Virus record (IMG/VR): IMGVR_UViG_3300033997_000553
Location: 2,008-66,007 of that record
Strand: one strand, 5' to 3'
Length of the DNA stretch: 64,000 nt
Origin: a virus
Taxonomy: Duplodnaviria > Caudoviricetes
Part shown: one piece after another, positions 1 to 64,000 of the stretch
How the letters are laid out: every line of letters begins with the position of its first letter
Numbering within the stretch: the first letter of the stretch is position 1
Notes under the pieces: model-generated
Told to the model about the DNA's origin: nothing
Databases searched by the model: none
What the model saw: only the letters and a program-made list of their open reading frames with translations
Made by a program: the position numbers and the translations under genes

Positions 1-125
1 TCCTTCCAGCTGTCGGTGGTGGCCAGGGCGATGTTGGTCACCGCGTTGCCGTTGGGCAGGTAGCGGGTTTCCGGGTCGCTGCCGACGTTGCCGATCAGGA
101 TTACCTTGTTTACTCCGCGAGCCAT
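1..125 (-). CDS. ssb: Single-stranded DNA-binding protein (5' part; runs off window)
   Basis: Manual translation [41 protein letters not shown], the canonical SSB N-terminus. Confidence 0.95.
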
Positions 126-667
126 TAAGCCGCCTCCGTTTTACTGAGTGCTGATTGCATGAGCTGGTAGGTTCTTGGGGCGCTCTTGGCTTTGCTCCAG
201 TCCAGGCCAACCTCGTCGAGAAAGCTGTCAACGATCTGGTCCCAGTCAGCAACTAGCGCAGCCCATTGCTTGTTGTACTGAGCCATTTCATGGATGCGAG
301 GCACCCACTCGGGTAGCAGATCGAGAAGCAGAAGGCAGCGGTTCAAGTCGTCAGGGTCGAGCGGGTACCGGACGCCGAAGCCGTCGTTCTTGATCGCTAT
401 GCCCATCATGTGGGACCAGATGGCCTTGGATGATTGGCCTACGCGACCGTTGACGATCCAGTTCTGTGCGCGCTGCTCCAGGGGGTGGCTTGGATCGATA
501 CCTGTGTCGTAGCCAAGTGGGCATCCGGCTGTTTCCAGGGCATCGACGCAGGCTTGTTCGAACTTCCGCGCGCCCTTGATCTTGCCCTGCATGTATTCGT
601 TAATCGGCTGGACGATGGCGTCCAGCTGCCGCTGGTTAAGGGCATGCCCGCGAAGAACGATGCTCAT
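125..667 (-). CDS. Phage hypothetical protein
   Basis: 180-aa ORF overlapping both neighbours in the early operon. Confidence 0.8.
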
Positions 668-1452
668 GCAGCCACCTTCGCGCCGGCGCTGGGCTGTTTG
701 CGCAGCGCGCCCTCGTACTTATCAACCAGCAGCTTGAACTCCCACAGGTCTTGCTCCAGCTGCTCGATGTAGTTCTCGTCGCGCTTGAACTCTTGCCACC
801 AGAGCTGGCGACCAACCGGGGCCAGGGCAGGGCAGTACAGGCCGATGTGCCAGAACTTGCGCCCGGTGATCCACATGCAGCCCTGCACCTGGTCGAAGAT
901 CCCCGAGGCGTCGTTGTCGATGTGGAAGGCGCGCAGCTTCTCCGGGGCCAGGAAGCACTTGTATTCGCTGCCGCCGTCCTCGTCGATCAGGCCGTCGGCG
1001 CTACAGCCGAAGCGCCCGTCGGAGGTGGTGACGAAGCCGGCGCGCTGGATAATCAGGCCCGACTGGATTTCGTGCTCCATGCGGGCTTCGGGCTCCAGCT
1101 CATGGCCGCGCTTCATCTGCCAGGTTTCAAACCCGCCATCCAGCGGCTCGCCGCTGATCCGCTCGATCGCCAGGCCAAAGGCGTAGTTCTTGGCGGCCTC
1201 GGAGGGCTCGCCGACCGTTTCGCCGTCCAGGGCGCGGGCGACGGTTTCAGACTTGGGCGCGGCCTTGTAGCTGGCCAGCTCCATCGCCCGCTTCTCGCTG
1301 TGCCCGGCGCGGATGGCGTCGACGTAGATTTTCTGTTGGGCGGTCAGGCCGCCGACCTGGCTGCGGGCCACCTCAAACATGGAGGCGGTGATGCAGCCGG
1401 CGCGGGCGGCGTGCCACTCCGCGCTACCTTGTTCGCACTGGATGATGTTCAT
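664..1452 (-). CDS. YqaJ/lambda-exonuclease family protein
   Basis: QGSAEWHAARAGCITAS, RGHELEPEAR, CSADG...EYKC, QVQGCMW motifs; next to RecT. Confidence 0.92.
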   Translation of the reverse strand: MNIIQCEQGSAEWHAARAGCITASMFEVARSQVGGLTAQQKIYVDAIRAGHSEKRAMELASYKAAPKSETVARALDGETVGEPSEAAKNYAFGLAIERISGEPLDGGFETWQMKRGHELEPEARMEHEIQSGLIIQRAGFVTTSDGRFGCSADGLIDEDGGSEYKCFLAPEKLRAFHIDNDASGIFDQVQGCMWITGRKFWHIGLYCPALAPVGRQLWWQEFKRDENYIEQLEQDLWEFKLLVDKYEGALRKQPSAGAKVAA

Positions 1453-2372
1453 GCGCATTGTCCTTCTAGTGGTTCGCGTTTGAGGATTTCGCCATGGGCG
1501 GTAACGGCAGCCTTCAGGCGCTCATAACCGGGCATGTCTTTAGCCGCACGCAGCGCCGCTACGCCCTGCGTCCAGATAGCCGTCAGCTCTTGCTCAGTCA
1601 CAGCGCTCTTGGCTTTCGTGATCCAGGCGTCTGCCTGGGCGGGGTCAACTGCCGGCGGCTGGCCGCTCAGGTCGATGCCCTGGCCGCCGTCGGTGTTGAG
1701 GTAGTGGATGGCATGCTCCAGCCGTTCGGTTTTCGGCCAGTACTTGTAGGCCCGCTTCACGCAGGTCTTTTTGACCATTTCGCCTTCATCCGTAACCCAG
1801 GGGCAGGTCTTCGTCGGGTCGTTGATGTAGGCCTTCCAGGCGCTGGAGCGATCACGAATGGCAAACACCTCGTCCAGGCTCATGGCCTCGGTGAGGTAGT
1901 CGCCGTCTGCCGTCTTGACCACGACATACACCCCGACGATATCGCCGCGGTCCTTGGCGAATGGGGCGAAGGTGTGGGTCGGCGGGCGGTCAAAGCCGTT
2001 CAGGGCAAACTGGTCCGCCTCGTAGACCAGTTCGGCCTTGGCCCAGCGAATGGAGCCGGTGGCCATCGCCAGATCCATCAGCCCCATATAGCTAATGTCG
2101 AGGCAGATTTTCCCCTCGCGCGGCACCAGGTAGGCCTGTTTCCGCGCAGGGTTCAGGCTGATGCCGATTGATGCGACGTTGGTGATGGAGTCGACCACCG
2201 ACTGGCGATTGTTGGTCGCCACCTTGATGGTGTAGTCGTTGCGGCTGAGCACCTGGAGCGCAAATACAGCCTCGCGCTCGAAGTTGATGGAAGGATCGGA
2301 CAGAACGGATGCGAAGGCCTCACGGCAACCGTAAACGTCGCGCTCCACGATGGCGAACTTGTCGCTACTCAT
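1449..2372 (-). CDS. recT: RecT-family single-strand annealing protein
   Basis: GISLNPARKQAYLVPR, ISYMGL, PWVTDEGEMVKKT motifs. Confidence 0.9.
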   Translation of the reverse strand: MSSDKFAIVERDVYGCREAFASVLSDPSINFEREAVFALQVLSRNDYTIKVATNNRQSVVDSITNVASIGISLNPARKQAYLVPREGKICLDISYMGLMDLAMATGSIRWAKAELVYEADQFALNGFDRPPTHTFAPFAKDRGDIVGVYVVVKTADGDYLTEAMSLDEVFAIRDRSSAWKAYINDPTKTCPWVTDEGEMVKKTCVKRAYKYWPKTERLEHAIHYLNTDGGQGIDLSGQPPAVDPAQADAWITKAKSAVTEQELTAIWTQGVAALRAAKDMPGYERLKAAVTAHGEILKREPLEGQCA

Positions 2373-2382
2373 GGTGGATACC

Positions 2383-3441
2383 TCAGTAGGTGATGCTGAC
2401 GCTCGGCACTTTGCCGGCAGCGATCAGGCGAACCACGGCGCGGGCCTGGTCCTCGGTGATGCCGGTCGCCATGATCGCCACCTTGGCAGCGGTCAGGATG
2501 CGGACGCGGTGCTCGGTGTTGGCCTGGCGCTGGGCGGCCTCGTCACGCTCGCGCTGCTGCTGGGCTTCCTGGTCCAGGCGGGCCTGCTCAGTCGCGCGCT
2601 CGGCGCGCTCTTCTGCCTCGCGTAGCTGGCGGGCGCTTTCTTCCTGCTGGCGCAGGCGCTCGTCTTCAGCGCGCTGGGCGGCCTCTTCGGCCTCGCGCAC
2701 CTTGTTGGCCGCGGCAATGCGCTCGTTCTCGGCGCGCTGCTCAGCCTCCTTGCGGGCCTGCTGGGCGGCCTGCTCGGCAATCTCACGCTCGCGTTCGCGC
2801 TGCTCGGTTTCAGCCTGCTTGCGGCGCAGCTCGGTCAGTTCTGCCTGCTCGGCCTCGTACTTCTGGCGGCTGGCAAGGGCGGCGTTGAGCGAGTCGACGC
2901 TGGCCTGGTAGACGACGCCGGCCTCTTCGGCGCGCAGGCCGTAGTCCGTCTGCCGGTATTCGGCTTCCAGGGCGACGAGGTACTGCGCCAGGGTGGCGCT
3001 GTCGTCCTCCACCTTGGTGACGCAGGCCAGGTGCAGGCGCTTGATGGCGGCCTCGATGCTCGCCTCGCGCTCTTCCAGCTCGCGCTGAATGCGCTCCTGC
3101 TCGGCTTCCCAGTCATCCAGCGGCTTGCGCACCTGGTCGCGCAGGGCGTCCATCTGCTGGGCGAACTCACGCAGCTCGGCCTCGATCGCCTTGGGCAGCT
3201 CCTTGATGCGCTTCAGGTACTCGCGGCCTGGCTTCTCGACTGCCGTCTTGGAGCGGCTGACCTGCGCGGCCAGGGAGGCGACACGATCGCGGCCCTTGCG
3301 GGTGGTCAGGTCTGGAACTTCGCCACTGACCGCCTCGCGGGCGGCGTTTACGAAGGCTTCCAGTTTGCTGTGGCCGTAGATGGCAGGCGCGTTCTCGGCG
3401 CTGATTTCCTCGACGGCTGCGATTTCAGTTGTTTCGGACAT
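2383..3441 (-). CDS. Coiled-coil phage protein of the recombination module
   Basis: 352-aa E/Q/R/A-rich ORF with VPDLTTRKGRDRVASLA N-terminus, common upstream of recT/exo. Confidence 0.8.
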   Translation of the reverse strand: MSETTEIAAVEEISAENAPAIYGHSKLEAFVNAAREAVSGEVPDLTTRKGRDRVASLAAQVSRSKTAVEKPGREYLKRIKELPKAIEAELREFAQQMDALRDQVRKPLDDWEAEQERIQRELEEREASIEAAIKRLHLACVTKVEDDSATLAQYLVALEAEYRQTDYGLRAEEAGVVYQASVDSLNAALASRQKYEAEQAELTELRRKQAETEQREREREIAEQAAQQARKEAEQRAENERIAAANKVREAEEAAQRAEDERLRQQEESARQLREAEERAERATEQARLDQEAQQQRERDEAAQRQANTEHRVRILTAAKVAIMATGITEDQARAVVRLIAAGKVPSVSITY

Positions 3442-3663
3442 GACTGTCTCCCGCCGGTATCGGCATGAGCGTGTGAATTAGTTGGCCTTTGACGCAGGCC
3501 TTACGCCCGGCATCCGTGCCACTGGGGGCCGCCCTCGTTGGTTAAGCGGCTTTTGCGGTGAGCAGATCTGCCAGCGCGGGGCCGGCGATCAGCACGATGA
3601 AGAGCAGGAGGCCAAGCCCGCATTCCTTCCAGAAGCGAATGCGGCGGGCGCGTTGTTCGTGGG

Positions 3664-3852
3664 TCATGGCGACTCCTCCAGAGACAGAAGCCGCTCGCCC
3701 AGTTCGATGCGGGCCGGCACCTGTTCTTTCTCGATACCGACCAGTTCGGCAATCTCCCGAAGCGTCAGGCCGCCGCGGCGCAACCTGGCGCAGCGCTTGG
3801 CCTTTGCATGGGATCGTTTCTCGGCCCCTCTACCCTGCACGGCGCACCTCAC
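3664..3852 (-). CDS. Small HTH protein
   Basis: GLTLREIAELVGI HTH-like segment. Confidence 0.55.
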   Translation of the reverse strand: MRCAVQGRGAEKRSHAKAKRCARLRRGGLTLREIAELVGIEKEQVPARIELGERLLSLEESP

Positions 3853-3969
3853 ATACCCAGCGCCCGCCGGACTTGAAAGGCGTGCGCGTGAACGACACCT
3901 CGGTGATCAGCTCATACCCCTGCCCGGAAAGGGCTCGGGCGATTCCCTGGAGTGAACCGGCGATGATGG

Positions 3970-4218
3970 TCATGCTGGCGCTCCTATCGTCCGCCGGTGG
4001 CGCTCGGCGCACAGCTCGCGGCGCCGCTTGTCTACGGCCAGATCCAGCGTGCGCTGCCAGTAGCCGAGGCCTGTATCGGTAATCAGCCCGGCGGCATAGG
4101 CCATCTGGATCATGCCATCGCACAGGTCAGGAGCAGGGCATTGCGATACCGCAACCTGCTCGACCTGCTGGCGGATCAGCCGCTCAGCCCTGGCTTTCAT
4201 CAATTCGCACTGGCTCAT
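3970..4218 (-). CDS. Hypothetical early protein
   Basis: 82-aa ORF with ATGA-type overlaps to neighbours. Confidence 0.7.
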   Translation of the reverse strand: MSQCELMKARAERLIRQQVEQVAVSQCPAPDLCDGMIQMAYAAGLITDTGLGYWQRTLDLAVDKRRRELCAERHRRTIGAPA

Positions 4219-4517
4219 GCGCTAACCCCCGGCTGATACTCCAGGCACTGGAGCTTGCTGATCTGTTCGAGCAGATAGCTGACCTTGCGCTCGCTGGCTT
4301 CTCGCGTAGCCGCAATCTCCCGTTCCAGCGTCTCAACCATTGCAGCGGTCGGGTCTACGTCAGGCAGAGGCAGGGTTACTTCGACCTGACCCAGGCAGGC
4401 GTAGCCGCTGCTGCCGCCGCCCATGTCGAAGGGGAACAGCGAGTAGGTCATTTCGCCCGCTTTCGCGCCCGGCTTGGCGTGCAGGAACGGCGTGAGAGTG
4501 ATTTGCTTGGTGCTCAT
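4215..4517 (-). CDS. Hypothetical early protein
   Basis: 100-aa ORF, coupled overlaps. Confidence 0.75.
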   Translation of the reverse strand: MSTKQITLTPFLHAKPGAKAGEMTYSLFPFDMGGGSSGYACLGQVEVTLPLPDVDPTAAMVETLEREIAATREASERKVSYLLEQISKLQCLEYQPGVSA

Positions 4518-4873
4518 GCTCTGTTCTCCAGTTGGGTGGTAACCATCCCCTCGGCCAGCTTGGCTAGGGGATCATGGAAGCGGGCGGCCAGCTCAGTGGC
4601 CTTGAGCGTGTCGCAGGCCAGCAGGGCCACGATGATCTGCACCAGCAGGTGCTCGCGGTCCTGATCTGCCAGCAGCTCGTCGGCGGAGCTGGCGAAATCG
4701 GTCATGCCTTTGTGGGGCAGAAAGCTGATCTGGTCTGCATCCCAGCCATTCAGCAACTGGCCGACCTGCGCGGCGATGTAGTCCTCGCGCCCGTCATCAC
4801 AAGGCGGTTCGGCGTTATCCCAGGCCGCCTGGCCGGCGGCGAAGGCGCGGGCATTGCGTAGTGCAAGACTCAT
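4514..4873 (-). CDS. Hypothetical early protein
   Basis: Start MSLALRNA after a GAGGA RBS. Confidence 0.7.
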   Translation of the reverse strand: MSLALRNARAFAAGQAAWDNAEPPCDDGREDYIAAQVGQLLNGWDADQISFLPHKGMTDFASSADELLADQDREHLLVQIIVALLACDTLKATELAARFHDPLAKLAEGMVTTQLENRA

Positions 4874-5257
4874 GGCTTGATCCTCGCTGTTCGCTCTCAT
4901 AGGTCGCGCACCTACCACCCCCAGACCTTCCGCAAGGTGAGGCAGCAAGTGCGCGGCGTATGAGTGGCGAAAAAATTCCCCGGTGTGCGCGGGGCAAAGG
5001 CCTGATGAAGGAGTGATGCCAGGAGGCATCGGGGTGTGATCGAATCGCCATGAGTGTTGCCCGTCTTCACCAGTCAGCTCATGAAGCTGCCTATCGGCTC
5101 AGGGCAAGGTGGCCACCCTGCTATCACGACATGGCGCCGATCACACTCCGATACGCCCTGGCGGGTTTCTCGGGCCGGTGGTTATCGATCACCGACGAAA
5201 CGAACAGACATTCACCCGGATTAGGCACCCAGTACGGCCTGTCAGCGCTGTCGGTGT

Positions 5258-5464
5258 TCAGGCGTACATGAAAACCTTGATGTAGCCACCGCCAACTGTC
5301 TGGCGCTCCCAGCGGTTGAAGAAGGTTGCGGCGCCGAACTTCTTAATGGCCGCCTGACGAACCTGCACTTCAACGTCCAGCGGATGCTCGCCAATGTCCG
5401 GCAGGGCCAGCCACTCAAGGCGCTTGCCGTTGCTCAGGTGTGCGTCGATGTTGAATTGGGCCAT
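5258..5464 (-). CDS. Hypothetical early protein
   Basis: MAQFNIDAHLSNGKRLEW..., GGAGG RBS. Confidence 0.7.
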   Translation of the reverse strand: MAQFNIDAHLSNGKRLEWLALPDIGEHPLDVEVQVRQAAIKKFGAATFFNRWERQTVGGGYIKVFMYA

Positions 5465-5785
5465 TTCGATTCCCTCCCGGTTGATTCCAAAGCCCCCGGT
5501 CACCCAGGGGCTTCAGTAATTCGTCGGTGTTGCCGTTGCCCGCTGTTACTCGATCGCGCCACCTGCAGGCATGGGCGCATTTCTTGGGAGCCTGTACTGC
5601 GCTCCGACGTCAGCCGCGCGGGTGTGCCGCTGACTCTCGCTTCTGGTGCTTTACGCTGCACACCTTGGGGGAGGCGCCCCATCTCAGAGAATCCGCTTGA
5701 AGGTCATGGCTCCCTGATCGCTGCCATGGCCGGCGCTCGTGCGCTGCGGCTTGTCTTGCTGCCGGTGTTGGCCGGCGTTGAGGTG

Positions 5786-5829
5786 ATAATCACGCATCGT
5801 GTTTATCCTGTCAAACACATAGCGTGATT
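5786..5829 (-). promoter_or_regulatory. PL-like promoter with two repressor operators
   Basis: Minus strand TTGACA-17-GATTAT; 17-bp pseudo-palindromes AATCACGCATCGTGTTT (5788-5804) and AAACACATAGCGTGATT (5813-5829). Confidence 0.88.
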
Positions 5830-5892
5830 TATTTTCACGCGCCAAGAAAAAATCCCGCTAAGATGCGGGCTGCTCGCCGGAATGCGAAAACG

Positions 5893-5920
5893 AAAAAGCC
5901 CGGCACTTGGCCAGGCTTTC
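5893..5920 (-). terminator. Rho-independent terminator
   Basis: Minus strand AAAGCCTGG-loop-CCGGGCTTTTT. Confidence 0.6.
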
Positions 5921-5995
5921 GGGGATGGAGCGCTGCTGATGCGGCGCTCGTTTGGAATAGGTGCCGGGGCCAAGCAGCGGCCCCGGCGTCTACTG

Positions 5996-6094
5996 CTAGG
6001 TGAGCATGCTGGTGACGATGACAGCCCAGCGCCCAAGGGCGATGAGTTGCGCATGCGTCACCTGCACGCTTACCTTCAGTGTCAGCGTAATCAT
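5996..6094 (-). CDS. 32-aa hydrophobic peptide
   Basis: MITLTLKVSVQVTHAQLIALGRWAVIVTSMLT with GAGGT RBS. Confidence 0.5.
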   Translation of the reverse strand: MITLTLKVSVQVTHAQLIALGRWAVIVTSMLT

Positions 6095-6494
6095 GAGTTG
6101 TACCTCATGGTGTCGCTGGCAGAGCGCTCCACCAACCGACAGTGGTCGGGAAGTGGTTCGGATCGGTGCGATTGAACGGGTGCCCATATCGCAGGGCAGG
6201 CGATTAACCCGAACAATCGCCCGACCATCCGCCGCGTGGCCGCGCGACGGTCGGGCGCAAGCAGACACGGTTGACGTGTGCCTTGTCGGAGGCGACCTCC
6301 TGCTTGCGTTCCAACCTGGTTGCTACCCTGTAGCTCGAACGGGGTAGCAACATTTTTTACAAATCACCGCCGCACCAGGTGATGGCCATTGTCAGATGAA
6401 GGCTAGAGCATCGACTTCGGCGGCCGGGCATCACCCAGCCAACCCGCTCATGCCGCGCTGGGCGAGGTAGTAGCGTGCCTTTTCGCGGTGAGGG

Positions 6495-7250
6495 TCAGCC
6501 AATCTGGCCAAAATTATTGATAAACATATCAATTTGGCTTTTGCCATTCATGGTGTAACTCTTGCCCTTCGCGTCGGGAACAATGGTTATTGATAGGCCG
6601 CTATCGCTATCTTTGATTCCGCCAGCTTTGCGCTGAATGTCTAAGTGAGAGCTAGGAAACACAGCGAAAACATTTCCACCCTTGCCGCGCATGAGAAACA
6701 CGTAGTAGGTGCTGCCTCGGTGATTAGCCTCGAAGGATGATCGCTTTATGGAAAAATAGAACTTCCCGTCTGCGCGCTGCGTTGCGGTTTTAACCTGCAG
6801 GTGGAAGTAGTGACCAGCCTTTGAGGCGACGATATCTATTCCCTGGTCAACAGTCATCAGTGACGCATTGAATCCCCAGAAAAGCATTTCGCTCATAACG
6901 GCAAGCTCGCCGGCCTTCCCAAGATATAGCGTGTCAGCTGGAGGCGGCTCATGCGTTGCGCCGGCCTTCATAATGCGGGTCTGCTTTAGGCGGTACATGC
7001 CTCTTTTATTTGAGACGGTCTTTCCAAATAAATCTTTTTTGCCTGCTACGCGAGCGAAAGGCGAGTCTTTGCGCTTCACGCTTGCGGCAAGCGCAGCCCC
7101 TACTTTCTTGGCAAACTCATCAGCGCTCATGCCTAGAGTGGCGTTACGTGCAGATGCCTTGGCTGCAATCTCATCCAGATGCGCTTGCTTGCCTGGCATA
7201 TCTCCAAGCACTTCGTGGGCAGCTTGCAGTATCGGCGTAAGCTCCAACAT
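6495..7250 (-). CDS. HARE-HTH-like domain fused to a PD-(D/E)XK nuclease (immunity-region moron)
   Basis: N-terminal ILQAAHEVL...HLDEIA...GMYRL winged helix; C-terminal GKAGELAV...GIDIV...QVKT; lower GC than flanks. Confidence 0.8.
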   Translation of the reverse strand: MLELTPILQAAHEVLGDMPGKQAHLDEIAAKASARNATLGMSADEFAKKVGAALAASVKRKDSPFARVAGKKDLFGKTVSNKRGMYRLKQTRIMKAGATHEPPPADTLYLGKAGELAVMSEMLFWGFNASLMTVDQGIDIVASKAGHYFHLQVKTATQRADGKFYFSIKRSSFEANHRGSTYYVFLMRGKGGNVFAVFPSSHLDIQRKAGGIKDSDSGLSITIVPDAKGKSYTMNGKSQIDMFINNFGQIG

Positions 7251-7322
7251 ATTTTGGCCTTCCTTGGGTGGGCGTTTACAGCTTCTTGGCATTCCAAGCC
7301 AGCAGCACGCGGGAATGGATGA

Positions 7323-8024
7323 TCAGAACATCGACTTCGGAGGCCGAGCATCAATCACCCGGCCAATGATCCGCACGTTGTCGGTGATCTCCATCGTCTT
7401 GAAACTGGGATTGAGTGGGCGCAGGTACTCGACGCCAGCGTCCCTGACGTACTGCTTAAAGGTGGTTTCGCCGGTGTTTAGCAGCTTGGCGATGTAGAAC
7501 TTGCCGCTGATGAGGTCAAACCCCTCCGGCTGCACCAGGATGCGCATGCCTTCGGTGAAGGCGAAGCCGGTCGGCGGCATCATCGATTCGCCACCGACCT
7601 TCAGCCAGTAGCCGTGCGGCCCGGCGCGCTCGTCCGATTCGATCCATTCCTCGGCATCGCCCGGCAGGAAGGTGTCACACGCCTCGGCCCAGCTTCCTGC
7701 AGCCACCCAACTGATCAATGGGTACTCCTTAACTTCCCTGTACGGCTGGAGCGTAGGGGATACGTTGTTGCGCTCTTGAGGCCTGCCGAGCTCGCTCACG
7801 ACGGCCGAGGTATTCGGCAGAGGCTGCGGCATCATTATTTCAGCCTGATCGATCCGCAGCGCCTTTGCTATTAGCGCAAGGTCGGCCAGTGTCGGTTCGC
7901 GCGTGTCGCGCTCGTAGTTACCGATGCGTGATTGCGATTTCCAGCCGCAAGCTTTCGCTAAGTCGGCCTGTGAGATGCCGGCGATCTTGCGGAAATGAGC
8001 AATGCGTGATCCGAGAGTTTTCAT
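7323..8024 (-). CDS. cI: CI-like repressor (XRE HTH + S24 peptidase)
   Basis: ISQADLAKACG...RIGNYE HTH; VAAG cleavage site; GESM serine and TFK lysine. Confidence 0.95.
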   Translation of the reverse strand: MKTLGSRIAHFRKIAGISQADLAKACGWKSQSRIGNYERDTREPTLADLALIAKALRIDQAEIMMPQPLPNTSAVVSELGRPQERNNVSPTLQPYREVKEYPLISWVAAGSWAEACDTFLPGDAEEWIESDERAGPHGYWLKVGGESMMPPTGFAFTEGMRILVQPEGFDLISGKFYIAKLLNTGETTFKQYVRDAGVEYLRPLNPSFKTMEITDNVRIIGRVIDARPPKSMF

Positions 8025-8036
8025 ACCGCAAATTCT

Positions 8037-8103
8037 AATCACGGAATGAAATGGCGGAGTCTCACTAATTGTGTTTGCCATAATCACGCATCGTGTTTAT
8101 CCT
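8037..8103 (+). promoter_or_regulatory. PR-like promoter with OR operators
   Basis: TTGCCA-17-TATCCT; operator AATCACGCATCGTGTTT (8082-8098) identical to the OL copy; degenerate copies at 8060-8076 and 8037-8053. Confidence 0.88.
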
Positions 8104-8133
8104 CCAGAGTCAAAGACTCAAGGGAGCCTATGA

Positions 8134-8361
8134 ATGAACCGAATCCGTGAAGTACGAGAGGGCGCAGGAGTTACCCAGGCCGCCCTTTACCGCCAATTGA
8201 AGTGGGGGCAGTCGCGCCTTGCGAACTACGAGACAGGCGCTAGGTTGCCGGGCCTCAATGATGCCCGTGAAATCGTAGCAGCCTTGAACCTACTCGGCGC
8301 TAAGTGCGGCCTGGCCGATGTCTTCCCTGAGCCCGCCCAGCCCCCAAAGACGGCGGCATAG
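8134..8361 (+). CDS. cro: Cro-like HTH repressor
   Basis: 75-aa XRE HTH divergent from cI. Confidence 0.9.
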   Translation: MNRIREVREGAGVTQAALYRQLKWGQSRLANYETGARLPGLNDAREIVAALNLLGAKCGLADVFPEPAQPPKTAA

Positions 8362-8372
8362 GAGGCGCGCCT

Positions 8373-8471
8373 ATGACCTTAGCTCAGCGACTGAAGGCCA
8401 TCGAACGCCACGCCGAGCTGCTGGTGGACGACCTGCGACATCTGCGCGAAGACCTCGAGCACGACGAGTAG
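8373..8471 (+). CDS. 32-aa helical peptide after cro
   Basis: GGAGG RBS; MTLAQRLKAIERHAELLVDDLRHLREDLEHDE. Confidence 0.55.
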   Translation: MTLAQRLKAIERHAELLVDDLRHLREDLEHDE

Positions 8472-8654
8472 GGCAGCGGCGGGGGCCGCTGAGCAGCACC
8501 GCGTAGCCGGCCACTTGGCCGCTCGCAACAGGCAAGACCATTAGGGGATAGGGATGGACGGCAACGCGACAGGGGTAGGGGGATTCTTCGCGCTTCTGGC
8601 GACCAGCCAGATGGCGGGCATCGTCGCGCCTGCTGGTTGCTGAATCGCAGGCAC

Positions 8655-8683
8655 AAAAAAGCCACCGGGCAGGGTGGCTTCTT
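8655..8683. terminator. tR1-like hairpin, possibly bidirectional
   Basis: AAAAAAGCCACC-loop-GGTGGCTTCTTC. Confidence 0.55.
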
Positions 8684-8706
8684 CAACAGCTTCAACGGGG
8701 GCAAGT

Positions 8707-8961
8707 ATGGCGAATCACAACCCGAACAGCAACACAGGTGCAAGCCAGCGCAAGGCCATCGAGGCGTTCTTGCGCGGCGGGAACAGCCTCACGGCGCTGC
8801 AGGCGCTCAACCACTTCGGCTGCGCCCGATTGGCCGCGCGCATCGACGATCTGCGCAATGCTGGCCTGCCCATCGAGTCGGTGCCGGTCGTGGTGACGAA
8901 CCGCGACGGCAAGCGCGTGCGGGTAGCCGAGTACCGGCTTGCCCAAGGGGCGACGGCGTGA
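8707..8961 (+). CDS. Winged-HTH phage protein
   Basis: LTALQALNHFGCARLAARIDDLRNAG motif. Confidence 0.8.
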   Translation: MANHNPNSNTGASQRKAIEAFLRGGNSLTALQALNHFGCARLAARIDDLRNAGLPIESVPVVVTNRDGKRVRVAEYRLAQGATA

Positions 8962-9761
8962 GTGTACAAGCCATGACCTGGGCGCTCGAGCAGCGCGAAG
9001 TCACAGCCCCGACAGCGCGCCATGTGCTGCTGTGCCTGGCCAACTATGCCGACAAGGACGGCAAGGCCGCATTCCCGTCGGCGAGCAGCTTGAGCGAGGA
9101 CACCGGGCTTTCCGTTCGCACGATCCGTACCGCGCTCGACACCCTGCGTGAAGCCGGTGTTATCGCACTCGGCAATCAGGCCATCGCGGCGGCCTACATC
9201 GTTCGCCATGACCGTCGCCCGGTGGTCTATGACCTGGTGATGGTACGGGGTGCAGCTACTGCATCCGGTGCTGAACGGGGTGCAGCTGACGACACAACGG
9301 GGTGCAGCTCTTGCGCGAACGGGGTGCAGCTGACGACACAACGGGGTGCAGCAGCTGCACCCAATCCGTCCTTTAACCATCCATTAACCGTCAATGAACC
9401 GAAAGAGCCTGGCGCTGGCGCGCCGCCCAAGCGGGTCAAGTTCGATCCGCTGACCGCTAAGCCGGCCAATGTGGGCGAGCAGGCATGGGCGGACTGGTGC
9501 CAGCACCGCAAAGAGATCGGCAAGCCGCTGACCGCCAAGAGCTGCGAGCAGCAGGCCAAGACGCTGGCGAATCACCCGGCGCCGGACGGCGTGCTGGCCA
9601 CTTCGATCAGCAACGGCTGGACCGGGATATTCCCAGACCGCACTGCCGCGGCCAGCAATGTCCACCCGTTCACGCAGCCATTAAGCCGCCACAGCGGGTT
9701 CGATCAACGCGATTACACCGACGGCCTGACCGAGCGGGAGGATGGCACTCATGCGTTCTGA
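8958..9761 (+). CDS. Replication initiator (lambda O-like)
   Basis: ARHVLLCLANYADKDG...FPS...LSEDTGLSVRTI wHTH; internal iterons; upstream of DnaC; GTG start. Confidence 0.88.
   Translation: MSVQAMTWALEQREVTAPTARHVLLCLANYADKDGKAAFPSASSLSEDTGLSVRTIRTALDTLREAGVIALGNQAIAAAYIVRHDRRPVVYDLVMVRGAATASGAERGAADDTTGCSSCANGVQLTTQRGAAAAPNPSFNHPLTVNEPKEPGAGAPPKRVKFDPLTAKPANVGEQAWADWCQHRKEIGKPLTAKSCEQQAKTLANHPAPDGVLATSISNGWTGIFPDRTAAASNVHPFTQPLSRHSGFDQRDYTDGLTEREDGTHAF
9245..9392 (+). repeat. Replication-origin iterons
   Basis: Five ACGGGGTGCAGC copies (9245, 9275, 9297, 9319, 9341; mostly 22-bp spacing) followed by an AT-richer tract. Confidence 0.88.
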
Positions 9762-10563
9762 AGCCCTAAACCTGAACATCGACGATCTGGAGCGCCGGTT
9801 CGGCGTGGTCGCCAAGCAGCCAGCCAGCTGTGCGGAGCACGGCGAGTACACCGCGATCACCCACAAGCTCCGTGACGAGCCAAGCGGGTGCCCGAAATGC
9901 GCCGAGTACCGTCAGCGCGAGCAGGACCGCCTCGACCAACAGGCACAGCAGGTGAAGATCGCCGCCGAGCGCCTGGAGCGCAAGCTGGGCAGCGCGATGA
10001 TCCCGAAGCGCTTCCAGGGCAAGACCTTCGCCGACTATCGCGCCGAGCTGCCGAAGCAGCGCAGGGCCTTGGACACCTGCCGCGAGTACGCCGACAACTT
10101 CCGCCAGCACGCCGAAGCCGGGCGCTGCCTGCTGCTGCTGGGCAGGCCGGGCACCGGGAAAACCCATCTGGCCGCAGCCATCGCCGGCCAGGTGATGGTG
10201 CAGTCGGCTGCCACAGCGGTCTATCGCACCGTCGGCGGCATCCTGCAGCACATCAAGGGCAGTTACGGCAGCCACAGCGAGTACAGCGAGACGGAGGCCT
10301 ATGCCGGCCTGATCGAGCCGAGCCTGCTGATCATCGACGAGGTGGGCGCCACCAAGCCGACCGAGTTTGAGCAGGCCACCCTGTTCGCCATCGTCAATGG
10401 CCGCTACGAAGAGCTGCGCCCGACCATCGTCGTCTCCAACCTGATGCCGAAGGAGTTGCCGGCGGTGCTGGGCGAGCGCTGTGTGGATCGGCTGCGCGAG
10501 GGTGGCGGGATTGGCCTGGTGTTCGACTGGGCCTCGGCGCGCCTTGAGGTGACCCATGGCTGA
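9751..10563 (+). CDS. DnaC/IstB-like helicase loader ATPase
   Basis: Zn knuckle CAEHG...CPKC, Walker A GRPGTGKT, Walker B LLIIDEVG, RCVDRL. Confidence 0.93.
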   Translation: MRSEALNLNIDDLERRFGVVAKQPASCAEHGEYTAITHKLRDEPSGCPKCAEYRQREQDRLDQQAQQVKIAAERLERKLGSAMIPKRFQGKTFADYRAELPKQRRALDTCREYADNFRQHAEAGRCLLLLGRPGTGKTHLAAAIAGQVMVQSAATAVYRTVGGILQHIKGSYGSHSEYSETEAYAGLIEPSLLIIDEVGATKPTEFEQATLFAIVNGRYEELRPTIVVSNLMPKELPAVLGERCVDRLREGGGIGLVFDWASARLEVTHG

Positions 10564-10774
10564 TGATGCTGACGTAACCCAAGACCGTATTGAAATCGAA
10601 CTGGAGCGCGCGCTGTCGACCACCCCTCGCTACGCCGGCATCAGTGCCGACGACTGCGAGTCGTGCGGCGAGGAGATCCCGGTGGCGCGGCAGATTGCCG
10701 TCCCGGGCGTGCAGCACTGCGTCGTGTGCGCGGGCCGGATCGAGCTGAGCCGGGGAGGTGTGCGCCGTGGCTGA
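10556..10774 (+). CDS. TraR/DksA C4 zinc-finger protein
   Basis: MADDAD N-terminus; CESCGEEIPVARQIAVPGVQHCVVC. Confidence 0.92.
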   Translation: MADDADVTQDRIEIELERALSTTPRYAGISADDCESCGEEIPVARQIAVPGVQHCVVCAGRIELSRGGVRRG

Positions 10775-11354
10775 GCTCGCCTTGATCCGCACCGCACACG
10801 GCCTGGTGCCGGCAACCGAGGCCGATCGTGAGCTGGTACAGGGGTGGAAGGCCGGTCAGGTCGTCCATGGCAAGTTCACCAAGATGCGCAACGCTCGGTT
10901 CCACGGCAAGTTCTTCGCCATGCTGGACCTGGCCTGGGAGTACTGGGAGCCGAAAGGTGGCCTGGTGCCGCGCCAGGAAATGCGCGGCATCCAGGGGCTG
11001 GCCAAGTATTTCGAGGATCTGAACCAGCGCCCGGGTCAGCTGCAGGCCGCCGTGCAGGCCTACATCGGCAAGCTGGAGGCCGATCGCTCCGAGCGTTTCC
11101 CGGCGGTGGAGAAGAGCCGCGAGGCCTTCCGCGAGTGGGTGACCATCGAGGCCGGGCATTACGACCTGGTGCAGACCCCGGAAGGCGTGAAGAGGAAAGC
11201 CAAGTCGATCAGCTGGGCCAGCATGGACGACCTCGCTTTCGAGCCGCTGTACCGCGACGTGTTCAACGCCTGCTGGCGCTTGGTGCTGTCTGCGCACTTC
11301 GGCAGCGAGGCTGACGCCATGGCCGCGGCCGACATGATGGGGAGCTTTGCTTGA
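10767..11354 (+). CDS. DUF1367-family protein
   Basis: RNARFHGKFFAML and KSISWASMDDLAFEPLY motifs. Confidence 0.85.
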   Translation: MAELALIRTAHGLVPATEADRELVQGWKAGQVVHGKFTKMRNARFHGKFFAMLDLAWEYWEPKGGLVPRQEMRGIQGLAKYFEDLNQRPGQLQAAVQAYIGKLEADRSERFPAVEKSREAFREWVTIEAGHYDLVQTPEGVKRKAKSISWASMDDLAFEPLYRDVFNACWRLVLSAHFGSEADAMAAADMMGSFA

Positions 11355-11932
11355 TGCTCTGTGCGAAGCCCCTCAAGCCCAAGAAGTGCCGCAACGCAGC
11401 CTGCGGCACCTCGTTCGTGCCGTCGCGCAGCTTCCAGAGCTGGTGCAGCCCTGACTGCGCCCTGGTGATCGCTCGCCAGAAGCAGAGCCGTGAGCGCAAG
11501 GCACTCGACAAGATAGAGCGCAAGGCCATCCGGGTGGCGAAGGAGCGGGTCAAGTCTCGCGCCGAGCACATGAAGGAAGCCCAGGCCGCCTTCAATGCCT
11601 TCATCCGCGAGCGTGACCGCGATCTGCCGTGCATAAGCTGCGGCCGTCATCACCAGGGCCAGTGGCATGCCGGGCACTACCGCACGGTCGGCGCCAACCC
11701 TGAACTGCGCTTCGAGCTGCTGAACGTCCACAAGCAGTGCGCCCCGTGCAACAACCACAAGTCCGGCGACATCGTGAACTACCGCATCAACCTGGTGGGC
11801 CGGATCGGTGCCGACCAGGTGGCATGGCTGGAAGGTCCGCATGAGCCGCAGCGTTACACCATCGACGAACTGAAGGGCATCAAGGCCAAGTACCGGGCCC
11901 TGGTGCGTGAAATGAAAAGGGGGCTCGCGTGA
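11354..11932 (+). CDS. ninG: NinG/Rap recombination endonuclease
   Basis: AQAAFNAFIRERD..PCISCG, WHAGHYRTVGA, NVHKQCAPCN. Confidence 0.93.
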   Translation: MLCAKPLKPKKCRNAACGTSFVPSRSFQSWCSPDCALVIARQKQSRERKALDKIERKAIRVAKERVKSRAEHMKEAQAAFNAFIRERDRDLPCISCGRHHQGQWHAGHYRTVGANPELRFELLNVHKQCAPCNNHKSGDIVNYRINLVGRIGADQVAWLEGPHEPQRYTIDELKGIKAKYRALVREMKRGLA

Positions 11933-12026
11933 AGCGGGACGACAGGGTGCATTTCCAGCAGTGGCTGGCCGAGCAGCGGCAGCTGCTACGTGATGCTGGG
12001 TTCATTCGAGACGGGGGGAGATTACA

Positions 12027-12509
12027 GTGACCGAGAAGAAGTCATCGACGCAGATTGTGCTGGATGCCGTGCAGGATCTGCACAACCAAGAGCAGGTGGT
12101 CACCCGGGAGGCCCTGCAGGAGCTGACCAAGCTGAAGCTGACCATCATCGACGACCGCCTCAAGCACCTGGCGGACGAGGGGCTGGTTCACCGCATGCAG
12201 CGCGGGGTGTTCGTCCCGGTCGATCAGCACCCGCCGGCGCGCCAGATCAGCCACACCGAGTTGCCCGACGGCACCGTGGTGCTCGATGTGGGGGAGGAGG
12301 TGATGCACCTGACCCCGCGGGAGGCTCGCACTCTGGCCACGATGCTGGGCGCTCGCGCCATCCAGGCGTCACAGATCGAGCTGGGCAACCAGGCCGTCGT
12401 AATGAATGCCGAGCTGGCATTGCGCGTGCGGCAGCTGGAGCGTCAGGTAAAGGCGTTCGTGGCAGAGCGGGGTGCGCCGGAGTCGCCGCAGCTGGCTCTG
12501 ATTGGGTAA
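12027..12509 (+). CDS. wHTH protein in the Q position; candidate late-gene regulator
   Basis: VTREALQELTKL...IDDRLKHLADEGLVHR wHTH; last gene before the first late motif. Confidence 0.7.
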   Translation: MTEKKSSTQIVLDAVQDLHNQEQVVTREALQELTKLKLTIIDDRLKHLADEGLVHRMQRGVFVPVDQHPPARQISHTELPDGTVVLDVGEEVMHLTPREARTLATMLGARAIQASQIELGNQAVVMNAELALRVRQLERQVKAFVAERGAPESPQLALIG

Positions 12510-12514
12510 GCCTG

Positions 12515-12557
12515 ACCCCTTGTAGGGTTTGAGCCAGCAGTAGCGCCACGCCACTCT
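12515..12557 (+). promoter_or_regulatory. Late-promoter motif copy 1
   Basis: ACCCCTTGTAGGGTT-22 nt-CACTCT. Confidence 0.7.
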
Positions 12558-12597
12558 CGGGTTGCCAATCACCCCAACAACCCGAGAGAGGCGACAC

Positions 12598-12897
12598 ATG
12601 CTCATTAAACGAATCTTCCTGGGCCTGGCCCTGACTCTGTTGGCGCACTGCGGTGTGGCAACCGCCGGCGACGCTGTGCAGGATCTGCAGCTGGATGCTG
12701 CCTACATGGTGCAGAGTCAGGCTGGCGACTACGCCGCCGCGCTGGCCGGCGCCGAGGATACCGCGGCTGTCACCCAGGCCCAGGAATCCCCTCGCACCAC
12801 CACGCGATTGCGAAGTGACATGCGAGTGGCCAGTGCGGGCCTGGTGTTTGATCGGGCTGAGCCGGTACGCAGTATCCAGCGCCTGGTACCGTGTTGA
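12598..12897 (+). CDS. Small secreted protein
   Basis: Signal peptide MLIKRIFLGLALTLLAHCGVATA; GAGG RBS; terminator downstream. Confidence 0.65.
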   Translation: MLIKRIFLGLALTLLAHCGVATAGDAVQDLQLDAAYMVQSQAGDYAAALAGAEDTAAVTQAQESPRTTTRLRSDMRVASAGLVFDRAEPVRSIQRLVPC

Positions 12898-12914
12898 TCG
12901 CCGACCTGTAGGAA

Positions 12915-12939
12915 GAGCCCGCCGAGTGCGGGCTTTTTC
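12915..12939 (+). terminator. Rho-independent terminator
   Basis: AGCCCGC-loop-GCGGGCTTTTT. Confidence 0.8.
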
Positions 12940-12952
12940 ATGCCAGGCGTAA

Positions 12953-12995
12953 ACCCCCTGTAGGGTTCGACCCTATCCGCTATGCCGGGAACACT
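12953..12995 (+). promoter_or_regulatory. Late-promoter motif copy 2 (terminase operon)
   Basis: ACCCCCTGTAGGGTT-22 nt-AACACT. Confidence 0.75.
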
Positions 12996-13002
12996 CCCGG
13001 CC

Positions 13003-13596
13003 ATGACAGCAGACACCAAGGGCGCAAAGCCCGTATCCAAGCCACGCGCTAAGCAGACAGCCAAAGGGAGGGGCGTCGGCGCGAAGTCGCCTGCCCGCAA
13101 GCCTGGCCGCCCGACTGATTACACCGAGAAGCTTGTGACGGCGATCTGTACGGGTATCGCTGAAGGCATGAGCCTGCGAAAGGTGTGCGAGCTGGACGGT
13201 ATGCCGTCGATTTCCACTGTGCTGCGCTGGCTTGCTGACGATGCGCGGCAAGAGTTTCGAGACCAATACGCGCGCGCGCGCGAGGCTCAGGCCGATTTCC
13301 TGGCCGAGGAGATCCTGTCCATCGCTGACGAGCAGTGCACGATGGTTCGGGCCGACAAGCACGGGTCGCGCGATGACGACGGCGATGGCGGCACGGAAGT
13401 GGTGTTTGATTCCACTGCAGTGGCTCGCAACCGTCTGCGTGTGGATGCCCGTAAGTGGCTGGCCAGCAAGATGGCGCCGAAGAAGTACGGCGACAAGATC
13501 GAGGCGACGCATACCGGCCCGAATGGCGGCCCTATCCAGTCGCGCATCGCTGTGGAGTTCGTCAGGCCGCGGCCTGTGAGTGAGGGCGACGAATGA
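13003..13596 (+). CDS. terS: Terminase small subunit (Sf6 gp1-like)
   Basis: GRPTDYT...ICTGIAEGMSLRKVC...MPSISTVLRWL; RLRVDARKWLASKMAPKKYG. Confidence 0.92.
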   Translation: MTADTKGAKPVSKPRAKQTAKGRGVGAKSPARKPGRPTDYTEKLVTAICTGIAEGMSLRKVCELDGMPSISTVLRWLADDARQEFRDQYARAREAQADFLAEEILSIADEQCTMVRADKHGSRDDDGDGGTEVVFDSTAVARNRLRVDARKWLASKMAPKKYGDKIEATHTGPNGGPIQSRIAVEFVRPRPVSEGDE

Positions 13597-14873
13597 CTGC
13601 CATGGAGCCGCCATTCGCCAGGCTGCAGCTGCCTGAGAAGCTGGCGCCGCTGTTCGAGCCGCGCCGGTACAAGGTGATGCACGGCGGTCGCGGCGGCGGC
13701 AAGTCATGGTCCGTGGCCGGCGTGCTGCTGACGATGGCGGCCGACCGGCCGTTGCGCATCCTGTGTGCGCGAGAAGTGCAGAAATCCATGCGCGACTCGG
13801 TTCACCGGCTGTTGAAGGACCAGATCGTCAAGCTGGGCATGGAATCGTTTTTCCAGGTGCTCGACACTGAGATCCGCGGCGCCAATGGCTCGCTGATCCT
13901 GTTCGCCGGCCTGCAATCGCACACCGTCGACTCCATCAAGTCGTTCGAGGGCGTCGATATCGTGTGGGTCGAAGAGGCCCACGGCGTCAGCAAGAAGTCC
14001 TGGGACGTGCTGATTCCGACCATCCGCAAAGAGGGCAGCGAAATCTGGCTGACCCTCAACCCGGACATGGATACCGACGACACCTACGTGCGCTTCATCG
14101 CCAGCCCCAGCGACGACACCTGGTGCTGCGAGATCAACTGGCGCGATAACCCGTGGTTCCCCGAAGTGCTCAACCAGGAGCGACTGAAGGCCAAGCGCAG
14201 CCAGTCGCAGGAGGATTACGAGCATGTCTGGGAAGGCAAGCCGCGCACCGTCGCCGAGGGCGCGATATACCGGCATGAGATCGAGGCGCTGTTTGCCGAT
14301 GGGCGTGTTTGCCCGGTGCCCTACGATCCCTCGCTGCCCGTGCACACGATCTGGGACTTGGGCTGGAACGATGCGATGACCATTGGCCTGGTCCAGCGCG
14401 GCCCAATGGACATACGGATCATCGGCTACATCGAGGACAGCCACCGCACGCTCGACTGGTACGTCGCCCAGCTGGAAAAGCTGCCGTATCGCTGGGGCAC
14501 CGACTACCTGCCGCACGACGGCCGAACGCGCAACTTCCAGACCGGCAAGTCGACCCAGGAGCAGCTGCAGGCTATGGGCCGGCGCAGTGTCGTGTGCCTG
14601 GCGCAGACCAGCGTAGAGGAAGGCATCAAGGCCGCCCGCATGATGTTCCCGCGCTGCTACTTCGACAAAACCAGGACGGCCCGCTTGCTGGAGTGCCTGA
14701 AGCGCTATCGCCGCGACATTCACACCAAGACCGGCGAGCCAATGGCCCCGCTGCACGACGAGTTCTCACACGGCGCCGACATGTTCCGCTACATCGGCCA
14801 GGCCGTTGAGAGCATGCCGACGCACTTCGAAACCGCCTACGAGGAGGCGCCGGCACCCGACTGGCGCTGCTGA
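13593..14873 (+). CDS. terL: Terminase large subunit (PBSX/Terminase_3 type)
   Basis: GGRGGGKS Walker A, WVEEA Walker B, WDLG nuclease, SHGADMFRY. Confidence 0.95.
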   Translation: MTAMEPPFARLQLPEKLAPLFEPRRYKVMHGGRGGGKSWSVAGVLLTMAADRPLRILCAREVQKSMRDSVHRLLKDQIVKLGMESFFQVLDTEIRGANGSLILFAGLQSHTVDSIKSFEGVDIVWVEEAHGVSKKSWDVLIPTIRKEGSEIWLTLNPDMDTDDTYVRFIASPSDDTWCCEINWRDNPWFPEVLNQERLKAKRSQSQEDYEHVWEGKPRTVAEGAIYRHEIEALFADGRVCPVPYDPSLPVHTIWDLGWNDAMTIGLVQRGPMDIRIIGYIEDSHRTLDWYVAQLEKLPYRWGTDYLPHDGRTRNFQTGKSTQEQLQAMGRRSVVCLAQTSVEEGIKAARMMFPRCYFDKTRTARLLECLKRYRRDIHTKTGEPMAPLHDEFSHGADMFRYIGQAVESMPTHFETAYEEAPAPDWRC

Positions 14874-14884
14874 GGACACACACT

Positions 14885-17134
14885 ATGGACGCCACAGCGA
14901 TCAAACGCCCAGAGCAGCCGGCCGACGACCTGGCTCTGAGCCTGTACGAGTACACCGAGTTCCTTGACGAGATCGAGGAGCAGCCGCGCTGGCGCAGCAC
15001 TGCCGACAAGGAAATGGACTACGCCGACGGCAACCAGCTCGACTCCGACCTGCTGCAGCGGCAGCGTGCACTGGGCATTCCGCCGGCGGTCGAGGATCTG
15101 ATCGGGCCGGCGCTGCTGTCGATCCAGGGCTATGAGGCCACCATTCGCTCGGACTGGCGTGTCACCCCGGACGGCGGCACCGGTGGCCAGGACGTGGCCG
15201 ACGCCCTGAATTACAAGCTCAACCAGGCCGAGCGCGAGAGCAAGGCCGACCGCGCGTGCTCCGATGCCTTCCGCCCGCAGATTGGTGTCGGCCTGGGCTG
15301 GGTCGAGGTGAAGCGCGAGAGCGACCCCTTCAAGTACCCGTATCGCTGCGTCGCCGTGCACCGCAACGAGATCCACTGGGATACCGCGGCGCAAGAGCCG
15401 GACCTGAGCGATGCGCGCTTTCTGCGCCGCCAGCGCTGGCTGTCGCCGAAGCGCATTGCGCTGGTGTTCAAGCAGCACAAGGAGCTGATCGAGCTGGTCG
15501 GCAGGAATGGCGCGTCTTGGTGGGCGGAGGAGGCGATCGAGATTGCTGATGGTGGCTCGTCCACCGGCCTGCACAACGCCTGGGGCGATGCGCGCGCCTG
15601 GACCGTGAGCGAGGATCGCTGGTACAACCCGACCAACAAGCAGGCCTGCCTGGTAGAGCTCTGGTACCGGCGCTGGGTCGAGGTGGGCGTGATCCGCACG
15701 CCGGATGGGCGCGTGGTCGAGTACGACGAGAACAACATGGCGCATAACGTGGCGCTGGCCAGCGGCCGGGCGCAGTTCTCCCATGCCATCGTCGCCCGCG
15801 TGCGCCGTAGTTACTGGCTGGGCCCGCACTGCCTGCACGATGGGCCGAGCCCCTACAGCCATCGGCATTTCCCCTATGTCCCGTTCTGGGGCTTCAAGGA
15901 AGACAGCACCGGCGTGCCCTACGGCTATGTCCGCGGCATGATCTTCCCGCAGGACAGCCTGAACAGTGGCATCAGCAAGCTGCGCTGGGGCATGTCAGCT
16001 GTCCGCACCGAGCGCACCAAGGGTGCTGTCGATATGACCGACTCGCAATTCCGGCAGCAGGTGGCGCGGGTCGACGCCGATATCATCCTCAACGCCGAGC
16101 ACATGGCGAAGCAAGGCGCGCGGTTCGAGGTGAAGCGCGACTTCACCCTCAACAACCAGCAGTTCCAGCTGATCAACGACAGCCGCAGCGCCATCCAGCG
16201 CGTCAGCGCAGTGACCTCGGGCTTCATGGGCAAGGAAGGCACCGCCCGCAGCGGCCTACAGGAGCAGACCCAGGTCGAGCAGAGTAACCAGAGCCTGGCC
16301 CGGATCATGGACAACTTCCGCGCCGGCCGGTCGATGGTCGGCGAGCTGTTGCTGGCCTTGATCGTCGAGGACATGGGCACCGACGAGCAGACCATCATCA
16401 TCGAGGGCGATGCTGTGCGCGAGGATCGCACGGTGGTGATCAACAAGCCCGAGACCGACCCGGACACCAGGTTCAGCTACCTGAGCAACGACCTGCAGCG
16501 CACCCGCCTGAAAGTCGCCCTGGAAGATGTGCCGAGCACCAAGAGCTACCGCGGCCAGCAGCTCAATGCGCTGTCCGAGGCGGTCAAGTCGCTGCCGCCG
16601 CAGTACCAGGCCGCCGTGCTGCCGTTCCTGGTCAGCCTCATGGATGTGCCGTTCAAGCGCGATGTGGTCAAGGCCATCCGCGCCGCATCGGCACAGGAAA
16701 GCCCGGAGCAGATCGAGAAACGCATCGAGCAGGCGGTCAAGGACGCCCTGGCAAAGTCCGACATGGAGGTCAGGCTGCGCGAGGTGGCGATCAAGGAGAA
16801 GAAGTCCGAGGGCGAGATCCGCAAGCTGCTGGCCGAGGCCGTGCAAATCGGCGTGCAGACCGCGTATTCCGCCATGCAGGGCGGCGTGCAGGTCGCCACC
16901 ATGCCGCAGATTGCGCCGATCGCCGACGCCATCATGCAGAGTGCCGGGTACCAGTTGCCCAACCCGGGCGGTGACGATCCGAACTTTCCGCAGCCTGCCG
17001 CCATGCCCGCGGCGCCTGCTCCAGCCATGGACGTGCAGCAGAACACCAGCCCGGCATACCCGCCGGTTCCGCAGCAGCCAGGCGCCGGCATGCAAGGCAT
17101 CGAGACACCGGCCTCCGGCGACAACCTCGCCTGA
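14885..17134 (+). CDS. Portal protein
   Basis: 749 aa directly after terL; DYADGNQ N-terminal motif, HFPYVPFWG...PYGYVRGM..PQD as in P22-like portals. Confidence 0.88.
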   Translation: MDATAIKRPEQPADDLALSLYEYTEFLDEIEEQPRWRSTADKEMDYADGNQLDSDLLQRQRALGIPPAVEDLIGPALLSIQGYEATIRSDWRVTPDGGTGGQDVADALNYKLNQAERESKADRACSDAFRPQIGVGLGWVEVKRESDPFKYPYRCVAVHRNEIHWDTAAQEPDLSDARFLRRQRWLSPKRIALVFKQHKELIELVGRNGASWWAEEAIEIADGGSSTGLHNAWGDARAWTVSEDRWYNPTNKQACLVELWYRRWVEVGVIRTPDGRVVEYDENNMAHNVALASGRAQFSHAIVARVRRSYWLGPHCLHDGPSPYSHRHFPYVPFWGFKEDSTGVPYGYVRGMIFPQDSLNSGISKLRWGMSAVRTERTKGAVDMTDSQFRQQVARVDADIILNAEHMAKQGARFEVKRDFTLNNQQFQLINDSRSAIQRVSAVTSGFMGKEGTARSGLQEQTQVEQSNQSLARIMDNFRAGRSMVGELLLALIVEDMGTDEQTIIIEGDAVREDRTVVINKPETDPDTRFSYLSNDLQRTRLKVALEDVPSTKSYRGQQLNALSEAVKSLPPQYQAAVLPFLVSLMDVPFKRDVVKAIRAASAQESPEQIEKRIEQAVKDALAKSDMEVRLREVAIKEKKSEGEIRKLLAEAVQIGVQTAYSAMQGGVQVATMPQIAPIADAIMQSAGYQLPNPGGDDPNFPQPAAMPAAPAPAMDVQQNTSPAYPPVPQQPGAGMQGIETPASGDNLA

Positions 17135-17167
17135 CTCCAGGCAGTCCACCAGAACCCTGCAGGGCTG

Positions 17168-17210
17168 ACCCCCTGTAGGGTTTTTCGTTTTCAGCCCCCG
17201 TATCGACACT
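17168..17210 (+). promoter_or_regulatory. Late-promoter motif copy 3 (head operon)
   Basis: ACCCCCTGTAGGGTT-22 nt-GACACT. Confidence 0.75.
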
Positions 17211-17305
17211 CGCCATCAAGTTGTGCAGCGCACAGCGAAGAGCGGGCGGCAACGCCTGCACCTGCTGAACCCCTTGCGGCTACGGCGATATGTGGCGGGA
17301 CAGGC

Positions 17306-18343
17306 ATGAGTAAAGAAAACGAGTTCATCGAATCACTCGACGGCGAGCTGAGTCATGAGCAGGTCGCGCAGCTCTTGTGGCTGGGCGAAGAGGGCGATAC
17401 CGACACCGAGTTGTCGGAAGAAGGCGGCGCGCCCGGCGCAGCCACTGCAGATGGCCAGGCTGAGCAAGGGAAGCCGGACGCCGCACAGGACAGTGCACCG
17501 AACGAAGAGGCCCTGGATGCGGAGAACACCGTAATTCTGGCCAGGGACAGGAAGCACACCATCGACTACGGGGTGCTGCTGAAGTCACGCGAAGGCGAGA
17601 AGCACTGGAAAGGCCAGGCCGCCGAGCTGCAGACCAAGTACGAGACCGCAATGCAGGAGCTGGAAGCTCTGCGTGCACAGCCTCAGAAAACCGCCGCCGC
17701 TGCGATAGCGCCGGCCGAGGCTGCCGCGATTGATGCGGCCTTGGAGGCAGGTCTGGACCCTGACGAACTGCTGGGGGATTTCTCCGCAGAAGCCATCGTC
17801 AAGGGCATGGCTCGCGTCGCTGACCAACGCGTCGCGTCGGCCATGGCGCAGATGGATAGCAAGCTCAAGCAGGCGCTGGAGCCATTCCAGCAAAGCCAGC
17901 AGCTGAGCGCGCAGGAAGCGCACGCCAAGGCCATCTATGACGCGCACCCCGACCTCGACTCCCTGGTGGAAAGCCAGGAGCTGAAGTCGTGGATCGAGCA
18001 GCAGGTCGCGGCACAGCCGAGCTTCCAGCAGGCGGCAGTTCGCGCCGGCTTCGAGCAGGTGCTGGAGCGCGGCACCACTGCGCAGGTCATCGAGCTTTTC
18101 AATTCGTTCAAGGGTGAAAGCGGTCGGACTCAACCCGCAACAACCGATGTGAAAGCCGCAGCCAGGGCTGTCGCTGCGAGGTCGCAGGCGCAGCCGCCTG
18201 TAAGCCTCTCCGACATTCCCGGCGGGCGCGTAGGGGCTGCATCCAGCGAAGAGGCAATGGCCGGCATGAGCGGTGCCGAGCTGATCGCCGCGATGGATGA
18301 CTGGCCGCAAGAAAAGATCGATCGGTACATGAACAGCCTTTAA
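17306..18343 (+). CDS. Putative capsid scaffolding protein
   Basis: Acidic, helical, between portal and capsid genes. Confidence 0.75.
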   Translation: MSKENEFIESLDGELSHEQVAQLLWLGEEGDTDTELSEEGGAPGAATADGQAEQGKPDAAQDSAPNEEALDAENTVILARDRKHTIDYGVLLKSREGEKHWKGQAAELQTKYETAMQELEALRAQPQKTAAAAIAPAEAAAIDAALEAGLDPDELLGDFSAEAIVKGMARVADQRVASAMAQMDSKLKQALEPFQQSQQLSAQEAHAKAIYDAHPDLDSLVESQELKSWIEQQVAAQPSFQQAAVRAGFEQVLERGTTAQVIELFNSFKGESGRTQPATTDVKAAARAVAARSQAQPPVSLSDIPGGRVGAASSEEAMAGMSGAELIAAMDDWPQEKIDRYMNSL

Positions 18344-18370
18344 GGCGAATCGATACAGCAGGAGGTCACG

Positions 18371-19657
18371 ATGACTACCCAGAACTCCCATGCGCCGTAT
18401 GGCGACAAGAAAAACATGGTCCAGCAGGCCGCCGGCCTGTTTGCCACCCACATGAAGCGCAACAACAAGCTGTCCCGCCTGATCGGCAAGATGCCGAAGG
18501 GCGAGGCGTCCGCTTCGGCCACCATCAAGAACCAGACCAGTTCGGACATGCCCATCGTCCGCTGTATGGACCTGGGCAAGGGCACCGGCGACGAGGTGGT
18601 GTTCAACCTGGTCAACCCGTTCGGCGCCATCCCGATCATGGGTAGCGAAGTCGCCGAGGGCCGCGGCACCGGCATGAGCCTGTCCGAAGACCGTCTCCGC
18701 GTGAACCAGGCGCGTATCCCGGTCAAGCTCAGCGACAACATGACCCAGATCCGCTCGCCCGTGGACTTCCGCAAGCTGGGCCGCCCGGTCGCTCAGGCCA
18801 CCATGGATCGCTACGTTGACCAGTCGCTGATCGTCCATGCCGCCGGTGCGCGCGGTAACGTGATGAACCAGACCTGGAGCGTGCCGCTGGAAAGCGATCC
18901 GCGCTTCAATGCGGTCATGGTCAACCGCGTGAAGGCGCCGACCAAGAACCGTCACTTCATCGTCGATGGTGGCGGCGTGTCGGGCTTCAAGGTCAACGCT
19001 GGCGAGATGGATATCAGCAGCACCGACGTGCTCAGCATGAGCGTGGTCGACTCGCTGCGCGCGGTCATGGACGAAATGGTCCTGCCTCCACCGATCGTCA
19101 AGTTCGAGGGCGACGAGGCCGCCGAGGACGACCCGCTGCGCGTGCTGCTGGTCACCCCGCTGCAGTACAACCAGTTCGCCGCCGACCCGGCGTTCCGCTC
19201 GATGCAGGCCTCTGCGCTGGCTCGCGCCGGCAACGCCAAGCAACACCCGATCTTCAAGGGTGAGGTGGGCCTGTGGAACAACTTCCTCATCATCAAGCAG
19301 AACATCCCGATCCGCTTCTTCTCCGGCGACACCGTGAAGTACTGCAACGAATACACCAGCGAGACCGAGAGCGGCGTGGTGGTCCCGGCCTCCTTCACCA
19401 ATCAGTTCGCGGTGGACCGCGCGATCCTGCTCGGTGGCCAGGCCGTGGGCGAAGCGCTGGCGCGCTCCGACAAGTCGGGCATCCCGTACTTCTGGTCGGA
19501 GGAGGAAATGGATCACGGCGACAAGGTGGAGCTGCTGATCGGCTGCATCCGCGGCGTCTCCAAGATCCGCTTCTTGGTGAATACCGGCGAGCGCGATGAG
19601 TTCACCGACTACGGCGCCGCGGTGCTGGACACCGTAGTCCCGCTGAACGCCGCCTAA
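18371..19657 (+). CDS. Major capsid protein (N4-gp56/DUF4043 type)
   Basis: DLGKGTGDEVVF, HPIFKGEVGLWN, RAILLGGQA motifs; position; strong codon bias. Confidence 0.88.
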   Translation: MTTQNSHAPYGDKKNMVQQAAGLFATHMKRNNKLSRLIGKMPKGEASASATIKNQTSSDMPIVRCMDLGKGTGDEVVFNLVNPFGAIPIMGSEVAEGRGTGMSLSEDRLRVNQARIPVKLSDNMTQIRSPVDFRKLGRPVAQATMDRYVDQSLIVHAAGARGNVMNQTWSVPLESDPRFNAVMVNRVKAPTKNRHFIVDGGGVSGFKVNAGEMDISSTDVLSMSVVDSLRAVMDEMVLPPPIVKFEGDEAAEDDPLRVLLVTPLQYNQFAADPAFRSMQASALARAGNAKQHPIFKGEVGLWNNFLIIKQNIPIRFFSGDTVKYCNEYTSETESGVVVPASFTNQFAVDRAILLGGQAVGEALARSDKSGIPYFWSEEEMDHGDKVELLIGCIRGVSKIRFLVNTGERDEFTDYGAAVLDTVVPLNAA

Positions 19658-19719
19658 CCACCCGGTACATGGGCAGCGCTGCTGCCCATTTCTGACTCGC
19701 AATTCGATAGGAGGCCACC

Positions 19720-20193
19720 ATGGCTACCGTGAAACTCAATAGCGCCCACATGCGCCAGTTCGGCAACGCGCCCTATGGCAACGTCACTTCGCTGGCTTTC
19801 GCCCTGGCTACTGCTGCGAACGGCGGCGCCATCGCTGCCGATTCGGCTGCGGCCATCGGCATCGGTGACGTGATCGACCTCGGCCCGCTGCCCGAAGGCA
19901 TGCGGCTCGATGATGCCTCGGTGTTCGTCACCACCGGCATGACCGCCACCATCACCGGCTCCCTCGGCTTCAAGTACGAAGACGGCGTGGACTCGGCGGA
20001 AGTTCCCCAGGATGCGGCCTACTTCGGCGCAGGCATCGACCTGGCGGCTGCCGGCCGCAAGCGCGCCACCGGCTCCAAGCTGGTGACCCTGCCCAAGCCG
20101 GCCCGCCTGATCCTCACCACCGCTGTCGCGGCCAACGCCAAGGCCAGCGATATCAAGGTAGTGGTGACTGGCGAGCAGCTCGGCCCGCGTTAA
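19720..20193 (+). CDS. Putative capsid decoration/cement protein
   Basis: Beta-rich 157 aa directly after the capsid gene, GGAGG RBS. Confidence 0.65.
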   Translation: MATVKLNSAHMRQFGNAPYGNVTSLAFALATAANGGAIAADSAAAIGIGDVIDLGPLPEGMRLDDASVFVTTGMTATITGSLGFKYEDGVDSAEVPQDAAYFGAGIDLAAAGRKRATGSKLVTLPKPARLILTTAVAANAKASDIKVVVTGEQLGPR

Positions 20194-20257
20194 TCGGGAG
20201 CCGCCGCAATAGGGCGAGCCGGCACCGTTCGGCTCGCCCTTCACGCAGGAGTAGGAC

Positions 20258-21145
20258 ATGAAAGTTCTGGTAATCGCCCGAGTGGCGCACGAAATCAACC
20301 GCGCGTACTGCGCCGCCCTGGGCGATGCAGCCCGGCTTGCCTGGGAAGACGCCCCGGAGTGGCAGCAGCAGTCGGTCATTGCCGGCGTGGAAATGCACCT
20401 GGCCAACCCCGACGCCACCCCCGAGCAGTCGCACGAATCCTGGCTGGCGCAGAAGATCGCCGACGGCTGGATCTATGGCCCGATCAAGGACGAGCTGACC
20501 AAGGCTCACCCCTGCTGCCGCCCCTATGCCGAGCTGCCGCCCGAGCAGAAGGCCAAGGACTACCTGTTCCGCGGCGTGGTGCATGCGCTGAAGAGCATTC
20601 CGGACGCCGACGAGGTGGACGTGCAGGCCCTGCGCGACCAGATCGCCGAGCTGCAGACCAAGCTGAAGCTGCCGGCCCAGCCCGGCACGGGTGCTGTGGC
20701 TGCCAACGTCAAGGCCGCGGTCAGCAAGCTGGCGCCCGGCGCCATTGCGGTGAAGTACATCGGCCGCCGCCAGCACTGGACGGACACGCTGTATCGCACC
20801 GGCCTGTCTTTCGACTCCGAGCAGATCCGCCCGCTGCCTGGCAATGTGGCGCGCCAGCTGCTGCGCCACCGCGACCTGTTCGAGGAGGTCGCCCTGGTTG
20901 AAGCGGGCGAAACCCCGCAGGATGACACTGCCGATCTGTTGAAGGTTGGCGAGAAGCTGAAGGCCGAGAAGGACGAGAGCTCTATCGAGTTCGCCGTGAT
21001 CGACCAGGTGAACCAGATGCAAGACAGGGATACCCTGGTCGAGTTCGCCATGAACCGATTCCAGCTCAAGCTGGCCAAGACCAAGAAGCCTGAAACCATG
21101 CGCGCCGAGATCATCGCGCACATCAACCGGTTCGGGATTGTGTAA
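20258..21145 (+). CDS. RyR-domain protein fused to a C-terminal phage domain
   Basis: HESWLAQKIADGWIYGPIKD...HPCCRPYAELPPEQKAKD matches the RyR repeat signature. Confidence 0.8.
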   Translation: MKVLVIARVAHEINRAYCAALGDAARLAWEDAPEWQQQSVIAGVEMHLANPDATPEQSHESWLAQKIADGWIYGPIKDELTKAHPCCRPYAELPPEQKAKDYLFRGVVHALKSIPDADEVDVQALRDQIAELQTKLKLPAQPGTGAVAANVKAAVSKLAPGAIAVKYIGRRQHWTDTLYRTGLSFDSEQIRPLPGNVARQLLRHRDLFEEVALVEAGETPQDDTADLLKVGEKLKAEKDESSIEFAVIDQVNQMQDRDTLVEFAMNRFQLKLAKTKKPETMRAEIIAHINRFGIV

Positions 21146-21816
21146 TGACCCGCGACGAGCTGATTGCAGTCTTCCGCATCGACACCCAGGACACGGTAGG
21201 TCCGAGGTTCTTCTTCGAGACGCCCTGGGTGGCGCAGTGGTTGGCCGAAGCGGAAGCCGAGGCTGCCATTCGCGGGCGGTTGCTGCATGAGGCTCAGTCA
21301 CCGCGGGTGTGCGAGATCGATGTTTCTGCCGGGGTATCGGTCTATCCGCTGCATTCGGCCCTGTACGAGATCAGCCACATTGCCTTCCGGCCTGCCGGCG
21401 CCAGTCGGCGCGAGCGGGTCGTGCTTGCTTCTGCCGAAGAACTGGACCGCACCTGGCCGAGCTGGCGCGACGAGCAGGGGCAGCCGCGCTACGCCATCCA
21501 GGGTGATACCTCGATCCGCCTGGCGCCCATGCCGGACGCCGCCGGCACCCTGCTGCTGGAGGGCTATCGCCTGCCGCTCAAGTCCCTGGCCGAGAGCGGC
21601 ACCTCATCGCCCGAGATCCATCAGGCGCATCACCGCCACCTGATCGCCTGGGCCAAGTACCGGGCGTTCAGCATTCCCGACTCCGAAACCCTGGACCTGG
21701 GCAAGGCGGGTGATGCCCTGCGCGAATTTACCGGCTATTTCGGCGAGCGCCCGGACAGCGACCTGCGCCGGATCACCCGCGAGGACGGCCCTCACCACAA
21801 CGTGGCCTGGACCTAA
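21145..21816 (+). CDS. Putative head-tail adaptor
   Basis: WLAEAEAEAAIR, IRLAPMPD, PEIHQAHHRHLIAWAKYRAF pattern of podovirus adaptors. Confidence 0.7.
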   Translation: MTRDELIAVFRIDTQDTVGPRFFFETPWVAQWLAEAEAEAAIRGRLLHEAQSPRVCEIDVSAGVSVYPLHSALYEISHIAFRPAGASRRERVVLASAEELDRTWPSWRDEQGQPRYAIQGDTSIRLAPMPDAAGTLLLEGYRLPLKSLAESGTSSPEIHQAHHRHLIAWAKYRAFSIPDSETLDLGKAGDALREFTGYFGERPDSDLRRITREDGPHHNVAWT

Positions 21817-21858
21817 CCCCCTGTAGGGTTCGCCGCTTTTTGCTCCGCTCTATAGCTT
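21816..21858 (+). promoter_or_regulatory. Late-promoter motif copy 4 (lysis operon)
   Basis: ACCCCCTGTAGGGTT-22 nt-TAGCTT. Confidence 0.75.
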
Positions 21859-21896
21859 GCCCTCACATGCAGAGCAGCCAGAACAGGAGCACCCAC

Positions 21897-22148
21897 ATGG
21901 CGCAGCAGGTCCACGAAGGCGTCGTCGAGACCCTGGCCGTTTCCATTTCGAACAAGGGCATGCTCGGCGGGGCCATTGCTGGCCTCTACGGCTGGCTGAT
22001 CCAGGTGAACTGGATTGGCCTGGGCGGCTTCCTGATCGCCCTGATCGGTTTGTCGGCAAACATCTACTTCCAGCATCGCCGCGATAAGCGTGAGGCAGTC
22101 GAAAGCGCAGCCAGGCTGGCGGCTATGCGGGAGCGGTGCGACACATGA
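21897..22148 (+). CDS. Holin
   Basis: Two hydrophobic segments, charged tail, upstream of lysozyme; AGGAG RBS. Confidence 0.85.
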   Translation: MAQQVHEGVVETLAVSISNKGMLGGAIAGLYGWLIQVNWIGLGGFLIALIGLSANIYFQHRRDKREAVESAARLAAMRERCDT

Positions 22149-22654
22149 AGCGCACCCGGGCCCTGGCGCTCACCCTGGTCATGAGCGCGACTGGCTTCGC
22201 CGGCTGGAAGGCGTCCGAGGGTTTCACCGCGACGGCGGAGATCCCGACCAAGGGCGACGTGCCAACCATCGGCCACGGCTCGACTCGGTACGAAGATGGC
22301 ACGCCGGTGGAACTGACCGACCCGCCGATCACGCGCGAGCGCGCCGCCATTCTGGCCCGCAACCTGATCCGCGTTGACGAGCAGGCCCTGGCCGCCTCGC
22401 TGCCTGGCGTGAGCCTGTACCAGGAGGAGTTTGACCTCTACCTCGACTTCATCGGGCAGTACGGCATCGGCAACTGGCGCAAGTCAGCGATGCGCCGCGA
22501 GCTGCTGGCCGGACGGTATGTGCAGGCCTGCGACGCGCTACTGCTGTGGAGACGGGCGGCCGGCTACGACTGCTCGACGCCGGGCAACAAACGCTGCTGG
22601 GGCGTCTGGGAGCGGCAGCTGCAGCGCCACGCCAAGTGCCGGGGTGCGCAATGA
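22145..22654 (+). CDS. Endolysin (GH24 lysozyme, probably SAR type)
   Basis: N-terminal hydrophobic anchor; EG-x-D-x-T triad (SEGF...GDVPTIGHG). Confidence 0.9.
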   Translation: MKRTRALALTLVMSATGFAGWKASEGFTATAEIPTKGDVPTIGHGSTRYEDGTPVELTDPPITRERAAILARNLIRVDEQALAASLPGVSLYQEEFDLYLDFIGQYGIGNWRKSAMRRELLAGRYVQACDALLLWRRAAGYDCSTPGNKRCWGVWERQLQRHAKCRGAQ

Positions 22655-23142
22655 CTCGCGTGCTGCTGATCCTCGCCGGCGCCCTGGGCGTTCTGCTGCT
22701 GGCCGCGCTCTGGCGTCTCGATCATGTGACAGCGGAGCGTGACACCGCCGTGACGGCCGCGACGGCGAGTGACGCCACGGCCGCGTCACTGCGCGTCACG
22801 CTGCGTCTCCAGCGCGAACTGGCCACGGACCAGGCCGCTATCGAAACCACCTACCTCGAGGAGAAACAGAGTGCTGAAGACGAAGCCGAGCGCCTGCGTC
22901 GCTGCCTTGCTGATGGCACTTGCGGGCTGCGGGTCGCAGCCACCTGCCCAGCAGTGCGAGTGGACGGAGCCGGGCCCGCTGCCGGCGAGCCTGATGCAGG
23001 AGCCCCAAGACTTACAGCCGCTGCTGAACGAGCTTATCCAGCCCTCGTTTCCGGCCTCAAGCAGCAGCGAGCGCAAATAACCGGCCTCCAGGCCGAACTC
23101 ACCACCCTGCACAGCAAGTGCAAGATAGGAGTGACACCATGA
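22651..23142 (+). CDS. i-spanin (Rz)
   Basis: N-terminal TM plus coiled coil, GLRVAATCP, APRL. Confidence 0.88.
   Translation: MTRVLLILAGALGVLLLAALWRLDHVTAERDTAVTAATASDATAASLRVTLRLQRELATDQAAIETTYLEEKQSAEDEAERLRRCLADGTCGLRVAATCPAVRVDGAGPAAGEPDAGAPRLTAAAERAYPALVSGLKQQRAQITGLQAELTTLHSKCKIGVTP
22871..23080 (+). CDS. o-spanin lipoprotein (Rz1) embedded in Rz
   Basis: Shifted-frame GTG start, lipobox LAGC, Pro-rich mature part. Confidence 0.85.
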   Translation: MLKTKPSACVAALLMALAGCGSQPPAQQCEWTEPGPLPASLMQEPQDLQPLLNELIQPSFPASSSSERK

Positions 23143-23894
23143 TCAAACCCACCGTTGGCCGCGTCGTTTGGTATTGGCCTGCCGCCTACGACCTCGCGCA
23201 GGGCGTGTTCGCCTACCCAGGCAGCGACCAGCCGATGGCTGCCACTGTCGCCTTCGTGCACAGCGATCGCATGGTCAATCTGTCGGTGGTGGACCACAAC
23301 GGCACGCCGTTCGATAAGCGCAGTGTGACCCTGCTGCAGGAAGGCGATGCGGTGCGCGACCACGCCGGCTATGCCGAATGGATGCCGTTCCAGAAGGGGC
23401 AGGCGGCCAAGATCGAGCAGCTTGCAGTACAGTTGAAGGATGCCCCGGCGACCATCACCGTGCCGCCGTCCGCTGACCTGGCGATCGAGCAGGAGATCCA
23501 GGCTAAGGGCCTGACAGCGCCGCGCATTACCCCGGCCGACCTTCAAGCGAACATCGCCAGCGAGTTGTATTTCACGGCCTTCGACGGCATCACGGGCTAC
23601 TACGTCAACGATGGGCGCGAGATCAATCCGACCGCCCGCGAGGAATTGCCGAAGACACTGGGACTGCTGACCTTCTGCGTGCTGGTGCTGCGCAACGGCT
23701 TCACCGTCACCGGGGAGAGCGCCTGCGCCAGTCCGGAGAACTTCGACGCCGAGATCGGCCGCAAGATCGCCCGCGACAACGCCGTAGCCAAGGTCTGGCC
23801 GCTGATGGGCTACCAGTTGCGCGAGCGCCTGCACCAGCGTGCGCTGTTTGAAGCCGAGCCGCAGTGCGCGGTGGCTGCCAGTAAGGAGAGCTGA
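23139..23894 (+). CDS. Fusion of an unknown beta domain and an N4 gp49/Sf6 gp66-family domain
   Basis: C-terminal LTFCVLVLRNGFTVTGESACASPENFDAEIGRKIARDNA signature. Confidence 0.85.
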   Translation: MIKPTVGRVVWYWPAAYDLAQGVFAYPGSDQPMAATVAFVHSDRMVNLSVVDHNGTPFDKRSVTLLQEGDAVRDHAGYAEWMPFQKGQAAKIEQLAVQLKDAPATITVPPSADLAIEQEIQAKGLTAPRITPADLQANIASELYFTAFDGITGYYVNDGREINPTAREELPKTLGLLTFCVLVLRNGFTVTGESACASPENFDAEIGRKIARDNAVAKVWPLMGYQLRERLHQRALFEAEPQCAVAASKES

Positions 23895-23895
23895 T

Positions 23896-24123
23896 ATGTC
23901 GTCAAAAGTCCTTTCCACCCAGTTCTCCACCCAGTACCGCTCCAGGGAGCCGCGGCTGCTCATTGTCCGCACCAATGGCGGCTCCCTGGTCGTTGAAAAG
24001 CTGGTCGGAGCGAACTGGGTTGCCGCGGATACCTTCACGGCCGATGGCGCCCACCTGATGCAGTTCGGCGCAGGGCCGGTGCGGTTTACCCCATCCAACG
24101 GCGCGGAGTACTCGATCGAATGA
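23896..24123 (+). CDS. Small hypothetical protein
   Basis: AAGGAG RBS; overlaps the next gene. Confidence 0.7.
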   Translation: MSSKVLSTQFSTQYRSREPRLLIVRTNGGSLVVEKLVGANWVAADTFTADGAHLMQFGAGPVRFTPSNGAEYSIE

Positions 24124-25487
24124 GCCTGCTACTCAATCCCGCGGCGCCAGTCATTGCTGCGCGCGGCTATCGCTTGGCGATCATTGGTGAGTCATTGGCC
24201 GAGCACCATCACACGGCAAACTCGTCCCTTAAGCTGTCGAGCTGGTCGCGCGGCTTCATCAACTGGTCGCAGGTACTGAACCCTGGCTTGTTCACCTTCG
24301 ACGTGTGGTATGACGCAACTGTACGCCCAGGCTGGGAGCCAACTGGCGCAGGCTCTACAGTCAGTTTTCGCGGCGCCAATGCAGGCGTAGGCGGGCAGAC
24401 TTCTTCGCAGATCGTCGCCCGCCATCGCTACCTGATCGATAACACCGACTACGACATCATCGTGATCAGCGCCGGCACGAACGACATGGCCTCGGTTGCT
24501 GCGGATACGATTGCCGCTAATCGTCAGGCGCTGGTGGATGCATTCATTGCTGCAGGCAAGCTGGTGATTCTGCTTCCCGTTCTGATGCGTGACGATGTGA
24601 GCTGGACGACTGCATCCGGCTACCGCAAGAAGTGTCACTACGTGAATCAGAAGGCGCGCGAGCTGGTAGCCAGCCGCCGCAACTGCTTCATGTTCGACTG
24701 GAACGAATACTGGATCGATTTCAACAGCGCGAATGGCAACCCGAAGGCTGGGTACTCGCCTGATGGCATTCACACTACGACACTTGCTGGATATGCCATC
24801 GGCAAGATGTTCGGCCAGTTCATGGCGCGTATTCTTCCTCTCGGCTCTCGCCGCGTAGTGGCTCCAGACGACCTGTTTGACGCCGCGCTTAACCCGCTTG
24901 GCAACAAGGCAGCCAACCCGATGTTGACCGGGGCCGGTGGCACTGTGTCGGCACCGGTTACCGGAACCTGCGCCGACAGCTATCGCATCCTGCGCAACAC
25001 CTCCATAGGCTGCGCTTGCGCTGCCAGCAAAGAAGCGCGTGCCGATGGCCGCGGTAACTATCAGGTGCTGACGTTCACGCCGAACCAGGTTGCCGGCACC
25101 GAGCTGTTCTATTGGCAGACCGCGACAACTGACATCGCGCATAACCTCCCTGTTGGCACCTGGGTGCGTGCCTCGATGGAGGTCGATGTCTCCGCCTGGG
25201 CTGGCTGGCAAGGCATAACCATGCACCTTCGCGACAATGCAGTCGGCGGGATTCTGGCCTACGGCATGGAAGACTACTCAGCAGACCAGTGGCCGACTGA
25301 GACGTGGAGTGGCGTCATCTTCACTCCGCCTTTCCAGATCATCAATGCGTCGAGCACTTTGCGTTTCCAGCCGCGGATCAAGATCGACAACTCGAAGACA
25401 GGTTCCGGCGTGCTCAAGATTGGGGCTCCCGAGCTGCGCCCATGCGCCGACCCGCGCACCCTGGTCAACTACCGCGAGTCCGCATGA
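24120..25487 (+). CDS. SGNH/GDSL esterase with a C-terminal carbohydrate-binding-like domain (putative tailspike)
   Basis: IIGESL, GVGGQTS, AGTND, DGIH blocks. Confidence 0.8.
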   Translation: MSLLLNPAAPVIAARGYRLAIIGESLAEHHHTANSSLKLSSWSRGFINWSQVLNPGLFTFDVWYDATVRPGWEPTGAGSTVSFRGANAGVGGQTSSQIVARHRYLIDNTDYDIIVISAGTNDMASVAADTIAANRQALVDAFIAAGKLVILLPVLMRDDVSWTTASGYRKKCHYVNQKARELVASRRNCFMFDWNEYWIDFNSANGNPKAGYSPDGIHTTTLAGYAIGKMFGQFMARILPLGSRRVVAPDDLFDAALNPLGNKAANPMLTGAGGTVSAPVTGTCADSYRILRNTSIGCACAASKEARADGRGNYQVLTFTPNQVAGTELFYWQTATTDIAHNLPVGTWVRASMEVDVSAWAGWQGITMHLRDNAVGGILAYGMEDYSADQWPTETWSGVIFTPPFQIINASSTLRFQPRIKIDNSKTGSGVLKIGAPELRPCADPRTLVNYRESA

Positions 25488-25508
25488 GCATGAGCAAGGA
25501 GAATCGCC

Positions 25509-26111
25509 GTGGCGCCTGAAATCGACCTCACCATCATCCGCGGCAAGACCTTCGAGTTCGCCTACCTGTATGCGGACGACGAGCTGCTGTACCTGCCGAT
25601 CACGGCGATGCCGAGCAAGGCACCTGTCCAGCTCACCGTGGCTGTGCACGGCATCCCCGAAGGCTGGCCGGTGCAGGTGCAGTGCGTCAAGGCGCCGGCC
25701 GAGCTGAACAGCGAGGATGGCGCATGCCACTTCGTTACGGTGGTCGACGCCAACACCATCGAGCTGAATGCGGTGAACGCGCACTGCTGGAAGCCGTTTT
25801 CTGGCTCTGGCCTGGTGGTGCTCAGCAAGCCGGTCGCCCTGGCCGGCTGGCACTGCCGGGCTCAGGTGCGCGACAAGGTGGGCGGAACCGTGCTGTTCAC
25901 CTGGCACAGCGATCCAGCCGAGGCCCCGGATGGGCTGGCGCTGGTCGACGTGGCGCGCAGCCAGTTCGTGCTGACCATGAATGCAGCGACTGCTGCGGCG
26001 TTGACCTGGAAGCGTGGCGTCTACGACGTGGAAGCGATCGCCCCGGGCGGCGAGGTGTATCCGCTGACGGCGATCAGCCAGGTTGTCGTTGCTGACGAGG
26101 TGACCGTATGA
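25509..26111 (+). CDS. Putative tail-associated protein
   Basis: DLTIIRGKTF...RAQVR...GVYDVE pattern typical of fibre-attachment proteins. Confidence 0.65.
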   Translation: MAPEIDLTIIRGKTFEFAYLYADDELLYLPITAMPSKAPVQLTVAVHGIPEGWPVQVQCVKAPAELNSEDGACHFVTVVDANTIELNAVNAHCWKPFSGSGLVVLSKPVALAGWHCRAQVRDKVGGTVLFTWHSDPAEAPDGLALVDVARSQFVLTMNAATAAALTWKRGVYDVEAIAPGGEVYPLTAISQVVVADEVTV

Positions 26112-27862
26112 GCGGTGTGATCGTGGTCAAGCAGGGGCAGCGCCGGGCCGTGATCGCCGCCGGTCAGCGCGGGCGCGCTGGGGTCGGGTTCGACGATGCG
26201 CCAGCCGACGGCGAGTTCTACGCCAGGAAGGACAGCACCTGGTCTCCGATTGCATCTGCCGTGGCCGGTGTAGCGACCTTCAATGGCCGAGGTGGCGCCG
26301 TTACCCTGGTCGGCGGCGACGTGATCGGTGCGCTCGGCTTTTCCCCCGCGACAGCCGCCCAGGGCGCCAAGGCGGACACGGCCGTCCAGCCTGGCGCGCT
26401 GGCTCTGGTTGCCACCAGTGGCGCTTATGCGGATCTGGCAGGGAAGCCGTTCATTCCTGCTGCCCCGGGCGATATCGGCGCGGCTTCATCGGCGCAGGGC
26501 GCTCTGGCTGACACCGCTGTTCAGCCTACAGTGCTGGCCGCTGGCCTGGACGCCAAGGTCGACAAGCTGGCTGGCTACGGTCTCAGCCAGTCCGACTTCA
26601 CTGCAGCGGAGAAAGCGAAGCTGGCGGCGCTGGAGAGCAGCCACTTCAAGGGCACCTTCACCAATCTGGTGGCCCTGCAGGCGGCTTATCCAACCGCCTC
26701 GGTCGGCGACTATGCCGATGTGGATGCCGGCGCCGGTGATCCGGTGCTGCGCTACATCTGGGACGCCAGCGACAGCGAGTGGGTGGCGCAGGCCGGCAGC
26801 GCCGACCCCGTTACCGCTGCCCAGGTCAAAACCCTCTACGAGTCGAACCCAGATACCAACGCCTTCACGGACGCCGAGCAGGCGAAGCTGGGTGGCGTGG
26901 CTGCCGGCGCCACGGCAAACGCCAACACCGACAGCCTGGCCGAGGGCGCGACCAACCTGTACCACACCGAGGCACGGGTGCGCGGCACGGTACTGACCGG
27001 GCTCAGCCTTCTCGCGGGCGGCGCTATCTCAGCGGCTGACACCCTGCTGTCCGCGCTGGGCAAGCTGCAGAAGCAGATCACTGACGCGGTGACGAGCATC
27101 GGCGGCAAGCAGGACACGCTGGTCAGCGGCACGAACCTCAAGACCGTGAACGGGACCAGCCTGCTGGGTAGCGGTGACCTGACGATTACCGGTAGCGCGG
27201 ACAACTCGACAGAAACGGTAGCCATCAGCTCTGGCACCCTGAACCTGAGCGCGACCACGAAGGAAGTGATCGTCGTCGACCTGAACCAGAACGTCACCAC
27301 TGTCACCATGCCCGCAGGCGTTGCTGGTCAGGCGGTAAACCGGCGCATCGTATTCACGCAGTCTGGGGCAGCGAACTTCACGGTAGCGGGCTGGGGCAGC
27401 GTCTCTATCGAGGGCGGCACCGCACCTACAGCCTCGACAGGCACCGGCGCGGTCACCGAGTACATGCTGTCGAACACCAACAACGGTGGCTGGCGGATGT
27501 ACGTGGACCAGTCGAGCAGCGTGTCGAGCAGCCAGTTGGCAAAAGCATGGGTGAACTTCAATGGCACGGGAACCGTGGCCATCCGAGCCAGCTACAACGT
27601 GAGCAGTATCACGGACAACGGGACCGGTGATTACACGGTCAACTTCACAACGGCGATGGTGGACGCCAACTACGCAGTTTCGGGAACCGTTGGGTCCGGT
27701 ACTGTCACGACAGACGACGGGTACTGGATTAGCGAACGCAGCCCCGACACAGCCCGCAGTTCGTCATCTGTGCGCATCGTAACGAAGCAGCACGGTGCGG
27801 CATCTAGTTGGGGTCCGAACCCGACTGACCTGACACATATATCTCTCACTGTGTTCCGCTAA
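26108..27862 (+). CDS. Tail fibre protein
   Basis: DAPADG..YARKD, FNGRGGAV, two AQGA.ADTAVQP repeats, AKAWVNFNG C-terminal domain. Confidence 0.85.
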   Translation: MSGVIVVKQGQRRAVIAAGQRGRAGVGFDDAPADGEFYARKDSTWSPIASAVAGVATFNGRGGAVTLVGGDVIGALGFSPATAAQGAKADTAVQPGALALVATSGAYADLAGKPFIPAAPGDIGAASSAQGALADTAVQPTVLAAGLDAKVDKLAGYGLSQSDFTAAEKAKLAALESSHFKGTFTNLVALQAAYPTASVGDYADVDAGAGDPVLRYIWDASDSEWVAQAGSADPVTAAQVKTLYESNPDTNAFTDAEQAKLGGVAAGATANANTDSLAEGATNLYHTEARVRGTVLTGLSLLAGGAISAADTLLSALGKLQKQITDAVTSIGGKQDTLVSGTNLKTVNGTSLLGSGDLTITGSADNSTETVAISSGTLNLSATTKEVIVVDLNQNVTTVTMPAGVAGQAVNRRIVFTQSGAANFTVAGWGSVSIEGGTAPTASTGTGAVTEYMLSNTNNGGWRMYVDQSSSVSSSQLAKAWVNFNGTGTVAIRASYNVSSITDNGTGDYTVNFTTAMVDANYAVSGTVGSGTVTTDDGYWISERSPDTARSSSSVRIVTKQHGAASSWGPNPTDLTHISLTVFR

Positions 27863-27871
27863 GGAAAACTC

Positions 27872-28105
27872 ATGAACGCTATCGTGTACGCACAAGAGAA
27901 CGGGGTCGCCGCCGTGGTGTGGCCGGCCACAGACAATCTCTCAACGGAAGAGCTTCTGTCCGTTGGTCATAAGGACATTCCGCAGGGCGCGCCATTTTGG
28001 ATCGTTCCGGCTGACAGCATCCCGGTAGACCGAACTTTCCGCGATGCCTGGGAGCTGGACCCGGCTAGTCTCGGTGAGCCGGCCGGGTTCGGGGGTGCCG
28101 CATGA
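27872..28105 (+). CDS. Tail-fibre-associated small protein
   Basis: KDIPQGAPFWIV...DRTFRDAW motif typical downstream of fibres. Confidence 0.7.
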   Translation: MNAIVYAQENGVAAVVWPATDNLSTEELLSVGHKDIPQGAPFWIVPADSIPVDRTFRDAWELDPASLGEPAGFGGAA

Positions 28106-28341
28106 TCGTCATCAACCGAGCTAAGGCCGAGGCCTCTACCCGCGACCGCCTGCGGGCAGAGCGCGAGCCCCGCCTAGCAGAACTGGACGTGAGGTTCATG
28201 CGCGCCCTGGAGGCAGGAGAGGACACCGCGCCAATCGCTTCGGCCAAGCAGGCGCTGCGCGACGTTACCGAGAAGCCGCTGGATGGACTCACCATCGAGC
28301 AGCTTACCGCGCTGACCCTGGACGGGGCGCTGGCGCTATGA
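28102..28341 (+). CDS. Tail fibre assembly-like protein
   Basis: LRAEREPRLAELD...KQALRDVT. Confidence 0.7.
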   Translation: MIVINRAKAEASTRDRLRAEREPRLAELDVRFMRALEAGEDTAPIASAKQALRDVTEKPLDGLTIEQLTALTLDGALAL

Positions 28342-28985
28342 TCCCGCTACTCCTGCGCCGGGGTAGCAGCGCATTTGAGGCACCTATCGTGCCAAAGAGC
28401 TTCGTCGACCAAACCAGTGGAAGCAGTACGACCAACAACTCAACGTCCGTTGCCCGACCAACAACGTTGGCCGGCGACGTGTTGATATTTTATATGCTGA
28501 CAGTGAGTTCCGTTGTCGTTACCGTACCGGAAGGGTGGACACCAGTTTCCGATACTGTGAACAGCGGGCAGCGTCTTTTTCTCGCAAGCAAGATCGCTAC
28601 CGGGTCTGAGCCAACGAGCTATACATTCACGACTACCGGAACGAGTTTTAGGTCCTGGTGGTGTGCTTCGTATCGAGGCGCGACAACGGTTACCGCGGGC
28701 GCGCTCGCAACAGGTACTTGGGGACCAAGTTCCGCAGTTGCTCCCCAGATATCCATGCCGTCGCAGGGTATACTGATCGCGGCTCTTTGCAACGTCGCTG
28801 GTGGTTCTAACCAAAGCGTGAGCACGCCACCGACCGGTATGGATTCTAGGATAGTCTTGACCAACACCGTGTACTGCTTGTCCACCTACGATAAACTTGA
28901 TCAGGCTGCAGGCGCTACCGGTACAAGAACCGCCGTTTGGACCGGCACCGGCCGGACGTTTGCCCAACTCATCGGGCTGACCTGA
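28338..28985 (+). CDS. Ser/Thr-rich beta protein, possible secondary receptor-binding protein
   Basis: GDVLI...PEGWT...EPTSYTF; lower GC than flanks. Confidence 0.65.
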   Translation: MIPLLLRRGSSAFEAPIVPKSFVDQTSGSSTTNNSTSVARPTTLAGDVLIFYMLTVSSVVVTVPEGWTPVSDTVNSGQRLFLASKIATGSEPTSYTFTTTGTSFRSWWCASYRGATTVTAGALATGTWGPSSAVAPQISMPSQGILIAALCNVAGGSNQSVSTPPTGMDSRIVLTNTVYCLSTYDKLDQAAGATGTRTAVWTGTGRTFAQLIGLT

Positions 28986-29003
28986 AATGGCGTTCGGCTG
29001 GCT

Positions 29004-29270
29004 TTATTGCCAGAGCGGCTGAAGTATCCGGCGCCAGAGAGGCGGGCGCGGCTTGGTGCTGACCCACTCAGCCGGAAAGCACTTCTCCGGCCTGGTGATC
29101 TTCAAGCACATAGGCGCCGATACGCCGATCAGCGCGTGCTTCTTCTGGATCTCGCAGACCCTGATGGTGATGCCGGCCTGCAGTTGCTCAAGCAGCTGCT
29201 CGGCGGCGGTGCCAGGTTCGACCGTCAGCAGCAGCTGCTGGCCGGCCTTGCGGTAGATGTTGAGCCCCAT
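29004..29270 (-). CDS. CsrA/Rsm-family RNA-binding protein, RsmN(RsmF)-like
   Basis: RKAGQ...internal helix AEQLLEQL...IGVSAP...ITRPE aligns to CsrA IGVNAP...HREE. Confidence 0.8.
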   Translation of the reverse strand: MGLNIYRKAGQQLLLTVEPGTAAEQLLEQLQAGITIRVCEIQKKHALIGVSAPMCLKITRPEKCFPAEWVSTKPRPPLWRRILQPLWQ

Positions 29271-29345
29271 GTACGCCTCCGTGCGTGCGAGATAGCCGCC
29301 TTCCTGGCGGCAGTGACAGCGTAGACCATGCCTGAGGCTGTAGGG

Positions 29346-29546
29346 CTAGAAGCCGCCGTCTGGCATTGTCGCCCTGATACTGGCCGCTATTTTTCGAAGC
29401 TCGGCGTGGGCCACAAGGCGTTCTTCTGCGGTCAGTTCCTCGCCGGCAAAGGCGTCGGCGACTGTATCCGGATCTTCCAGTAGCTCTGCCGCGAACTGGC
29501 GCGCTGTTCTTCGCGCCAGCCCATCTCTTACAAGTCTGTTGCGCAT
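29346..29546 (-). CDS. Hypothetical 66-aa moron protein
   Basis: GGAGG RBS; upstream minus-strand TTGAAA-17-TATCAA (29601-29573). Confidence 0.65.
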   Translation of the reverse strand: MRNRLVRDGLARRTARQFAAELLEDPDTVADAFAGEELTAEERLVAHAELRKIAASIRATMPDGGF

Positions 29547-29636
29547 AGCGCCTCCATTGTCGAAAGGGGTGATTGATACCCTGCTGAGTGCGTTCTTTCA
29601 ACCAGGCATGGTTCGTCCTGGCCTTGTCACGGGCTG

Positions 29637-29679
29637 ACCCCCTGTAGGGTTCGCGCCACTTCCTCCGAAAATGAACACT
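29637..29679 (+). promoter_or_regulatory. Late-promoter motif copy 5 (tail operon)
   Basis: ACCCCCTGTAGGGTT-22 nt-AACACT. Confidence 0.75.
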
Positions 29680-29818
29680 CCCGCCTGACAGCGCCGCGGA
29701 TCTTCGCGGCCAACAGGCGAGGGCGCCATGCAATCCACCGACTACAACACCTCACTCTGCGCATGCCTGGCACTTGCATGCGGCCTGCGCGCGGCCGTGT
29801 GCACGCCGAAGGCAGTGC

Positions 29819-30997
29819 ATGGATAGCGCTAAGTTCGACAGCTGGCCGGCCGGCATCAACAACCTGGCCCAGCCTCATCGGCTGCCGCAGGGTGCTGTTC
29901 GGGATCTGGTGAATCTGGACCCGGCGGAAGGTGGCACGCTGGAGTTGCGCGCGACCTTTGCTCAGGTGCTGGCATGCGCAGCCGGACGAGCAGCATTTCC
30001 TGTTGGTCGCACCGTCGTGGTGATCGATGGCGGGCAGATCCTGGCGTACTCGACGCTGACCGACGAGGCGCATCTGCTCTGCACCATCGTCGAGAACGGT
30101 CCGATCGCCGGCGCAGAGCTGAACGGCCAGCTGTACCTGGCCAGCCTGATCGAGAGCCTGCGCACCGACGGGTTTTCCGTGAAGCCCTGGGCGATCGAGG
30201 AGCCTGCGTTCTCGGTTGAGGTGATCGCCGGCGGCCTGGCTGCCGGGCTCTATCGTGTAGCTGTCACTGCGACAGGCGCAGACGGCGAAGAGTCCAGCGC
30301 TCACTCTGCCAGCATCCGGGTGCCGGCCGACGGCGGCCTGCGCATCACCAGCGCAGATCCTCGGCCGCTGCGGGTGTACGCCTCGGCGGCGAACTCGGAA
30401 ACACCTTACTACCAGGGCCTGCTGCATGGCGGCGCCCGGGCGCTGACCCGGATTGACGACAGCATGGAGCAGCTGGCTACCGATGGCCTGGTGGCCATGC
30501 CGCCGTGCACCGAATACGCCGCCTATCACGGGGTAATCATCGGGCGTTACGAGAGCGCGGTGTTCTTCTCGCTGCCCATGTGGCCCCACCTCATGGACCC
30601 GGTTTCCGGGTTCTTCCAATACGGCGCCCCCGTCACCGCCCTGGCGGTCACCGACGGCGGCGTCTTCGTCGCCGCCGACAAGACCTATTTCCTCACCGGC
30701 CTGGAGACCGACAAGCCCATGCAGCGCGTGGTGCTGGAGCTTGGCGCTGTCGAGGGCTCGGCCGTGACCCTGCCTGACGGGCGCGCGGCCTGGTTTACCC
30801 GCTACGGCCAGGCCATCGGCTCGCCGGACGGAACCATTGCGCTACCGAACCGGCAGAGCTTCGCCCCGGATATCGCCGCGAAGGGCGCCGCCGGCGTGGT
30901 GGAGCACAACGGCAACCAGATGGTGGTGACAACCATGCGCGGCATCACCCAGGCAAACAACTTGGTGGCCGGCGATTTTGCTGACCTGGAGACCTGA
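29819..30997 (+). CDS. Putative virion/tail structural protein
   Basis: WPAGINN...VRDLVNLD start and beta-propeller-like composition resembling tail nozzle proteins. Confidence 0.65.
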   Translation: MDSAKFDSWPAGINNLAQPHRLPQGAVRDLVNLDPAEGGTLELRATFAQVLACAAGRAAFPVGRTVVVIDGGQILAYSTLTDEAHLLCTIVENGPIAGAELNGQLYLASLIESLRTDGFSVKPWAIEEPAFSVEVIAGGLAAGLYRVAVTATGADGEESSAHSASIRVPADGGLRITSADPRPLRVYASAANSETPYYQGLLHGGARALTRIDDSMEQLATDGLVAMPPCTEYAAYHGVIIGRYESAVFFSLPMWPHLMDPVSGFFQYGAPVTALAVTDGGVFVAADKTYFLTGLETDKPMQRVVLELGAVEGSAVTLPDGRAAWFTRYGQAIGSPDGTIALPNRQSFAPDIAAKGAAGVVEHNGNQMVVTTMRGITQANNLVAGDFADLET

Positions 30998-30998
30998 T

Positions 30999-31526
30999 AT
31001 GAGCGAACACAACCCCGAAGGCCTGTTGGTCCGCGGCTTCCTCCATGAACTGTCGATCTACGACAAGCTGACCGGCGAGCTGGTCAGCTACGAGGTCAAG
31101 TTCAACCGCATCCCGCAGGCGGGGCTCGATTTTCTGATCCAGGCCCCGTTCGGCGACGTGGCGCAGATCCCGAACTTCTACTGCTGCCTGTTCAAGAACG
31201 ACTATGTGCCCAGCGCCGCCACCAGCGCCGCCGACCTGCCGTCGGTGATGGGCGAGTTCGTCGACTACAGCGAGGCGACTCGGCCGGTCTGGACGCGAGG
31301 CTATGACGGCGCCGGTACCCTGAACAACGCAGCAGCGAAAGCCGTGTTCACGCCGACCGCCGACGCCTCGGTCTACGGCTCCTGCATCGTCAGCAACCCG
31401 GTGAAGGGCTCGAACAGCGGCCTGGTGATTTCCGCGGTGCGCTTTTCCACCATCAAGCCGCTATCGGCCGGGCTCGAAGCCAAGCTGGTGTGCGGCCTGA
31501 CCTACATCCCTACCAACGCGATCTGA
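30999..31526 (+). CDS. Putative tail structural protein
   Basis: Coupled ORF in the tail operon. Confidence 0.65.
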   Translation: MSEHNPEGLLVRGFLHELSIYDKLTGELVSYEVKFNRIPQAGLDFLIQAPFGDVAQIPNFYCCLFKNDYVPSAATSAADLPSVMGEFVDYSEATRPVWTRGYDGAGTLNNAAAKAVFTPTADASVYGSCIVSNPVKGSNSGLVISAVRFSTIKPLSAGLEAKLVCGLTYIPTNAI

Positions 31527-31536
31527 AGAGGCAACC

Positions 31537-31977
31537 ATGATCAAAGTCAGCACTGGCTACCGCGAAGCCGTCGCCATCACTGGCAGCATTCGGGCTGCCC
31601 TCAACAATGGACTGGTCCGGATCTACTCTGGCCCGGTACCGGCATCGGCCGACGCCGCACTGGGTTCGGCGGTGCTGATGAACGAGATCAGCGCCGGCGG
31701 TACCGGCACGCCTGGCACGCTCGAACCAACCGCCCCGGGCGGGGTGATCAGCAAGAGTGCCGCCGAGAACTGGACCGGGAACAACCTGGTAGGTGGCACG
31801 CCGTCCTTTTTCCGCTATGTCCTGGCCGGCGATGCCGGTGATGCCAGCGCGACCGCGGTTCGCCTGCAGGGCACTGCTGGCGGAATTGGTAACGACATGG
31901 TGATCACCGCGCTGCCGCTGGTGGCGGGCGCGCCGCAGGCCTTCGACCTGTTCCAGCTGGTGGTACCGGAGCAATAA
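31537..31977 (+). CDS. Putative tail structural protein
   Basis: IYSGPVPASADAA motif common in small phage structural proteins. Confidence 0.7.
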   Translation: MIKVSTGYREAVAITGSIRAALNNGLVRIYSGPVPASADAALGSAVLMNEISAGGTGTPGTLEPTAPGGVISKSAAENWTGNNLVGGTPSFFRYVLAGDAGDASATAVRLQGTAGGIGNDMVITALPLVAGAPQAFDLFQLVVPEQ

Positions 31978-31980
31978 GGC

Positions 31981-33858
31981 ATGGCCAACCGCCTGCAGAA
32001 AGAGCCGCTTGCGGTCTATGTTCCGGCGGTGTCGGCGGTGCAGGAGCGGCCGGCGTATTGCATCACCACGCAGGAGCTGGCCGGTTATTCCGGCGGTGGC
32101 GGGGCGACCGATTCGCCCCCCTCGCAGCAGACCCAGTGGGGCAAAAACGACAGCCAGGTCTTCGGCGCGCCGACCTACGACCGCACTCCGGTCGTGCCCT
32201 ACGGCGGGTCGAGCTACAGCGTGTCATACAGCCCTTTGCGGCCGGTCTATGTAAACGTCGTCACCTGCTACCCGCGGCAGGTTGGCCGGGCAGCTCAGCC
32301 GGCGCGCACCGACTACCTGTCGAGCGCAGGCTGGAACGGCGGCGCGCGGAGTGTTGAGGCGGTGCCGGTGTTCGGTTTCTTCCGGGCCACCGTGCGCGTG
32401 CTGTCTGCCCTGGTGCTGGGCCTCACCGACCGCGACTTCGACTACACCTACGGCTACATGCCGTTCTCGTTTGTGGTGCGGCCAGAGGGCTACAGCATTG
32501 TCGAGCATGGCATCACCAAGACGGCAGAGGCGCCGTTGGCGGCAGGGGCGGTGCTGCAGATCCAGCGCCGCTTTGGCGGCGAGACGGTGTATCTGGTGGA
32601 CGGGGCGGAGGTTTACACCTCCGAGGAAACCACCACCGAGACGCTGTATGCCGGCGCGTTGCTCTACAGCCTGGGCGATTATGTCGATTCGCCCGCTATC
32701 GGCGCGCTAGCCACGTTGATCAGTTTCTCGGCAGAGCTTCCGGCACTGCGTGCGCTGGTCAGTGACGGCGAGCTGTTCATGCTGAGCGCGGAGCTGCCGC
32801 GGCCCCAGCTGATCGCCAGCCTGTCGCGGCTGCGTGGCCTGATCAGCTTCCGGGCTGAATTGCCGGCGCTGCAGGGCCTGGTGGCTGACCGCAGCGTGAT
32901 GCTGCTTGCCGGTGAGCTGCCGCCGCTGCGGTTCTCGGCGACCCTGGGCCGCCCCGAGGCACTGGTCAGTGGTGTATCGGCAATCCTGCCGGCGCCGGCC
33001 TTCAGCGCGCTGCTGGTTTCAGGGCAAACGATCAGCTTCTCGGCCGAACTGCCGGCGCTGGCCGGCCTGGTCGGTGACCGGCAGCTGGTGCTCATGCGCG
33101 GCAAGCTGCCGGCTGGTCTGCAGCTGCGAACCGCTGAGCCATACCTGCTGCCCGGGTTCATTGACGGCTCGGAGCTGCTATTCGCCAATGATCCGGCCGT
33201 GCTCGAGGCGGCGCTGTTGCTGGTGGGGATCGATTCGCTGGAGGTTGGCGGATTTGCCAGTATCACGCTGGTCCTCGAGCTGTTCGGCATGGACAGCCTG
33301 GCAGTCAGCGATAGCGTGTCGTTCGGCCAGTTGGTCGAAATGCTGGCCATGGAACAGGTCGCAATTAACAGCAGCGGCGCGACCGCCCAGCAGCAGGCGC
33401 TGCAGTACGCCATCAACGCGGCATCGGGGGCTCCCACGAAGTACAGCGGCTTCGACTTCCTTTCGTTCGTCAACGTCGACGGCCAGGCCTACGGGCTGAA
33501 GGCCGACGGCCTGTACCGGATCGGTGACGAGGCGGGCAGCACCGAGCTGATCAATGCGCTGATCGACTTCGGGACCAGCGAGTTCGGCGTGACGCAGACC
33601 AAGCGGGTCACCACGGCGCTGCTCGGCGTGCGTACCGATGGCGAGTGCTATCTGCGGATCGCGGCCGACGACGGGCCCGAGATCGTGTATCGCCTGGATG
33701 GCCTGGGGAATATGCAGCGCGCCAAGCTGGCCAAGGGGGTGGACGGCCGGTACTGGTCGACCCGGCTAGAACTTACCGACCTGTCGTTCGCCAAGGTCGA
33801 CTCCATAGAACTGGAAGTGGGTGTCAGTCAGCGGCACAGCTTCGGACGCAGGAAATAA
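31981..33858 (+). CDS. Putative tail structural protein with internal SF(S/R)AELPAL repeats
   Basis: 625 aa; LISFSAELPAL / LISFRAELPAL / ISFSAELPAL. Confidence 0.7.
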   Translation: MANRLQKEPLAVYVPAVSAVQERPAYCITTQELAGYSGGGGATDSPPSQQTQWGKNDSQVFGAPTYDRTPVVPYGGSSYSVSYSPLRPVYVNVVTCYPRQVGRAAQPARTDYLSSAGWNGGARSVEAVPVFGFFRATVRVLSALVLGLTDRDFDYTYGYMPFSFVVRPEGYSIVEHGITKTAEAPLAAGAVLQIQRRFGGETVYLVDGAEVYTSEETTTETLYAGALLYSLGDYVDSPAIGALATLISFSAELPALRALVSDGELFMLSAELPRPQLIASLSRLRGLISFRAELPALQGLVADRSVMLLAGELPPLRFSATLGRPEALVSGVSAILPAPAFSALLVSGQTISFSAELPALAGLVGDRQLVLMRGKLPAGLQLRTAEPYLLPGFIDGSELLFANDPAVLEAALLLVGIDSLEVGGFASITLVLELFGMDSLAVSDSVSFGQLVEMLAMEQVAINSSGATAQQQALQYAINAASGAPTKYSGFDFLSFVNVDGQAYGLKADGLYRIGDEAGSTELINALIDFGTSEFGVTQTKRVTTALLGVRTDGECYLRIAADDGPEIVYRLDGLGNMQRAKLAKGVDGRYWSTRLELTDLSFAKVDSIELEVGVSQRHSFGRRK

Positions 33859-33861
33859 ATC

Positions 33862-34803
33862 ATGGCCGGCACAATCGACGACAACATCGCGCAGCTGTTT
33901 GGCTTTGCCGAAGATGCACTGCAGGAGGCGAAGTTTGCGAGCAATCGCATATCCGGCGCCGTTCCCGGTGTTGAGGTGGCGCGCCTGGATTACACCCTGA
34001 AGAAGCCGGTGATGCAGGCGCCGACCTCGATGGCCGACCTGCTGTCGCCGGACAACTCCAGCTCGACGATCCAGTTCCTGAACGGCGAAAGCGAGAAGTG
34101 GCTGACGAAGTTCTTCCCCGAGATCCAGGCCGGCTGCCTGACCTCGACGCCGGAAGAGTGGCTGTGCGGCATCCTGACCGGGCAAAAGCCCTTCGGCCTG
34201 AGCAAAGAGGTGTTCGAGGCGGTGTGGCACGAAAGCCGCGACCGCGAATACCGGGCGCGCTCTTCCTCGGTGCGCCAGCTTAATGCCGAGTTCTCGGCCC
34301 GCGGGTTCAAGTTGCCGGTGGGGGCCCATATTGCCGCCATCACCCGCGCCGAGCGTGATGCCGCCGACGCGATCGGCGCAGTGAATCGCGCGCAGACGGT
34401 GCGCGACGCCGAGATTAAGCTGGACCTGCTGAAGTTCGCCGAGGAGCAGGCTATTCGCCTGAAGCTGGGCATCATGCAGGCCATGGCCGACTTCTACCGG
34501 CAGTGGATCGAGCTGCCCAACAAAGACCTGGAGGCCAGCCGTATCCGCACCCAGGCCTATGCGTCCTTTCAGGATGCGCTGTCCAGCTTCTACCGGGTCG
34601 AGCTGGGCTTCGAGGAGCTGCGGCTGCAGGCCGAGAATCTGCGTATGAACGGCAAGCTGGACGAGAGCCGTCTGCGGGTGGCCGCGGTGACCGGTGACTC
34701 GCGCAACGCGGCCCTGGCCCAGGCTGCGAGAGCCTACGGCGACGTGGCCAGTGCAGCGTCCAGCGCGGCTTCTACCATCAACGCCAATATCGTGTCGGGC
34801 TGA
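33862..34803 (+). CDS. Helical virion protein (possible ejection protein)
   Basis: Ala-rich coiled coil with FSARGFKLP motif. Confidence 0.65.
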   Translation: MAGTIDDNIAQLFGFAEDALQEAKFASNRISGAVPGVEVARLDYTLKKPVMQAPTSMADLLSPDNSSSTIQFLNGESEKWLTKFFPEIQAGCLTSTPEEWLCGILTGQKPFGLSKEVFEAVWHESRDREYRARSSSVRQLNAEFSARGFKLPVGAHIAAITRAERDAADAIGAVNRAQTVRDAEIKLDLLKFAEEQAIRLKLGIMQAMADFYRQWIELPNKDLEASRIRTQAYASFQDALSSFYRVELGFEELRLQAENLRMNGKLDESRLRVAAVTGDSRNAALAQAARAYGDVASAASSAASTINANIVSG

Positions 34804-36713
34804 TGCGCAAACCAGAAAGCGCGCTGCTCTCCGCCAAATCGCTCACAGCACTTGGCAACAAGTGGGTGGGCGAGGCGAGGAAGATGGCCAGGCGCTTGCT
34901 GCTGGGCAGTCTGGCGAACACCTCGACAGACCGCTTCATCGACGGCTACATGCTGCGCGCCACTCGAACTGGAAGGATCGCCCGCGGCGTAGTGATCGAC
35001 CCGCCACAAATGCTGCTGTGCCCGACCGGCGTTCGTTTGCCGATCGGCACTGTAAGCTTCGTCTACGTCGGCGGCGCCATGGTGGCCGTGGGGGAGCGCG
35101 ATCGTTTCCAGCCAGCAGTCGAGCCCGCCCAGCAGGTGCCGGAATATCCGGCGCCAGAGAGCTGGATGATCGGCTTGAGCGTCGGTTATTCGTTCGGCGA
35201 CAGCGAGACGGGGTGGGACGACCCGACCACCTACACATTCTCCACGCCGGCAGCAGGGCCGCGCGGCTGCGACATGACCCACCAGGCGACCAAGGACCGC
35301 GAGCTCGAGGACTGGTATTTCAACGCCAGCAACCCGGCTGTGCACCGGTTTTCGACAAGGAACTGGACGCTGGTGCGCGGCCCTTCACGCGCTGCGGTGG
35401 AGGAAATGACGGGCGCATTTCCGCCAAGCGCCCAGCAAGCCAACATGCTGACTTTCACCACCACGTTCGTCGATAGCCAGGCGCTCGGCTGGGCGGCGAT
35501 CCCGCGCGCTGATTCGGCATTGGACGCAAGTAACCCGCCGGAGTGGGCGCAGCGCAACGACGTGTGGGGCGTGTCGTATTACCTGGGCGAGGGCGAGACC
35601 TTGTTGCCGACCGGGCGCGGCCGGCGTTTGCATCTGCTGCTGGCCAGGCTGTTTGATGACCAGGCGTATGGCAAGTTCGACTCTCCATACAACATGCCGG
35701 GCGCGCTGTGGATTGCCACCGCCACCGCGGCGTCGGAGCTTGTGCCGGCGCCGGCCCCGGGCGATCCGCCGACCTGGATGCACACCGGCTCTATTCTGTC
35801 GGCGTCCGTATTCCAGAGCACCATGCCGCCAGGCTCGATTTCGGGTACGGAGTTCCGTTACCCGCGCGCCTGTCAGATGAAGAACGGCGTCCATGTGCTG
35901 TTGCATGCCGAGGTCGTCGATGATCCGGGCGTGCCGAACTACCGCACAGGCCGCAACATCTACGCGGCACTGAAAGCGCATGTGGTCGATGACGTGGCGT
36001 CCTACACGGTCGTTGAATCAGCAGAAGTGCTGGACCTGCTCGGCAGCACGCACTTTGTCGGCGGCGCAGCAGTGAGCGATGCGACCAGCGTATGGCTCTA
36101 TCCGCACTTCAACATCAGCGACCCGCCTCCGGCCGGGGGGCTCATGCGCGTGCTGACGTTCGACGGTACGGCGATCACCATAACCGACGTGGCGACCCCG
36201 TATGAGATCGTCCTGCCAGGCTGGGGTTATGTGCCCGTGTCCTCGATGGTGGCCTACCTGGGCGGCAACAAGCTGGGGTTCATCGCAACGCCGACCCCAT
36301 CACCAGAAACGGGCGATCCGCTCAGGACGCCAATCTCGATCCGGTTCTACCTGTATGACCTGGTGAGCGGGGCAGTAACCGAGCACGGCACTGTCGGCGA
36401 TGTGACCCTGCTCTACGAGCCCGGGTACCCGACAGCAGGTGGCGGCATCGGCGCGCTCACCGTTGTTCAGCGGGAGAGCCAGGCTGGCGAGGTGGAGCGG
36501 CCAGCGGTGCTGCTGTGGTCTACCAGCTGCGGGGAAAACCCAGCGCCGACCGGCACCTTTACCGGCACCACCTTTATGAGCATCGACGGCGGCGCAACAT
36601 GGACGCGGGTCAGCGACAAGGTGGGAGATTCCCGCGGTGTTTCGCTGCTCGGCAATGTGCTTCGCACCAATGAACCTGGACATGCGTGGTTTCCAGAGCC
36701 ACCAGCACCGTGA
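34803..36713 (+). CDS. Hypothetical virion protein
   Basis: 636 aa, coupled; C-terminal SIDGGATW BNR-like motif. Confidence 0.7.
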   Translation: MRKPESALLSAKSLTALGNKWVGEARKMARRLLLGSLANTSTDRFIDGYMLRATRTGRIARGVVIDPPQMLLCPTGVRLPIGTVSFVYVGGAMVAVGERDRFQPAVEPAQQVPEYPAPESWMIGLSVGYSFGDSETGWDDPTTYTFSTPAAGPRGCDMTHQATKDRELEDWYFNASNPAVHRFSTRNWTLVRGPSRAAVEEMTGAFPPSAQQANMLTFTTTFVDSQALGWAAIPRADSALDASNPPEWAQRNDVWGVSYYLGEGETLLPTGRGRRLHLLLARLFDDQAYGKFDSPYNMPGALWIATATAASELVPAPAPGDPPTWMHTGSILSASVFQSTMPPGSISGTEFRYPRACQMKNGVHVLLHAEVVDDPGVPNYRTGRNIYAALKAHVVDDVASYTVVESAEVLDLLGSTHFVGGAAVSDATSVWLYPHFNISDPPPAGGLMRVLTFDGTAITITDVATPYEIVLPGWGYVPVSSMVAYLGGNKLGFIATPTPSPETGDPLRTPISIRFYLYDLVSGAVTEHGTVGDVTLLYEPGYPTAGGGIGALTVVQRESQAGEVERPAVLLWSTSCGENPAPTGTFTGTTFMSIDGGATWTRVSDKVGDSRGVSLLGNVLRTNEPGHAWFPEPPAP

Positions 36714-36724
36714 GGTAGGACAAG

Positions 36725-37630
36725 ATGAGTGAAACGCTACTGCTCCCAGAAGCCACGCCGCGGCTTGTAGATGCGGCCACCGGCCTGATCACACCGGCGC
36801 CGGAGAACGCCAAGGGTTTCAGCATCGACGGCCAGCACCTGATCGCGTACGCGGGGAGCGCGCCGGCAACGATTCGGGTGCACCTTACCGCAGACATGGG
36901 CGTCTACTGGGATCTGCCGATGGGCAAGACCGTGCTGGGCCCGCTGTTTGGTAGCCCCCATCTAGTGGTGCATAGCGGGTTGTTCCTGCAGGCTGTTTCA
37001 TATCTGGACGGATCGGTGCTGTGGAGCGTATCGCGCAATGGCGCCATATCAATCACTCCCGCCATTGATGCCCCGATCTTCTTCCGCACTACCGACGAAG
37101 AAGTTCCGAGAATACAGCGGCTAAGCGCTGAAAGCGGAAGCGTGACGGCAACCCTGAGCTCCAACTCCTCCTCGATAGTGGTTTCCGCGGCCGGTGGATA
37201 TGCCGCCATCCCCAAGTACACAGGCGTGGAGGTGTACAACACGACCACCGGGGCGTTGGTGGGGCTGATTCCATACCCGCCCGCGTCGGGAAGCGGGTCT
37301 CAGTGTGATGCGGATATCCACCCCGACGGTGACAGGATCGTGGTCATTGCTCGAGGCGATGCGGACACGGCTGGCGTGTATTCCCTTCCGGGGCTTGCCC
37401 TGCAGCACGACCTCACGGGCGTTATGAACTACGGGGCGCGCTATAGCCCAGGCGGCAGCTACCTGTATGGGATTCTCGCGCCCATTGCCACGGTCTACGA
37501 TGCGAACACGCTTGAAGCCCTGCACAACTTCGAGGTGAACAGCTTGGGGGTTTCGTGGGGCGCCGAGATGGTGCCGCCCGTTGTGCCGCGGTTCTGGACC
37601 GGCCTCAAGCAGTCCAGCGAGATCGTGTAG
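36725..37630 (+). CDS. Beta-propeller-like hypothetical protein
   Basis: Repeated HPDG/SPGG turns; C-terminal PRFWT motif. Confidence 0.65.
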   Translation: MSETLLLPEATPRLVDAATGLITPAPENAKGFSIDGQHLIAYAGSAPATIRVHLTADMGVYWDLPMGKTVLGPLFGSPHLVVHSGLFLQAVSYLDGSVLWSVSRNGAISITPAIDAPIFFRTTDEEVPRIQRLSAESGSVTATLSSNSSSIVVSAAGGYAAIPKYTGVEVYNTTTGALVGLIPYPPASGSGSQCDADIHPDGDRIVVIARGDADTAGVYSLPGLALQHDLTGVMNYGARYSPGGSYLYGILAPIATVYDANTLEALHNFEVNSLGVSWGAEMVPPVVPRFWTGLKQSSEIV

Positions 37631-37640
37631 CCTGGCTGTA

Positions 37641-37683
37641 ACCCCCTGTAGGGTTAGCGCGTCGCCCGGACAGCGCCAAGAAT
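37641..37683 (+). promoter_or_regulatory. Late-promoter motif copy 6 (ejection/polyvalent operon)
   Basis: ACCCCCTGTAGGGTT-22 nt-AAGAAT. Confidence 0.75.
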
Positions 37684-37710
37684 CGCCGTACATACCCCGA
37701 GGGCTCCTCT

Positions 37711-39930
37711 ATGTACGGCATTCCCCGCGCCAAGCCAGCGCGCATCCCGCGCGCCGGCGGCAAGATCACCGGCCCCGGCACGGGCACTTCCGACTCGATC
37801 AAGGCCAAGGTGCCGGCCGGCAGCTACATCATGCCGGCCGACTCGACGGAACAGCTCGGCTTCGGCGCGCCCAGGGCTGGCGCCGGCAAGGTGCCGGTCA
37901 ACGTCAGCAGTGGCGAGACCGCCATCCTGCCTGAGCAGGTGCATGCCTTCGGTGTGCGTGCGCTGAATCAGCTGAAGAATGCCACGCACGCACCAACCGG
38001 CCAGCCCTCGGCGGCCGGCGGCGAGCTGTTCTTTGCTGATGGCGGCCTGGTCGAAGACCCTGAGAAGAAATGGACCCCCGAGCAGCGGGCGCAGAAGCAA
38101 GACCAGCTTGCCCGGCAGGCTCAGCAGTTGAAGCTGGCCTCTGGCTACGACGCCAGTCCCGACATTCGCAACGCCCAGGCCGCCGACGATGCGGCCATGC
38201 AGACTCAGGCAACCGCTGGCCTGCAGCCCACGGTTAAGCCAGGGTATTCGAGCTTTGCGCCGGCGCGTGACCTGCAGCGCGCCCAGGATGCGCGCATGCA
38301 GAGTAATGCCATTGCTGCGGATAAGATGGGGCAGACCGTTTCCCGTGCGGCAGATGGCGCGGTAAATGCCGCCATGACTGCCCAAACACCGCAGCCGGCC
38401 CGCCAGGCGCCGTCCGGTGCCGTGACCCGTGGCAGCAACGAGTTCGCCCCTGGCCTGAACATCATGCAGCCGGCGCGCGATGCGCAGAACACCCGCGAAA
38501 TCCGCAATGTCGAGCAGGCAGCGCAGATGGAGCAGACCGTCAGCAATGCCAGCCAGGGCGCAATCGATGACGCACTGGCCGGCAAGGCCCCTGCTGCCGG
38601 GCTGCCTGTGCGCAAGGAAGCGCCGGTGCCGGCGCAGAGCGTGGCTGATAGCTACGCTCGCGGCCTGCGCGGCGCTGGCGAGGTTGCGCTGGGTGTTGCT
38701 GGCTACCCTGGACTGGCCGTCTATGACGGCGTGCGCAATGTCGCCGGCAGCCTGGCCGGCGGCGATACCGGCCAGATCAAGCAGTACCGGGGCGAGGCGA
38801 GCAACCTGGTCAGCGGGGGCGTCGAGCAAATGTCGACCGCCTCTGCGGATCTGCGCGAGCGCTCGGCCGCCGCGACCCGCGATGCGCTCGGCATTCAGAA
38901 GGCGCCCGCAACTGCCGCGACAGCGCCGACAGGTGCCGCTGAACCGGTGGGCGCAGGCAGTCAGGCCAACGATTACGCCGGGCCTGAATCTGCACCTGCC
39001 GCCTCCTCTGTGCCCGCTACGGGCGGCGCAGGAGGCGCAGGCGACGCAGGAGGCGCGCCGGGCTGGACTAAAACCGGGATCGGTGCGGGCGCCCAGGGCG
39101 GCGAGATCGCCATGCGCCGCAACGAGCAGGGCCAGGTCGAGTTCACCAACGAGACAGCTTCGCCGGAAGCTGTGGCTGGCGCCCAGAGCATGCCGGCTGG
39201 CGGTTACGGCGTGCCGCGCCGCGGTGCTGGCGGTGAAGACCTGGCCGGTCGCGGCTCTTCCGCGAATGTCGGCAACGGCGTCGGCACCTTCAGCCAGATG
39301 GAGGCGGGCAGCAGCCAGGAAGCCCTGGCCCGCTTCGAGCGCGCCAACCAGATCCGTGACGAACAGCTGGCCGAGAGCGGCGGTTTCGGTGTCGCCGGGC
39401 TGCGCGACAGTTCGCGCATGCCGAGCACTGCCGAGCTGGTTAATAACAAGCTGGCGCGCCAGGACAAGCGCGATCAGGCCGAGACCGTGCGCACGAACCA
39501 GGATGCCCAGCTGAGCGCCAGTCGCGTGGCCACCGAGGAGCTGCAGCAGCAGAAGCTCCAGCAGGATCTGATCACCGGCCAGTACAGCCTTGAGGATCAG
39601 CAGCGCATGAGCGAGCTGCGTAGCCAGCTGTCTGATCCGAATTTGCTGCCCGAGCAGCGCGCCCAGCTGGAGGCTGCGTACTACGCGCTGAATACCTCGG
39701 CGAAGGATCGCTACATGGAAGTGCGCGGCGGCACCAATGCGGATGGCGCCAAGGACGCGTCGCGAGTGTTTGACCAGCGTACTGGGCGGTATGTCGATGA
39801 CGGCGCCGCGCCAGGGGCCGCCACAGCCTCCGGCGAAACCATCGCGCAACCCTCCAGCAAAGCCGAGTACGACGCCCTGCCGAAGGGCGCGCAGTACATG
39901 AAAGACGGCCAGATCCGCATCAAGAGCTGA
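37711..39930 (+). CDS. Putative internal/ejection protein
   Basis: A/G/Q-rich 739 aa; GPGTGTSDSI and FADGG motifs; EYDALPKGAQY tail. Confidence 0.75.
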   Translation: MYGIPRAKPARIPRAGGKITGPGTGTSDSIKAKVPAGSYIMPADSTEQLGFGAPRAGAGKVPVNVSSGETAILPEQVHAFGVRALNQLKNATHAPTGQPSAAGGELFFADGGLVEDPEKKWTPEQRAQKQDQLARQAQQLKLASGYDASPDIRNAQAADDAAMQTQATAGLQPTVKPGYSSFAPARDLQRAQDARMQSNAIAADKMGQTVSRAADGAVNAAMTAQTPQPARQAPSGAVTRGSNEFAPGLNIMQPARDAQNTREIRNVEQAAQMEQTVSNASQGAIDDALAGKAPAAGLPVRKEAPVPAQSVADSYARGLRGAGEVALGVAGYPGLAVYDGVRNVAGSLAGGDTGQIKQYRGEASNLVSGGVEQMSTASADLRERSAAATRDALGIQKAPATAATAPTGAAEPVGAGSQANDYAGPESAPAASSVPATGGAGGAGDAGGAPGWTKTGIGAGAQGGEIAMRRNEQGQVEFTNETASPEAVAGAQSMPAGGYGVPRRGAGGEDLAGRGSSANVGNGVGTFSQMEAGSSQEALARFERANQIRDEQLAESGGFGVAGLRDSSRMPSTAELVNNKLARQDKRDQAETVRTNQDAQLSASRVATEELQQQKLQQDLITGQYSLEDQQRMSELRSQLSDPNLLPEQRAQLEAAYYALNTSAKDRYMEVRGGTNADGAKDASRVFDQRTGRYVDDGAAPGAATASGETIAQPSSKAEYDALPKGAQYMKDGQIRIKS

Positions 39931-39947
39931 GACAGGACAACGACACA

Positions 39948-42900
39948 ATGACTGATACCTGGGGCGAGAACGACCTGCTGGCGACTGATCAACCGGCAAC
40001 CGACTTCGGCGCTGATGACGAGGTGGTGCAGGACGGCGCACTTAGCCGCGGCTGGAACAAAGCCAAGCAGAACATGGCGATCAGTACCGACCTGGCGCTG
40101 GGTGACACCGAAGGCGCGGCGCGCACGGTAGGCGAGGCCGCTCTCTACCGGCAGCAGAACCCGGGTATGCAGGAGGGTGCTGAGCTGATGCAGGCCTGGG
40201 ATGAAGGCGACGGCATTGTCGGCGGCGTCAAGGCGGTGGCCGGCGAGTTCAGCAAGGACTGGAACGAGGCGGACGGCTTCGCAGCCGGCGCCCGGTCGGT
40301 CGGCAAGAACCTGCAGGCCATGGGCGAGGGCGTGCTGGAGCAGATGGGCAACATGGTGGCGCCTGTTGCCGGCATGGTCACCGGCGGCGTGGTTGGCTCC
40401 AAGATCGGCGCGCCGGTCGGCGCAGCCATTGGCGCGCCGTTCGCTGGCGTCGGCGCAGCACCCGGCGCAGCCATTGGCGGCACGGTTGGCGGTGTCGCGG
40501 GGGCCTGGGCTGGCGCCTCGGCAGGTAACGCGGCCATTGAAGGCGGCGGCATGGCGCAGGAGGGATTGGCCCAGGCCGGTATCGACCCTACCGACCTTGA
40601 TGCGGTCAAGGCCTACCTGGACGAGAACCGCGGCGAGCTGCTGAAACAGGCCAGCATCAAGGGCGGCATCATCGGCGCGGTCGACACCGCGACCGTCGGC
40701 ATCGCAGGCCGCCTGCTGAACGGCCCTACGCGCGCAGCGACAGCGCGAGCCATGGCCGCTCTGGGCGTGGACGGGAGCGACAAGGCGGCAGTCAAGAGCG
40801 CCACCCAGTCGCAGGCCTTCAGGGATCTGCTGGCGCAGGACGCGGTCTTTCAGTCGTCGCGCCAGGGCGCCGAGAGGATCGCGCGCAACATGGCCGCAGC
40901 CGCCATCTACCCGGCCGGCGAGTTCGCTGGCGAGTACGTCGGCACCGGCGTCGCCACCGGCGAGTGGGACACCAAGAATGCGACCCTGGAAGCGCTCTCT
41001 TCGGTCGGTCAGTCCGCAGCGATGTATGCCGGGCAGAAGGCCTACCAGGCCGCGACCGGCGTCGGCAAGATCCAGCCCCTGGTGCAGCCCACGCCGTCGG
41101 CGGAAAACCCGAACCCGGCACCGGTTGAGCGGCCCGATCCGAGCGCCGGCCCGCTGTCTGCTGCCGCCAACCTGCTGCCCGCACCGAACGTAGACGGTGG
41201 TCCGAGCGGCAGCCAGAGCCCGGTGCAGGAGGCGGCGCGCGCGACCTTGATCAATGGCGCTCCGGAGCCGGCGCAGGCCGGCGACTACCAGCCGGCAGAC
41301 CTGCAGACGGCTGTTGCCCAGCAGATGTTCCGAACCGAGATCGACGAGAACAATCCTGGTGCGCTGCGCTTTTTCCACCGGGATGCAGACCTGCAGTCCT
41401 GGGTGGAGGTGCCTGAGCGGGAGGCGCTGGCTGCCGCCCAGGCTCATATTCAGGACGCCGAGCGGCAGGGCTTCGACCCGATGGATGGACGGGATCTTGG
41501 CCAACTGCTGCCAGAGGTAGACCAGGACCCCGGCCCTCAAGGCACGGGCATGGCGGCTGACGATTTGACGCCCTACGAGCGCAACCAGTTGCGTGCGCTC
41601 GGCGTCACGGACGAGCAGTTGGCCTCAATGACCACCAGGGAGGCCAGACAGCTTCCGCTGCCCACCGTTGACATCGATTCCGGCCCGCAAGTGGTCGAAG
41701 AGGCAGGCGAGTCGCTGCCGCTGCCAACCGTGGAGATGGACAGCGGCCCGCAGCAGGTCGAGCAGGTGCAGGCAGCGCCGATGGCTGACGACTCTGGCTA
41801 TGAGTACCGGGTGCAGAAGAACGGCCGCCCGTTCAAGGGCGAGAGCGATGTGCGTCTGCGCCAGGCCTTCAAGGAGGCTGTGGCTGCCGGCGAGCAGCCG
41901 GTGGTGGTGCAGCGTGAGGGGGGCTGGGCTGTGGCCGTGCCACGCGCGGCAGCAGGGCCCGTAGCCCCCATTGGCATCCCGGATCTGCGACAGAACAGTA
42001 GCGCTGTCGACGCCGCCGGCAATGCGGTGCCTGGCAAGATTGGCAATGTCCCGCCTGCTGATTACGTGCAGAGTGGTCGCGGCATGGACCAGCAGGCGCC
42101 AACCCGTACATTTCCCAACGTGCTGGCGGCCAAGAACGCCATTTCGAAGTCCCCCAATCCTGCCCAGCTCGAAGTGGTACCGGTTGGCCCGAAGCAATTC
42201 GAGATTCGCGCCAAGCAATCCGCAGCTCCGGGTGTAACCGATCAAGCTCCGGACGTAGCCGTAGATGCACCTGCATCGCAACCTGCTGCAGAAGCCGTTG
42301 CAGTCGCGGCGCCTGAAGCTGCGCCGGTGAAAAAGGCCGTCACGGTGAAGCCCTCGCCATCCGCTGCGGACAAGGCCGCACTTCCAGAAGTCCTCCGGCA
42401 TCCCAGGAAGCTCGCCATTGCCAAGATGATGAAGGCTTCTGGCATCAAGAAAGGCTCTCAAGGCTATGAGGCTGCGCTTGCTCGGCTTGAGCTGGAGTAC
42501 GAGCGCCAGGTAGATGACGCCCAAGCAGCGCTGCCGTTTGAGCAGTTCAACGCGCTCAACAAGGAATCGCCGGAGAGCGTGAATCGGCAGGCCTGGACAC
42601 AGCTGCGGACAGAGCGCGGTATTGAGGATGCAGCCAATCCGTTGGCTTCCGAAGAAACTTCGCCACAACAGAATATTGCTGTGGCAGCGGTTGCTAAGTC
42701 CCCCCAGCGACAGCCGCCCGCAAGCAAGGGCCGGACCGCCCCAACCATTTCCAGCACCACCCAACCGGCTGACGTTGCTGCTTCTGGGCAGGAGAAGGCT
42801 GAGTGGGTCGGTTTCACCCCCGATTCCGGCACCTTGGGTATCCCTCGGGCACAAATGCCGCAAATCAAGGCTGAGCACCGGGGGGCGATGGTCAACTTCC

Positions 42901-45900
42901 TCAACGCGCGTGATGTGGCGCATGCCGAGGAGACCATTGCAGCTAGCGAGCTGAAGCCAACCCAGGCCGAGTACTCGACCAAGAAAGTAGAGGCTGCCAA
43001 GGCATTCGATGGTGGCGAGCGCTCGATCCTGATTTCCAGTGATAGGCATGTGCTGGACGGTCACCACCAATGGCTGGCCAAGCGCGAGGCAGGTGAAGAC
43101 GTAAAAGTCATCCGCCTGGATGCCCCCATTCGCCAGCTGCTTGATACGGTTGCCGAGTTCCCCAGCGCCTCAGTCGATGCGGCCAGCGCTGGCCCTGCGA
43201 GCACTCCTCAGGCTGCAAGGGTAGAGGATGCTGGTGAGAAGCTGGGCGGTGCCCGAAAGGACGAGCTACGCAGCGTTCGCGAGCGCCTGGACAGCATGGA
43301 TGATGCTGCTATCGCCAACAGCACGCTGAGCCAGCTGTGGCCGAAGGACGAGATCACCAGGATCGAAGACCTGTTCCACGCGGCCTCGTACCAGACCGTG
43401 CGCGAGATCATTCCAGCCAAGCCTCGGGTGCCATATAAGGTGCGCGCTTGGGTCGAGAAGGTTAAAGGTGCGCGGGAAATCCTGAAGCACTTGGCTCAGC
43501 TCGGCGCCGACACGACTGTGGCCAAGATGCGCCAGTTCAGCCCCGGCTTGCGTCCGATTGCGGACAAAATCGAGCTGCTGATGGGCGTTGATCGTGCGCA
43601 GTGGGGACGCATTGGTCGCGTCAGCATGGCCAGCGGTCGCTACAGCGAAGGCGGCACGATGGTTCCCGGGTCGTGGGTTGAGGTCGAAGTCGACGGTCGG
43701 AAGAAGCACTTCTTTGGAAAGAACTCGGTCGCCGAGGCAATGGGCGATATCCGTGCGGTGATCAACCTGAACTCGGCGCCTGAGTCGCGCATGAAGTTCG
43801 CTATCTACACGGATCGACGCAGCGGCGAAGTGTTCATTGCCAAGGACGGGGATAAGGAACAACGCAGGCTCAAGACCTTTGGCAAGGTAGCCGAGGCGCG
43901 CAAGTTTGTGGCTGACAATCACGCCGACCTCGTTACCGCGTGGGACGCGGTGAAGAACCGCGACAATGTGACCAAGGCTGATATGCGGCGCGATACCAAC
44001 GAGGATCGCGCCGGCCGGGATTATCGCAATGGAGCCGATATCACCCCTGAGCAGTTCATTGAGGCCTTCGGCTTCCGTGGCGTTGAGTTCGGTAACTGGG
44101 TAGCGCAGGGCAGCGGCGGAGCTGATCGGCAGGGGATGTTGAACCAGGCCTACGATGCCTTCATGGATCTGGCTGATGTTGTTGGCGTGCCTCCGAAAGC
44201 ATTGAGCCTGGAAGGGCGCCTAGGAGTTGGCTTTGGATCGCGCGGTCGCGGGAGGGCCAGCGCCCACTTTGAGCCAGGTAATGTGGTCATCAACCTGACC
44301 AAGACCAAGGGGGCCGGCTCTCTGGCGCATGAGTGGTTCCACGCGCTGGACAATTACTTCGCTCGCCAGCGTGGGGGCGAGGTGCCGATGGAGCGCGGGT
44401 TTAACGCCCAGCAGGCCTATCGCAACAACAACTTCATCACCTACCGGCCTGAGCCGCTGTATATCCACAAGACCAAGCAGAGTAAGCCGGTGTCGCTGGA
44501 TAAGTTGCGGCGCTACCACGAACAGAACCCGACCGCCGAGTATTACAACCCAGCGAATTGGCAGGTGGACCCACGTCACCCTGCAGGGGTTCGTCCCGAA
44601 GTTGAGCGGGCATTCGCCGAGCTGGTCGAGGTGCTGGATCAGTCGCCTATGTCACGCCGCTCTGCAGCCCTGGACAAAAACCCTGATGCCTACTGGTCGC
44701 AGATCATCGAGCGCGGCGCGAGGGCGTTCGAAACCTACGTGATTGCCAAGCTCGCCGATCAGGGCTATCGCAATGACTACTTGGCCAATGTCCGCTCGCT
44801 GGAGGAATTTGCCCGTGCCGCTGATCGGTACCCTTACCTGACGCCGGACGAGCAGGGGCCGGTAAGCGAAGCATTCGACAAGCTGTTCTCGACTATCGAA
44901 GCTCGCCAGGAGCAAGACGGTCGGGTCGGGCTATATCGCCTGAATGCTGATACCCAAGCGGCCTACGAGCAGCGTATCGACGACCTGTTCGCTGGTGCCG
45001 AGCCGAACAACACCGCTGGCGTGCGCGTGCTCGACCGGAGCGACGTGCTGGATCTGCTGGGCTATGGCGATCGCGAGGTAGTCCTGGCTGAGAAGCATGC
45101 CGTCAGTGATGGCCGGTTCAATCACCCGCAGTTCACCGCGGCGGATTGGAAGAAGGTGCCAGAGTGGCTGGAGAACCCGGTAGCGGTGTTCGAGCGGGAT
45201 GACGGCAACCTGACCGTCGTTGCGCCTGAAACCAAGGGCGGGAACCCTATTCTGATTGCGATCAACCCCGGAGCAAGTCGGCCCGGGTATGCGGGCGGGA
45301 AGAAGTTGCACGTCTTACTGACGGCCTACGACAGGGATCGTGGTCGGTTCCCGGCTGAGCGCATGATCCGCGATGGCCAGTTGCGCTACATCGACACAAG
45401 AAAAAGCCCCGCATTCAACGATAGTTCAAGGCTCCGATTGCCAAGTAACGTCGTTGAGCTGCGAGGCCTAGGTAAAAAGGTATATACCGGTGCCGATCTT
45501 TTCAAGTACCGCTCAGCGAGCAGCGCCACAGACGGGCAGCGACTGAGGGTCAACCCCGGCAAGGCCAAGGGCATTCCGCTGTTCAGCGCTCGAGCGATTG
45601 CCGCCAAGATCGGCCAGGCCACCGGCCTGCGGGTCGAGCCGGTGGCTGATGAGGCCGGCTTGCCAGCCGCGGTGCGGGCGCAGATCCGGCGCGACGGTGT
45701 GAGCGGGCGGGTGGCGGGCGTCTACCATGACGGCACCTCCTACCTGATCGCCAGCAACCTGCGCGACAGCCAGCACGCCATCAGCGTGGTACTGCATGAA
45801 GCGGTGGGCCATGGCGGCGTCAAGGTGGTGCTCGGCGACAAGCTGGGCATTGCCATGCGCGGGATCTACCGCGGCATGCCGGCGGCAATGCGTACCGAAC

Positions 45901-48900
45901 TTGAGCGCCGTTACGCCGGCCAGCTGGCCGGACTGAAATCCGACAGCGAGCGAGAGGTGCTGATTGCCGAGGAATACGTCGCGCACCTGGCTGAACATGA
46001 CCCCAGCAACAGCGCGCTCGATCGCATCGTGGCGCTGGTCAAGCAGTTCATCCGCAAGCTGTTTGGCGAGCAGGCGGCCGGGAAATGGTCGCGTGCCGAC
46101 GTGGTGCAGCTGCTGGCCGAGGCCAAGCGGGCCGCTGGCAGCCAGGGGGTGAGCGACCGCGGCAGCCGTTACCGGGCCGCTGAAGCCGCCGACGCCCCGG
46201 CCGCACTGCCAGAAGTGGCGGAAGCCGACGAGGCTGAGTTTGTCGCCAGCTTGGCGGGCGACTCTGGCCACCGCGCCTTCGCCGGTGCCATCTACAAGGC
46301 TCGCGGCACCGAGTCGCCGTTCTTCCAGCGCTGGTTCGGCAAGAGCCGCATGGTCGACAAGCAGGGCCAGCCAATTGCCTTTGTGCACCGCAGCTATGGC
46401 GAGCGCGACAGCTTCAGCGATGCCGACCTGGGCAAGAACACCGGAACCCCGACCGCGGCCCTTGGCCACTACCTGGCACGCCGCGACGTGGGCAACGTGG
46501 AGCGCTACGGTCCGGTCACCGAGCAGTTCTATATCCGCATGGAGAAGCCGAAGGTCATCAGCCAGCAGCAGTTCGAGGCGATGGGCGACTGGTCGCTTGC
46601 GCAGGTTGAAGCGTATCGCAAGACCCTGATGGAGCGCGGTCATGACGGCCTGTACATCCAGGGGCTCGGCTGGGCGGTGGTATTCGAGGGCAAGAACATC
46701 AAGGCCAGGCGCAACTCTGGCACCTTCGATGAAACCGCGCGTACTCGCTACGCGGCAACAGAAAGCCTAATCGAAAAGCAGTTTGCCGATACCGAGAAGG
46801 CCATTGGTGGTCGAGCCACTTGGCAGCAGGCGAAGGATGCCGGCCGCACCAAGCTGGAGTATCGTCAGTGGGTGCAGGTGAGAACGCCTGCGTTTAAGGC
46901 ATGGTTTGGAGACTGGGAAAATGGCACTGAGCAAGGAGGAGCAGGCGTCGCTGGAAGCGCTCAAGAACGGGGCAGCCCTGGCGGAAGCACTGGATCTGCT
47001 GCCGCCACCACCACCGGAGTTTCTGGCAACGCTAAACCGCAACGCCGACCCGATAGCGGAGTACGGCGACTGGACGGACGAGGGCGAGTGGATTCCGCCG
47101 GAAGAGGCGTTGAAGCGTCTGGCAGAGAAGCAGCAGGCCAAGTAGAGCGCGACTGGCGCCTTGACCCCCAAACGGGAGAGCCTGCGGTATTTCACCACGG
47201 CACCCGCGACCACTTCACCGCGTTCGACCTGGATCACCCGAACCGCAAGGATAAGGGCTGGCTTGGGCGTGGCGTGTACCTGGCCAGCGACCGTCGCCTG
47301 GCAGATGCCTATGCCAAGCTGAAGCAGGGCTCCGGGCAGCCGCAGGTGATGGACTTGTTCGTCAATGTTCGCAACCCGGCTGTGGCCACGCTGGCGCACA
47401 AGCAAGTGCTCCGTCGCGCCTCGCAGGAGTACATCGATGCGGAAACGGCCGCTCTGATCGCTCGGGGCCACGACGGCGTGGTGATGGAGCTGCCAGACGG
47501 TACTCTGGAGCTGATGGCCTTCGATCCGGCCGACGTCAAGTCGGCGACCGATAACGCCGGGGACTTCGACCCGGCCAGCGCCGATATTCGCTACAGCCTG
47601 GCTCAGGATGCTGCCGATCTGTTCAACCGCTTCGGCCGGCGGCCGGCGGACGTGAACGACCCGTTTGCCGAGGAAAACCGTCGTCTGCGCGAGCAGGACA
47701 AAACCCTGTGGGGCAAGGCCAAGCAGCAATTCCGTCGCCAGTTCGCCCCGGGGGGCCTGCTGCCCGACTCGGTGTTTGCCGAGAAGATCGCCCGCGACAG
47801 CGAGTTTCAGGCCGTAGAGTTCGATGTGCGCCACCTGTCCGGCGGGCTGAACAAGGCCGTGAAGACTGACTACGGCGTCGACATCGACAACCTGACTGCT
47901 GAGCAGATGAAGCCGTTGGCCGAGGCGCTGACCGGCAAGGTAGACCCTGCCATCCCCGAAGCTACCCGCGTGGCTATCGTGGCCATGCGCCAATACATCG
48001 ACAGCCTTTCAGGCGAGTACCTGAGCATCCTGCAGAAGCAGGTCGAGGCGAACATGGAAGGCGCCGACCAGGCGTTGATCGACAAGATCACGGGCAACCT
48101 TGGCGCCTACGTCAACCGTTCGTACCAGGCGTTCGATGACCCGAAGTGGTTCAAGAGAGTGCCAACCGAAGTGGTCAATGCTGCCCGGACCTACCTGGCC
48201 AAGGGCTATATCGAGCAGGGCGAGACGCCGGCCGAAGCGGCGCGCCTGGCGGATGTGACCGTGAATGAAATGCTCAAGACCGGTACTGCTTATGATTCGA
48301 TGGGCGCATTCATTGCCGAGGGCAAGCTTGGCGCCAAAGACCTGACCGTGCTGATCAAGCGTAAGGAGATCGCGCCGGAGATCCGCGCGCTGCTGGGCGA
48401 GTACCTGGACCCGCGTCTGAACTTCGCTAAGTCGGCGACCAAGATGGGCCGTCTGGTGTGGAACCAGCGCTTCCTCGATCGCGTGCTGTCGTTCGGCATG
48501 GGCACCTTCCTGTTTGAAGGCAAGGACCGCCCGGCCGATGCCACGACGCAGATCGCCGGCGAGCAGTCGGAAACCTATGCGCCGTTGAATGGATTGTGGA
48601 CGTACCCGGAAGTCGCGCAAGCGTTTCAGGACGCGCTCGGCAAGGAGCAGATGAGCGACCTGTACCGCACAGTCGTTCGCCTGAACGGCATGGTGAAGTA
48701 CGGCAAGACCATCCTTTCCCCGACCACCGCCATGCGTAACTGGCAGTCGGCCATGTTCTTTTCCCTAGCCAATGGTCACTTCGACCTGACCCAGATGAAG
48801 AAGAGCTGGTCTGCTTTCCGCGAACAGGTAACCCAGAACGCCAGCGGCGACGACCTGGCGTACCTGCGTAAGCTGAAGCAGCTCGGCGTCGTTTACGACA

Positions 48901-50294
48901 CGCCGTATGCCGGCGAGATGATGGCGCTGCTGGCCGATGCCAGAATGGACGAGCTGCTGAGCAGCAAGAGCGGTACCGGCCTGAAGTGGCTGCGCAAGGC
49001 CAACCAGTTCGCCCAGGGCTTTTATTCGTTCGGCGACGACTTCTGGAAGATCATCGGCTTCGAGAACGAGAAGGCCAGCCTGATCAAGGCAGGCATTCCA
49101 GAGACCGAGGCGGAAACCATGGCCGCCGAGCGCATCCGCAACACCTATCCGACCTACTCGATGATCGGCAAGGCCGTGCAGTGGCTGCGGCGGTTCCCGC
49201 TGGTTGGCACCTTCGTCAGCTTCCCGTCGGAGATCATCCGCACAACCGTCAACATGATGAAGCTGACGGCGGATGATCTGAAGAGCGATAACCCTGGCAT
49301 CCGCGCCATCGGCCGCAAGCGCGCCGCCGGCATGGCCATGGTCTCGGCCGGCTTCTATGCGCTGTCAGCGCTGACTGCCGCTGCACTGGGCGTTGGCGAT
49401 GATGAGGAAGAGGCGCTGCGGGATCTGTCGGCGCCCTGGTCGAAGAACTCGACGTTCCTCTACACCGGCCGCGACGCCGACGGCAAGCTGCGCTACTTCG
49501 ACATGAGCTTCCTTGATCCGTACGGCTACTGGAAGCGCCCACTGACGGCGATGCTGCGCGATCAGCCCTGGGAGGACGCGGCCGTCAGCGGCCTGAACGA
49601 CATGCTGTCGCCGTTCTTCGGCGCCGATATCACCGCCGGGGCGATTTTCGAGGTGATGGCCAACAAGAAGCCCACCGGGGGCCAGGTGTACAACGAGCAC
49701 GCCGGCAGCGTTGACCAGCTGCAGGACATTGCCAACCACATGCGCAAGGCGCTGCAGCCAGGCTTCGTGAGCAATGGTGAGCGACTGTGGCTGGCCGGCA
49801 CCGAGGCCCGCCGCGAAGGCGGCGGCCAGCCCTACGACATGCGAGACGAGCTGGTCAGCCTGCTGGGCTGGCGTGCGGCTACGCTGGATACGCAGACCGG
49901 CTTGTACTACCGGTCGTTTGATTTCACCGACGCGCTGGCGGATGCCCGCAAGACGCTGACGCGCACGCTACGCAGCAGTAACGATGTTTCAGAGGGGGAT
50001 ATTCGGGAGTCGAAGCAGGCAGCGAATGCGCAGTATCAGCAGGCATTCACCGAGATGGGCAGGCTGGTCGGCGCTGCAGGGGCGGCTGGGATGAGCCGGC
50101 AGGAGATCATGCAGACGCTCAAGCTCAGCGGCGTGGCACAGCGCAACATCGTGGCGCTGCTGAATGGCAGGGTGCCGGCAATGGATATTGGCATGCAGGC
50201 GCAGGCCAAGGCCGTACAGCAGGCGAGGGTGATGCGCGACACTGAGCACGCCGCAGAGATTGCGCGGCGTTTCCGGCTGGCACGGGAGCAATAA
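39948..50294 (+). CDS. Giant polyvalent protein (ParB-like, LPD5/LPD1, PBECR/MuF-C-like nuclease, zincin peptidase, two ADP-ribosyltransferase-like domains)
   Basis: 3448 aa; VLDGHH, GEKLGGARKD, FGFRGVEFGNW...AHEWFHALD, LHEAVGH, WFGKS...FVHRS, WFGDW...FHHGT...GRGVYL. Confidence 0.9.
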   Translation: MTDTWGENDLLATDQPATDFGADDEVVQDGALSRGWNKAKQNMAISTDLALGDTEGAARTVGEAALYRQQNPGMQEGAELMQAWDEGDGIVGGVKAVAGEFSKDWNEADGFAAGARSVGKNLQAMGEGVLEQMGNMVAPVAGMVTGGVVGSKIGAPVGAAIGAPFAGVGAAPGAAIGGTVGGVAGAWAGASAGNAAIEGGGMAQEGLAQAGIDPTDLDAVKAYLDENRGELLKQASIKGGIIGAVDTATVGIAGRLLNGPTRAATARAMAALGVDGSDKAAVKSATQSQAFRDLLAQDAVFQSSRQGAERIARNMAAAAIYPAGEFAGEYVGTGVATGEWDTKNATLEALSSVGQSAAMYAGQKAYQAATGVGKIQPLVQPTPSAENPNPAPVERPDPSAGPLSAAANLLPAPNVDGGPSGSQSPVQEAARATLINGAPEPAQAGDYQPADLQTAVAQQMFRTEIDENNPGALRFFHRDADLQSWVEVPEREALAAAQAHIQDAERQGFDPMDGRDLGQLLPEVDQDPGPQGTGMAADDLTPYERNQLRALGVTDEQLASMTTREARQLPLPTVDIDSGPQVVEEAGESLPLPTVEMDSGPQQVEQVQAAPMADDSGYEYRVQKNGRPFKGESDVRLRQAFKEAVAAGEQPVVVQREGGWAVAVPRAAAGPVAPIGIPDLRQNSSAVDAAGNAVPGKIGNVPPADYVQSGRGMDQQAPTRTFPNVLAAKNAISKSPNPAQLEVVPVGPKQFEIRAKQSAAPGVTDQAPDVAVDAPASQPAAEAVAVAAPEAAPVKKAVTVKPSPSAADKAALPEVLRHPRKLAIAKMMKASGIKKGSQGYEAALARLELEYERQVDDAQAALPFEQFNALNKESPESVNRQAWTQLRTERGIEDAANPLASEETSPQQNIAVAAVAKSPQRQPPASKGRTAPTISSTTQPADVAASGQEKAEWVGFTPDSGTLGIPRAQMPQIKAEHRGAMVNFLNARDVAHAEETIAASELKPTQAEYSTKKVEAAKAFDGGERSILISSDRHVLDGHHQWLAKREAGEDVKVIRLDAPIRQLLDTVAEFPSASVDAASAGPASTPQAARVEDAGEKLGGARKDELRSVRERLDSMDDAAIANSTLSQLWPKDEITRIEDLFHAASYQTVREIIPAKPRVPYKVRAWVEKVKGAREILKHLAQLGADTTVAKMRQFSPGLRPIADKIELLMGVDRAQWGRIGRVSMASGRYSEGGTMVPGSWVEVEVDGRKKHFFGKNSVAEAMGDIRAVINLNSAPESRMKFAIYTDRRSGEVFIAKDGDKEQRRLKTFGKVAEARKFVADNHADLVTAWDAVKNRDNVTKADMRRDTNEDRAGRDYRNGADITPEQFIEAFGFRGVEFGNWVAQGSGGADRQGMLNQAYDAFMDLADVVGVPPKALSLEGRLGVGFGSRGRGRASAHFEPGNVVINLTKTKGAGSLAHEWFHALDNYFARQRGGEVPMERGFNAQQAYRNNNFITYRPEPLYIHKTKQSKPVSLDKLRRYHEQNPTAEYYNPANWQVDPRHPAGVRPEVERAFAELVEVLDQSPMSRRSAALDKNPDAYWSQIIERGARAFETYVIAKLADQGYRNDYLANVRSLEEFARAADRYPYLTPDEQGPVSEAFDKLFSTIEARQEQDGRVGLYRLNADTQAAYEQRIDDLFAGAEPNNTAGVRVLDRSDVLDLLGYGDREVVLAEKHAVSDGRFNHPQFTAADWKKVPEWLENPVAVFERDDGNLTVVAPETKGGNPILIAINPGASRPGYAGGKKLHVLLTAYDRDRGRFPAERMIRDGQLRYIDTRKSPAFNDSSRLRLPSNVVELRGLGKKVYTGADLFKYRSASSATDGQRLRVNPGKAKGIPLFSARAIAAKIGQATGLRVEPVADEAGLPAAVRAQIRRDGVSGRVAGVYHDGTSYLIASNLRDSQHAISVVLHEAVGHGGVKVVLGDKLGIAMRGIYRGMPAAMRTELERRYAGQLAGLKSDSEREVLIAEEYVAHLAEHDPSNSALDRIVALVKQFIRKLFGEQAAGKWSRADVVQLLAEAKRAAGSQGVSDRGSRYRAAEAADAPAALPEVAEADEAEFVASLAGDSGHRAFAGAIYKARGTESPFFQRWFGKSRMVDKQGQPIAFVHRSYGERDSFSDADLGKNTGTPTAALGHYLARRDVGNVERYGPVTEQFYIRMEKPKVISQQQFEAMGDWSLAQVEAYRKTLMERGHDGLYIQGLGWAVVFEGKNIKARRNSGTFDETARTRYAATESLIEKQFADTEKAIGGRATWQQAKDAGRTKLEYRQWVQVRTPAFKAWFGDWENGTEQGGAGVAGSAQERGSPGGSTGSAAATTTGVSGNAKPQRRPDSGVRRLDGRGRVDSAGRGVEASGREAAGQVERDWRLDPQTGEPAVFHHGTRDHFTAFDLDHPNRKDKGWLGRGVYLASDRRLADAYAKLKQGSGQPQVMDLFVNVRNPAVATLAHKQVLRRASQEYIDAETAALIARGHDGVVMELPDGTLELMAFDPADVKSATDNAGDFDPASADIRYSLAQDAADLFNRFGRRPADVNDPFAEENRRLREQDKTLWGKAKQQFRRQFAPGGLLPDSVFAEKIARDSEFQAVEFDVRHLSGGLNKAVKTDYGVDIDNLTAEQMKPLAEALTGKVDPAIPEATRVAIVAMRQYIDSLSGEYLSILQKQVEANMEGADQALIDKITGNLGAYVNRSYQAFDDPKWFKRVPTEVVNAARTYLAKGYIEQGETPAEAARLADVTVNEMLKTGTAYDSMGAFIAEGKLGAKDLTVLIKRKEIAPEIRALLGEYLDPRLNFAKSATKMGRLVWNQRFLDRVLSFGMGTFLFEGKDRPADATTQIAGEQSETYAPLNGLWTYPEVAQAFQDALGKEQMSDLYRTVVRLNGMVKYGKTILSPTTAMRNWQSAMFFSLANGHFDLTQMKKSWSAFREQVTQNASGDDLAYLRKLKQLGVVYDTPYAGEMMALLADARMDELLSSKSGTGLKWLRKANQFAQGFYSFGDDFWKIIGFENEKASLIKAGIPETEAETMAAERIRNTYPTYSMIGKAVQWLRRFPLVGTFVSFPSEIIRTTVNMMKLTADDLKSDNPGIRAIGRKRAAGMAMVSAGFYALSALTAAALGVGDDEEEALRDLSAPWSKNSTFLYTGRDADGKLRYFDMSFLDPYGYWKRPLTAMLRDQPWEDAAVSGLNDMLSPFFGADITAGAIFEVMANKKPTGGQVYNEHAGSVDQLQDIANHMRKALQPGFVSNGERLWLAGTEARREGGGQPYDMRDELVSLLGWRAATLDTQTGLYYRSFDFTDALADARKTLTRTLRSSNDVSEGDIRESKQAANAQYQQAFTEMGRLVGAAGAAGMSRQEIMQTLKLSGVAQRNIVALLNGRVPAMDIGMQAQAKAVQQARVMRDTEHAAEIARRFRLAREQ
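45398..45505 (-). ncRNA. Candidate antisense hairpin sRNA with its own promoter inside the polyvalent gene
   Basis: TTGAAA-17-TACCTT (45505-45477), then a ~70-nt hairpin with G-U pairs and a U5 tail. Confidence 0.6.
46921..47145 (+). CDS. Nested out-of-frame 74-aa acidic protein inside the second ART domain
   Basis: GGAGA RBS 8 nt before ATG; GC3-rich host-like codons; main frame is a low-complexity insert here. Confidence 0.7.
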   Translation: MALSKEEQASLEALKNGAALAEALDLLPPPPPEFLATLNRNADPIAEYGDWTDEGEWIPPEEALKRLAEKQQAK

Positions 50295-50299
50295 ACAAG

Positions 50300-50328
50300 T
50301 GGGCGCCGAGCTGGCGCCCATTTTTTTC
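50300..50328 (+). terminator. Rho-independent terminator
   Basis: TGGGCGCC-loop-GGCGCCCA then T7. Confidence 0.85.
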
Positions 50329-50569
50329 AGTAGCAGCTTTCTCCCATCCGGCTCGTTCGGCATTCGCCGCCGAACTCGCCGCCATAGTCTGGCCCGCGCT
50401 CTATCACGGCCAGGGTGAGCAGCAGGGCAAGTACGCCGGACACCGACAGGATTATCTTGTTTCGATGGGCATTGCGCGGCATCAGCCAGGCCATCAGCCC
50501 TCCGACCACCATCAGCACCCAGACGAAGTTTGCGGCCAGGAATAACAAGAAAAAAAATACCTTCAGCAT
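50327..50569 (-). CDS. Small two-TM membrane protein
   Basis: MLKVFFFLLFLAANF..., GGAGA RBS. Confidence 0.7.
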   Translation of the reverse strand: MLKVFFFLLFLAANFVWVLMVVGGLMAWLMPRNAHRNKIILSVSGVLALLLTLAVIERGPDYGGEFGGECRTSRMGESCY

Positions 50570-50665
50570 GGGCGTTTCTCCATTGCAAATGAAAAGGGCC
50601 ATCCATATCGGATGACCCTTTGGGGTGACACTGAAAGTCGGCCATTGCGGCCGATATGCTCGGCT

Positions 50666-50980
50666 CTAAACAGCTTCAAGTCGTTCAATCATGTCCGGGA
50701 AGCGCTCAACCAGCTTGATCAGCAGGGCCGCCTGCGGGCTTGGGTCTGACTTCTCCTGCTCCCAGTTGCGCAATGTGCTTGGACTAGTGCGAATGCGCCG
50801 TGCAAAGACGGTCTGCGACATGTGCAACCTGGTACGCAGCGCCACAATTTCCTTGGCCGTTACCTTGGGCGCGGGCTTTTCGGCTACAGCATACTGGCGC
50901 AGGGTAATTTTGCCTTCCCGATGCGCCGCCATTTCTTCGACGCCTTGCATCAGCTCGGCGAACAAATCGCGCTTTTTCAT
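50666..50980 (-). CDS. higA: HigA-type HTH antitoxin
   Basis: IVALRTRLHMSQTVFA...TLRNWEQ; follows the toxin. Confidence 0.88.
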   Translation of the reverse strand: MKKRDLFAELMQGVEEMAAHREGKITLRQYAVAEKPAPKVTAKEIVALRTRLHMSQTVFARRIRTSPSTLRNWEQEKSDPSPQAALLIKLVERFPDMIERLEAV

Positions 50981-51321
50981 TGGGCACCTCGTGCTTTTAA
51001 CTCTTGGGTGATCGCTTGCTTCAGGGCTTTTTCCTGGTCAGCGGTCAGGTTTTCCAGTTCGTCCTTATCGTAGATGGCGAACATCCAGAACTGGCCATCA
51101 CCGAGCAGCCAGTAGTAGATGACGCGCAAGCCACCGCGTTTGCCCTTGCCTCGACGCCCGTCCGACCAACGCAGCTTGCGAAAGCCTCCCGTTCTCGGCA
51201 TCACATCGCCGGCGTGCGGATTGGCTATCAGCTCGTTTTGCAGCTGGCGATATTCATCGTCCGCCAGGTAGTTGCCTACCGTGGCGGTGAATGTAGAGGC
51301 TTCCAGGAAGACGGCTTTCAT
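50977..51321 (-). CDS. higB: HigB-2/RelE-family toxin
   Basis: GGFRKLRW...GKGKRGGLRVIYY...IYDKDE. Confidence 0.92.
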   Translation of the reverse strand: MKAVFLEASTFTATVGNYLADDEYRQLQNELIANPHAGDVMPRTGGFRKLRWSDGRRGKGKRGGLRVIYYWLLGDGQFWMFAIYDKDELENLTADQEKALKQAITQELKARGAQ

Positions 51322-51327
51322 GCGCGA

Positions 51328-51357
51328 AGTGTAGGCAGTCTGCCTATACTTTAGCAA
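51328..51357 (-). promoter_or_regulatory. higBA promoter/operator (probably leaderless mRNA)
   Basis: TTGCTA-18-TACACT with palindrome TAGGCAG-T-CTGCCTA; ATG starts 7 nt after the -10. Confidence 0.65.
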
Positions 51358-51360
51358 GCG

Positions 51361-52293
51361 CTAGCGCAGACGCTGAGCCGCCTCAGTGAGCTTGAAGGTG
51401 ATGCCGTTGTGCAGGCCACGATCAATGCTCTGTTGCAGGGCGCGGCAGAGCTGGTCGCACTTCTCCAGGTGGTGCTGCATGGCCATGACTTCCAGGCGAC
51501 AGGCCTCAACGTCGTAGCCGGCGCTGGCAAGCTCGGCGAACAGAGCACGCGACGGCGAGCGCACGTCCATGCCATACAGGGCGGCTGCAGTAATGTGAAT
51601 GCGCGGGTCTTGGCCCTGTGGTTGGTAGCCAAGCTGGTAGGCGTGCGGGTTGTGCTCGGCGAGCCAGCTGGCCGGGTAGTGGAGATTCAGTCGGGCAATC
51701 GGCTTGGCCTGTTCGGCGGCGAGCCATTCCCCTTCAAGCGCATAAGCGGCGATGAAGTTACGGGCGGCGTCCATCTGGTCGGCGGGGATGTCCTGGGCGC
51801 TCACCACGCTGAACGCTTTGTGCATCTGCGCCCAGACGTGCATCTTGGCGCGGCGCCGGGTAGGTGCGGGCAACTGACGCAGCTTGCCGTCCAGTACAGC
51901 ACCCAGGCAGCGGAAGCCGTCGGTGCCGATGGTCTGGCCGATCAGGGTGCGCATCTGGCCCTGATCCTCGTAGCGGCCGTGCTTGCGGATGGCCGGCAGG
52001 ACTTCGGCGGTGACCCACTTCTTGAAGCGTTTGGCTTCGGTCTTGCGGCTGCGCAGGATGGCCGAGTACAGGCCGGACTCGTTGATGACCAGCATTTCCT
52101 GCTCGCCGCCAAGGGTCGGCACAATCTGCCGACCCTTTTCATCATCGTCTAGGTTGCGCGTCATGTCCTTGGCTTCGCTGTACATCAGGGCCAAGGCAAC
52201 ATCAGATGCAACGAACCATGGCCGATCATCGATCAGCAGGGTACGGACTTCGCGGCTTTCGAAACGGAAGGGAATGACTTGGGCGGTTTGCAT
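51361..52293 (-). CDS. BRO-N antirepressor-like protein
   Basis: PWFVASDVA...INESGLYSAILRSRK.EAKRFKKWVT.EVLPAIRKHG; AGGAG RBS. Confidence 0.9.
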   Translation of the reverse strand: MQTAQVIPFRFESREVRTLLIDDRPWFVASDVALALMYSEAKDMTRNLDDDEKGRQIVPTLGGEQEMLVINESGLYSAILRSRKTEAKRFKKWVTAEVLPAIRKHGRYEDQGQMRTLIGQTIGTDGFRCLGAVLDGKLRQLPAPTRRRAKMHVWAQMHKAFSVVSAQDIPADQMDAARNFIAAYALEGEWLAAEQAKPIARLNLHYPASWLAEHNPHAYQLGYQPQGQDPRIHITAAALYGMDVRSPSRALFAELASAGYDVEACRLEVMAMQHHLEKCDQLCRALQQSIDRGLHNGITFKLTEAAQRLR

Positions 52294-52341
52294 GGCTGTC
52301 TCCTGGGGATGGAGTTCGCCGCCGTTGCGACCAAGCAAGAG

Positions 52342-52424
52342 GGTGGCGAACTGTGCGCAGGTTGGTCGACCGGGAGAGACGCAACCCGGCAGGGCCGAAG
52401 CCCTCCCACGCACAGCCCGCCATA
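52342..52424 (-). ncRNA. C4 antisense RNA (P1-type) with flanking targets
   Basis: ATGGCGGGCTGTGCG...CTTCGG...CGACCAA...CGCACAGTTCGCCAC fold; complementary TTGGTCG sites near 52330 and 52480; promoter TTGACG-17-TACCTT at 52545-52517. Confidence 0.8.
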
Positions 52425-52622
52425 AAGCGAGCACAAAAAAACCGCTGACGCGGTATGTGCGACATCTCGATTCCGGGCGACCAAACCCGTACCGCTGAAT
52501 TTGCAGCGGCAGGGGAAAGGTAAACCCGGAAGCAGTGATCGTCAATGGCGCACATTGCGCCACCATTACTGGGTAGGTAGATTGGTCGAGCGCAATTTCC
52601 TGCGCGTCAAAGGAGCGACGAA

Positions 52623-52757
52623 GTGAAAAAGCTATCGGCAGTACTCATGGCCACCCTGATTTCGATGGTGTCCGTATCTTCTTTTGCACATAGCGGCGGC
52701 ACTGACTCGAAAGGCTGTCATCGCAACCACCAAACTGGTGACTACCACTGCCATTAA
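52623..52757 (+). CDS. Secreted YHYH-type His/Cys-rich mini-protein
   Basis: AAGGAG RBS, GTG; MKKLSAVLMATLISMVSVSSFAHSGGTDSKGCHRNHQTGDYHCH. Confidence 0.8.
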   Translation: MKKLSAVLMATLISMVSVSSFAHSGGTDSKGCHRNHQTGDYHCH

Positions 52758-53079
52758 AAGGCAGTGACTAGCCAAGCTAGAGACTGGCTTCTGCCGCTGA
52801 CTTAGTGGCGGCAGGAGACCGGCGCCGATCATCACGACGCCGGCAACCGGCTGGGCCAGTAGCGCGAGAATGCCGAGCACCAAAAGGGCGCCTCCAGAGT
52901 AAACCTTGAGCATGATTCGCCCTCGTCGAGTGGTGGGTTAATGCGCCCGAAAACTGGGCTAAATCCTTTCCGCATCTGATTCCGCGAAGGCTCTAGAATG
53001 CGGGTTTCAAGGCATCCAATTCTGTTTAGTTGCGGAATGGAAAATTCCGTAAGCTGTTGATATGAAAGAGTTTTATGGT

Positions 53080-53127
53080 CGGATTGCAAATCCGCGTACA
53101 TCGGTTCGATTCCGGTATCGGCCTCCA
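53080..53127 (+). other. attR: displaced 3' half of tRNA-Cys(GCA)
   Basis: CGGATTGCAAATCCG anticodon arm, GGTTCGATTCC T-arm and CCA end; D-arm and 5' acceptor strand absent. Confidence 0.88.
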
Positions 53128-53132
53128 GTATA

Positions 53133-53172
53133 GAAAGCCCCGTAGATCACTGATCTACGGGGCTTTTTCTTT
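53133..53172 (+). terminator. Rho-independent terminator
   Basis: AAAGCCCCGTAGATCA-C-TGATCTACGGGGCTTTTT. Confidence 0.9.
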
Positions 53173-53196
53173 GCTGCCGATTAACTTCCGGCAGCC

Positions 53197-53225
53197 TTGC
53201 AGGGGCTGTGAGGGCTGTATATAGT
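53197..53225 (+). promoter_or_regulatory. Sigma70 promoter of tRNA-Leu
   Basis: TTGCAG-17-TATAGT. Confidence 0.7.
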
Positions 53226-53250
53226 CCAGCCCTCGCTTCACAGCGCTACC

Positions 53251-53337
53251 GCCCGAATGGCGAAATCGGTAGACGCAGGGGACTTAAAATCCCTCGCCAG
53301 CAATGGCATGCCGGTTCGAGTCCGGCTTCGGGCACCA
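53251..53337 (+). tRNA. leuZ: tRNA-Leu (UAA)
   Basis: 87-nt cloverleaf, anticodon loop CT-TAA-AA, long variable arm, GGTTCGAGTCC, CCA. Confidence 0.96.
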
Positions 53338-54097
53338 AGAAAATCAACGACTTAGGTCAGCCATCGTGCTGGCCTTTTTCGTTTCTAGGGGTTTTCGTGT
53401 CTATACCGTGTCTATAGGGAACTGGACGCGGGCGCCGACGGACGGCAACGCTGCATCGTGACCTACCCGGCACGAAATGTGTGGCCCAGAGCTGCGCGGC
53501 AGCTCAATGTGATCACCTTGGGCAGGACAAGGTCGCCAAATGGAGAGATTCCCCGACAGGGCCGAGAAAACTGGGAAGCGGAATTGCAATTGATTGCAAC
53601 GAATATTGAAGCCCCACCACCAAGTGGAGTTTTCTTACCCCGCGTGACGTGCCCCACGGGTGACCATATATGGACTGTCGCTGACAGGCAGCCAGCACCC
53701 TAAGCGGACATCCCCATGCTAGTGCAGCCGCTACGTCCGTTGCGGTTTTTGATGGTGCGCTTAGTGATTGAAAGCAGAATTTTACGCCCTTTACGCAGCT
53801 TCTCCGGCGCTCATGTTGACGATCTTGCGCTCCGCTGCTTATCATTCCGCTACGGCTCCTGATTCGTTGCATTGATCATGCAGTGATCTGGAGGGCTACT
53901 GAGAGACCCAGCGGATTTCCTCAATGTGGAGTCCAAGCGCTTCTCAAGGGCTGTAGCAACGCCCACGCGCTGTCGAGTATGTGGTTCTGCCCGACAGACG
54001 ACGTTGCCAACAGTTTGGAACCAGGCAGCTATATATTGCATTCATCGATACCCGCCACACTCGGTGGCGGGATATTGACTTTACGCCTGGAATTTAA

Positions 54098-54985
54098 ATG
54101 GACGAACTAGCGCACGCCAAACAGCTGATACTGCAGCTGCTCTCCACCGTATCATTCGAATACTGTGCCCGCCTCAAGCAACGCCTCAATAGCAACTTGG
54201 CCTCTCAAGGCCTGCCCGTCTTCAATGAGCTCAAATACGGTAGCAAGAAGTTCTCGCAGTTCCTCGCGACCCAGTTTGATGACAGGCTGATCCTGGAAAA
54301 GCCCATCGGCCTGGGGGACATCCGCGTTTCGCTCAATCATCCGCTCCCTGGCACGGCGCATGTCGGCAGCACCGGCTTCGCATCGAAACGCGAGCAGTTG
54401 ATGGCCATTCGCAGTGACATCTGGCAAGCCTTCACCAACCCCGATGAAAAGAGAAAGCGTTACCTCAATCGCATCACAAGCGAGGTCGTACATTTCATCG
54501 AGGACGCTCAGGATGAGTTCCAGCAGAAGGTGCAGGCAGCACCGCAGAGTTACATCGAAATTGAATTCATTCCTGCCGCGACCCTGCAGGAATGGATGCA
54601 CGAGTTTCTCGACCTGCTTGGCTTGCCGGCAACCGAAAGAGCTCCACTGGAAAGCCTCATTGCCAGTGAGTACTCAAGCAGCGTGAACGCCGCCTTCACC
54701 AAGGCGCTGGGTAGTCGAGAGCAAGAGTGGCGAAAGATTCGCACACTCAAGGTCGCCGAACGTATCAAGGCCTGGGCGACCCAGCACAACATCAAACACG
54801 AAAACCTGAGCCTTCAGCGGCACTCCGAAGTCACGCAGCCTACCACTTCGGTTGAGGTGCAAGTCCGTGTGCTGACTCCGCGACAGCAGGCCACCAAATT
54901 GCTTGAGCGCATGAGTGATGAAGACATCCTCACAGTCGCAATCCCGGTGCTACTGAGCAGCGTCCTGAGCAAGTCGCAAATCTAA
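54098..54985 (+). CDS. OST-HTH/LOTUS + UPF0158-like protein
   Basis: LKQRL...FNELKYGSKKFSQFL; RYLNRITSEV...YIEI..IP...WMHEFL...W...IKAWATQHNI. Confidence 0.7.
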   Translation: MDELAHAKQLILQLLSTVSFEYCARLKQRLNSNLASQGLPVFNELKYGSKKFSQFLATQFDDRLILEKPIGLGDIRVSLNHPLPGTAHVGSTGFASKREQLMAIRSDIWQAFTNPDEKRKRYLNRITSEVVHFIEDAQDEFQQKVQAAPQSYIEIEFIPAATLQEWMHEFLDLLGLPATERAPLESLIASEYSSSVNAAFTKALGSREQEWRKIRTLKVAERIKAWATQHNIKHENLSLQRHSEVTQPTTSVEVQVRVLTPRQQATKLLERMSDEDILTVAIPVLLSSVLSKSQI

Positions 54986-55001
54986 GGTTTGGCAGGTAGC
55001 G

Positions 55002-55859
55002 ATGACTCAGGTTTTTATCATCGGCTTACCCATCCAGTTGCGCAGACGCGTTGAGTCCTCACTTGAAAACCGCGGCATATCGCCAGCGATCATCCTAGCC
55101 GACAGTGATAAGTTAGGCCGGCTGAAACTGCTTCCTGATCCGACCTTGGCCGCCAGTCGGCTCCGTGAGTATTGTGAGTCGGTTGATGGCGGCTACGACC
55201 ACGCGGAGGTGTATGTCCTGCCTTACACCCCCATACCCCAAGACGTTAATGACGAACTCGACGCCCTGGAAGACATGGGCGCCCAGATCATCGCCTTCGA
55301 AATGGAGCAGGATGGCTGGCCCTATCTGCACGCCGCCAAACCCAAGATTACTCAGGATTTCCAGGATCAGGTATTCAATGCGCTGTTCGAGGAAATCGTA
55401 GGAGAAGAGGACGAGGCTGCGGTCCTGCCTTCCGAGTACATCCGGCGCGCATGCGAGGGATCACCAAATCTCATCATCGTTGGCAGCGCGATTGACCTGT
55501 GTGATGCAATCGCCGTCGGACGCCGTTTCTGGGTCAGGAAGGCGATTGATGCGTTCGTTGAAATCATTGCCCATAACGGCAATATCGGAGGAACGCTGGA
55601 CGCATTCTTCGAAGACCGCCAGCTCTACCACGCCAAATCGGGCGGTATCTCAGTCAAGCTGGAGATCCGAGCTGGCGGAGAGCAGGTGCACCTTGAGACC
55701 AGTAACGAGCACCTCAAGAAAGGTGACAACACGACACCGCAGGCTGCCGTACGCGTCTACTATCAACTCCTTGCCCTAGAGGGCGAGTTCTATGTATTCC
55801 TCCTCTACATAGGCCCCCACCCGGATCGAAATCTTTCCTATGTCCATCACCTGTCCTGA
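55002..55859 (+). CDS. Protein with a C-terminal RelE-like RNase domain
   Basis: EHLKKG...VRVYY...LLYIGPHP C-terminus; N-terminal alpha/beta domain. Confidence 0.65.
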   Translation: MTQVFIIGLPIQLRRRVESSLENRGISPAIILADSDKLGRLKLLPDPTLAASRLREYCESVDGGYDHAEVYVLPYTPIPQDVNDELDALEDMGAQIIAFEMEQDGWPYLHAAKPKITQDFQDQVFNALFEEIVGEEDEAAVLPSEYIRRACEGSPNLIIVGSAIDLCDAIAVGRRFWVRKAIDAFVEIIAHNGNIGGTLDAFFEDRQLYHAKSGGISVKLEIRAGGEQVHLETSNEHLKKGDNTTPQAAVRVYYQLLALEGEFYVFLLYIGPHPDRNLSYVHHLS

Positions 55860-56193
55860 GCGAACGCGCCCATCCGTCCCGCTCTAGACCTCCTGACCGG
55901 ACAGCTCATCGAGCTAGCTCTACCGGCTAAGCCGGTGCAATTGGAATTGCCGTTAGAGATGCCGACACGGGAGAGTGCCCAGCCTGTGTTACAGCAGCGA
56001 ACGCTTCCTGAGCCCTGCTAGGCCGCCGAACCGGGATAGGTCTCAAGGCTCTCGCCGTGCGCTTCTCGCACCATGGCCCGGCCGCCTGCGTGCATGGGTC
56101 TATACTAAAGGTCGCGCCGATTTGTGACAGCTTGCGGGGCGCATGAGAAATGCCGCTAAACCGTCGCCCCCGGCAGGGGGTAGGTGCATCGCC

Positions 56194-56412
56194 ATGACTA
56201 TCTTCATCATCCCAGACGAAACCCTTCCGGCCTTCACCCATCCGGCCCTAGACCTCGCCACCGGAGAACTCATCGAGCTGGCAGCTGAGCCGGCTCCGGT
56301 TCAACTGGAACTGTTCGGCGCTCAGAGCTCACGCCACCTGGCCACCGTGCGTCTGGTCTGCACCGCAGGCTGCCCTATTACCTGCGCCCTGTCCGATACC
56401 CTGCTGCAATGA
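56194..56412 (+). CDS. Small protein with a QLELF motif
   Basis: MTIFIIPDE...PVQLELFG; 3' end overlaps a convergent ORF. Confidence 0.45.
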   Translation: MTIFIIPDETLPAFTHPALDLATGELIELAAEPAPVQLELFGAQSSRHLATVRLVCTAGCPITCALSDTLLQ

Positions 56413-56549
56413 TCCGACAGGTTCCCTACGAAGGTATCGCGGACCAGCTTCCACGCTCTGAGCTGCTCGGGCGTCAGGGTGTCGCCGGCATCCACGTCGA
56501 TGGTCAAGCGCAGCACCTTCACCGCCATGCGGATTTCATCCTCACTCAT
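56322..56549 (-). CDS. Hypothetical protein
   Basis: 75 aa overlapping the upstream gene. Confidence 0.55.
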   Translation of the reverse strand: MSEDEIRMAVKVLRLTIDVDAGDTLTPEQLRAWKLVRDTFVGNLSDHCSRVSDRAQVIGQPAVQTRRTVARWREL

Positions 56550-56913
56550 CAGGCTTCTCCTGTACTGCCGTCAGGGCCTGCTGCTCCTTCTGTAGCTCCA
56601 GGCCCTTGTTGAGTGCGAACGCTATCCGCATGACTGCGTCGAGGTCGCTGCCGATGCTCACCTGCTGGACCAGCACATCCGGGTCTTCCTTGGGCGGTAT
56701 TGGCATGAGTCTGGCCAGCGGGCCATTAACGAAGGCGCTCGGGTTCTCCTTCGCCCATCGGTAGAGGAAGGCCGGCCCGCCGAGCATGTTGTATACGTCC
56801 AGAATGTCGGCGGCCATCTGAGCCGTGACTACGGTTCGCTGGCCCTTGTCCAGCGAGCCGCGCGCACGTCCGCCGCGTTTGCTGGCGTTGGGGGTGCCTG
56901 GCGGCCTGGGCAT
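56542..56913 (-). CDS. Small-terminase-like protein
   Basis: GGRARGS.DK...ILDVYNMLGG..FL..WAKENP.AF...LARLMP pattern of TerS-like proteins. Confidence 0.6.
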   Translation of the reverse strand: MPRPPGTPNASKRGGRARGSLDKGQRTVVTAQMAADILDVYNMLGGPAFLYRWAKENPSAFVNGPLARLMPIPPKEDPDVLVQQVSIGSDLDAVMRIAFALNKGLELQKEQQALTAVQEKPDE

Positions 56914-57140
56914 TACCCGGTTCCTTCCCTGGCGATGATCTGCAGGCGCCCCTGGTGCTCGATCACTTCAATGAAAACCCTGTCGCCCCGTTCGCTGCAC
57001 AGGCCTTCGGTGGCGCGCGGGAACTCGGCGAAGTAGGAGGCGACGTTCTGTGCGTCTTCCAAGGCCTGGACCAGGCAGCGCGCTTCTTCCAGCGCTTCGT
57101 CGATGTTGCCGTAGCCGCTGTTCGGTTCGTAGGTGATCAT
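56913..57140 (-). CDS. Hypothetical protein
   Basis: 75 aa, coupled. Confidence 0.65.
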   Translation of the reverse strand: MITYEPNSGYGNIDEALEEARCLVQALEDAQNVASYFAEFPRATEGLCSERGDRVFIEVIEHQGRLQIIAREGTG

Positions 57141-57601
57141 CGCGGCTCTCCATCCTGATATTCACGTGCGCTGGCCAGTTCTGGTATCGGTGGCGGCGGC
57201 AGCACCGGCACGGCGTCGCTGGGCACCAGGCGCAACACGCGGCCAAGACTGTCCCGTTGCACATCGAGCTTCATGCCGCCGACCTCCACCCAGGCAGCAC
57301 GGCCTTCGCCGTCACGATGGATCAGGGCGGTCAGGTCTTTGGGCGGTGCAGCCTTGGGTGGCTCTGGAACCTGACTGAAGTCCGTCTTCGGCACAGGTGC
57401 ATTGAAGTCACGCATGAGCTGACGCAGGCGCGGGCTGGTCGGCTGACCCTGCCGTTCAAGGTGCTCGTCGATGCGTTCCCGCACAGCCTGTTCGACCAAG
57501 GCATCAATCGCAGCACCGAGGTCAGTGGCCGGCCGGGCTTCCTGTGCCGGCGGTTTTCTACGTTCTACATCCCGAAGGATTCGCTGAAGTCGCGGATTCA
57601 T
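57137..57601 (-). CDS. Hypothetical protein
   Basis: 154 aa, ATGA overlaps. Confidence 0.7.
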   Translation of the reverse strand: MNPRLQRILRDVERRKPPAQEARPATDLGAAIDALVEQAVRERIDEHLERQGQPTSPRLRQLMRDFNAPVPKTDFSQVPEPPKAAPPKDLTALIHRDGEGRAAWVEVGGMKLDVQRDSLGRVLRLVPSDAVPVLPPPPIPELASAREYQDGEPR

Positions 57602-57885
57602 AAAGGCTCTCCCAGTAGCCGGCGTAGCAGGGCCAGATCACCTGCCTGGAGGTAAGCCGCGTCAACCAGATGGTTCAGCTTCGCCAGTAGTACCGGGTTC
57701 TCGCCCGTGGCGGCGAGCCTGTCGCGCAATATCCGACCGTCCGCCTTTAGTTCATTCTGGCTTTTCATGGTTAGTTTCCTCTTGCGTGCAATATTCAGTC
57801 GGCGGTCAAAGTCGGCGACGGCCCAACAGGCATCTGAAATAGCCAGATCGGGAATTGGACGGGCCATTCTCATTTCACTGTTCAC
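57598..57885 (-). CDS. Hypothetical protein
   Basis: 95 aa, coupled. Confidence 0.6.
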   Translation of the reverse strand: MNSEMRMARPIPDLAISDACWAVADFDRRLNIARKRKLTMKSQNELKADGRILRDRLAATGENPVLLAKLNHLVDAAYLQAGDLALLRRLLGEPL

Positions 57886-58246
57886 TCAGGCCAAGGATCA
57901 AAGTGCGCGCAGCAGTCTGCGCCACTGCGACACCTGCGGAAGTTTCAGATACCAACTTAACCTTCTGGATACCTGCAAATTGAGCTGGGTCGAACACCAC
58001 GATTCGGTTTGCCGAGGTGGGGTATGTCAGATGATCACCAGCGGTATTGTAAATCGGGTAGAAGTTTGTAGATCCGATGGAAGCCTGAAAGCCAATAGCA
58101 GCGGCAGTCCACGCAGTAGACATTTCGACCGCGCACAATGTAAGGCCCGTGATATTAACTTCTTCGCTGAGACCATCAGCTGCCGTAGTCATCGAGATAG
58201 CTGCAAAGGTGCGCGTACTCGGTCTTGGATTTACTACGTTGGCCAT
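57875..58246 (-). CDS. Virion-structural-like beta protein
   Basis: MSTAWTAAAIGFQAS...FYPIY...VAQTAARTL pattern seen in phage structural proteins. Confidence 0.6.
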   Translation of the reverse strand: MANVVNPRPSTRTFAAISMTTAADGLSEEVNITGLTLCAVEMSTAWTAAAIGFQASIGSTNFYPIYNTAGDHLTYPTSANRIVVFDPAQFAGIQKVKLVSETSAGVAVAQTAARTLILGLSEQ

Positions 58247-58250
58247 GATT

Positions 58251-59153
58251 TTAACCATCCCTCAAGGTTAGTAAGTGGCGATAACGAGCTTGCAGACGCT
58301 CATCAGATAACCACTTCTTGCGCTCGTATTTCATACAAGCCTCACATGCTGCTATTTCATCCTGTAGGGCCGCACCGCTTCTTGGAATACTTCCGCTGCC
58401 TACTGCCTGCTCATATAACCCCAAGATCACAGTCGGATCATTAAGGGCATGAAGGCCATTATCTAAGAACCTATCAAAGTGTTCCTGTTCGACAGCAGAA
58501 AGACCATGAAGGTATTGATCGACCATCTGCAAATTCAAGTAGTAGCTGTCCTTCCACTTGGCCCGCAAAATGTCTTGGGTGTGTGGCTTCATTTTCTCGT
58601 TATAGTCGTACAGCGCGTTGTATGTTTGATCGTCGAGTTGGTCGGTATTAGAGCCATCCATGGCTTGAGGGCGATCATGGCCACTTCCGTTATTCTGCTG
58701 TCGCTCCAATTCCTCGATGAAATAGATTGAGTTGGAAATAAATTCTTGCGGTGCGTTATATCGAGCCATGTAGTTGGCGAAGGACTCGGCCAGCGGGTCG
58801 CCGGACTGGGAATGTAGCTCGTAGGGGTGCCGCTGCTGCTCATGCCGTGGCGGTTGCGTGGCAGAGGCTCTGAACCAAGTGATAGCCGCGTTGATCAGGT
58901 TTGCCGGGTGGCCCCAATTTGCCATGCTTGCCATGTAGGAGCCCGAAATCATCGAGATAACGCGCTCGACGTGTTCTTGAGTGGCTCCGGGAGGTAGCGG
59001 CGTGCCGAACCACTGCGGGGCGCTGCTGTGCTGCTGGCGGTCGCTGAGGTAGTCCGGGACATCACCCCATTCATCGCGTGTCGGTTGCAGTTCGCCCGGC
59101 TGGCTGTATGGCTGAAGGCCGCCAGGGCTGTACCGTTCGATGTCGTTACTCAT
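58251..59153 (-). CDS. Capsid-scaffold-like protein
   Basis: LRAKWKDSYYLNL...LNDPTVI...DEIA...LQARYRHLL resembles podovirus scaffold C-termini. Confidence 0.55.
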   Translation of the reverse strand: MSNDIERYSPGGLQPYSQPGELQPTRDEWGDVPDYLSDRQQHSSAPQWFGTPLPPGATQEHVERVISMISGSYMASMANWGHPANLINAAITWFRASATQPPRHEQQRHPYELHSQSGDPLAESFANYMARYNAPQEFISNSIYFIEELERQQNNGSGHDRPQAMDGSNTDQLDDQTYNALYDYNEKMKPHTQDILRAKWKDSYYLNLQMVDQYLHGLSAVEQEHFDRFLDNGLHALNDPTVILGLYEQAVGSGSIPRSGAALQDEIAACEACMKYERKKWLSDERLQARYRHLLTLRDG

Positions 59154-59607
59154 GGACTACCCCCGCGCGTGCGACCTGAGTTCTCATGGAAAGCCATGGC
59201 CGCATACAAATCGGATGCAGCCGACTGCGATGCACCGGCTGCCCATGCAGATTTAGTTCGCTGACTAATTCAAGGTCGGATAATCTTTTTGCGTCTTGCA
59301 GACACCAGCGGCACTGCGTATTGGAAACGGGGAAATTGTCGAGGCGGTATTTCATCTGCTCGATGGTCGGCGGCGTAGCCAAAGAAACGAGACTCCAGTC
59401 GCCTGTGGTATTGCGCCACAAGCCCACTTCGTACTGTTCCATTAATTCTTTGTGGGTGCTTTCCTTGCGGAGATAGTGGATAAGCGCTTCGAGGTCGGGA
59501 GCACCAGTTACCATAGATGCAGCGACGAATTTGGCGAGCGCGGTAATGTCGCCGCGGTAGCTGATGAACTGTATGGCCACTGCCTGCACATGGGCATGGA
59601 GGTTCAT
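59146..59607 (-). CDS. Hypothetical protein with a possible Zn site
   Basis: CRWC...HPIC. Confidence 0.65.
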   Translation of the reverse strand: MNLHAHVQAVAIQFISYRGDITALAKFVAASMVTGAPDLEALIHYLRKESTHKELMEQYEVGLWRNTTGDWSLVSLATPPTIEQMKYRLDNFPVSNTQCRWCLQDAKRLSDLELVSELNLHGQPVHRSRLHPICMRPWLSMRTQVARAGVVHE

Positions 59608-60071
59608 TGGCGCAGACTCGCATGCTGGAGTAGTTGTTCCAGGCAATCGGTCTGTGACTTGGCCATGCTGACGACAACCACTCCATCAGAGTTTCGGATG
59701 GCCTGCCACCCAGTCTCCGGGCCCGTATAAACGAGTTTGTGGTTGTTGGGGAGGATTTCGCCGACGCTTGCGAGCATGGCGGGCAGCCTGACAAAACTGA
59801 GCTGGTGAACTTCTACGTAACCCATTCCGGCCTGCAAAACCAAGTAGCGGGCATAGAACGTGCGGTCCGCAGCGATAATGATCAGCTCGTCAAACGCGTG
59901 GAATTGGTGGGAAATCACACTGTAGAAACTTGACTCTTCCAGGCGCTCGGGAGTTGTGCCCAATGGAGCGATGATCCGAAACACGTTACCCGCAGCCTCG
60001 CGCAGGCGACAGTCACGCATGGTCAGGCTTACAGCTGGTTTGCGGATATCTTCGGCAACTTCGTTAGCCAT
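59604..60071 (-). CDS. Phage-derived hypothetical protein
   Basis: 155 aa; YTGPETGWQAIRNSDG motif resembling podovirus head-region proteins. Confidence 0.65.
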   Translation of the reverse strand: MANEVAEDIRKPAVSLTMRDCRLREAAGNVFRIIAPLGTTPERLEESSFYSVISHQFHAFDELIIIAADRTFYARYLVLQAGMGYVEVHQLSFVRLPAMLASVGEILPNNHKLVYTGPETGWQAIRNSDGVVVVSMAKSQTDCLEQLLQHASLRQ

Positions 60072-60165
60072 TGGGGGCGCTCCAACAAGTTGGGTGTTGG
60101 AACTGGTATAACGCGGGGCGGGCTACTTGTTAATGCCGATATCGCAGAAAGGCTGCACGTCTTCG

Positions 60166-60504
60166 TTAGAGTTGCAGCCTTTTTAAATAATTGAATACAT
60201 AGCGCCAGCCTGGCACCGGGGTTATCCCTTTAACGGCAATCTGCCGCTGTAGCCACTTGGCCCTGCTGGTGGCGCTACCCGTCCATGCCGTGAGTTGCAG
60301 CCGGTGCAGTTCCACGGCGGTATCGGTAACGGTGCGCAGGTCGGCGGTGCGCTGGGCACGCATGGCTGCGGCTTTGTCGGCACCTTGGGCGCGCCTGTGC
60401 TCCAGCTCGGCCAAGATATCGTCGAGCTGCTGCTTCCAGGGCGACGGCACAACGCGCCGCAGCACGTTGTCCAGTTCGCCAGTCGATGATGCTGTGACGT
60501 TCAT
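60166..60504 (-). CDS. Hypothetical protein
   Basis: 112 aa. Confidence 0.65.
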   Translation of the reverse strand: MNVTASSTGELDNVLRRVVPSPWKQQLDDILAELEHRRAQGADKAAAMRAQRTADLRTVTDTAVELHRLQLTAWTGSATSRAKWLQRQIAVKGITPVPGWRYVFNYLKRLQL

Positions 60505-60626
60505 AACCTAATCCCCTTCACCGGCTGCCGAATACCGTTCAAGCACTTCGTGCCGCGCGGTTGCCACGGGTGGTCATAGGAGGGCTCGTGCAGGTCGAGG
60601 ATGGTCCGCAGTCTGGTCGTTCTCAT
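60501..60626 (-). CDS. 41-aa ORF coupled to the next gene
   Basis: AGGAGG RBS; ATGA overlap with 60166..60504. Confidence 0.5.
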   Translation of the reverse strand: MRTTRLRTILDLHEPSYDHPWQPRGTKCLNGIRQPVKGIRL

Positions 60627-60909
60627 GTAGATGCCTCCTACGAGCGCGCAGGCGCGCTTTTCTTGATGTAGCCCGTGCAACCCTACAGGCTGGGTGGCGA
60701 ACGCATCACGTGAGGCGTCCTGGCAAACGGCTTCACCTCATAACAGGTACAGAACAGGCACGAAAACCACGTTTCCACATGAAACCAGCTGAAATGCCTG
60801 ATCTAGACGTGCTAAGCATGGGACTACAAATCCCTTGATGATCTTTTCCTGTGTGGTCTGATCATCCATCTTGCCGTTCGCAGCCATATCGGAACCTCGT
60901 TCTAGTTTT

Positions 60910-61236
60910 CTAATTCTGTATGCCCACCTGGGTCTGTTCACTGCTGCAACCCAGTTCATTGACTAGACGCACCAGTAGCTGCGAATACGTTTCACCCGGC
61001 AACCGGGCGGCTCTGACAGCAGCTAGATCCGGCGCCTGAAACCATAACGTCACGTTCACCCAACCCTCAGCCCTGCGGCGAGCGCGCAGTGAACGCATGC
61101 TCTTTGCCGTCTTCGTCTTGGGCTTCGGTGCAGCTATCACCCAGCCCTGGCTCATCAGCCGCTCGACCTCAGCCGGATTGCTGATCGTCCTGGCTTGAGA
61201 TGGATGGCATAAGAGTTTCGGCTTCATAATCTTCAC
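60910..61236 (-). CDS. Basic DNA-binding-like protein
   Basis: MRSLRARRRAEGWVNVTLW motif. Confidence 0.65.
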   Translation of the reverse strand: MKIMKPKLLCHPSQARTISNPAEVERLMSQGWVIAAPKPKTKTAKSMRSLRARRRAEGWVNVTLWFQAPDLAAVRAARLPGETYSQLLVRLVNELGCSSEQTQVGIQN

Positions 61237-61254
61237 CAGGGGTAAAAACCCGTT

Positions 61255-61356
61255 CTGTGAAAAAGTTAAAAATTAATAGCTGTTTTCCTATAGCACTATA
61301 GAAATCGTCTTCTCGTGGAGCTGATATATAAAAGTGGTTTTATTTTTAACTTTCTA
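61255..61356. promoter_or_regulatory. Putative satellite replication origin
   Basis: AT-rich tract after the primase-helicase gene, bounded by inverted AAAGTTAAAAAT / ATTTTTAACTTT. Confidence 0.55.
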
Positions 61357-63768
61357 ACATTTCAGCCCTGAAAAGCAGTTGCACTGTACTTTTTTGCCAG
61401 GCCAATCAATCCATTTCAGTTTCTTCTCAATGCCAGGCCGTTTTTCTACCGCTGCGATAAAGTTGTATTTCCCCAGCGGGTGATAACCGCAGTCCCGGCA
61501 CCACTCCTGATATTCCCTGAACAACCTGTCGCACGGCACCCAGGCTTCGGAGTAATGCCCGCCCCGCTCGGTGATGAACTGGCCGACCCGATCCTGCTCG
61601 CTGCGGTACTCGGCACCCGCGCTCAGCACCACGTCAGGCGGGTTGAGCCCGACCACGTACCACTTGACCGCCCCCTGCACCAGCCAAGCCAGGATGCCAG
61701 CCGCTTCTGCCTTCAATGCTTCGCCAAGACGGTCGTTCCGCTCGACGTGGGCAAGACCCTGCTCGACCTCGGCCTTCGTGCCGAACGTCACGCTGTAGGG
61801 CACCAGCAGAACGCGGCGCCATATCCCCATGTCCTGACCGCGGATCTGTGGTTTGTGGTTGGTCAGCAGGTTGAGGGTATGGGTCGGTTCGAACTCGAAG
61901 AAGTCCTGACGCATGAGGCGCGCCTTCAGCTTGTCGCCGCCAGTGGCCTGCTTGATGAAGTCCTCGCGCAGCATGCCGCCTTCACCGGACTCATGCGCGA
62001 CCACCAGGCGCATGCCGAACAGGTCGGCAATCTCTGCCGGGTGCCGGCTCTGCCCACCGGCCATCAACAGGTTCGGCGCTGCCGTACTCGCATAGGGGCC
62101 GAGTACCCCGGAGATGGTATCCAGCAACAGCGACTTGCCGTTGGCACCATCGCCGTGGTGGACAGCGAACTTCTGCTCCGTCACGTCACCGCTGGCGCAG
62201 TATCCGAACCACCTTTGCAGGAACTCGGCGAGCGGTTTGCTTCCACCGGCTATTTCAACCAAGGCTTTCTTGAACATCGGGGCTTCGGCTTTCGAGTCGT
62301 AGGCGATGGGGATGCAGTGCGTGATCAGGTCGGCCTTACCGTGAGGGCGTAGACGTCCTGTACGCAGGTCAATGGTGCCGTTCGCTACGTTCAGCGCGTA
62401 GGGGGCGCGGTCCAGGCTACTGGCCGGCACCGTTACCAAGCGCTTTAACAGGCTGAAAGCCGCGTTCAAGCGATCCAGCATTTCCGACTTGGCGCCCCAT
62501 TTGCGCAGGCTGTTCGCAAGATCCATGTTGCGTTTCTGCTCTTCCGCGCTGGCATATTCCTTGTGATCCCATTCGGCGGCCTCCAGCTTGATCAGCGCCG
62601 ACAGGTGGCACGTCAGCCTGAAGGCGGCAGGCTCATCGGTTCCCCAGTGGCTGCCAAGCCAGACGTACCACCTGCCGGCCGAGAACATGACGCCTGCACC
62701 GATGGCTTTCTGCAGGCGCACGGCGTTGGCCTGATCGGTACATAGATGCTGGGCGGCCAGTTCGATGCCTTCGGCCACGGCCGCGGCGGTGCTGGTCGCA
62801 GGCGCGCCGATCAGCCTGTCGCGCTGCTTGGTCAGGCTCTTGTCGTAGGCTCTGCCTATCTCTTCCCTGGCGTACTGCAAGGCACGGTCGGCGTCGTTCC
62901 GATGGTCCGTGCAGAAGGCCCAGAGCCCGGCCGTCCCCGCTACGGTAGCTAACAGGTCTTCCCGTGATACGCGGTTGTCGATCAGCTTGATCAGCAGGCC
63001 ATACCAGATCTCGGAGCGCTTGCCGGTTTCCAGCTCCCCAGCGATCAGTCGCTGCTGGTCCGGGGTCAGGTCGAAGCGTTTCAGGTCAACGGCAGTGCCG
63101 CCGTCGATTTCCGACATAGAGGGGGCTGGCGCAGGCGACCTGTTCTTCAGCAGTGGCTCCAGCAGCGCCAGCGCGGCGTCACCCAGGCGCCTGACAGGGT
63201 AGTCGTCCAGCTGCCTGCCGGTGACGGTTAAGAACCGTGGCGACGCGCCGAGATAAGCCTCGATATGGTCGCAGCCGGCCTGCTTGATGCTGGTCGTGTC
63301 GGCGTAGCGTTCGGCCCAGGACGTAGGCACCCAGGCCAGCACATGCAAGCCGTGTTCGCTGGGGCTGACCTCTGTGTAGCTGGCCAGGGCGGGCACTAGG
63401 TCAACGGTGTCGGTTACATCGTCAACGTCCAGCGCTAACAGCGTGTAGCCGTCAACTTCGATGCCGCCAGTCAGGACAATACCGACGCCATCCATTCCAC
63501 ACGCGGCAGCCTCTTTGTAGGTCATCCAGTCACCAGGGGCTTTGGTGGACAGGCCGCGGCTGCCGTTGTGTGGGATCTTGTCCCATTTCTCCCGCTTCGG
63601 GTTGTACACCATCTTGTAGGGCACCCAGCGGGACAGCCCTGCTACGTCTATGAAACGGTCCAGCCCTTGTCCGTTCTCGCCGTCAGCACTAGGCTTTGGA
63701 ATGTACGTTGTTGTTCCCTGAGCCCCCTTTGCCGCGTCACCGGCAGGGGGCTTTCTCATGCTGGTCAT
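61354..63768 (-). CDS. Primase-helicase (PrimPol + D5_N + SF3 helicase, P4-family)
   Basis: LDVDD, EVSPSEHGLH, LNVANGTIDLRTG, GDGANGKS, IKQATGGD, GIWRR. Confidence 0.93.
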   Translation of the reverse strand: MTSMRKPPAGDAAKGAQGTTTYIPKPSADGENGQGLDRFIDVAGLSRWVPYKMVYNPKREKWDKIPHNGSRGLSTKAPGDWMTYKEAAACGMDGVGIVLTGGIEVDGYTLLALDVDDVTDTVDLVPALASYTEVSPSEHGLHVLAWVPTSWAERYADTTSIKQAGCDHIEAYLGASPRFLTVTGRQLDDYPVRRLGDAALALLEPLLKNRSPAPAPSMSEIDGGTAVDLKRFDLTPDQQRLIAGELETGKRSEIWYGLLIKLIDNRVSREDLLATVAGTAGLWAFCTDHRNDADRALQYAREEIGRAYDKSLTKQRDRLIGAPATSTAAAVAEGIELAAQHLCTDQANAVRLQKAIGAGVMFSAGRWYVWLGSHWGTDEPAAFRLTCHLSALIKLEAAEWDHKEYASAEEQKRNMDLANSLRKWGAKSEMLDRLNAAFSLLKRLVTVPASSLDRAPYALNVANGTIDLRTGRLRPHGKADLITHCIPIAYDSKAEAPMFKKALVEIAGGSKPLAEFLQRWFGYCASGDVTEQKFAVHHGDGANGKSLLLDTISGVLGPYASTAAPNLLMAGGQSRHPAEIADLFGMRLVVAHESGEGGMLREDFIKQATGGDKLKARLMRQDFFEFEPTHTLNLLTNHKPQIRGQDMGIWRRVLLVPYSVTFGTKAEVEQGLAHVERNDRLGEALKAEAAGILAWLVQGAVKWYVVGLNPPDVVLSAGAEYRSEQDRVGQFITERGGHYSEAWVPCDRLFREYQEWCRDCGYHPLGKYNFIAAVEKRPGIEKKLKWIDWPGKKVQCNCFSGLKC

Positions 63769-63778
63769 AGCATGCCCC

Positions 63779-64000
63779 CTAGATCAGTTCGGCGCGGCGA
63801 GCGTCTTTAGTGGTGGGGATGCCTTCCCTTGCAAGGCGTTCGACTTCCTTTACCGGGATACGCCGGTCGGCACCGAAGGGAACCCACGGCAAAGTGCCGT
63901 TGCGCATCAGCACATAGACAGAAGAGCGGGAAATGCACAAAGCCTTTGCGGCAGCATTGGGTGAAAGAAGAAGTACGGGGATATCAGATGACGAGGCCAT
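63779..64000 (-). CDS. Excisionase-like HTH protein
   Basis: LLSPNAAAKALCISRSSVYVLMRNGTL...RRIP. Confidence 0.85.
   Translation of the reverse strand: MASSSDIPVLLLSPNAAAKALCISRSSVYVLMRNGTLPWVPFGADRRIPVKEVERLAREGIPTTKDARRAELI

Follow-up and report, generated by a model that had tools for sequence, protein, structure and literature searches.

A predicted small-RNA gene antisense to the MuF_C module of a giant phage polyvalent gene

The polyvalent gene and its antisense unit

The window, by which we mean the whole 64,000-nt stretch of phage DNA analyzed here, contains a virion structural module that ends with a giant polyvalent-protein gene, the upstream neighbours of which encode a tail fibre, head closure and virion structural proteins. 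The Pfam domains of the 3448-aa protein are LPD5, LPD1, MuF_C and ART-PolyVal (Table 1). The MuF_C match, with 52.5-56.8 bits against a curated cut-off of 27.6, places the domain in this family. The available text of Iyer et al. 2017 (PMC5512222) counts MuF-C as a PBECR domain and notes the polyvalent-protein family for domain shuffling. The MuF_C module is predicted to be a metal-independent RNase. In a fold search with an AF2 model, matches to RelE/BrnT toxins were weak and none was significant (best E 0.18, none with E <= 0.001); these matches lean, weakly, the same way as the RNase assignment.

The codons of the conserved C-terminal extension that follows the domain double as the predicted antisense RNA gene. 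AF2 gave pLDDT values of 83-92 across this extension. As the peptide across the element is conserved and predicted to be folded, the conservation is, judging from the model, partly due to the protein. Codons 1826-1845 have the lowest codon adaptation (CAI) of the entire giant gene and coincide with the antisense element.

Table 1. Positions in the window of the polyvalent gene, its MuF_C module and the parts of the antisense unit
Feature	Position	Strand	Basis or remark
Giant polyvalent-protein gene	39948..50294	+	3448 aa; ORF list and translation
MuF_C (PBECR-type predicted RNase) domain, aa 1724-1821	45117..45410	+	Pfam PF18819
C-terminal extension of the MuF_C module, conserved (PAFNDSSRLRLPSNVVELRGLGKKVYTGADLFKYR)	45411..45512	+	Homologue protein alignments
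-35 hexamer TTGAAA	45500..45505	-	Antisense of L-F-K codons; the Leu codon is the rare CTT
-10 hexamer TACCTT	45477..45482	-	17 nt past the -35; T1, A2 and T6 kept
Predicted transcription start, A	45469	-	8 nt past the -10, at the hairpin foot; from promoter geometry
Bulged 64-nt hairpin	45405..45468	-	Fold and covariance model R1
Apical 7-nt loop AAUCGGA (family AAUYGNA)	45433..45439	-	Antisense of codons CTC-CGA-TTG
U-tract UUUUUCUUG	45397..45405	-	Directly 3' of the stem, the first G of which pairs with the initial U of the tract

Reading along the minus strand, we found in order TTGAAA, a 17-nt spacer, TACCTT, the hairpin and UUUUUCUU, each exactly where the sequence-only reading had placed it, and this succession of promoter, hairpin and U-tract is the anatomy of a small-RNA gene, as that reading had proposed. 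The -10 hexamer matches the consensus at 3/6 positions. From base to tip, the hairpin has a G+C-rich stem of 9 bp, a middle stem of 7 bp, short inner stems and an apical stem of 3 bp; compared with a textbook terminator, it has greater length and more bulges. The earlier claim of a single hairpin of ~70 nt agrees with our folding of the minus-strand RNA 45475-45398, which gave one hairpin of -32.0 kcal/mol (z -5.44), with none of 200 shuffles as stable, while the plus-strand counterpart reached -28.2 kcal/mol (z -4.46). Its statement that the G-U pairs form on the minus strand only also stands, with two G-U and no A-C pairs in the window hairpin on that strand. Besides, the RNA had been said to overlap the end of the MuF_C/PBECR-like domain, and its 3' end does overlap the end of the Pfam match (45410). 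Covariance model R1 scored the window hairpin at 66.1 bits (E 9e-15).

Regarding its 3' end, the RNA has the make-up of an intrinsic terminator, that is, a 9-bp basal stem with 6 G-C pairs followed by the run of U; termination is predicted there, which would give an RNA of ~72 nt. On the sense side, the U-tract corresponds to the A-rich codons AGA-AAA-AGC (R-K-S). A consensus scan of the window listed neither the promoter nor the terminator of the unit, and the terminator was missed because the enclosed 'loop' exceeds 8 nt. Ranked after adjustment for composition, the hairpin came 35th of 12,786 windows of 80 nt in the 64 kb, or 18th if only non-overlapping ones are counted. Neither the window nor its 66-kb record has a second copy of the element. 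Judged from the window alone, the antisense unit is only suggestive, and it is the comparison with relatives that makes the case convincing.

Recurrence in related loci

By protein similarity we collected 15 other distinct loci (L002-L007, L009, L010, L070-L074, L076 and L077), with 33-66% aa identity and G+C fractions from 0.39 to 0.67. All 15 carry the promoter-hairpin-U-tract unit antisense at the same codons, each with its own stem sequence. The element is also present in dozens of IMG/VR contigs and in one Acinetobacter phage-plasmid, and the copy from a Stx phage, antisense inside Sp5 orf71 of E. coli O157 Sakai (VT2-Sakai 53621-53696), is degenerate (14.7 bits). A run of U follows the hairpin on its 3' side in 17/17 further hairpins examined. 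Both the loop sequence and its synonymous positions have been kept over the 36-67% G+C range of the loci with the element, and in the protein-ascertained relatives inspected the middle loop codon has A as its third base, being the rare CGA, or CAA. According to Pfam, the element occurs across quite different polyvalent architectures. When we started instead from the RNA loop motif, MuF_C was immediately upstream in nine of the ten ORFs found. Together with the 15 loci, this bears out the sequence-only reading in its claim that RNA and domain move together.

The scan with the loop motif matched 99 stretches; 79 loci were searched with the model, and 30 of them gave no match at E <= 0.01. Four copies of the peptide/loop motif (L090b, L091, L078 and L099), which by translation stand apart from a MuF_C core, have no promoter and no hairpin above the recoding expectation; L099 was put to Pfam and showed no MuF_C. 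Phage Mu gene F has no element, and its MuF-C lies below the Pfam cut-off; the available text of Iyer et al. (PMC5512222) calls this domain inactive. As controls, we ran model R1 on 51 loci that share only an 18-nt DNA pattern, taken from a coding-pattern scan of IMG/VR that gave mostly unrelated loci, and it matched none of them.

Nucleotide searches found nothing, either with the window region against phages and plasmids (blastn) or with L025 against E. coli genomes (blastn), and tblastn searches with the modules of the window and of L125 were equally empty. A search for RNA-sequencing runs with the sequence of the window listed none. Rfam 15 returned no family at E <= 10 for positions 45200-45700 of the window and no match at E <= 1 at the element in nine further loci, and a full-text literature search found no description of such an RNA.

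Covariation, codon choice and strand

Plain MAFFT alignments gave RNAalifold almost no consensus structure because the arms differ in register, so the covariance model was built on a hand-specified structure. In alignment A5 (18 sequences), fitted to this model as A6 was, 73.2% of the cells were paired, versus 57.1% in shuffles, and the covariation score was 0.430 versus 0.192, with slid controls at 0.12-0.24. For A6 (31 distinct sequences), the values were 75.8% versus 56.1% and 0.477 versus 0.175. The natural score lay above all 500 shuffles and all slid controls in both alignments, and the folds obtained for each sequence agree with the fitted structure. Changes on both sides were found in 19/21 pairs of A5 and 20/21 pairs of A6, and compensatory changes occur at all nine pairs of the outer helix in A6.

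We then compared the elements with synonymous recodings of the same peptides. Natural hairpins were more stable, with a mean z of -3.1 over 30 elements, and in 20 of these none of 150 recodings was as stable (3/150 for the window). The hairpin is therefore no by-product of the protein sequence. A promoter score of at least 9 was reached by 18 of the 32 dereplicated elements, in comparison with 3.3% of 2000 random 60-mers, and the spacer is 17 nt in 30/32. Covariation and promoter conservation at homologous domains, two of the checks that the sequence-only reading had proposed, were both found. The natural promoter was in the top 5% of recodings in 19/30 elements, and no higher than the recoding expectation in 11/30; the score of the window promoter was reached by 0.6% of its synonymous recodings. 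Most relatives have TTGACA, TTGAAA or TTGACT as -35 and, at the same spacing, TATATT, TATCTT, TATAAT, TATACT and similar as -10, and several have a perfect TTGACA-17-TATAAT. In 25/32 elements the -10 ends 4-11 nt ahead of the model match.

The antisense strand was the more stable one in 26/32 elements (mean difference -4.4 kcal/mol, Wilcoxon p 2e-5), against a background of 47% of 1026 windows across the giant gene. Family-wide, the cells on the antisense strand include 45 G-U versus 24 A-C. Finally, identical residues shared the same codon in 403/775 pairs in the element versus 1191/3234 in the domain core, and the AAUYGNA loop and the promoter hexamers are held by unusual codon choices.

Proposed roles and comparison with known systems

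The feature is not chance, as is shown by its return at the same codons in relatives, by covariation and by the tests of recoding and strand, and we conclude that the antisense unit represents a real, conserved, if predicted, small-RNA gene nested in a coding sequence. Transcription, the RNA ends and an antisense mode of action we infer from the sequences. Our preferred interpretation, held with moderate confidence, is that in lysogens the product of this nested gene represses the RNase-bearing polyvalent gene as a cis-antisense (kissing-loop) RNA. In the prophage, host RNA polymerase would start at about 45469 on the minus strand from the sigma-70-type promoter TTGAAA-17-TACCTT. The transcript would be little else than one long hairpin, with the basal G+C stem and the U-tract acting as its own intrinsic terminator, and a stable RNA of ~72 nt would result. 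Its sequence is a perfect complement of the giant-gene mRNA at the C-terminal extension of the MuF_C/PBECR module. It would meet the complementary sense hairpin by a 7-nt loop-loop kiss, and pairing would lower the stability or the translation of the giant late mRNA, so that leaky or incoming expression of the RNase-bearing protein would be silenced in lysogens. Such a logic may be likened to that of type I toxin-antitoxin systems, lambda OOP, P22 sar, IS10 RNA-OUT and BTP1 STnc6030. A conserved loop and a fixed position inside one domain are not needed by pure cis-antisense action, and they hint at an additional or different partner.

Such a partner is at the centre of the main rival, which was the proposal of the sequence-only reading. 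In it the RNA is an antitoxin, decoy or immunity factor that mainly binds the MuF_C/PBECR RNase domain by way of the AAUYGNA loop, so that the RNase is kept from acting in the lysogen or producing cell. We regard this as possible but doubtful. The RNA is tied to the domain and not to the gene, as seen in the 15 protein-ascertained loci and the nine of ten loop-motif ORFs, and its loop and synonymous sites are kept over the whole G+C range. The four motif copies that lie apart from a MuF_C core lack the promoter and the hairpin, and the element is missing from the MuF-C of phage Mu, called inactive in the available text of PMC5512222, which is a single case. The predicted metal-independent RNase activity fits too, with fold matches that are weak and not significant. 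Against these points, there is a single antisense copy here, not the tandem repeats on the same strand of type III systems, and the layout of the latter, with repeats upstream on the same strand, was rejected for the window. Besides, full complementarity to the toxin mRNA means that an antisense effect is expected anyway and would suffice. The loop is not tRNA-like either. The sequence-only reading had called it tRNA-arm-like, and this part of its proposal did not hold: position 2, the U33 equivalent, is A and not U, which speaks against an anticodon-arm mimic, Rfam finds no tRNA at the element, and ARAGORN detected none in ten related loci. Close to the element in L134, ARAGORN did not bear out a marginal tRNA match by Rfam. 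Among other resemblances, we also rejected a tRNA T-arm mimic, a Shine-Dalgarno decoy, since the loops do not conserve GGAG, and a CRISPR-repeat mimic, since the hairpin is not known to resemble CRISPR repeats.

Tentatively, we put forward that the hairpin RNA may be a dedicated inhibitor or immunity factor of the MuF_C RNase, encoded opposite the final codons of the domain. The result would be a toxin-antitoxin unit that needs no antitoxin gene of its own and combines type I (antisense) with type III logic (an RNA that binds the RNase). Since toxin and antidote would be inseparable in it, the cassette would stay whole when domains are shuffled, and a dangerous RNase module could thereby move freely among giant polyvalent proteins, including those of Stx phages and Acinetobacter phage-plasmids, with the antidote never lost.

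One could also argue that the sense mRNA is what matters, the hairpin and the rare codons slowing ribosomes or marking an RNase processing site at the domain boundary, with the promoter and U-tract being incidental. The sense strand does fold (z -4.46), and no stretch of the gene has a lower CAI than the element, which lies at a domain end. We consider this improbable, as the antisense strand folds better in 26/32 elements while the gene at large has no such bias, and the antisense G-U pairs are C-A mismatches on the sense strand. Nor does it account for codon choice that preserves a consensus promoter with a constant spacer of 17 nt, or for a U-run exactly 3' of the antisense stem. As for frameshifting, a -1 signal was rejected: an in-frame slippery heptamer (X_XXY_YYZ) at a usable distance, 5-9 nt before the structure, is missing, the frame of the A-rich run varies among relatives, and 0-3 nt separate this run from the stem.

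Quite improbable, in our view, is an element that acts as DNA or is selfish, be it an in-frame palindromic insertion, a recombination linker for module shuffling or a site read as single-stranded DNA. It would agree with an imperfect palindrome at a module boundary in a family noted for domain shuffling in the available text of PMC5512222. The L077 locus, moreover, holds 2.5 tandem copies of a 289-nt unit with three model matches, the sole tandem array found, and the arms of the window hairpin happen to match the integron attC R''/R' consensus. This attC-like match is lost in the relatives, and we rejected an attC-like site on that ground; the element is single-copy in the window and its record, its copies are deeply diverged with compensatory changes and are not recent, near-identical repeats, and the G-U strand bias and the promoter are left unexplained. 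Finally, a chance hairpin beside a chance pair of promoter-like hexamers in a long G+C-rich gene, although in keeping with a hairpin that is only the 18th best locus of the window, a promoter and terminator not flagged by the scan and 3/150 recodings of the window copy that fold as well, is very improbable, being contradicted by the recurrence in every relative examined, the covariation and the recoding and strand tests.

The antisense unit has the look of a conserved, hitherto undescribed regulator or antidote that moves with a predicted RNase domain. Antisense sRNAs of phages are already known, but usually from individual phages and from the borders of genes; here we see a whole predicted RNA gene on the reverse strand of a protein-domain module, retained while the protein and the stems diverged. 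As an example of natural dual coding it is unusually clear, the choice of codons being dictated by the predicted RNA gene opposite. For the PBECR/MuF-C RNase domains of polyvalent proteins, which are poorly understood, it provides a candidate regulator or antidote. The RNA family, absent from Rfam 15, can now be searched with a covariance model, and it has members in medically relevant prophages whose transcriptomes are already publicly available.

Several known systems can be set beside this RNA. IS10 RNA-OUT is a short cis-antisense hairpin RNA, and the sizes of the lambda OOP and P22 sar antisense RNAs are tabulated elsewhere (in the available text of PMC12197685). Like these three, the RNA predicted here would be ~70 nt long, have its own promoter (constitutive in those systems), lie opposite a coding region, form a stable stem-loop and end at its own terminator. 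OOP, sar and RNA-OUT pair with the sense mRNA, an action that is only proposed here. They overlap gene ends or leaders of one element, whereas the RNA in the window lies wholly inside a protein-domain module, and, unlike them, it is inherited with that module across divergent giant genes, with a conserved loop and covarying stems.

In known type III systems such as ToxIN, the antitoxin is a tandem repeat array that precedes the toxin gene on its own strand and is processed by the toxin. The likeness would be an RNA that neutralizes an endoribonuclease and is inherited with it, which is a prediction here. ToxI is a same-strand upstream repeat array, in contrast to a single antisense hairpin, and the predicted RNase fold here, BECR/RelE-like, differs from that of ToxN.

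SymE/SymR is a type I toxin-antitoxin pair with an enzyme toxin. RalR/RalA is another, according to the available text of PMC4041452. In both, as predicted here, a potentially harmful nuclease is checked by a small antisense RNA. Unlike in these pairs, a 3448-aa virion protein carries the candidate toxin as one of its domains, and the RNA, instead of lying at either end (5' or 3') of a small gene, falls inside the coding sequence of the domain.

Rickettsia palindromic elements are dispersed, recently spread repeats in many unrelated genes. They too are palindromic DNA translated in frame within proteins; unlike them, our element is ancient, occurs as a single copy, shows covariation and is tied to one domain family.

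According to the available text of a review (PMC12197685), prophages make antisense RNAs against late structural genes; there, STnc6030 of the Salmonella prophage BTP1 is reported to mediate superinfection exclusion and to lower its target mRNA, with induction unblocked. As described there, STnc6030 resembles the RNA proposed here in being prophage-encoded and antisense to a late virion gene. By the same account, it is a 786-nt RNA antisense to a tailspike gene in one phage, whereas the one predicted here would be ~72 nt long, structured and part of a family tied to an RNase domain.

An antisense promoter, hairpin and U-tract within the giant gene

The giant polyvalent gene, whose product carries the Pfam domains LPD5, LPD1, MuF_C and ART-PolyVal, is the last one of the virion structural module in this IMG/VR provirus. 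The sequence-only reading had placed a promoter, a hairpin and a U-tract antisense to it, and on the minus strand of the window all three could be confirmed base for base. The hairpin is long and imperfect, begins 8 nt past TACCTT and has GGGGC-UUUUUCUU as its 3' end. The minus-strand RNA of 45475-45398 folds into a single hairpin of -32.0 kcal/mol (z -5.44; none of 200 dinucleotide shuffles was equally stable), versus -28.2 kcal/mol (z -4.46) for the plus strand. The gap is due to two G-U pairs, in agreement with the earlier claim that such pairs can form on the minus strand only. After correction for dinucleotide content this is the 18th best locus in 64 kb, and a consensus scan of the window picked up no promoter or terminator here. 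Codons 1826-1845 (45423-45482) show the lowest codon adaptation among all 3448 codons (0.26 vs a gene mean of 0.67), with the rare codons AGT, TCA, AGG, CGA, TTG, CTA, GGT, AAA and GTA clustered there, and these 20 codons are precisely those that hold the hairpin and the -10 region. By itself, the evidence from the window is only suggestive.

Directly 3' of the giant gene's stop codon lies a 12-bp G+C-rich hairpin (50297-50323). Since the scan classed it as resembling a terminator in either direction, the T-run being clean on the plus strand and the tail weaker on the minus strand, antisense transcription into the gene from downstream may already be blocked there. When hairpins are ranked after adjustment for composition, the window's top three, all on the plus strand (53121-53200, 52741-52820 and 54021-54100), fall in the region 52700-54100, immediately 5' of the anti-repressor gene (51361-52566, minus strand), and may be terminators or operators of this regulatory region.

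Coordinates of the element, its host gene and related features in other loci
Feature	Position	Strand	Basis or remarks
-35 TTGAAA	45505-45500	-	sequence reading
-10 TACCTT	45482-45477	-	17 nt after -35; sequence reading
Giant polyvalent ORF, 3448 aa	39948-50294	+	ORF list, translation
Pfam MuF_C, aa 1724-1821	45117-45410	+	Pfam
Extra loop-motif copies	L090 11085-11157; L091 5264-5336; L078 2735-2811; L099 4990-5057		peptide K-x-P...GLQLP, same loop nucleotides
Degenerate element of VT2-Sakai orf71	L177 1869-1944 = VT2-Sakai 53621-53696	-	14.7-bit match

Conservation together with the MuF_C module

A protein search returned 19 other giant proteins sharing the MuF_C module. Alignment of relatives showed that the conserved unit continues past the end of the Pfam match as far as ...TGADLFKYR, which makes the hairpin codons part of a conserved C-terminal extension. 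Using a related-locus search and a Pfam PF18819 search of 401 genomes (7 matched), we obtained DNA from 15 distinct loci besides the window, with G+C of 0.39-0.67 and, where tblastn gave a value, 33-66% amino acid identity. As the sequence-only reading had predicted for homologous domains, all 15 contain an antisense hairpin of ~53-89 nt at the homologous codons, each with its own stem sequence and directly followed by a U-run. Its prediction of a conserved promoter holds for most loci, where TTGACA, TTGAAA or TTGACT lies 17 nt before a TAnnnT that is itself 4-11 nt from the stem (the low-G+C locus L070 has a perfect TTGACA-17-TATAAT), but the subgroup of L002, L006 and L074 keeps the -10 element alone (TAGAAT or TAAAAT).

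On plain MAFFT alignments RNAalifold gave almost no consensus structure, because the hairpin arms differ in register. Hence, we imposed the window structure on the alignment (A3) from which a covariance model, R1, was built. Searching 69 sources (552 kb), R1 recovered all training sequences and a third copy in locus L077, and matched two loci outside its training set (L073 and L076). There was no match in 51 control loci included solely for a common 18-nt DNA pattern; in the window, R1 also matched one weak unrelated terminator (53135-53173, E 0.027), which is one of the hairpins of region 52700-54100. The 18-sequence alignment has 73.2% of cells paired vs 57.1% in shuffles, both-side changes in 19 of 21 pairs and a covariation score of 0.430, vs 0.192 for shuffles and 0.12-0.24 for slid partners.

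As an independent entry, IMG/VR was scanned for the 17-nt apical motif; 99 stretches matched and 79 loci were searched with the model, 49 of them giving 51 matches at E <= 0.01 and 30 giving none at that threshold. The 31 distinct sequences are 75.8% paired vs 56.1%, with a covariation score of 0.477 vs 0.175 and compensatory changes in all nine pairs of the outer helix; their loop sequence is fixed by locus selection and carries no weight as evidence of conservation. In both sets the covariation score exceeds that of all 500 shuffles. Among 40 unique promoter-plus-hairpin sequences, 38 are antisense to an open frame, and Pfam MuF_C ends right at the element in nine of ten ORF segments tested. 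These comparisons show a conserved antisense unit of predicted promoter, hairpin and terminator, linked to MuF_C.

The element is also present in cultured material: a 55-kb plasmid of Acinetobacter baumannii carries it (28.7 bits, TTGACT-16-TAATAT), and orf71 of Stx phage VT2-Sakai and relatives contains a degenerate version with a 12-bp outer stem and TTGCGA-17-TATTTT, a stretch found in 426 of 5426 complete E. coli genomes. The carriers of the degenerate element are Stx phages of the 933W/Sp5 type. Locus L077 harbors 2.5 tandem copies of a 289-nt unit (783-1515), with model matches at 862-938, 1150-1226 and 1439-1515 and a promoter-like site before the match in both of two copies read. The unit length of 289 nt is not divisible by three, and the MuF_C ORF stops inside the array. 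This looks like amplification of the RNA gene, not of the protein.

Strand preference and coding constraint

Of 32 dereplicated elements, 26 fold more stably as antisense than as sense RNA (mean difference -4.4 kcal/mol; p 2e-5). In the giant gene at large, the antisense strand is favoured in only 47% of 1026 windows. G-U cells outnumber A-C cells (45 vs 24), several columns of the 31-sequence alignment are chiefly U-G, equivalent to C-A mismatches on the sense strand, and in antisense orientation the U-run invariably follows the 3' side of the stem. Together with the promoter, these features argue for an antisense RNA in preference to a fold of the mRNA or a DNA palindrome without strand bias.

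When each element was recoded synonymously from the codon frequencies of the ORF that contains it, natural hairpins proved far more stable (mean z -3.1, 30 elements), and in 20 of the 30 none of 150 recodings was equally stable. For the window, the values were -32.0 vs -22.5 kcal/mol, with 3/150 recodings as stable. Natural promoters scored within the top 5% of recodings in 19/30 elements (window, 0.6%), and where residues are identical, the codon is identical too in 52% of pairs inside the element vs 37% in the domain core. Given that the encoded peptide is modelled by AF2 with pLDDT 83-92, the stretch appears truly dual-coding. Copies of the loop motif in L090 (L090b), L091, L078 and L099 have neither promoter nor hairpin excess over recoding; judged from translations, no MuF_C core comes before them, and Pfam, run on L099 alone among these, found no MuF_C. 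Polyvalent proteins may use their peptide repeatedly as a linker or processing motif.

Proposed function and known systems

Host RNA polymerase would start at the base of the stem and make a ~72-nt RNA. This RNA would be complementary to the giant mRNA over its whole length, with the antisense and sense hairpins presenting complementary 7-nt loops to each other. Complementary hairpins with complementary loops are the classical geometry of kissing-loop antisense control. It is this complementarity that leads us to prefer, with about even confidence, a lysogeny-expressed RNA repressor of the RNase-bearing late gene.

The main rival, proposed in the sequence-only reading, is an RNA that binds and neutralises the predicted RNase domain. 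In its favour are a position fixed in one domain family across deep divergence, the conserved loop and the lack of the element where MuF_C is missing or inactive; we consider it less likely than the repressor. We found no element in phage Mu gene F, whose MuF-C domain, below the Pfam cut-off, was called inactive by Iyer et al. (PMC5512222). The sense mRNA as functional molecule and a DNA-level or selfish element are much less likely, as is chance.

In the 7-nt antisense loop (window 45433-45439 and homologues), the three central bases exactly complement, in frame, the middle codon of the sense strand (CGA or CAA, both rare in G+C-rich genomes). The loop formally shows anticodon UCG or UUG, yet with A in place of tRNA U33. 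On the strand of the RNA, marginal Rfam tRNA matches precede the element by ~170-250 nt in L134 (1164-1231, 29.4 bits) and L085 (1378-1432, 26.1 bits), both on the minus strand; ARAGORN found no tRNA at either.

No Rfam 15 family matches the element, the passages on PBECR/MuF-C in Iyer et al. 2017 (PMC5512222), the one paper that our full-text search returned for this domain, mention no RNA, and our full-text search found no paper linking 'polyvalent proteins' to antisense RNA or RNA antitoxin. Prophage sRNAs are tabulated in supplements of EHEC sRNA surveys (PMC4104026, PMC7547250), where the Stx-phage member may already have been seen, unrecognised; public EHEC transcriptomes could show its expression or its absence. 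The proposed repressor is comparable to RNA-OUT and to OOP, sar and STnc6030 of BTP1 (PMC12197685). It would belong to a known kind, the cis-antisense small RNA, and what seems new is its nesting in a protein-domain module and its inheritance together with that module.

Follow-up and report, generated by a model that had tools for sequence, protein, structure and literature searches.

Positions 46921-47145 of the window (the whole 64,000-nucleotide stretch of viral DNA analysed here) are very probably a real, selected protein-coding gene that overlaps a much larger one and is read in the +1 frame within it. A single stretch of DNA would then encode two proteins, which we consider very probable because the small open reading frame is conserved in distant phages and also occurs alone in bacterial genomes. 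The features discussed below are as follows.

39948-50294, plus strand: giant polyvalent-protein gene, 3448 aa, at the end of the virion structural module, taken from the ORF list and its translation.
46356-46727, plus strand: first, divergent ART-like copy (FFQRWFGKSRMVDKQGQPIAFVHRS...), with neither the linker nor the nested ORF.
46893-46919, plus strand: conserved junction motif FKAWFGDWE in the giant frame, whose codons would double as the nested gene's ribosome-binding site.
46908-46912, plus strand: Shine-Dalgarno-like GGAGA that precedes the nested ATG by 8 nt and is composed of the rare glycine codon GGA and of GAC.
46920-47147, plus strand: giant-frame reading of the nested DNA, a 76-residue G/A/S/R low-complexity linker, stop-free and apparently otherwise barely constrained.
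46921-47145, plus strand: very probable nested gene in the +1 frame, 74 codons and TAG; its product, small and acidic (pI 4.3), represents a new family.
47148-47627, plus strand: second ART-PolyVal domain (RDWRLDPQTGEPAVFHHGT...), the module always preceded by the nested gene.

The giant gene is a textbook polyvalent protein as the main text of Iyer et al. 2017 (PMC5512222) describes them. It has Pfam matches to ART-PolyVal (4.8e-26), LPD5, MuF_C and LPD1, and it ends a virion structural module whose upstream genes match terminase, portal, major head, head closure and virion structural families in PHROGs. Polyvalent proteins are postulated in that paper to be packaged and injected. Its main text contains no occurrence of 'overlap', 'linker', 'low-complexity' or 'frameshift', and gives no description of a second gene within polyvalent-protein linkers.

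The second ART-PolyVal domain scores 92.6 bits with PF18760, for which the cut-off is 31.2; the match spans residues 2409-2540 and profile positions 3-140 of 140, and a genome search placed the domain at window positions 47172-47567 with 80.4 bits. The active site of ART-PolyVal domains is H-Y-D, with the His on strand 1, the Tyr on strand 2 and the Asp on strand 5 (Iyer et al. 2017, PMC5512222). Judged by its sequence, the second domain would take its His from HHGT and the invariant Tyr from GVYLASD, the H and Y of H-Y-D. The first copy scores 25.4 bits with PF18760, below the cut-off (G000 48363-48734, which is window 46356-46727). The initial annotation had reported an insert of about 75 residues, rich in G, A, S and R, between FKAWFGDWE and the second ART domain, and its absence from the first copy. 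Both observations hold: the giant frame (ORF 39948-50294) reads FKAWFGDWE NGTEQGGAGVAGSAQERGSPGG...AAGQVE RDWRLDPQTGEPAVFHHGT..., with a 76-residue linker joining the junction motif to the second ART-PolyVal domain, and the first copy reads FFQRWFGKSRMVDKQGQPIAFVHRS uninterrupted. The W, F, G and W of the junction motif are invariant in the alignment of homologues.

The nested ORF begins with the ATG at 46921-46923 and ends with the TAG at 47143-47145, and its translation runs from MALSKEEQ... to ...EKQQAK. It is a complete ORF lying wholly within 39948-50294, on the same strand and in a different frame, which is the layout of a nested gene. The clean 74-residue ORF, the GGAGA 8 nt upstream of it, the GC3-rich nested codons set in atypical main-frame codons and the acidic product were all found as first described, with a GC content at third positions of 0.77 in the nested frame against 0.43 in the giant frame over the linker. 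Across all three codon positions, giant-frame GC is 0.77/0.73/0.43 in the linker, as opposed to 0.68/0.47/0.77 for the gene as a whole. The nested frame gives 0.73/0.43/0.77 across the linker, so the linker's base composition tracks the nested frame, which shows the normal profile of the gene. Of the linker-type loci, 5 of 6 have GGAG at the junction; among distinct junctions of the compact type it is 6 of 59 (Fisher p = 3e-4). We infer from these signals that the nested ORF is translated from the Shine-Dalgarno-like GGAG and the ATG. No sigma-70-like promoter was found in 46300-47500, and an Rfam scan of 39900-50400, which takes in the antisense RNA proposed at 45.4 kb in the initial annotation, returned no family. 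No RNA run is listed as containing the stretch, which counts neither for nor against the gene.

An open frame of this length could also arise without any second gene, if the linker were an ordinary disordered hydrophilic tether whose +1 openness came from composition and shared ancestry. Within the window, this account has something to go on. Longer open +1 runs occur elsewhere in the giant gene (158, 157 and 151 codons, at a gene GC of 62-64%). With the giant-frame residues fixed and synonymous codons drawn at random, the +1 frame of the window's linker is open with P = 0.45, and across the six linker-type loci P ranges over 0.19-0.52, with a joint value of about 0.003. The openness is thus partly a by-product, since the giant-frame linker residues are poor in hydrophobics. 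A naive estimate from flank stop frequencies, about 1e-11 for six open +1 frames, was set aside as inflated next to the conditioned value. As judged from the sequence, the nested ORF is not significant from the window alone, and its significance comes from comparison between genomes.

Six intact linker-type genes with DNA were compared: those of the window, L015, L025, L026, L027 and the cultured Bacillus phage Dartukuta (L105). This set leaves out P0009, P0010, P0012, P0014-P0017, P0021, P0022 and P0025, which are among the 18 proteins compared. An ATG-started +1 ORF of 60-75 codons spans the linker in 6/6 of them. All six genes are free of stops in frames +0 and +1, and this holds for no other frame: frame +2 contains 2-11 stops, and every antisense frame is interrupted in some of the genes. 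The initial annotation would have been undermined by stops in the nested frame of homologues, and there are none, either in the six intact genes or at seven genomic places where the small ORF was matched in a wider sample. A 408-codon antisense ORF (46767-47993) that shares third positions with the nested frame was considered as a coding candidate and rejected, each antisense frame being stopped in four or five of the six genes.

The two readings differ in how well they are conserved. A comparison of dN/dS in both frames had been proposed from the start, and it was made between the window and L015, its closest homologue with DNA. The nested frame has an identity of 47/71 (66%), with pN 0.19, pS 0.68 and omega 0.13, and the giant frame over the same DNA has an identity of 29/77 (38%) and omega 0.83; the flanking ART region is identical at 200/299. 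A gap-free block of 45 codons gives the same picture, with 7/9/22 differences at nested codon positions 1/2/3 (p = 0.005) and identities of 30/45 in the nested frame versus 20/44 in the giant frame. In DNA-level alignments the third nested position holds most of the differences in 13/13 pairs (p < 0.05 in 5/13) and the nested-frame pN/pS is 0.29-0.62 in 13/13, counts in which the pairs share ancestry and are not independent. These comparisons indicate that purifying selection acts on the nested frame only, and that the giant-frame linker codons are mere read-through.

The nested gene adjoins the same ART clade in at least six otherwise different architectures and, among intact genes, is found only at the N-terminal border of that one clade. 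The small proteins of L026 and L027 give weak alignments to the other members (15-21% identity). The Dartukuta record annotates just the giant CDS across the nested gene. DNA similarity searches of phage and plasmid collections yielded at most short ART matches, and peptide-pattern scans of viral contigs, run with the nested protein or with its alignment, brought up no relatives.

Protein and genome searches did find relatives of the small protein, some of them outside intact giant genes. A search of 5.8 billion clusters returned one 74-aa protein that is 80% identical to the nested product, and a search of 1.84 billion representatives returned seven relatives of 66-85 aa. Within one family, 6 of 401 sampled genomes carry a match, at the seven places mentioned above, and a class-level sample of 400 genomes (one not scored) gave no new copy. 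At L009, L010 and L017 the small ORFs are intact though just 180-460 nt of the giant gene remain, and L016, L018 and L019 have the small ORF without detectable giant-gene homology. Intact small ORFs stand alone or beside destroyed ART remnants in five bacterial genomes. ART-PolyVal was detected in 0/5 of the genomes with these orphan copies, and the positive controls were detected in 2/2. The orphan copies sit in islands with an integrase and DUF3987 (primase-like), beside TIR, SIR2-STALD, SNF2 and MmeI-like genes. The initial annotation held that the small protein cannot be separated from its toxin, and this is contradicted by the lone copies, which persist in intact form without a detectable ART-PolyVal.

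The family seems to be a new one. Its members are acidic (pI 4.1-5.0 in 12/13), and the small protein of the window (P0002) matches 0 families in Pfam, NCBIfam, PADLOC and PHROGs. When 18 family members were searched in Pfam, there were just single-member matches at chance level (E >= 0.016). L011 and L012, which have a 149-aa ORF ending ...EYGDWTD..., were considered as members and dropped, as the similarity is too weak. AlphaFold2 was used to predict the structure of the nested product from 18 sequences, and the model has a mean pLDDT of 86.6 with no residue below 50. The model had no match at E <= 0.001 in Foldseek against PDB and BFVD, its best Z in a wide VIA-align search was 2.2, and the ESM Atlas scores for the small protein were 0.80 or less, which is chance level. 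By this prediction the small protein folds confidently and matches no known family or fold. AlphaFold2 was also given the giant-frame reading (7 sequences, ART truncated), for which the linker had pLDDT 26-39, the ART part 35-56 and the whole a mean of 38.1. The low linker values say little about disorder, because the whole giant-frame model is poor.

Taken against the account of a plain tether, these results leave it very unlikely. A tether that is open in +1 by composition would not explain why the nested reading is the better conserved one, why its third position peaks in every pair, why the ATG and GGAG are kept with a GC profile that follows the nested frame, why the ORF stays whole at loci whose giant frame is broken up or missing, or why the product has a confident predicted fold. 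The proposal in the initial annotation of a gene in the shifted frame is thus upheld, and the gene is seen to be conserved as well: this rests on the identity contrast, the third-position excess, the GC profile and the open ORFs.

Another account would keep the acidic peptide and do without a separate gene. A programmed +1 frameshift could make a truncated giant protein with an acidic tail, or the stretch could be what remains of a compensated frameshift or of a mobile insertion. The nested frame is indeed open for 13 codons upstream of its ATG (to the stop at 46879-46881), the 6-bp sequence GACTGG is directly repeated at 46911-46916 and 47151-47156, on either side of a 240-nt bracket, and in the remnant L017 the FKAWFG motif shares the frame of the small ORF. 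However, lone copies begin at their own ATG and have no upstream partner, the ATG is kept in 6/6 intact genes and GGAG in 5/6, and the peptide is in frame +1 and never in frame with the ART in all six. No conserved slippery motif was identified, nor do the data call for one, and the stretch does not qualify as a programmed frameshift. As for an insertion, DNA and profile searches found no second copy of the nested DNA or protein in the provirus. The repeat was rejected as a target-site duplication, because it consists of the D-W codons of FGDW and (R/E/A)W(R/K)LD, which are conserved across linkers of very different length. A frameshift or relic is, on this evidence, very improbable.

The explanation we prefer is that of two genes in one stretch, and it would work as follows. 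Ribosomes would initiate internally on the giant late mRNA at the Shine-Dalgarno-like GGAG and the ATG, both of which would be built from the conserved W-F-G-D-W-E-N-G codons. The product would be a folded acidic protein of 60-85 residues from a family that had no name until now. Ribosomes in the giant frame would pass through the same DNA and yield a stop-free, otherwise unconstrained flexible tether before ART-PolyVal. The small protein may then restrain or chaperone the ART domain until the giant protein is packaged and injected, and lone copies in bacterial islands may give orphan immunity against incoming ART effectors.

The function of the small protein is where the evidence divides. The initial annotation took it for an immunity or inhibitor protein of the ART and suggested predicting the complex. 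This prediction was made for the small protein with the second ART domain, and the median score was 0.44 (runs of 0.44, 0.23 and 0.63) against 0.00 for the best of three controls, with contact agreement of at least 4% and partner pLDDT of at least 64. In calibration, the score mark was reached by 58/80 solved complexes and 2/110 mismatched pairs. Of the 80 solved complexes, 7 passed with scores of 0.60 or under, as did both passing mismatches. According to the tool's calibration, a pass in this range, to which 0.44 belongs, is wrong in the majority of cases if there is no good prior for the pair. The inhibitor idea stays plausible, with weak support from a complex score above all three controls. 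Its constant place beside one ART clade and the orphan copies beside TIR, SIR2-STALD, SNF2 and MmeI-like genes in genomes without ART-PolyVal also count in its favour. It loses ground elsewhere. The junction is compact and without the nested gene in 75/80 related viral loci, which speaks against a general need for immunity, as these junctions have no room for the gene. Nor does the first ART copy of the giant protein have it. An ART of the HPNRKD type, as in the window, occurs without the linker in P0048, P0051, P0056 and P0058. No known antitoxin or immunity family showed homology to the small protein in Pfam, NCBIfam, PADLOC, PHROGs or the fold searches. Physical overlap would also by itself keep the gene and the ART together. 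Of the functions considered, the likeliest is that the small protein binds and restrains, or chaperones, the adjacent ART domain in the producing cell, and we would put this at somewhat under an even chance.

Many phage anti-defence proteins are acidic. The nested gene could be real and its product independent of the ART, either as an anti-defence or host-takeover weapon or as an assembly or packaging helper, placed in the linker for no other reason than that a disordered tether can accommodate a second frame. The pI range of the family would suit this, as would its survival under constraint in five genomes without ART-PolyVal, the many ART-PolyVal domains that lack the nested gene, and the lone copies on mobile islands with an integrase and a DUF3987 primase-like gene, since such islands could need anti-defence genes. 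What speaks against independence is the restriction, among intact genes, to one ART clade's N-terminal border in at least six architectures, the complex prediction, which is above all its controls if weakly so, and the databases, where no match in PADLOC, PHROGs or Pfam points to another role. We regard an independent product as a doubtful reading that still has a real chance of being right.

The restraint of the ART could extend further. The nested protein may be a portable immunity factor against injected ART, hidden in the effector gene itself, of which bacteria, islands and satellites captured lone copies beside defence genes, though we think this unlikely. If it were so, the effector and its antidote would always be made from one mRNA, and the captured copies would disarm the polyvalent proteins that incoming phages inject, a defence aimed at a protein effector rather than at phage DNA. 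If bacteria do reuse the antidote, the copies found alone near TIR/SIR2, SNF2 and restriction genes would represent a novel type of defence gene.

The finding exposes a blind spot of annotation, in which each giant polyvalent protein is entered as one gene: at least one "featureless linker" of a giant polyvalent protein is very probably the second reading of a conserved gene, and this gene was missed even in the cultured phage Dartukuta. It also offers a clean example of dual coding, in which selection seems to be on the small frame and the large frame is merely kept open. The question it raises is how an injected ADP-ribosyltransferase is controlled before injection, and whether bacteria reuse a phage antidote.

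Nested genes of this kind are known from other systems. In the lambda-type spanins, Rz1 is embedded in the +1 frame of Rz and the two products bind each other. The present case is alike in that a whole small phage gene, provided with its own start, sits within a larger one in the +1 register and shares its late mRNA. It differs in that the host is a 3448-codon multi-enzyme effector and that the overlap falls in an apparently unconstrained linker, not in a functional domain. Here the small protein is cytoplasmic-looking and acidic and is not a lipoprotein, there is no relation in sequence or fold, and for binding of the two products there is weak predictive support. In Bacillus subtilis, comS is nested out of frame in srfAB, a bacterial NRPS gene, where it overlaps a catalytic domain. 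As in our case, a giant multi-domain gene conceals, in a second frame, a very small ORF (in comS a regulatory one) that annotation misses, whereas here the gene belongs to a phage, sits in a linker, has free-standing homologues and forms a family across distant phages.

Toxin-immunity pairs and orphan immunity genes are known from colicins, CDI and T6SS effectors, and ART toxins have partners in DarT-DarG, ParT-ParS and Tre1-Tri1. If the inhibitor function is right, the likeness to these would be that a small, fast-evolving acidic partner neutralises an ART-type effector in its producer, and lone copies retained in genomes without the toxin would resemble orphan immunity genes. Unlike these systems, the gene is nested inside the effector gene and not beside it, it has no homology to these families, most ART-PolyVal domains lack such a partner, and the ART here is a putative toxin. 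The nested gene joins a known kind, that of nested genes such as Rz/Rz1 or comS, and the family itself is new and was unnamed before.

The window comes from an IMG/VR record of a provirus. Its virion module (terminase, portal, major head, head closure and structural proteins) ends in a giant gene bearing ART-PolyVal (92.6 bits), LPD5, MuF_C and LPD1 domains, and the product is a polyvalent protein as the main text of Iyer et al. 2017 (PMC5512222) uses the term. Near residue 2316 the giant protein runs, in order, through FKAWFGDWE, about 76 G/A/S/R-rich residues, RDWRLDPQTGEPAVFHHGT and the ART core. The initial annotation had described this insert as missing from the first ART copy, and translation of the giant protein agrees: no G/A/S/R stretch interrupts the earlier ART-like copy (FFQRWFGKSRMVDKQGQPIAFVHRS). 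The features discussed are:

39948-50294, + strand: giant gene, 3448 codons
46921-47145, + strand: nested ORF, ATG 46921 to TAG 47145, +1 frame, 74 residues, acidic, pI 4.3
46767-47993, minus strand: 408-codon antisense ORF overlapping the nested gene
46911-46916 and 47151-47156: direct repeat GACTGG, 6 bp, bracketing 240 nt
42048-42500: second stretch of atypical composition in the giant gene

The shifted-frame ORF with a GGAGA, GC3-rich codons and an acidic product was found in all particulars as the initial annotation had claimed, with the GGAGA 8 nt upstream of the ATG. GC content by codon position is 0.68/0.47/0.77 in the whole giant gene and 0.77/0.73/0.43 in the linker stretch when read in the giant frame; read in the nested frame, the linker returns to the normal profile (0.73/0.43/0.77). 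In the Ala/Pro-rich linker at 42048-42500, giant-frame GC3 also falls, to 0.55-0.60, with position 1 highest, and the ORF list contains no long + strand alternative ORF there. The GACTGG repeat was rejected as a target-site duplication because its two copies encode the Asp-Trp found in FGDW and in RDWRLD, both conserved motifs.

The window alone does not place the nested ORF beyond chance. Longer open +1 runs (158, 157 and 151 codons) occur elsewhere in the GC-rich giant gene, and a +1 stop can arise only where a giant-frame codon has T in its middle position, so a hydrophobic-poor linker rather easily leaves the +1 frame open. For this reason a much smaller chance figure, derived from stop frequencies in the flanks, was discarded in favour of random synonymous codons, under which the probability of an open +1 frame is 0.45 for the window, 0.19-0.52 for five homologues and about 0.003 for all six jointly. 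The antisense ORF, whose third positions coincide in the linker with those of the nested frame, was rejected as a GC-rich artefact, since every antisense frame has a stop in the linker of at least one of the six genes.

Residues 2230-2560 of the giant protein served as query for homologues: of 2544 candidates scored, 645 proteins reached E <= 0.001. In 18 of the 120 giant proteins among the matches listed, query included, exactly the same junction contains a linker of 60-104 residues. The sequences on either side (QWVQVRTPAFKxWFGDWEN and TGEPxVFYHGT) hardly vary, and the linker itself is hypervariable. From 329 relatives, 80 related viral contigs were retained: the junction is compact (WFGDWENDPxNASKVVDENGEP) in 75, three have a linker and two are otherwise different. 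Six intact linker-type genes could be compared as DNA, namely those of the window and of loci L015, L025, L026, L027 (GC 47-50%) and L105. L015 belongs to a genome from the same family as the Thiopseudomonas MAG and matches protein P0005 of Azomonas agilis; L105 is the cultured Bacillus phage vB_BspP_Dartukuta (MW749009.1). In each of the six, a +1 ORF of 60-75 codons that begins with ATG spans the linker. Frames +0 and +1 alone lack stops in every one of them, so stops in the nested frame of homologues, which would have counted against the gene, are absent from this set. The Dartukuta member has 60 codons (about 1560-1745 of the locus) in the same linker, where the sole GenBank annotation is a giant 4203-codon 'putative methyltransferase' CDS.

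Locus L004 (about 2250-3020) and six proteins (P0023, P0046, P0050, P0052, P0055, P0059) show another arrangement: FKxWFG(D/N)W is followed in frame by about 200-255 residues, reading ...RAQQRLDAM.P..VRVP..WRG... in several of the seven, before the next HG[ST]-type match, which is confirmed as an ART start (GEPLVLYHGT) in L004 only. The intervening residues may form a domain of their own.

Substitution rates in the two frames were compared between the window and L015. Across the linker, the nested frame keeps 47/71 residues (pN 0.19, pS 0.68, omega 0.13 after correction) and the giant frame 29/77 (omega 0.83); the ART flank in the giant frame keeps 200/299, with the usual third-position excess (89/59/187). 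A recount on a gap-free 45-codon block, made against alignment bias, gave 7/9/22 differences at nested positions 1/2/3 (p = 0.005) and identities of 30/45 in the nested and 20/44 in the giant frame. In DNA-level alignments nested position 3 holds most differences in all 13 pairs of family members, with p < 0.05 in five, though the pairs share ancestry and are not independent; the direction of the excess never reverses. Protein-guided alignments give nested-frame pN/pS of 0.29-0.62. Judged by these substitutions, it is the nested frame whose protein is conserved; the giant frame is only kept free of stops.

The start signals are built from giant-gene codons. The nested ATG consists of a conserved AT-ending Asn/His/Tyr codon plus the G of the following codon, and GGAG is made by Gly GGA and Asp/Glu GAx. 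GGAG is present at 5/6 linker-type junctions versus 6/59 distinct compact junctions (Fisher p = 3e-4). No promoter-like site was found near the nested gene, so we infer that it is likely to start by internal initiation on the late mRNA.

The small protein also has relatives of its own. A word-index search returned one 74-aa protein 80% identical to it, and seven proteins of 66-85 aa reached E <= 0.001 when 1.84 billion representatives were searched exhaustively without a profile. Within one bacterial family, 6 of the 401 genomes sampled matched the protein-family profile, at seven places with no internal stops; among 400 genomes sampled from the class the profile gave no new match. Of the genomic copies, only L015 sits within an intact giant gene. 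Three (L009, L010, L017) are remnants, with 180-460 nt of giant gene left, the ART truncated after the YHGT region or frameshifted, and the small ORFs intact. L009, a Thiopseudomonas MAG contig, carries two paralogous ORFs in tandem (3953-4398, 4-nt overlap), one of the long type (81 aa) and one of the short (68 aa), beside only about 180 nt of the destroyed ART gene. The two subtypes are marked by DPIAEYGDWTD (long) and LDENGDW (short). Small ORFs at L016, L018 and L019 stand free, with giant-gene homology undetectable. Two of these three lone copies (L020 7905-8099; L021 about 8016-8210, minus strand) occupy the edge of a common integrase/Toprim/DUF3987 island, exactly where the conserved island borders variable cargo (an IS element and SNF2 in one, TIR and SIR2-STALD in the other); their ORFs are 65-69% identical and the neighbouring DNA 90-94%. 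The third adjoins an MmeI-like restriction-modification gene.

Two further loci (L011 3749-4198, L012 3508-3957) hold a stand-alone 149-codon ORF ending ...APDLSEYGDWTDAVAVIDPEF, which has the EYGDWTD motif in common with the long subtype. With 40% identity over 51 residues and an E-value of 1e-5 relative to the candidates only, its kinship to the family is uncertain.

AlphaFold2 predicts helices (residues 5-15, 20-24, 32-35, 45-48 and 60-73) for the small protein from an 18-member alignment, with mean pLDDT 86.6 and no residue below 50; the giant-frame model is poor throughout and thus a weak control only. No convincing fold relative was found in PDB or BFVD, nor any match to Pfam, PHROGs, NCBIfam or PADLOC families. 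The initial annotation had proposed an immunity or inhibitor protein for the ART, and an ART inhibitor or chaperone is a reading we hold tentatively. In intact genes, the nested gene was found nowhere but at the N-terminal boundary of a single ART clade (DLxHPNRKDxGWLGRG), the other domains of the proteins differing, although physical overlap alone suffices to make gene and ART travel together. The predicted complex of ART core and small protein scored a median of 0.44 (runs 0.44, 0.23, 0.63) versus 0.00 for the best of three controls; the runs share at least 4% of contacts, with a partner pLDDT of 64 or more. The calibration mark was reached by 58/80 solved complexes and 2/110 mismatches, but at scores up to 0.60 by only 7/80 solved complexes and by both of those mismatches. 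The prediction gives the ART-directed role weak support. The lone copies resemble orphan immunity genes, and the genomes with remnants or lone copies had no ART-PolyVal match (0/5) in a search that was positive in both positive controls. Against an ART-directed role, most ART-PolyVal domains have no nested gene, including the first copy in the giant protein, and neither do compact members of the same clade (P0048, P0051, P0056, P0058). An independent small effector or helper is nearly as plausible as the ART inhibitor or chaperone, and the remaining probability falls to other roles or to no function. The function is testable in a cultured phage.

Overall, the nested gene is very probably real. 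Searches of the literature on polyvalent proteins, ART-PolyVal, immunity and overprinting turned up, among the papers listed, no account of a gene lying within the linker of a polyvalent protein. The main text of Iyer et al. 2017 has 0 occurrences of overlap, linker, low-complexity or frameshift. The one ART-PolyVal work found concerns a eukaryotic ART family. Nested genes are known from lambda Rz/Rz1 and from comS in srfAB, and the arrangement of a gene nested in a polyvalent linker works like both.

Follow-up and report, generated by a model that had tools for sequence, protein, structure and literature searches.

The window analysed here is a 64,000-nt stretch of a Caudoviricetes record (IMG/VR IMGVR_UViG_3300033997_000553, positions 2,008 to 66,007). 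Towards its right-hand end lies a module made of a predicted promoter, a structured RNA and two genes, here called A and B. Its parts and one neighbouring landmark are as follows:

53251..53337, plus strand: tRNA-Leu(taa), a neighbour outside the module and a possible integration landmark
53816..53845, plus strand: predicted sigma-70-type promoter, TTGACG-18 nt-TATCAT, from a promoter scan
53852..54097, plus strand: conserved structured RNA of about 245 nt, a leader or a non-coding RNA, from folding, covariation and homology
53890..54021, plus strand: core of this RNA (model R1), helices P2-P4 around invariant GACGACG and GGAAC, from covariation
54021..54090, plus strand: probable closing helix, CCAGGC (54021-54026) with GCCUGG (54085-54090), from minimum free energy (MFE) and centroid folds
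54051..54071, plus strand: hairpin CCCGCCAC-ACTCG-GTGGCGGG, forming the 3' stem-loop of this RNA and lying 26 nt upstream of the gene A ATG
54098..54985, plus strand: gene A, an ORF of 295 aa
55002..55859, plus strand: gene B, an ORF of 285 aa
55002..55406, plus strand: gene B N-domain (residues 1-135), Rossmann-like alpha/beta, lacking a conserved Asp cluster
55428..55859, plus strand: gene B C-domain (residues 143-285), a putative BECR/RelE-like RNase by conserved residues and structure match

A first-pass annotation had described two genes 16 nt apart and opposite in orientation to the adjoining element. Both ORFs are indeed present, the ORF list places their spacer at 54986-55001, and every ORF retained to their right (56322-64000) is on the minus strand, including those of a D5_N primase/helicase and an AlpA-like HTH_17 protein. 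The pair sits between this primase/AlpA element and the end of a prophage that carries Ant/Bro-N and a HigBA-like pair. Its GC content (0.54-0.57) is lower than that of the prophage, as had been claimed (0.61-0.65 at 48000-50250; the segment at 56000-57500 reaches 0.62-0.65), although the right-hand element drops even further in places (0.46-0.51 at 57750-58750). The terminator-like hairpin at 53354-53375 belongs to the tRNA-Leu(taa). No att repeat was found within the window, and the record stops at the window end.

The product of gene A consists of a LOTUS/OST-HTH winged helix (residues 1-81), a UPF0158-like body (about 100-235) and two C-terminal helices (261-294), with disordered linkers at 83-98 and 242-255. 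The N-terminus has the LOTUS-type winged-helix fold that had been read from the sequence at the outset. PF12872 (OST-HTH/LOTUS) is detected at E<=1 in 44 of 58 relatives (best 5.2e-5), while the window protein itself is unmatched at that threshold. PF03682 (UPF0158) scores 14.3 bits on residues 106-233 of the window protein, against a cut-off of 21.1 (E 0.044), and is found in 17 of the 58 relatives at E<=1 (best 1.5e-4). Relatives of gene A include HBO9019087.1, EPN9800014.1, HCD9749796.1 and HHX6829271.1. A PADLOC AbiEi match to residues 219-278 (E 5e-4) was set aside as chance, and whole-protein Foldseek searches against the PDB returned nothing at E<=0.001 for either protein. A predicted complex of the two proteins scored 0.09 (mark 0.32), which gives no verdict either way. 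According to Anantharaman et al. (2010, PMC2848206), bacterial LOTUS proteins most commonly carry an NYN-type nuclease, and conserved gene neighbourhoods were not found for them. The module resembles these LOTUS-NYN/LabA proteins in combining a LOTUS winged helix with an RNase (putative in our case), but here the nuclease would be encoded apart, as a BECR protein, and the LOTUS domain is joined to UPF0158 instead of NYN.

In the C-domain of gene B, R174, H237, K239, G241, D242, T244, R251, Y253 and GPHP (271-274) are invariant. H237, K239, R251, Y253 and H273 are so in a set of 37 and in a set of 12 sequences and are candidates for the basic and histidine catalytic residues of a BECR toxin. 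The HLK.G, RVYY and YIGPH motifs pointed out earlier are all present and are invariant or nearly so in the 37 relatives. In the AF2 model, helices at 172-190 and 199-204 are followed by strands between 209 and 284. Judging by the predicted structure, the nearest named fold of this domain is RelE/ParE: the Atlas match of gene B to the ParE/RelE cluster had a TM of 0.62 by row and 0.43 by query, with 88 residues aligned. A strand motif R-[VI]-Y-Y ... [VF]-L-L-Y and a C-terminal histidine resemble the HigB-like toxin of the window and, as with RelE/ParE, YafQ or YoeB toxins, gene B lies close downstream of a partner gene. Unlike these toxins, however, gene B encodes 285 aa with an additional N-domain, and it is paired with a multidomain protein of 295 aa in place of a small antitoxin.

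At the level of sequence models, none of those for the RelE, ParE or NsnC families in Pfam, NCBIfam, PADLOC and the PDB matches gene B itself. No Pfam family was detected in gene B, and among its 37 relatives only DUF4258 appeared, once, at E 0.043. PADLOC NsnC models matched neither gene B nor these relatives. PADLOC HEC-07 on 8 of the 37 (best E 0.0065) was set aside as chance, and PDB sequence profile matches consisted of chance rows only. Comparisons of the C-domain by hhalign with the HigB-like ORF of the window (P 0.0086, 24 columns) and with eight ParE toxins from two genomes (P 0.015, 16 columns) were not significant.

A clearer relationship was obtained with a myxobacterial protein, whose C-domain aligned to that of gene B with a probability of 99.3% (hhalign, E 1.3e-20). 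This protein is a PADLOC NsnC match (E 7e-20) encoded behind NsnA (1e-110) and NsnB (2e-101) in an NsnA-NsnB-NsnC (Menshen) operon. On this profile alignment, the C-domain of gene B is homologous to that of the NsnC-matching protein. In their account of Menshen, Li et al. (2025, PMC12065111) describe NsnC as an inactive PIN-like domain joined to a BECR RNase that carries an H-R-H triad. Gene B is built in the same way: a Rossmann/PIN-like domain that lacks catalytic acids is followed by a BECR-type C-domain in which the His-Arg-His residues are conserved. The earlier description of gene B as ending in a RelE-like domain thus stands in the sense of the RelE superfamily, given the Atlas match and the NsnC homology, but the protein is not an isolated RelE and has the two-domain layout of Menshen NsnC. 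CARF-RelE (Cami1) follows a similar logic, its Rossmann-like sensor being joined to an RNase of the RelE type, but the module has no CRISPR or cyclic-oligonucleotide context.

The likeness to Menshen does not extend to the rest of the operon. The N-domain of gene B is not detectably homologous to that of NsnC in the hhalign comparison, and the partners here are a LOTUS-UPF0158 protein and a structured RNA. No GmrSD_N/DUF262 domain, as expected for NsnA (ParB-DUF262 and ParBDB), was found among the 18 window neighbours or beside the pair in loci L002-L008 and L026, nor was an NsnB (ABC ATPase and DUF3696) found beside the pair in the window and these loci; overall, both were absent beside the pair in the window and nine related loci. 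NsnA and AAA_21/DUF3696 (NsnB) genes adjoin the C-domain protein only in L009/L010. A HMMER profile of the C-domain gathered 154 proteins, cluster representatives out of 1.84 billion, with no class of 300-330 aa NsnC among them; the domain may therefore represent a minor type of NsnC C-domain and not PB-BECR1. No fused or longer forms were seen among proteins of 500-2000 aa, which is weak evidence.

The first-pass annotation had not recognised the pairing as a named system. This holds in that PADLOC gave no match to the gene pair as a system, but a LOTUS-domain defence protein is already on record: SzsA of Pseudomonas aeruginosa, which is reported to block RNA phages and for which the authors propose phage RNA binding and effector recruitment (Bae et al. 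2026 preprint, 10.64898/2026.04.06.716636). It is plausible, at somewhat less than even odds, that the module is this Szs (Seongzusin) system or a close relative of it. Gene A would then be the main, SzsA-like restriction factor, recognising the RNA of ssRNA phages through its LOTUS domain and recruiting the gene B nuclease, and the two genes would be neither a toxin-antitoxin pair nor a means of killing the host. SzsA, too, has a LOTUS domain and is encoded within a defence island, a large one in P. aeruginosa, and 'OST-HTH/LOTUS domain-containing protein' is the name that NCBI gives to gene A homologues from this species. However, the likeness between gene A and SzsA is one of description, as neither a sequence nor a length nor an accession is given for SzsA in the main text of the preprint, and SzsA could belong to another family, since the commonest bacterial LOTUS proteins carry an NYN-type nuclease in the survey cited above. 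In addition, the Szs site is PA0714-PA0730, whereas the window has a tRNA-Leu beside the module, and Bae et al. obtained protection from one coding region and describe neither a BECR partner nor an upstream RNA. A literature search on OST-HTH with phage and on UPF0158 returned nothing on the gene A/B pair.

The hairpin that the first-pass annotation had placed just upstream of the genes was found at 54051-54071. In 21 related loci its stem comprises 14 pairs, 91.1% of the cells being paired versus 42-55% when the partner was slid; eight pairs show compensatory change, and the score was reached by 0 of 500 shuffles, so the hairpin is conserved beyond chance. The loop CACACUCYGUG is kept even where the stem differs. 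The hairpin proved to be one part of a longer RNA, whose 5' hairpin, multi-helix core, 3' hairpin and probable closing helix extend to the start of gene A (MFE -87.9 kcal/mol, z -2.46). Both ends of this RNA are predicted, the start at 53852 being placed from the -10 box. The core holds 31 pairs across 23 sequences, with 88.0% of cells paired versus 32-49% when slid, compensatory change in 18 pairs, and a covariation score of 0.434 versus at most 0.133 when slid, which 0 of 500 shuffles reached. The window matches model R1 at 107.8 bits, by construction. The probable closing helix, held with moderate confidence, surrounds the hairpin and stops 7 nt short of the gene A ATG (7-21 nt across loci); in duplex energy a locus's own partner averaged -8.8 kcal/mol versus -6.5 for partners from other loci, with z<-2 in only 6 of 21.

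The promoter at 53816-53845 is the sole promoter-like site on either strand of 53340-56200, and in 21 of 23 loci a TTGAC-N16-19-TAnnnT site occurs 252-282 nt upstream of the gene A start codon. The promoter is predicted to drive the RNA and probably the operon as well. The RNA is found upstream of gene A in all 25 loci with sufficient upstream DNA; nhmmer detected it in 14 of 15 metagenome loci, and the remaining one was recognised by eye. Model R1 matches exactly once per genome, at the gene pair, in 5 of 5 genomes, and a scan of 150 other genomes from one order turned up the RNA nowhere else; in genome G138, the RNA is present but the two genes are not. R1 misses the shorter upstream RNA of type II pairs, and nothing was detected with it in Menshen loci. 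Rfam 15 gave no match at E<=1 for the window (53340-54200) and none at E<=0.1 for the RNAs of L027, L033, L036, L046 and L011. This is a previously undescribed, conserved and covarying RNA with a predicted promoter of its own, and what had been proposed as a two-gene system is instead made of three parts, the hairpin belonging to the RNA.

Such an RNA could act in trans, either as a type III-like RNA antitoxin or by joining the gene A product as the RNA subunit of a ribonucleoprotein; the RNase would be triggered when infection causes the RNA to decay or displaces it. We consider this unlikely. In ToxIN, a type III toxin-antitoxin system, an RNA precedes the endoribonuclease gene, with a hairpin between the two, and by analogy the order promoter-RNA-hairpin-protein genes may point the same way, as may the strong promoter predicted for the RNA, the T-rich runs after the hairpin in L008, L007, L032 and L045, and a structural conservation far above what a plain terminator would need. 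LOTUS is, moreover, an RNA-associated domain (PMC2848206). Several features of the RNA fit this idea poorly. Whereas ToxIN has a repeat array and a ToxN-type toxin, the module has neither: tandem or direct repeats are absent from the RNA region, and the alignment describes a single, complex, non-repetitive fold. The hairpin is terminator-like in several relatives, but its T-run is weak in the window, where a consensus terminator scan did not call it, and the probable closing helix would require read-through transcripts.

The two genes are inherited together. In all 27 loci that include upstream DNA, gene A immediately precedes gene B: 7 of 7 from genomes, 2 of 2 additional ones and 18 of 18 from metagenomes. 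Loci holding both genes span 31-59% identity. In four P. aeruginosa variants the accessions are consecutive. Known defence genes occur within about 7 kb in 7 of the 8 type-I loci scanned, as the suggestion of a defence function would predict; they include CBASS, Lamassu, retron III-A, PifA, type I RM and PDC candidates, and the exception is L003. The carriers are an ICE, prophage-like elements and integrase-bearing islands. The module is rare, being present in 2 of 401 genomes of one genus.

Taken together, we propose, with a probability of about 0.55, that the three parts form a conflict module that moves horizontally and is most likely anti-phage or toxin-antitoxin-like, with an NsnC-like RNase as effector and an RNA-binding regulator. 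It is improbable, in our estimation, that it is instead an ordinary, type II-like addiction pair that stabilises its mobile carriers, with no phage defence and with the RNA as an autoregulated 5' leader. The antitoxin-then-toxin order, the 16-nt spacing, an upstream protein with an N-terminal winged helix, disordered linker and C-terminal helical tail, the mobile carriers and a closing helix reaching so near the ATG, as in a cis-acting leader, would all agree with addiction. Yet known defence systems adjoin the pair in most scanned loci, the same C-domain is the effector domain of a Menshen-type operon, and the two proteins are each roughly three times as large as the partners in a classical RelBE pair.

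A service to the mobile element itself, for instance helping a satellite to interfere with its helper phage or using RNA turnover to control lysogeny, is very unlikely to be the explanation. The position of the window module between a prophage end and the primase/AlpA element would suit it, as would a variant pair lying inside a phage tail gene cluster (L011). Most relatives, however, are in chromosomal islands near defence systems and not in satellites; only one other IMG/VR contig carries the pair, and gene A had no match among 50,697 phage records and 72,556 plasmids.

In the conflict module that we favour, the single promoter would transcribe the structured RNA of about 245 nt up to the gene A start codon, then genes A and B. 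Gene B would be the effector, its non-catalytic Rossmann/PIN-like domain preceding a BECR (RelE/YafQ-like) RNase domain in which H237, R251 and H273 may correspond to the H-R-H triad described for NsnC. Gene A would serve as regulator or sensor: its LOTUS winged helix may bind its own leader, phage RNA, or both, while the UPF0158-like body and the C-terminal helices could restrain or recruit gene B. Infection, or the loss of a labile RNA or protein, would free or direct the RNase, which would then cut RNA and stop translation or the accumulation of phage RNA. The sensor or antitoxin role and the block of translation suggested by the first-pass annotation would both be accommodated here and, like the RNase activity of gene B, RNA binding by gene A and protection by the module, are part of what we infer, whereas the analysis itself shows how the module is built, that its three parts are inherited together, how the RNA folds, how the domains are related and that defence islands surround it. 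If SzsA is a relative of gene A, gene A by itself was protective in the SzsA study, which speaks against a simple antitoxin role. A bolder version, to which we give only a small chance, makes the RNA a working subunit, so that a ribonucleoprotein switch with the LOTUS-UPF0158 protein would gate the NsnC-like RNase and be tuned to foreign RNA, for instance the genomes of ssRNA phages; the module would then represent a new class of ncRNA-dependent immune module with only its effector domain in common with Menshen.

LOTUS domains are familiar mainly from proteins of animal germ granules. If our reading is correct, a defined partner RNA and a partner nuclease would make the role of a bacterial LOTUS protein directly testable, and UPF0158, an unstudied family, would gain its first context. 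The Menshen-type effector layout would be seen to run under a different controller, namely a LOTUS RNA-binding protein versus a ParB-like DNA sensor with an ABC ATPase. A new conserved RNA (about 245 nt, at least five helices, covarying and not in Rfam 15) would join the short list of RNAs in bacterial immune or toxin modules. Finally, should SzsA belong to this family, the module would supply the likely missing parts, a nuclease and an RNA, of the reported RNA-phage defence.

Gene A, which encodes a LOTUS/OST-HTH and UPF0158-like protein, and gene B, which encodes a two-domain protein, belong to a real, conserved three-part module. The first-pass annotation had proposed a candidate two-gene anti-phage system; the pair is indeed real and conserved, but a structured RNA of ~245 nt is the third part. 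Both ORFs are present on the same strand with the 16-nt gap that had been noted, and the hairpin said to lie just upstream of them was located. The features of the locus are as follows.

53251-53337, plus strand, tRNA-Leu(taa)
53816-53845, plus strand, sigma-70-type promoter TTGACG-18-TATCAT
54051-54071, plus strand, hairpin CCCGCCAC-ACTCG-GTGGCGGG
54098..54985, plus strand, gene A, ORF of 295 aa
55002..55859, plus strand, gene B, ORF of 285 aa

The pairing of the two genes recurred in their relatives. Gene A immediately precedes gene B in 7/7 genome loci (Pseudomonas twice, Nevskia, Paraburkholderia, Duganella, Acidovorax, and a Comamonadaceae MAG), in 2/2 further loci (L023 and L026), and in all 18 metagenome loci having upstream DNA, a count that leaves aside two more that begin too near gene B. 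Four variants with consecutive protein accessions were found in P. aeruginosa. A shorter gene B (244-250 aa) with a different N-domain, which defines the type II pairs, is found downstream of a gene A-like protein in L011 (7099-8890) and L012 (8660-10429), for which hhalign gave 92% and only 6%, respectively; L048 also holds a type II pair. Upstream of the type II pairs lie a promoter of their own and a shorter RNA, which has the GACGAC motif in common with the ~245-nt RNA, along with a hairpin and T-run. The module is rare and patchy: gene B was found in 2/401 genomes of the genus of genome G003, the pair was found on one other contig among the 2.9 million of IMG/VR, and the phage and plasmid collections gave no match.

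Comparison of the relatives revealed that the hairpin is kept, with altered stems, in all loci, and through it ~250 nt of conserved non-coding sequence was found 5' of gene A. A sigma-70-type promoter (TTGAC-N16-19-TAnnnT) precedes the gene A ATG by 252-282 nt in 21 of the 23 loci (variant forms occur in L007 and L045); the window's copy is the sole promoter-like site on both strands of 53340-56200. The RNA element was found by nhmmer in 14 of the 15 metagenome loci with enough upstream DNA, and a divergent copy was recognized by eye in the 15th (L045); nine loci from genomes or viruses and the window itself bring the count to 25/25. The motif is new relative to Rfam 15: at E<=1 the window matched none of its families, and five other RNA loci matched none at E<=0.1.

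The RNA core (window 53890-54021) was aligned across 23 sequences and folded with RNAalifold into a structure of 31 pairs. In this alignment, 88.0% of the cells are paired, compared with 32-49% when partners are slid, a comparison somewhat favored by the derivation of the structure from the same alignment; compensatory change affects 18 pairs and 95 cells. The covariation score is 0.434, against at most 0.133 for slid and 0.215 for shuffled alignments, and was reached by 0/500 shuffles. In 21/23 sequences, the MFE fold also contains a 5' hairpin, whose sequence varies. The hairpin preceding gene A has 14 pairs, 8 of them compensatory, with 91.1% of cells paired versus 42-55% when slid, and its apical CACACUCYGUG persists in relatives with an altered stem. 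It lacks a proper T-run in the window; several relatives have one. A closing helix is probable, in which the stretch following GGAAC (54021-54026) pairs with that preceding the ribosome-binding region (54085-54090): it is present in the MFE and centroid folds, and its support from energy is modest (-8.8 kcal/mol with its own partner versus -6.5 with those of other loci; z<-2 in 6/21).

R1, a covariance model of the RNA core, gave exactly one match, at the pair, in each of 5/5 genomes. Among 151 genomes of one genus it matched G003 and G024, which both carry the pair, and G138; among 151 genomes of another order it matched the center genome only. The G138 match (G138:C1:818724-818839, corresponding to L057 ~7690-7860, minus strand; 64 bits, E 2.6e-10) is an orphan RNA that has its hairpin; neither gene A nor gene B was detected within 12 kb, and the copy either remains from a module since lost or is an RNA able to stand alone.

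Gene B had no sequence-model match in Pfam, NCBIfam, PADLOC, PHROGs, or PDB. Its predicted structure (pLDDT 89.8) has two domains, the C-domain (residues 143-285) being modeled as two to three helices and a beta-sheet. Invariant in the C-domain of 37 sequences, and also in 12 sequences including distant forms, are R174, H237, K239, G241, D242, T244, R251, Y253, and G271-P-H-P274. For this domain, a structural search of the ESM Atlas put a RelE/ParE cluster (TM 0.62 by row, 88 aligned) first among named clusters and BrnT next. A HMMER profile of the C-domain retrieved only 154 proteins among 1.84 billion representatives, in two length classes (~272-294 and 237-262 aa), with no classical RelE or ParE among them.

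In two myxobacterial loci, L009 (3358-6682) and L010 (7210-10426), this C-domain forms the end of a 326-aa protein encoded after a GmrSD_N/DUF262 protein and an AAA_21/DUF3696 ATPase. PADLOC identified the trio as the Menshen defense system, NsnA-NsnB-NsnC (E 1e-110, 2e-101, and, over the full length, ~7e-20). An alignment of the gene B family profile with that of the NsnC-matching protein had 99.3% probability (E 1.3e-20, 134 columns) and was restricted to the C-domain. NsnC is described as an inactive PIN-like Rossmann domain joined to a BECR RNase domain with an H-R-H triad as active site (Li et al. 2025, PMC12065111, in the portions available). Gene B is thus a putative NsnC-type effector, as the C-domain is shared and H237, R251, and H273 agree with that triad. 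The module is not Menshen itself, since neither the window nor any of the nine related type-I loci (those with a gene B like the window's) that were examined carries NsnA or NsnB. R1 matched neither the Menshen loci nor the shorter upstream RNA of the type II pairs. The available portions of Li et al. 2025 (PMC12065111) and of a 2026 BECR classification preprint make no mention of LOTUS, OST-HTH, or UPF0158. The surroundings of L009 and L010 include a type I HsdR-S24 peptidase fusion, a PtuA-like ATPase, RhuM/PDC-S05, and a ZorD/DpdE-like helicase.

The window's gene A protein matched UPF0158 under the Pfam cut-off (E 0.044) and gave no OST-HTH match. Among 58 relatives (E<=1), OST-HTH was found in 44 and UPF0158 in 17, and NCBI names some relatives after OST-HTH/LOTUS and some after UPF0158. 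The AlphaFold model (pLDDT 87.7) predicts a winged helix (residues 1-81), an alpha/beta and helical body (~100-235), and, after a disordered linker, two C-terminal helices (261-294); in a comparison with 48,161 solved chains, LOTUS domains took the top three places.

Neighboring ORFs within ~7 kb of the pair (the whole 20-kb stretch for L026) were taken from a GC3-based caller, after dropping the pair genes, three ORFs <70 aa, and those overlapping better ones; 149 were scanned with Pfam and 117 with PADLOC, L023 being left out and PADLOC being partial for L011 and L012. The expected defense-island setting was borne out, as known defense genes adjoin the pair in seven of the eight scanned type-I loci.

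L002: complete CBASS (2TM effector, cyclase, E1-E2, JAB)
L003: RelE toxin and integrase only
L004: Lamassu LmuABC, PDC-S31
L005: Lamassu-like trio, retron III-A RT with PRTase
L006: PDC-M54A, PtuA/AriA-like ATPase
L007: PifA, Ppl-like protein
L008: type I restriction-modification, PDC-S18
L026: type I restriction enzyme
L011 (type II): phage tail genes
L012 (type II): ICE

In L002, a 419-aa DUF4427 protein (7200-8459, minus strand) without a PADLOC match lies between the CBASS operon and the module.

The window comes from an IMG/VR provirus record whose end coincides with its own, and no att repeat was found within it. The lower GC content ascribed to the pair holds against the prophage side (0.54-0.57 versus 0.61-0.65), while the right-hand element is in part still lower. 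To the left lie a 3448-aa phage protein, a HigA/HigB-like pair, and a Bro-N/Ant protein. The first is a single multidomain ORF (39948-50294, plus strand) that has a HEWFH motif of metalloprotease type and resembles the 'polyvalent' proteins injected by phages. The second (50666-51357, minus strand) comprises a HigA-like HTH_3 protein (103 aa) and a RelE/HigB-like protein (125 aa; PF06296, E 3e-4; phrog_5869, 2e-33); it adjoins the Bro-N/Ant anti-repressor (51361-52566) and is a second RelE-type module, at the prophage end. Right after the tRNA-Leu comes a hairpin resembling a terminator, with a T-run (53354-53375, plus strand), and the 440 nt from there to the module promoter hold no convincing ORF. 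To the right, on the minus strand throughout, are small family-less ORFs, a D5_N primase/helicase, and an AlpA-like protein; the ORFs at 56322-60504 have no Pfam and hardly any PHROGs match, and one of 300 aa (58251-59153) lies in a GC trough (0.46-0.51 at 57750-58750).

The promoter, the structured RNA, and the genes for the LOTUS-UPF0158 and NsnC-like proteins are therefore inherited together as a rare, mobile unit among defense systems, which we infer to be a Menshen-type BECR effector run by a new RNA-linked controller. Gene B would be an RNase effector, given its BECR-like fold, its H-R-H residues, and the occurrence of its C-domain in an effector of Menshen type. The LOTUS domain of gene A, its position 16 nt upstream, and its helical C-terminal tail, which follows a flexible linker as in antitoxins, suggest an RNA-binding regulator or sensor of gene B. 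The RNA could be a leader that gene A binds for autoregulation, or it could take part as a working partner; the closing helix, if real, would mean that transcripts read through the hairpin, which favors a leader. The outcome might be abortive infection, with mRNA being cut in a ribosome-dependent manner, or else phage RNA might be cleaved selectively.

According to the available portions of Anantharaman et al. 2010 (PMC2848206), bacterial LOTUS domains are nearly always fused to an NYN-type nuclease, without a conserved neighborhood, an architecture from which the module differs. The accessible part of a recent preprint (Bae et al. 2026, bioRxiv 10.64898/2026.04.06.716636) describes SzsA, a P. 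aeruginosa LOTUS-domain protein that is encoded in a large defense island, is reported to block RNA phages, and is suggested to recruit effectors. That SzsA is a relative of gene A is possible, if on balance doubtful. If it does belong to the gene A family, a defense role would already be partly shown, and what is new here would be the nuclease partner, the RNA, and the link to Menshen.
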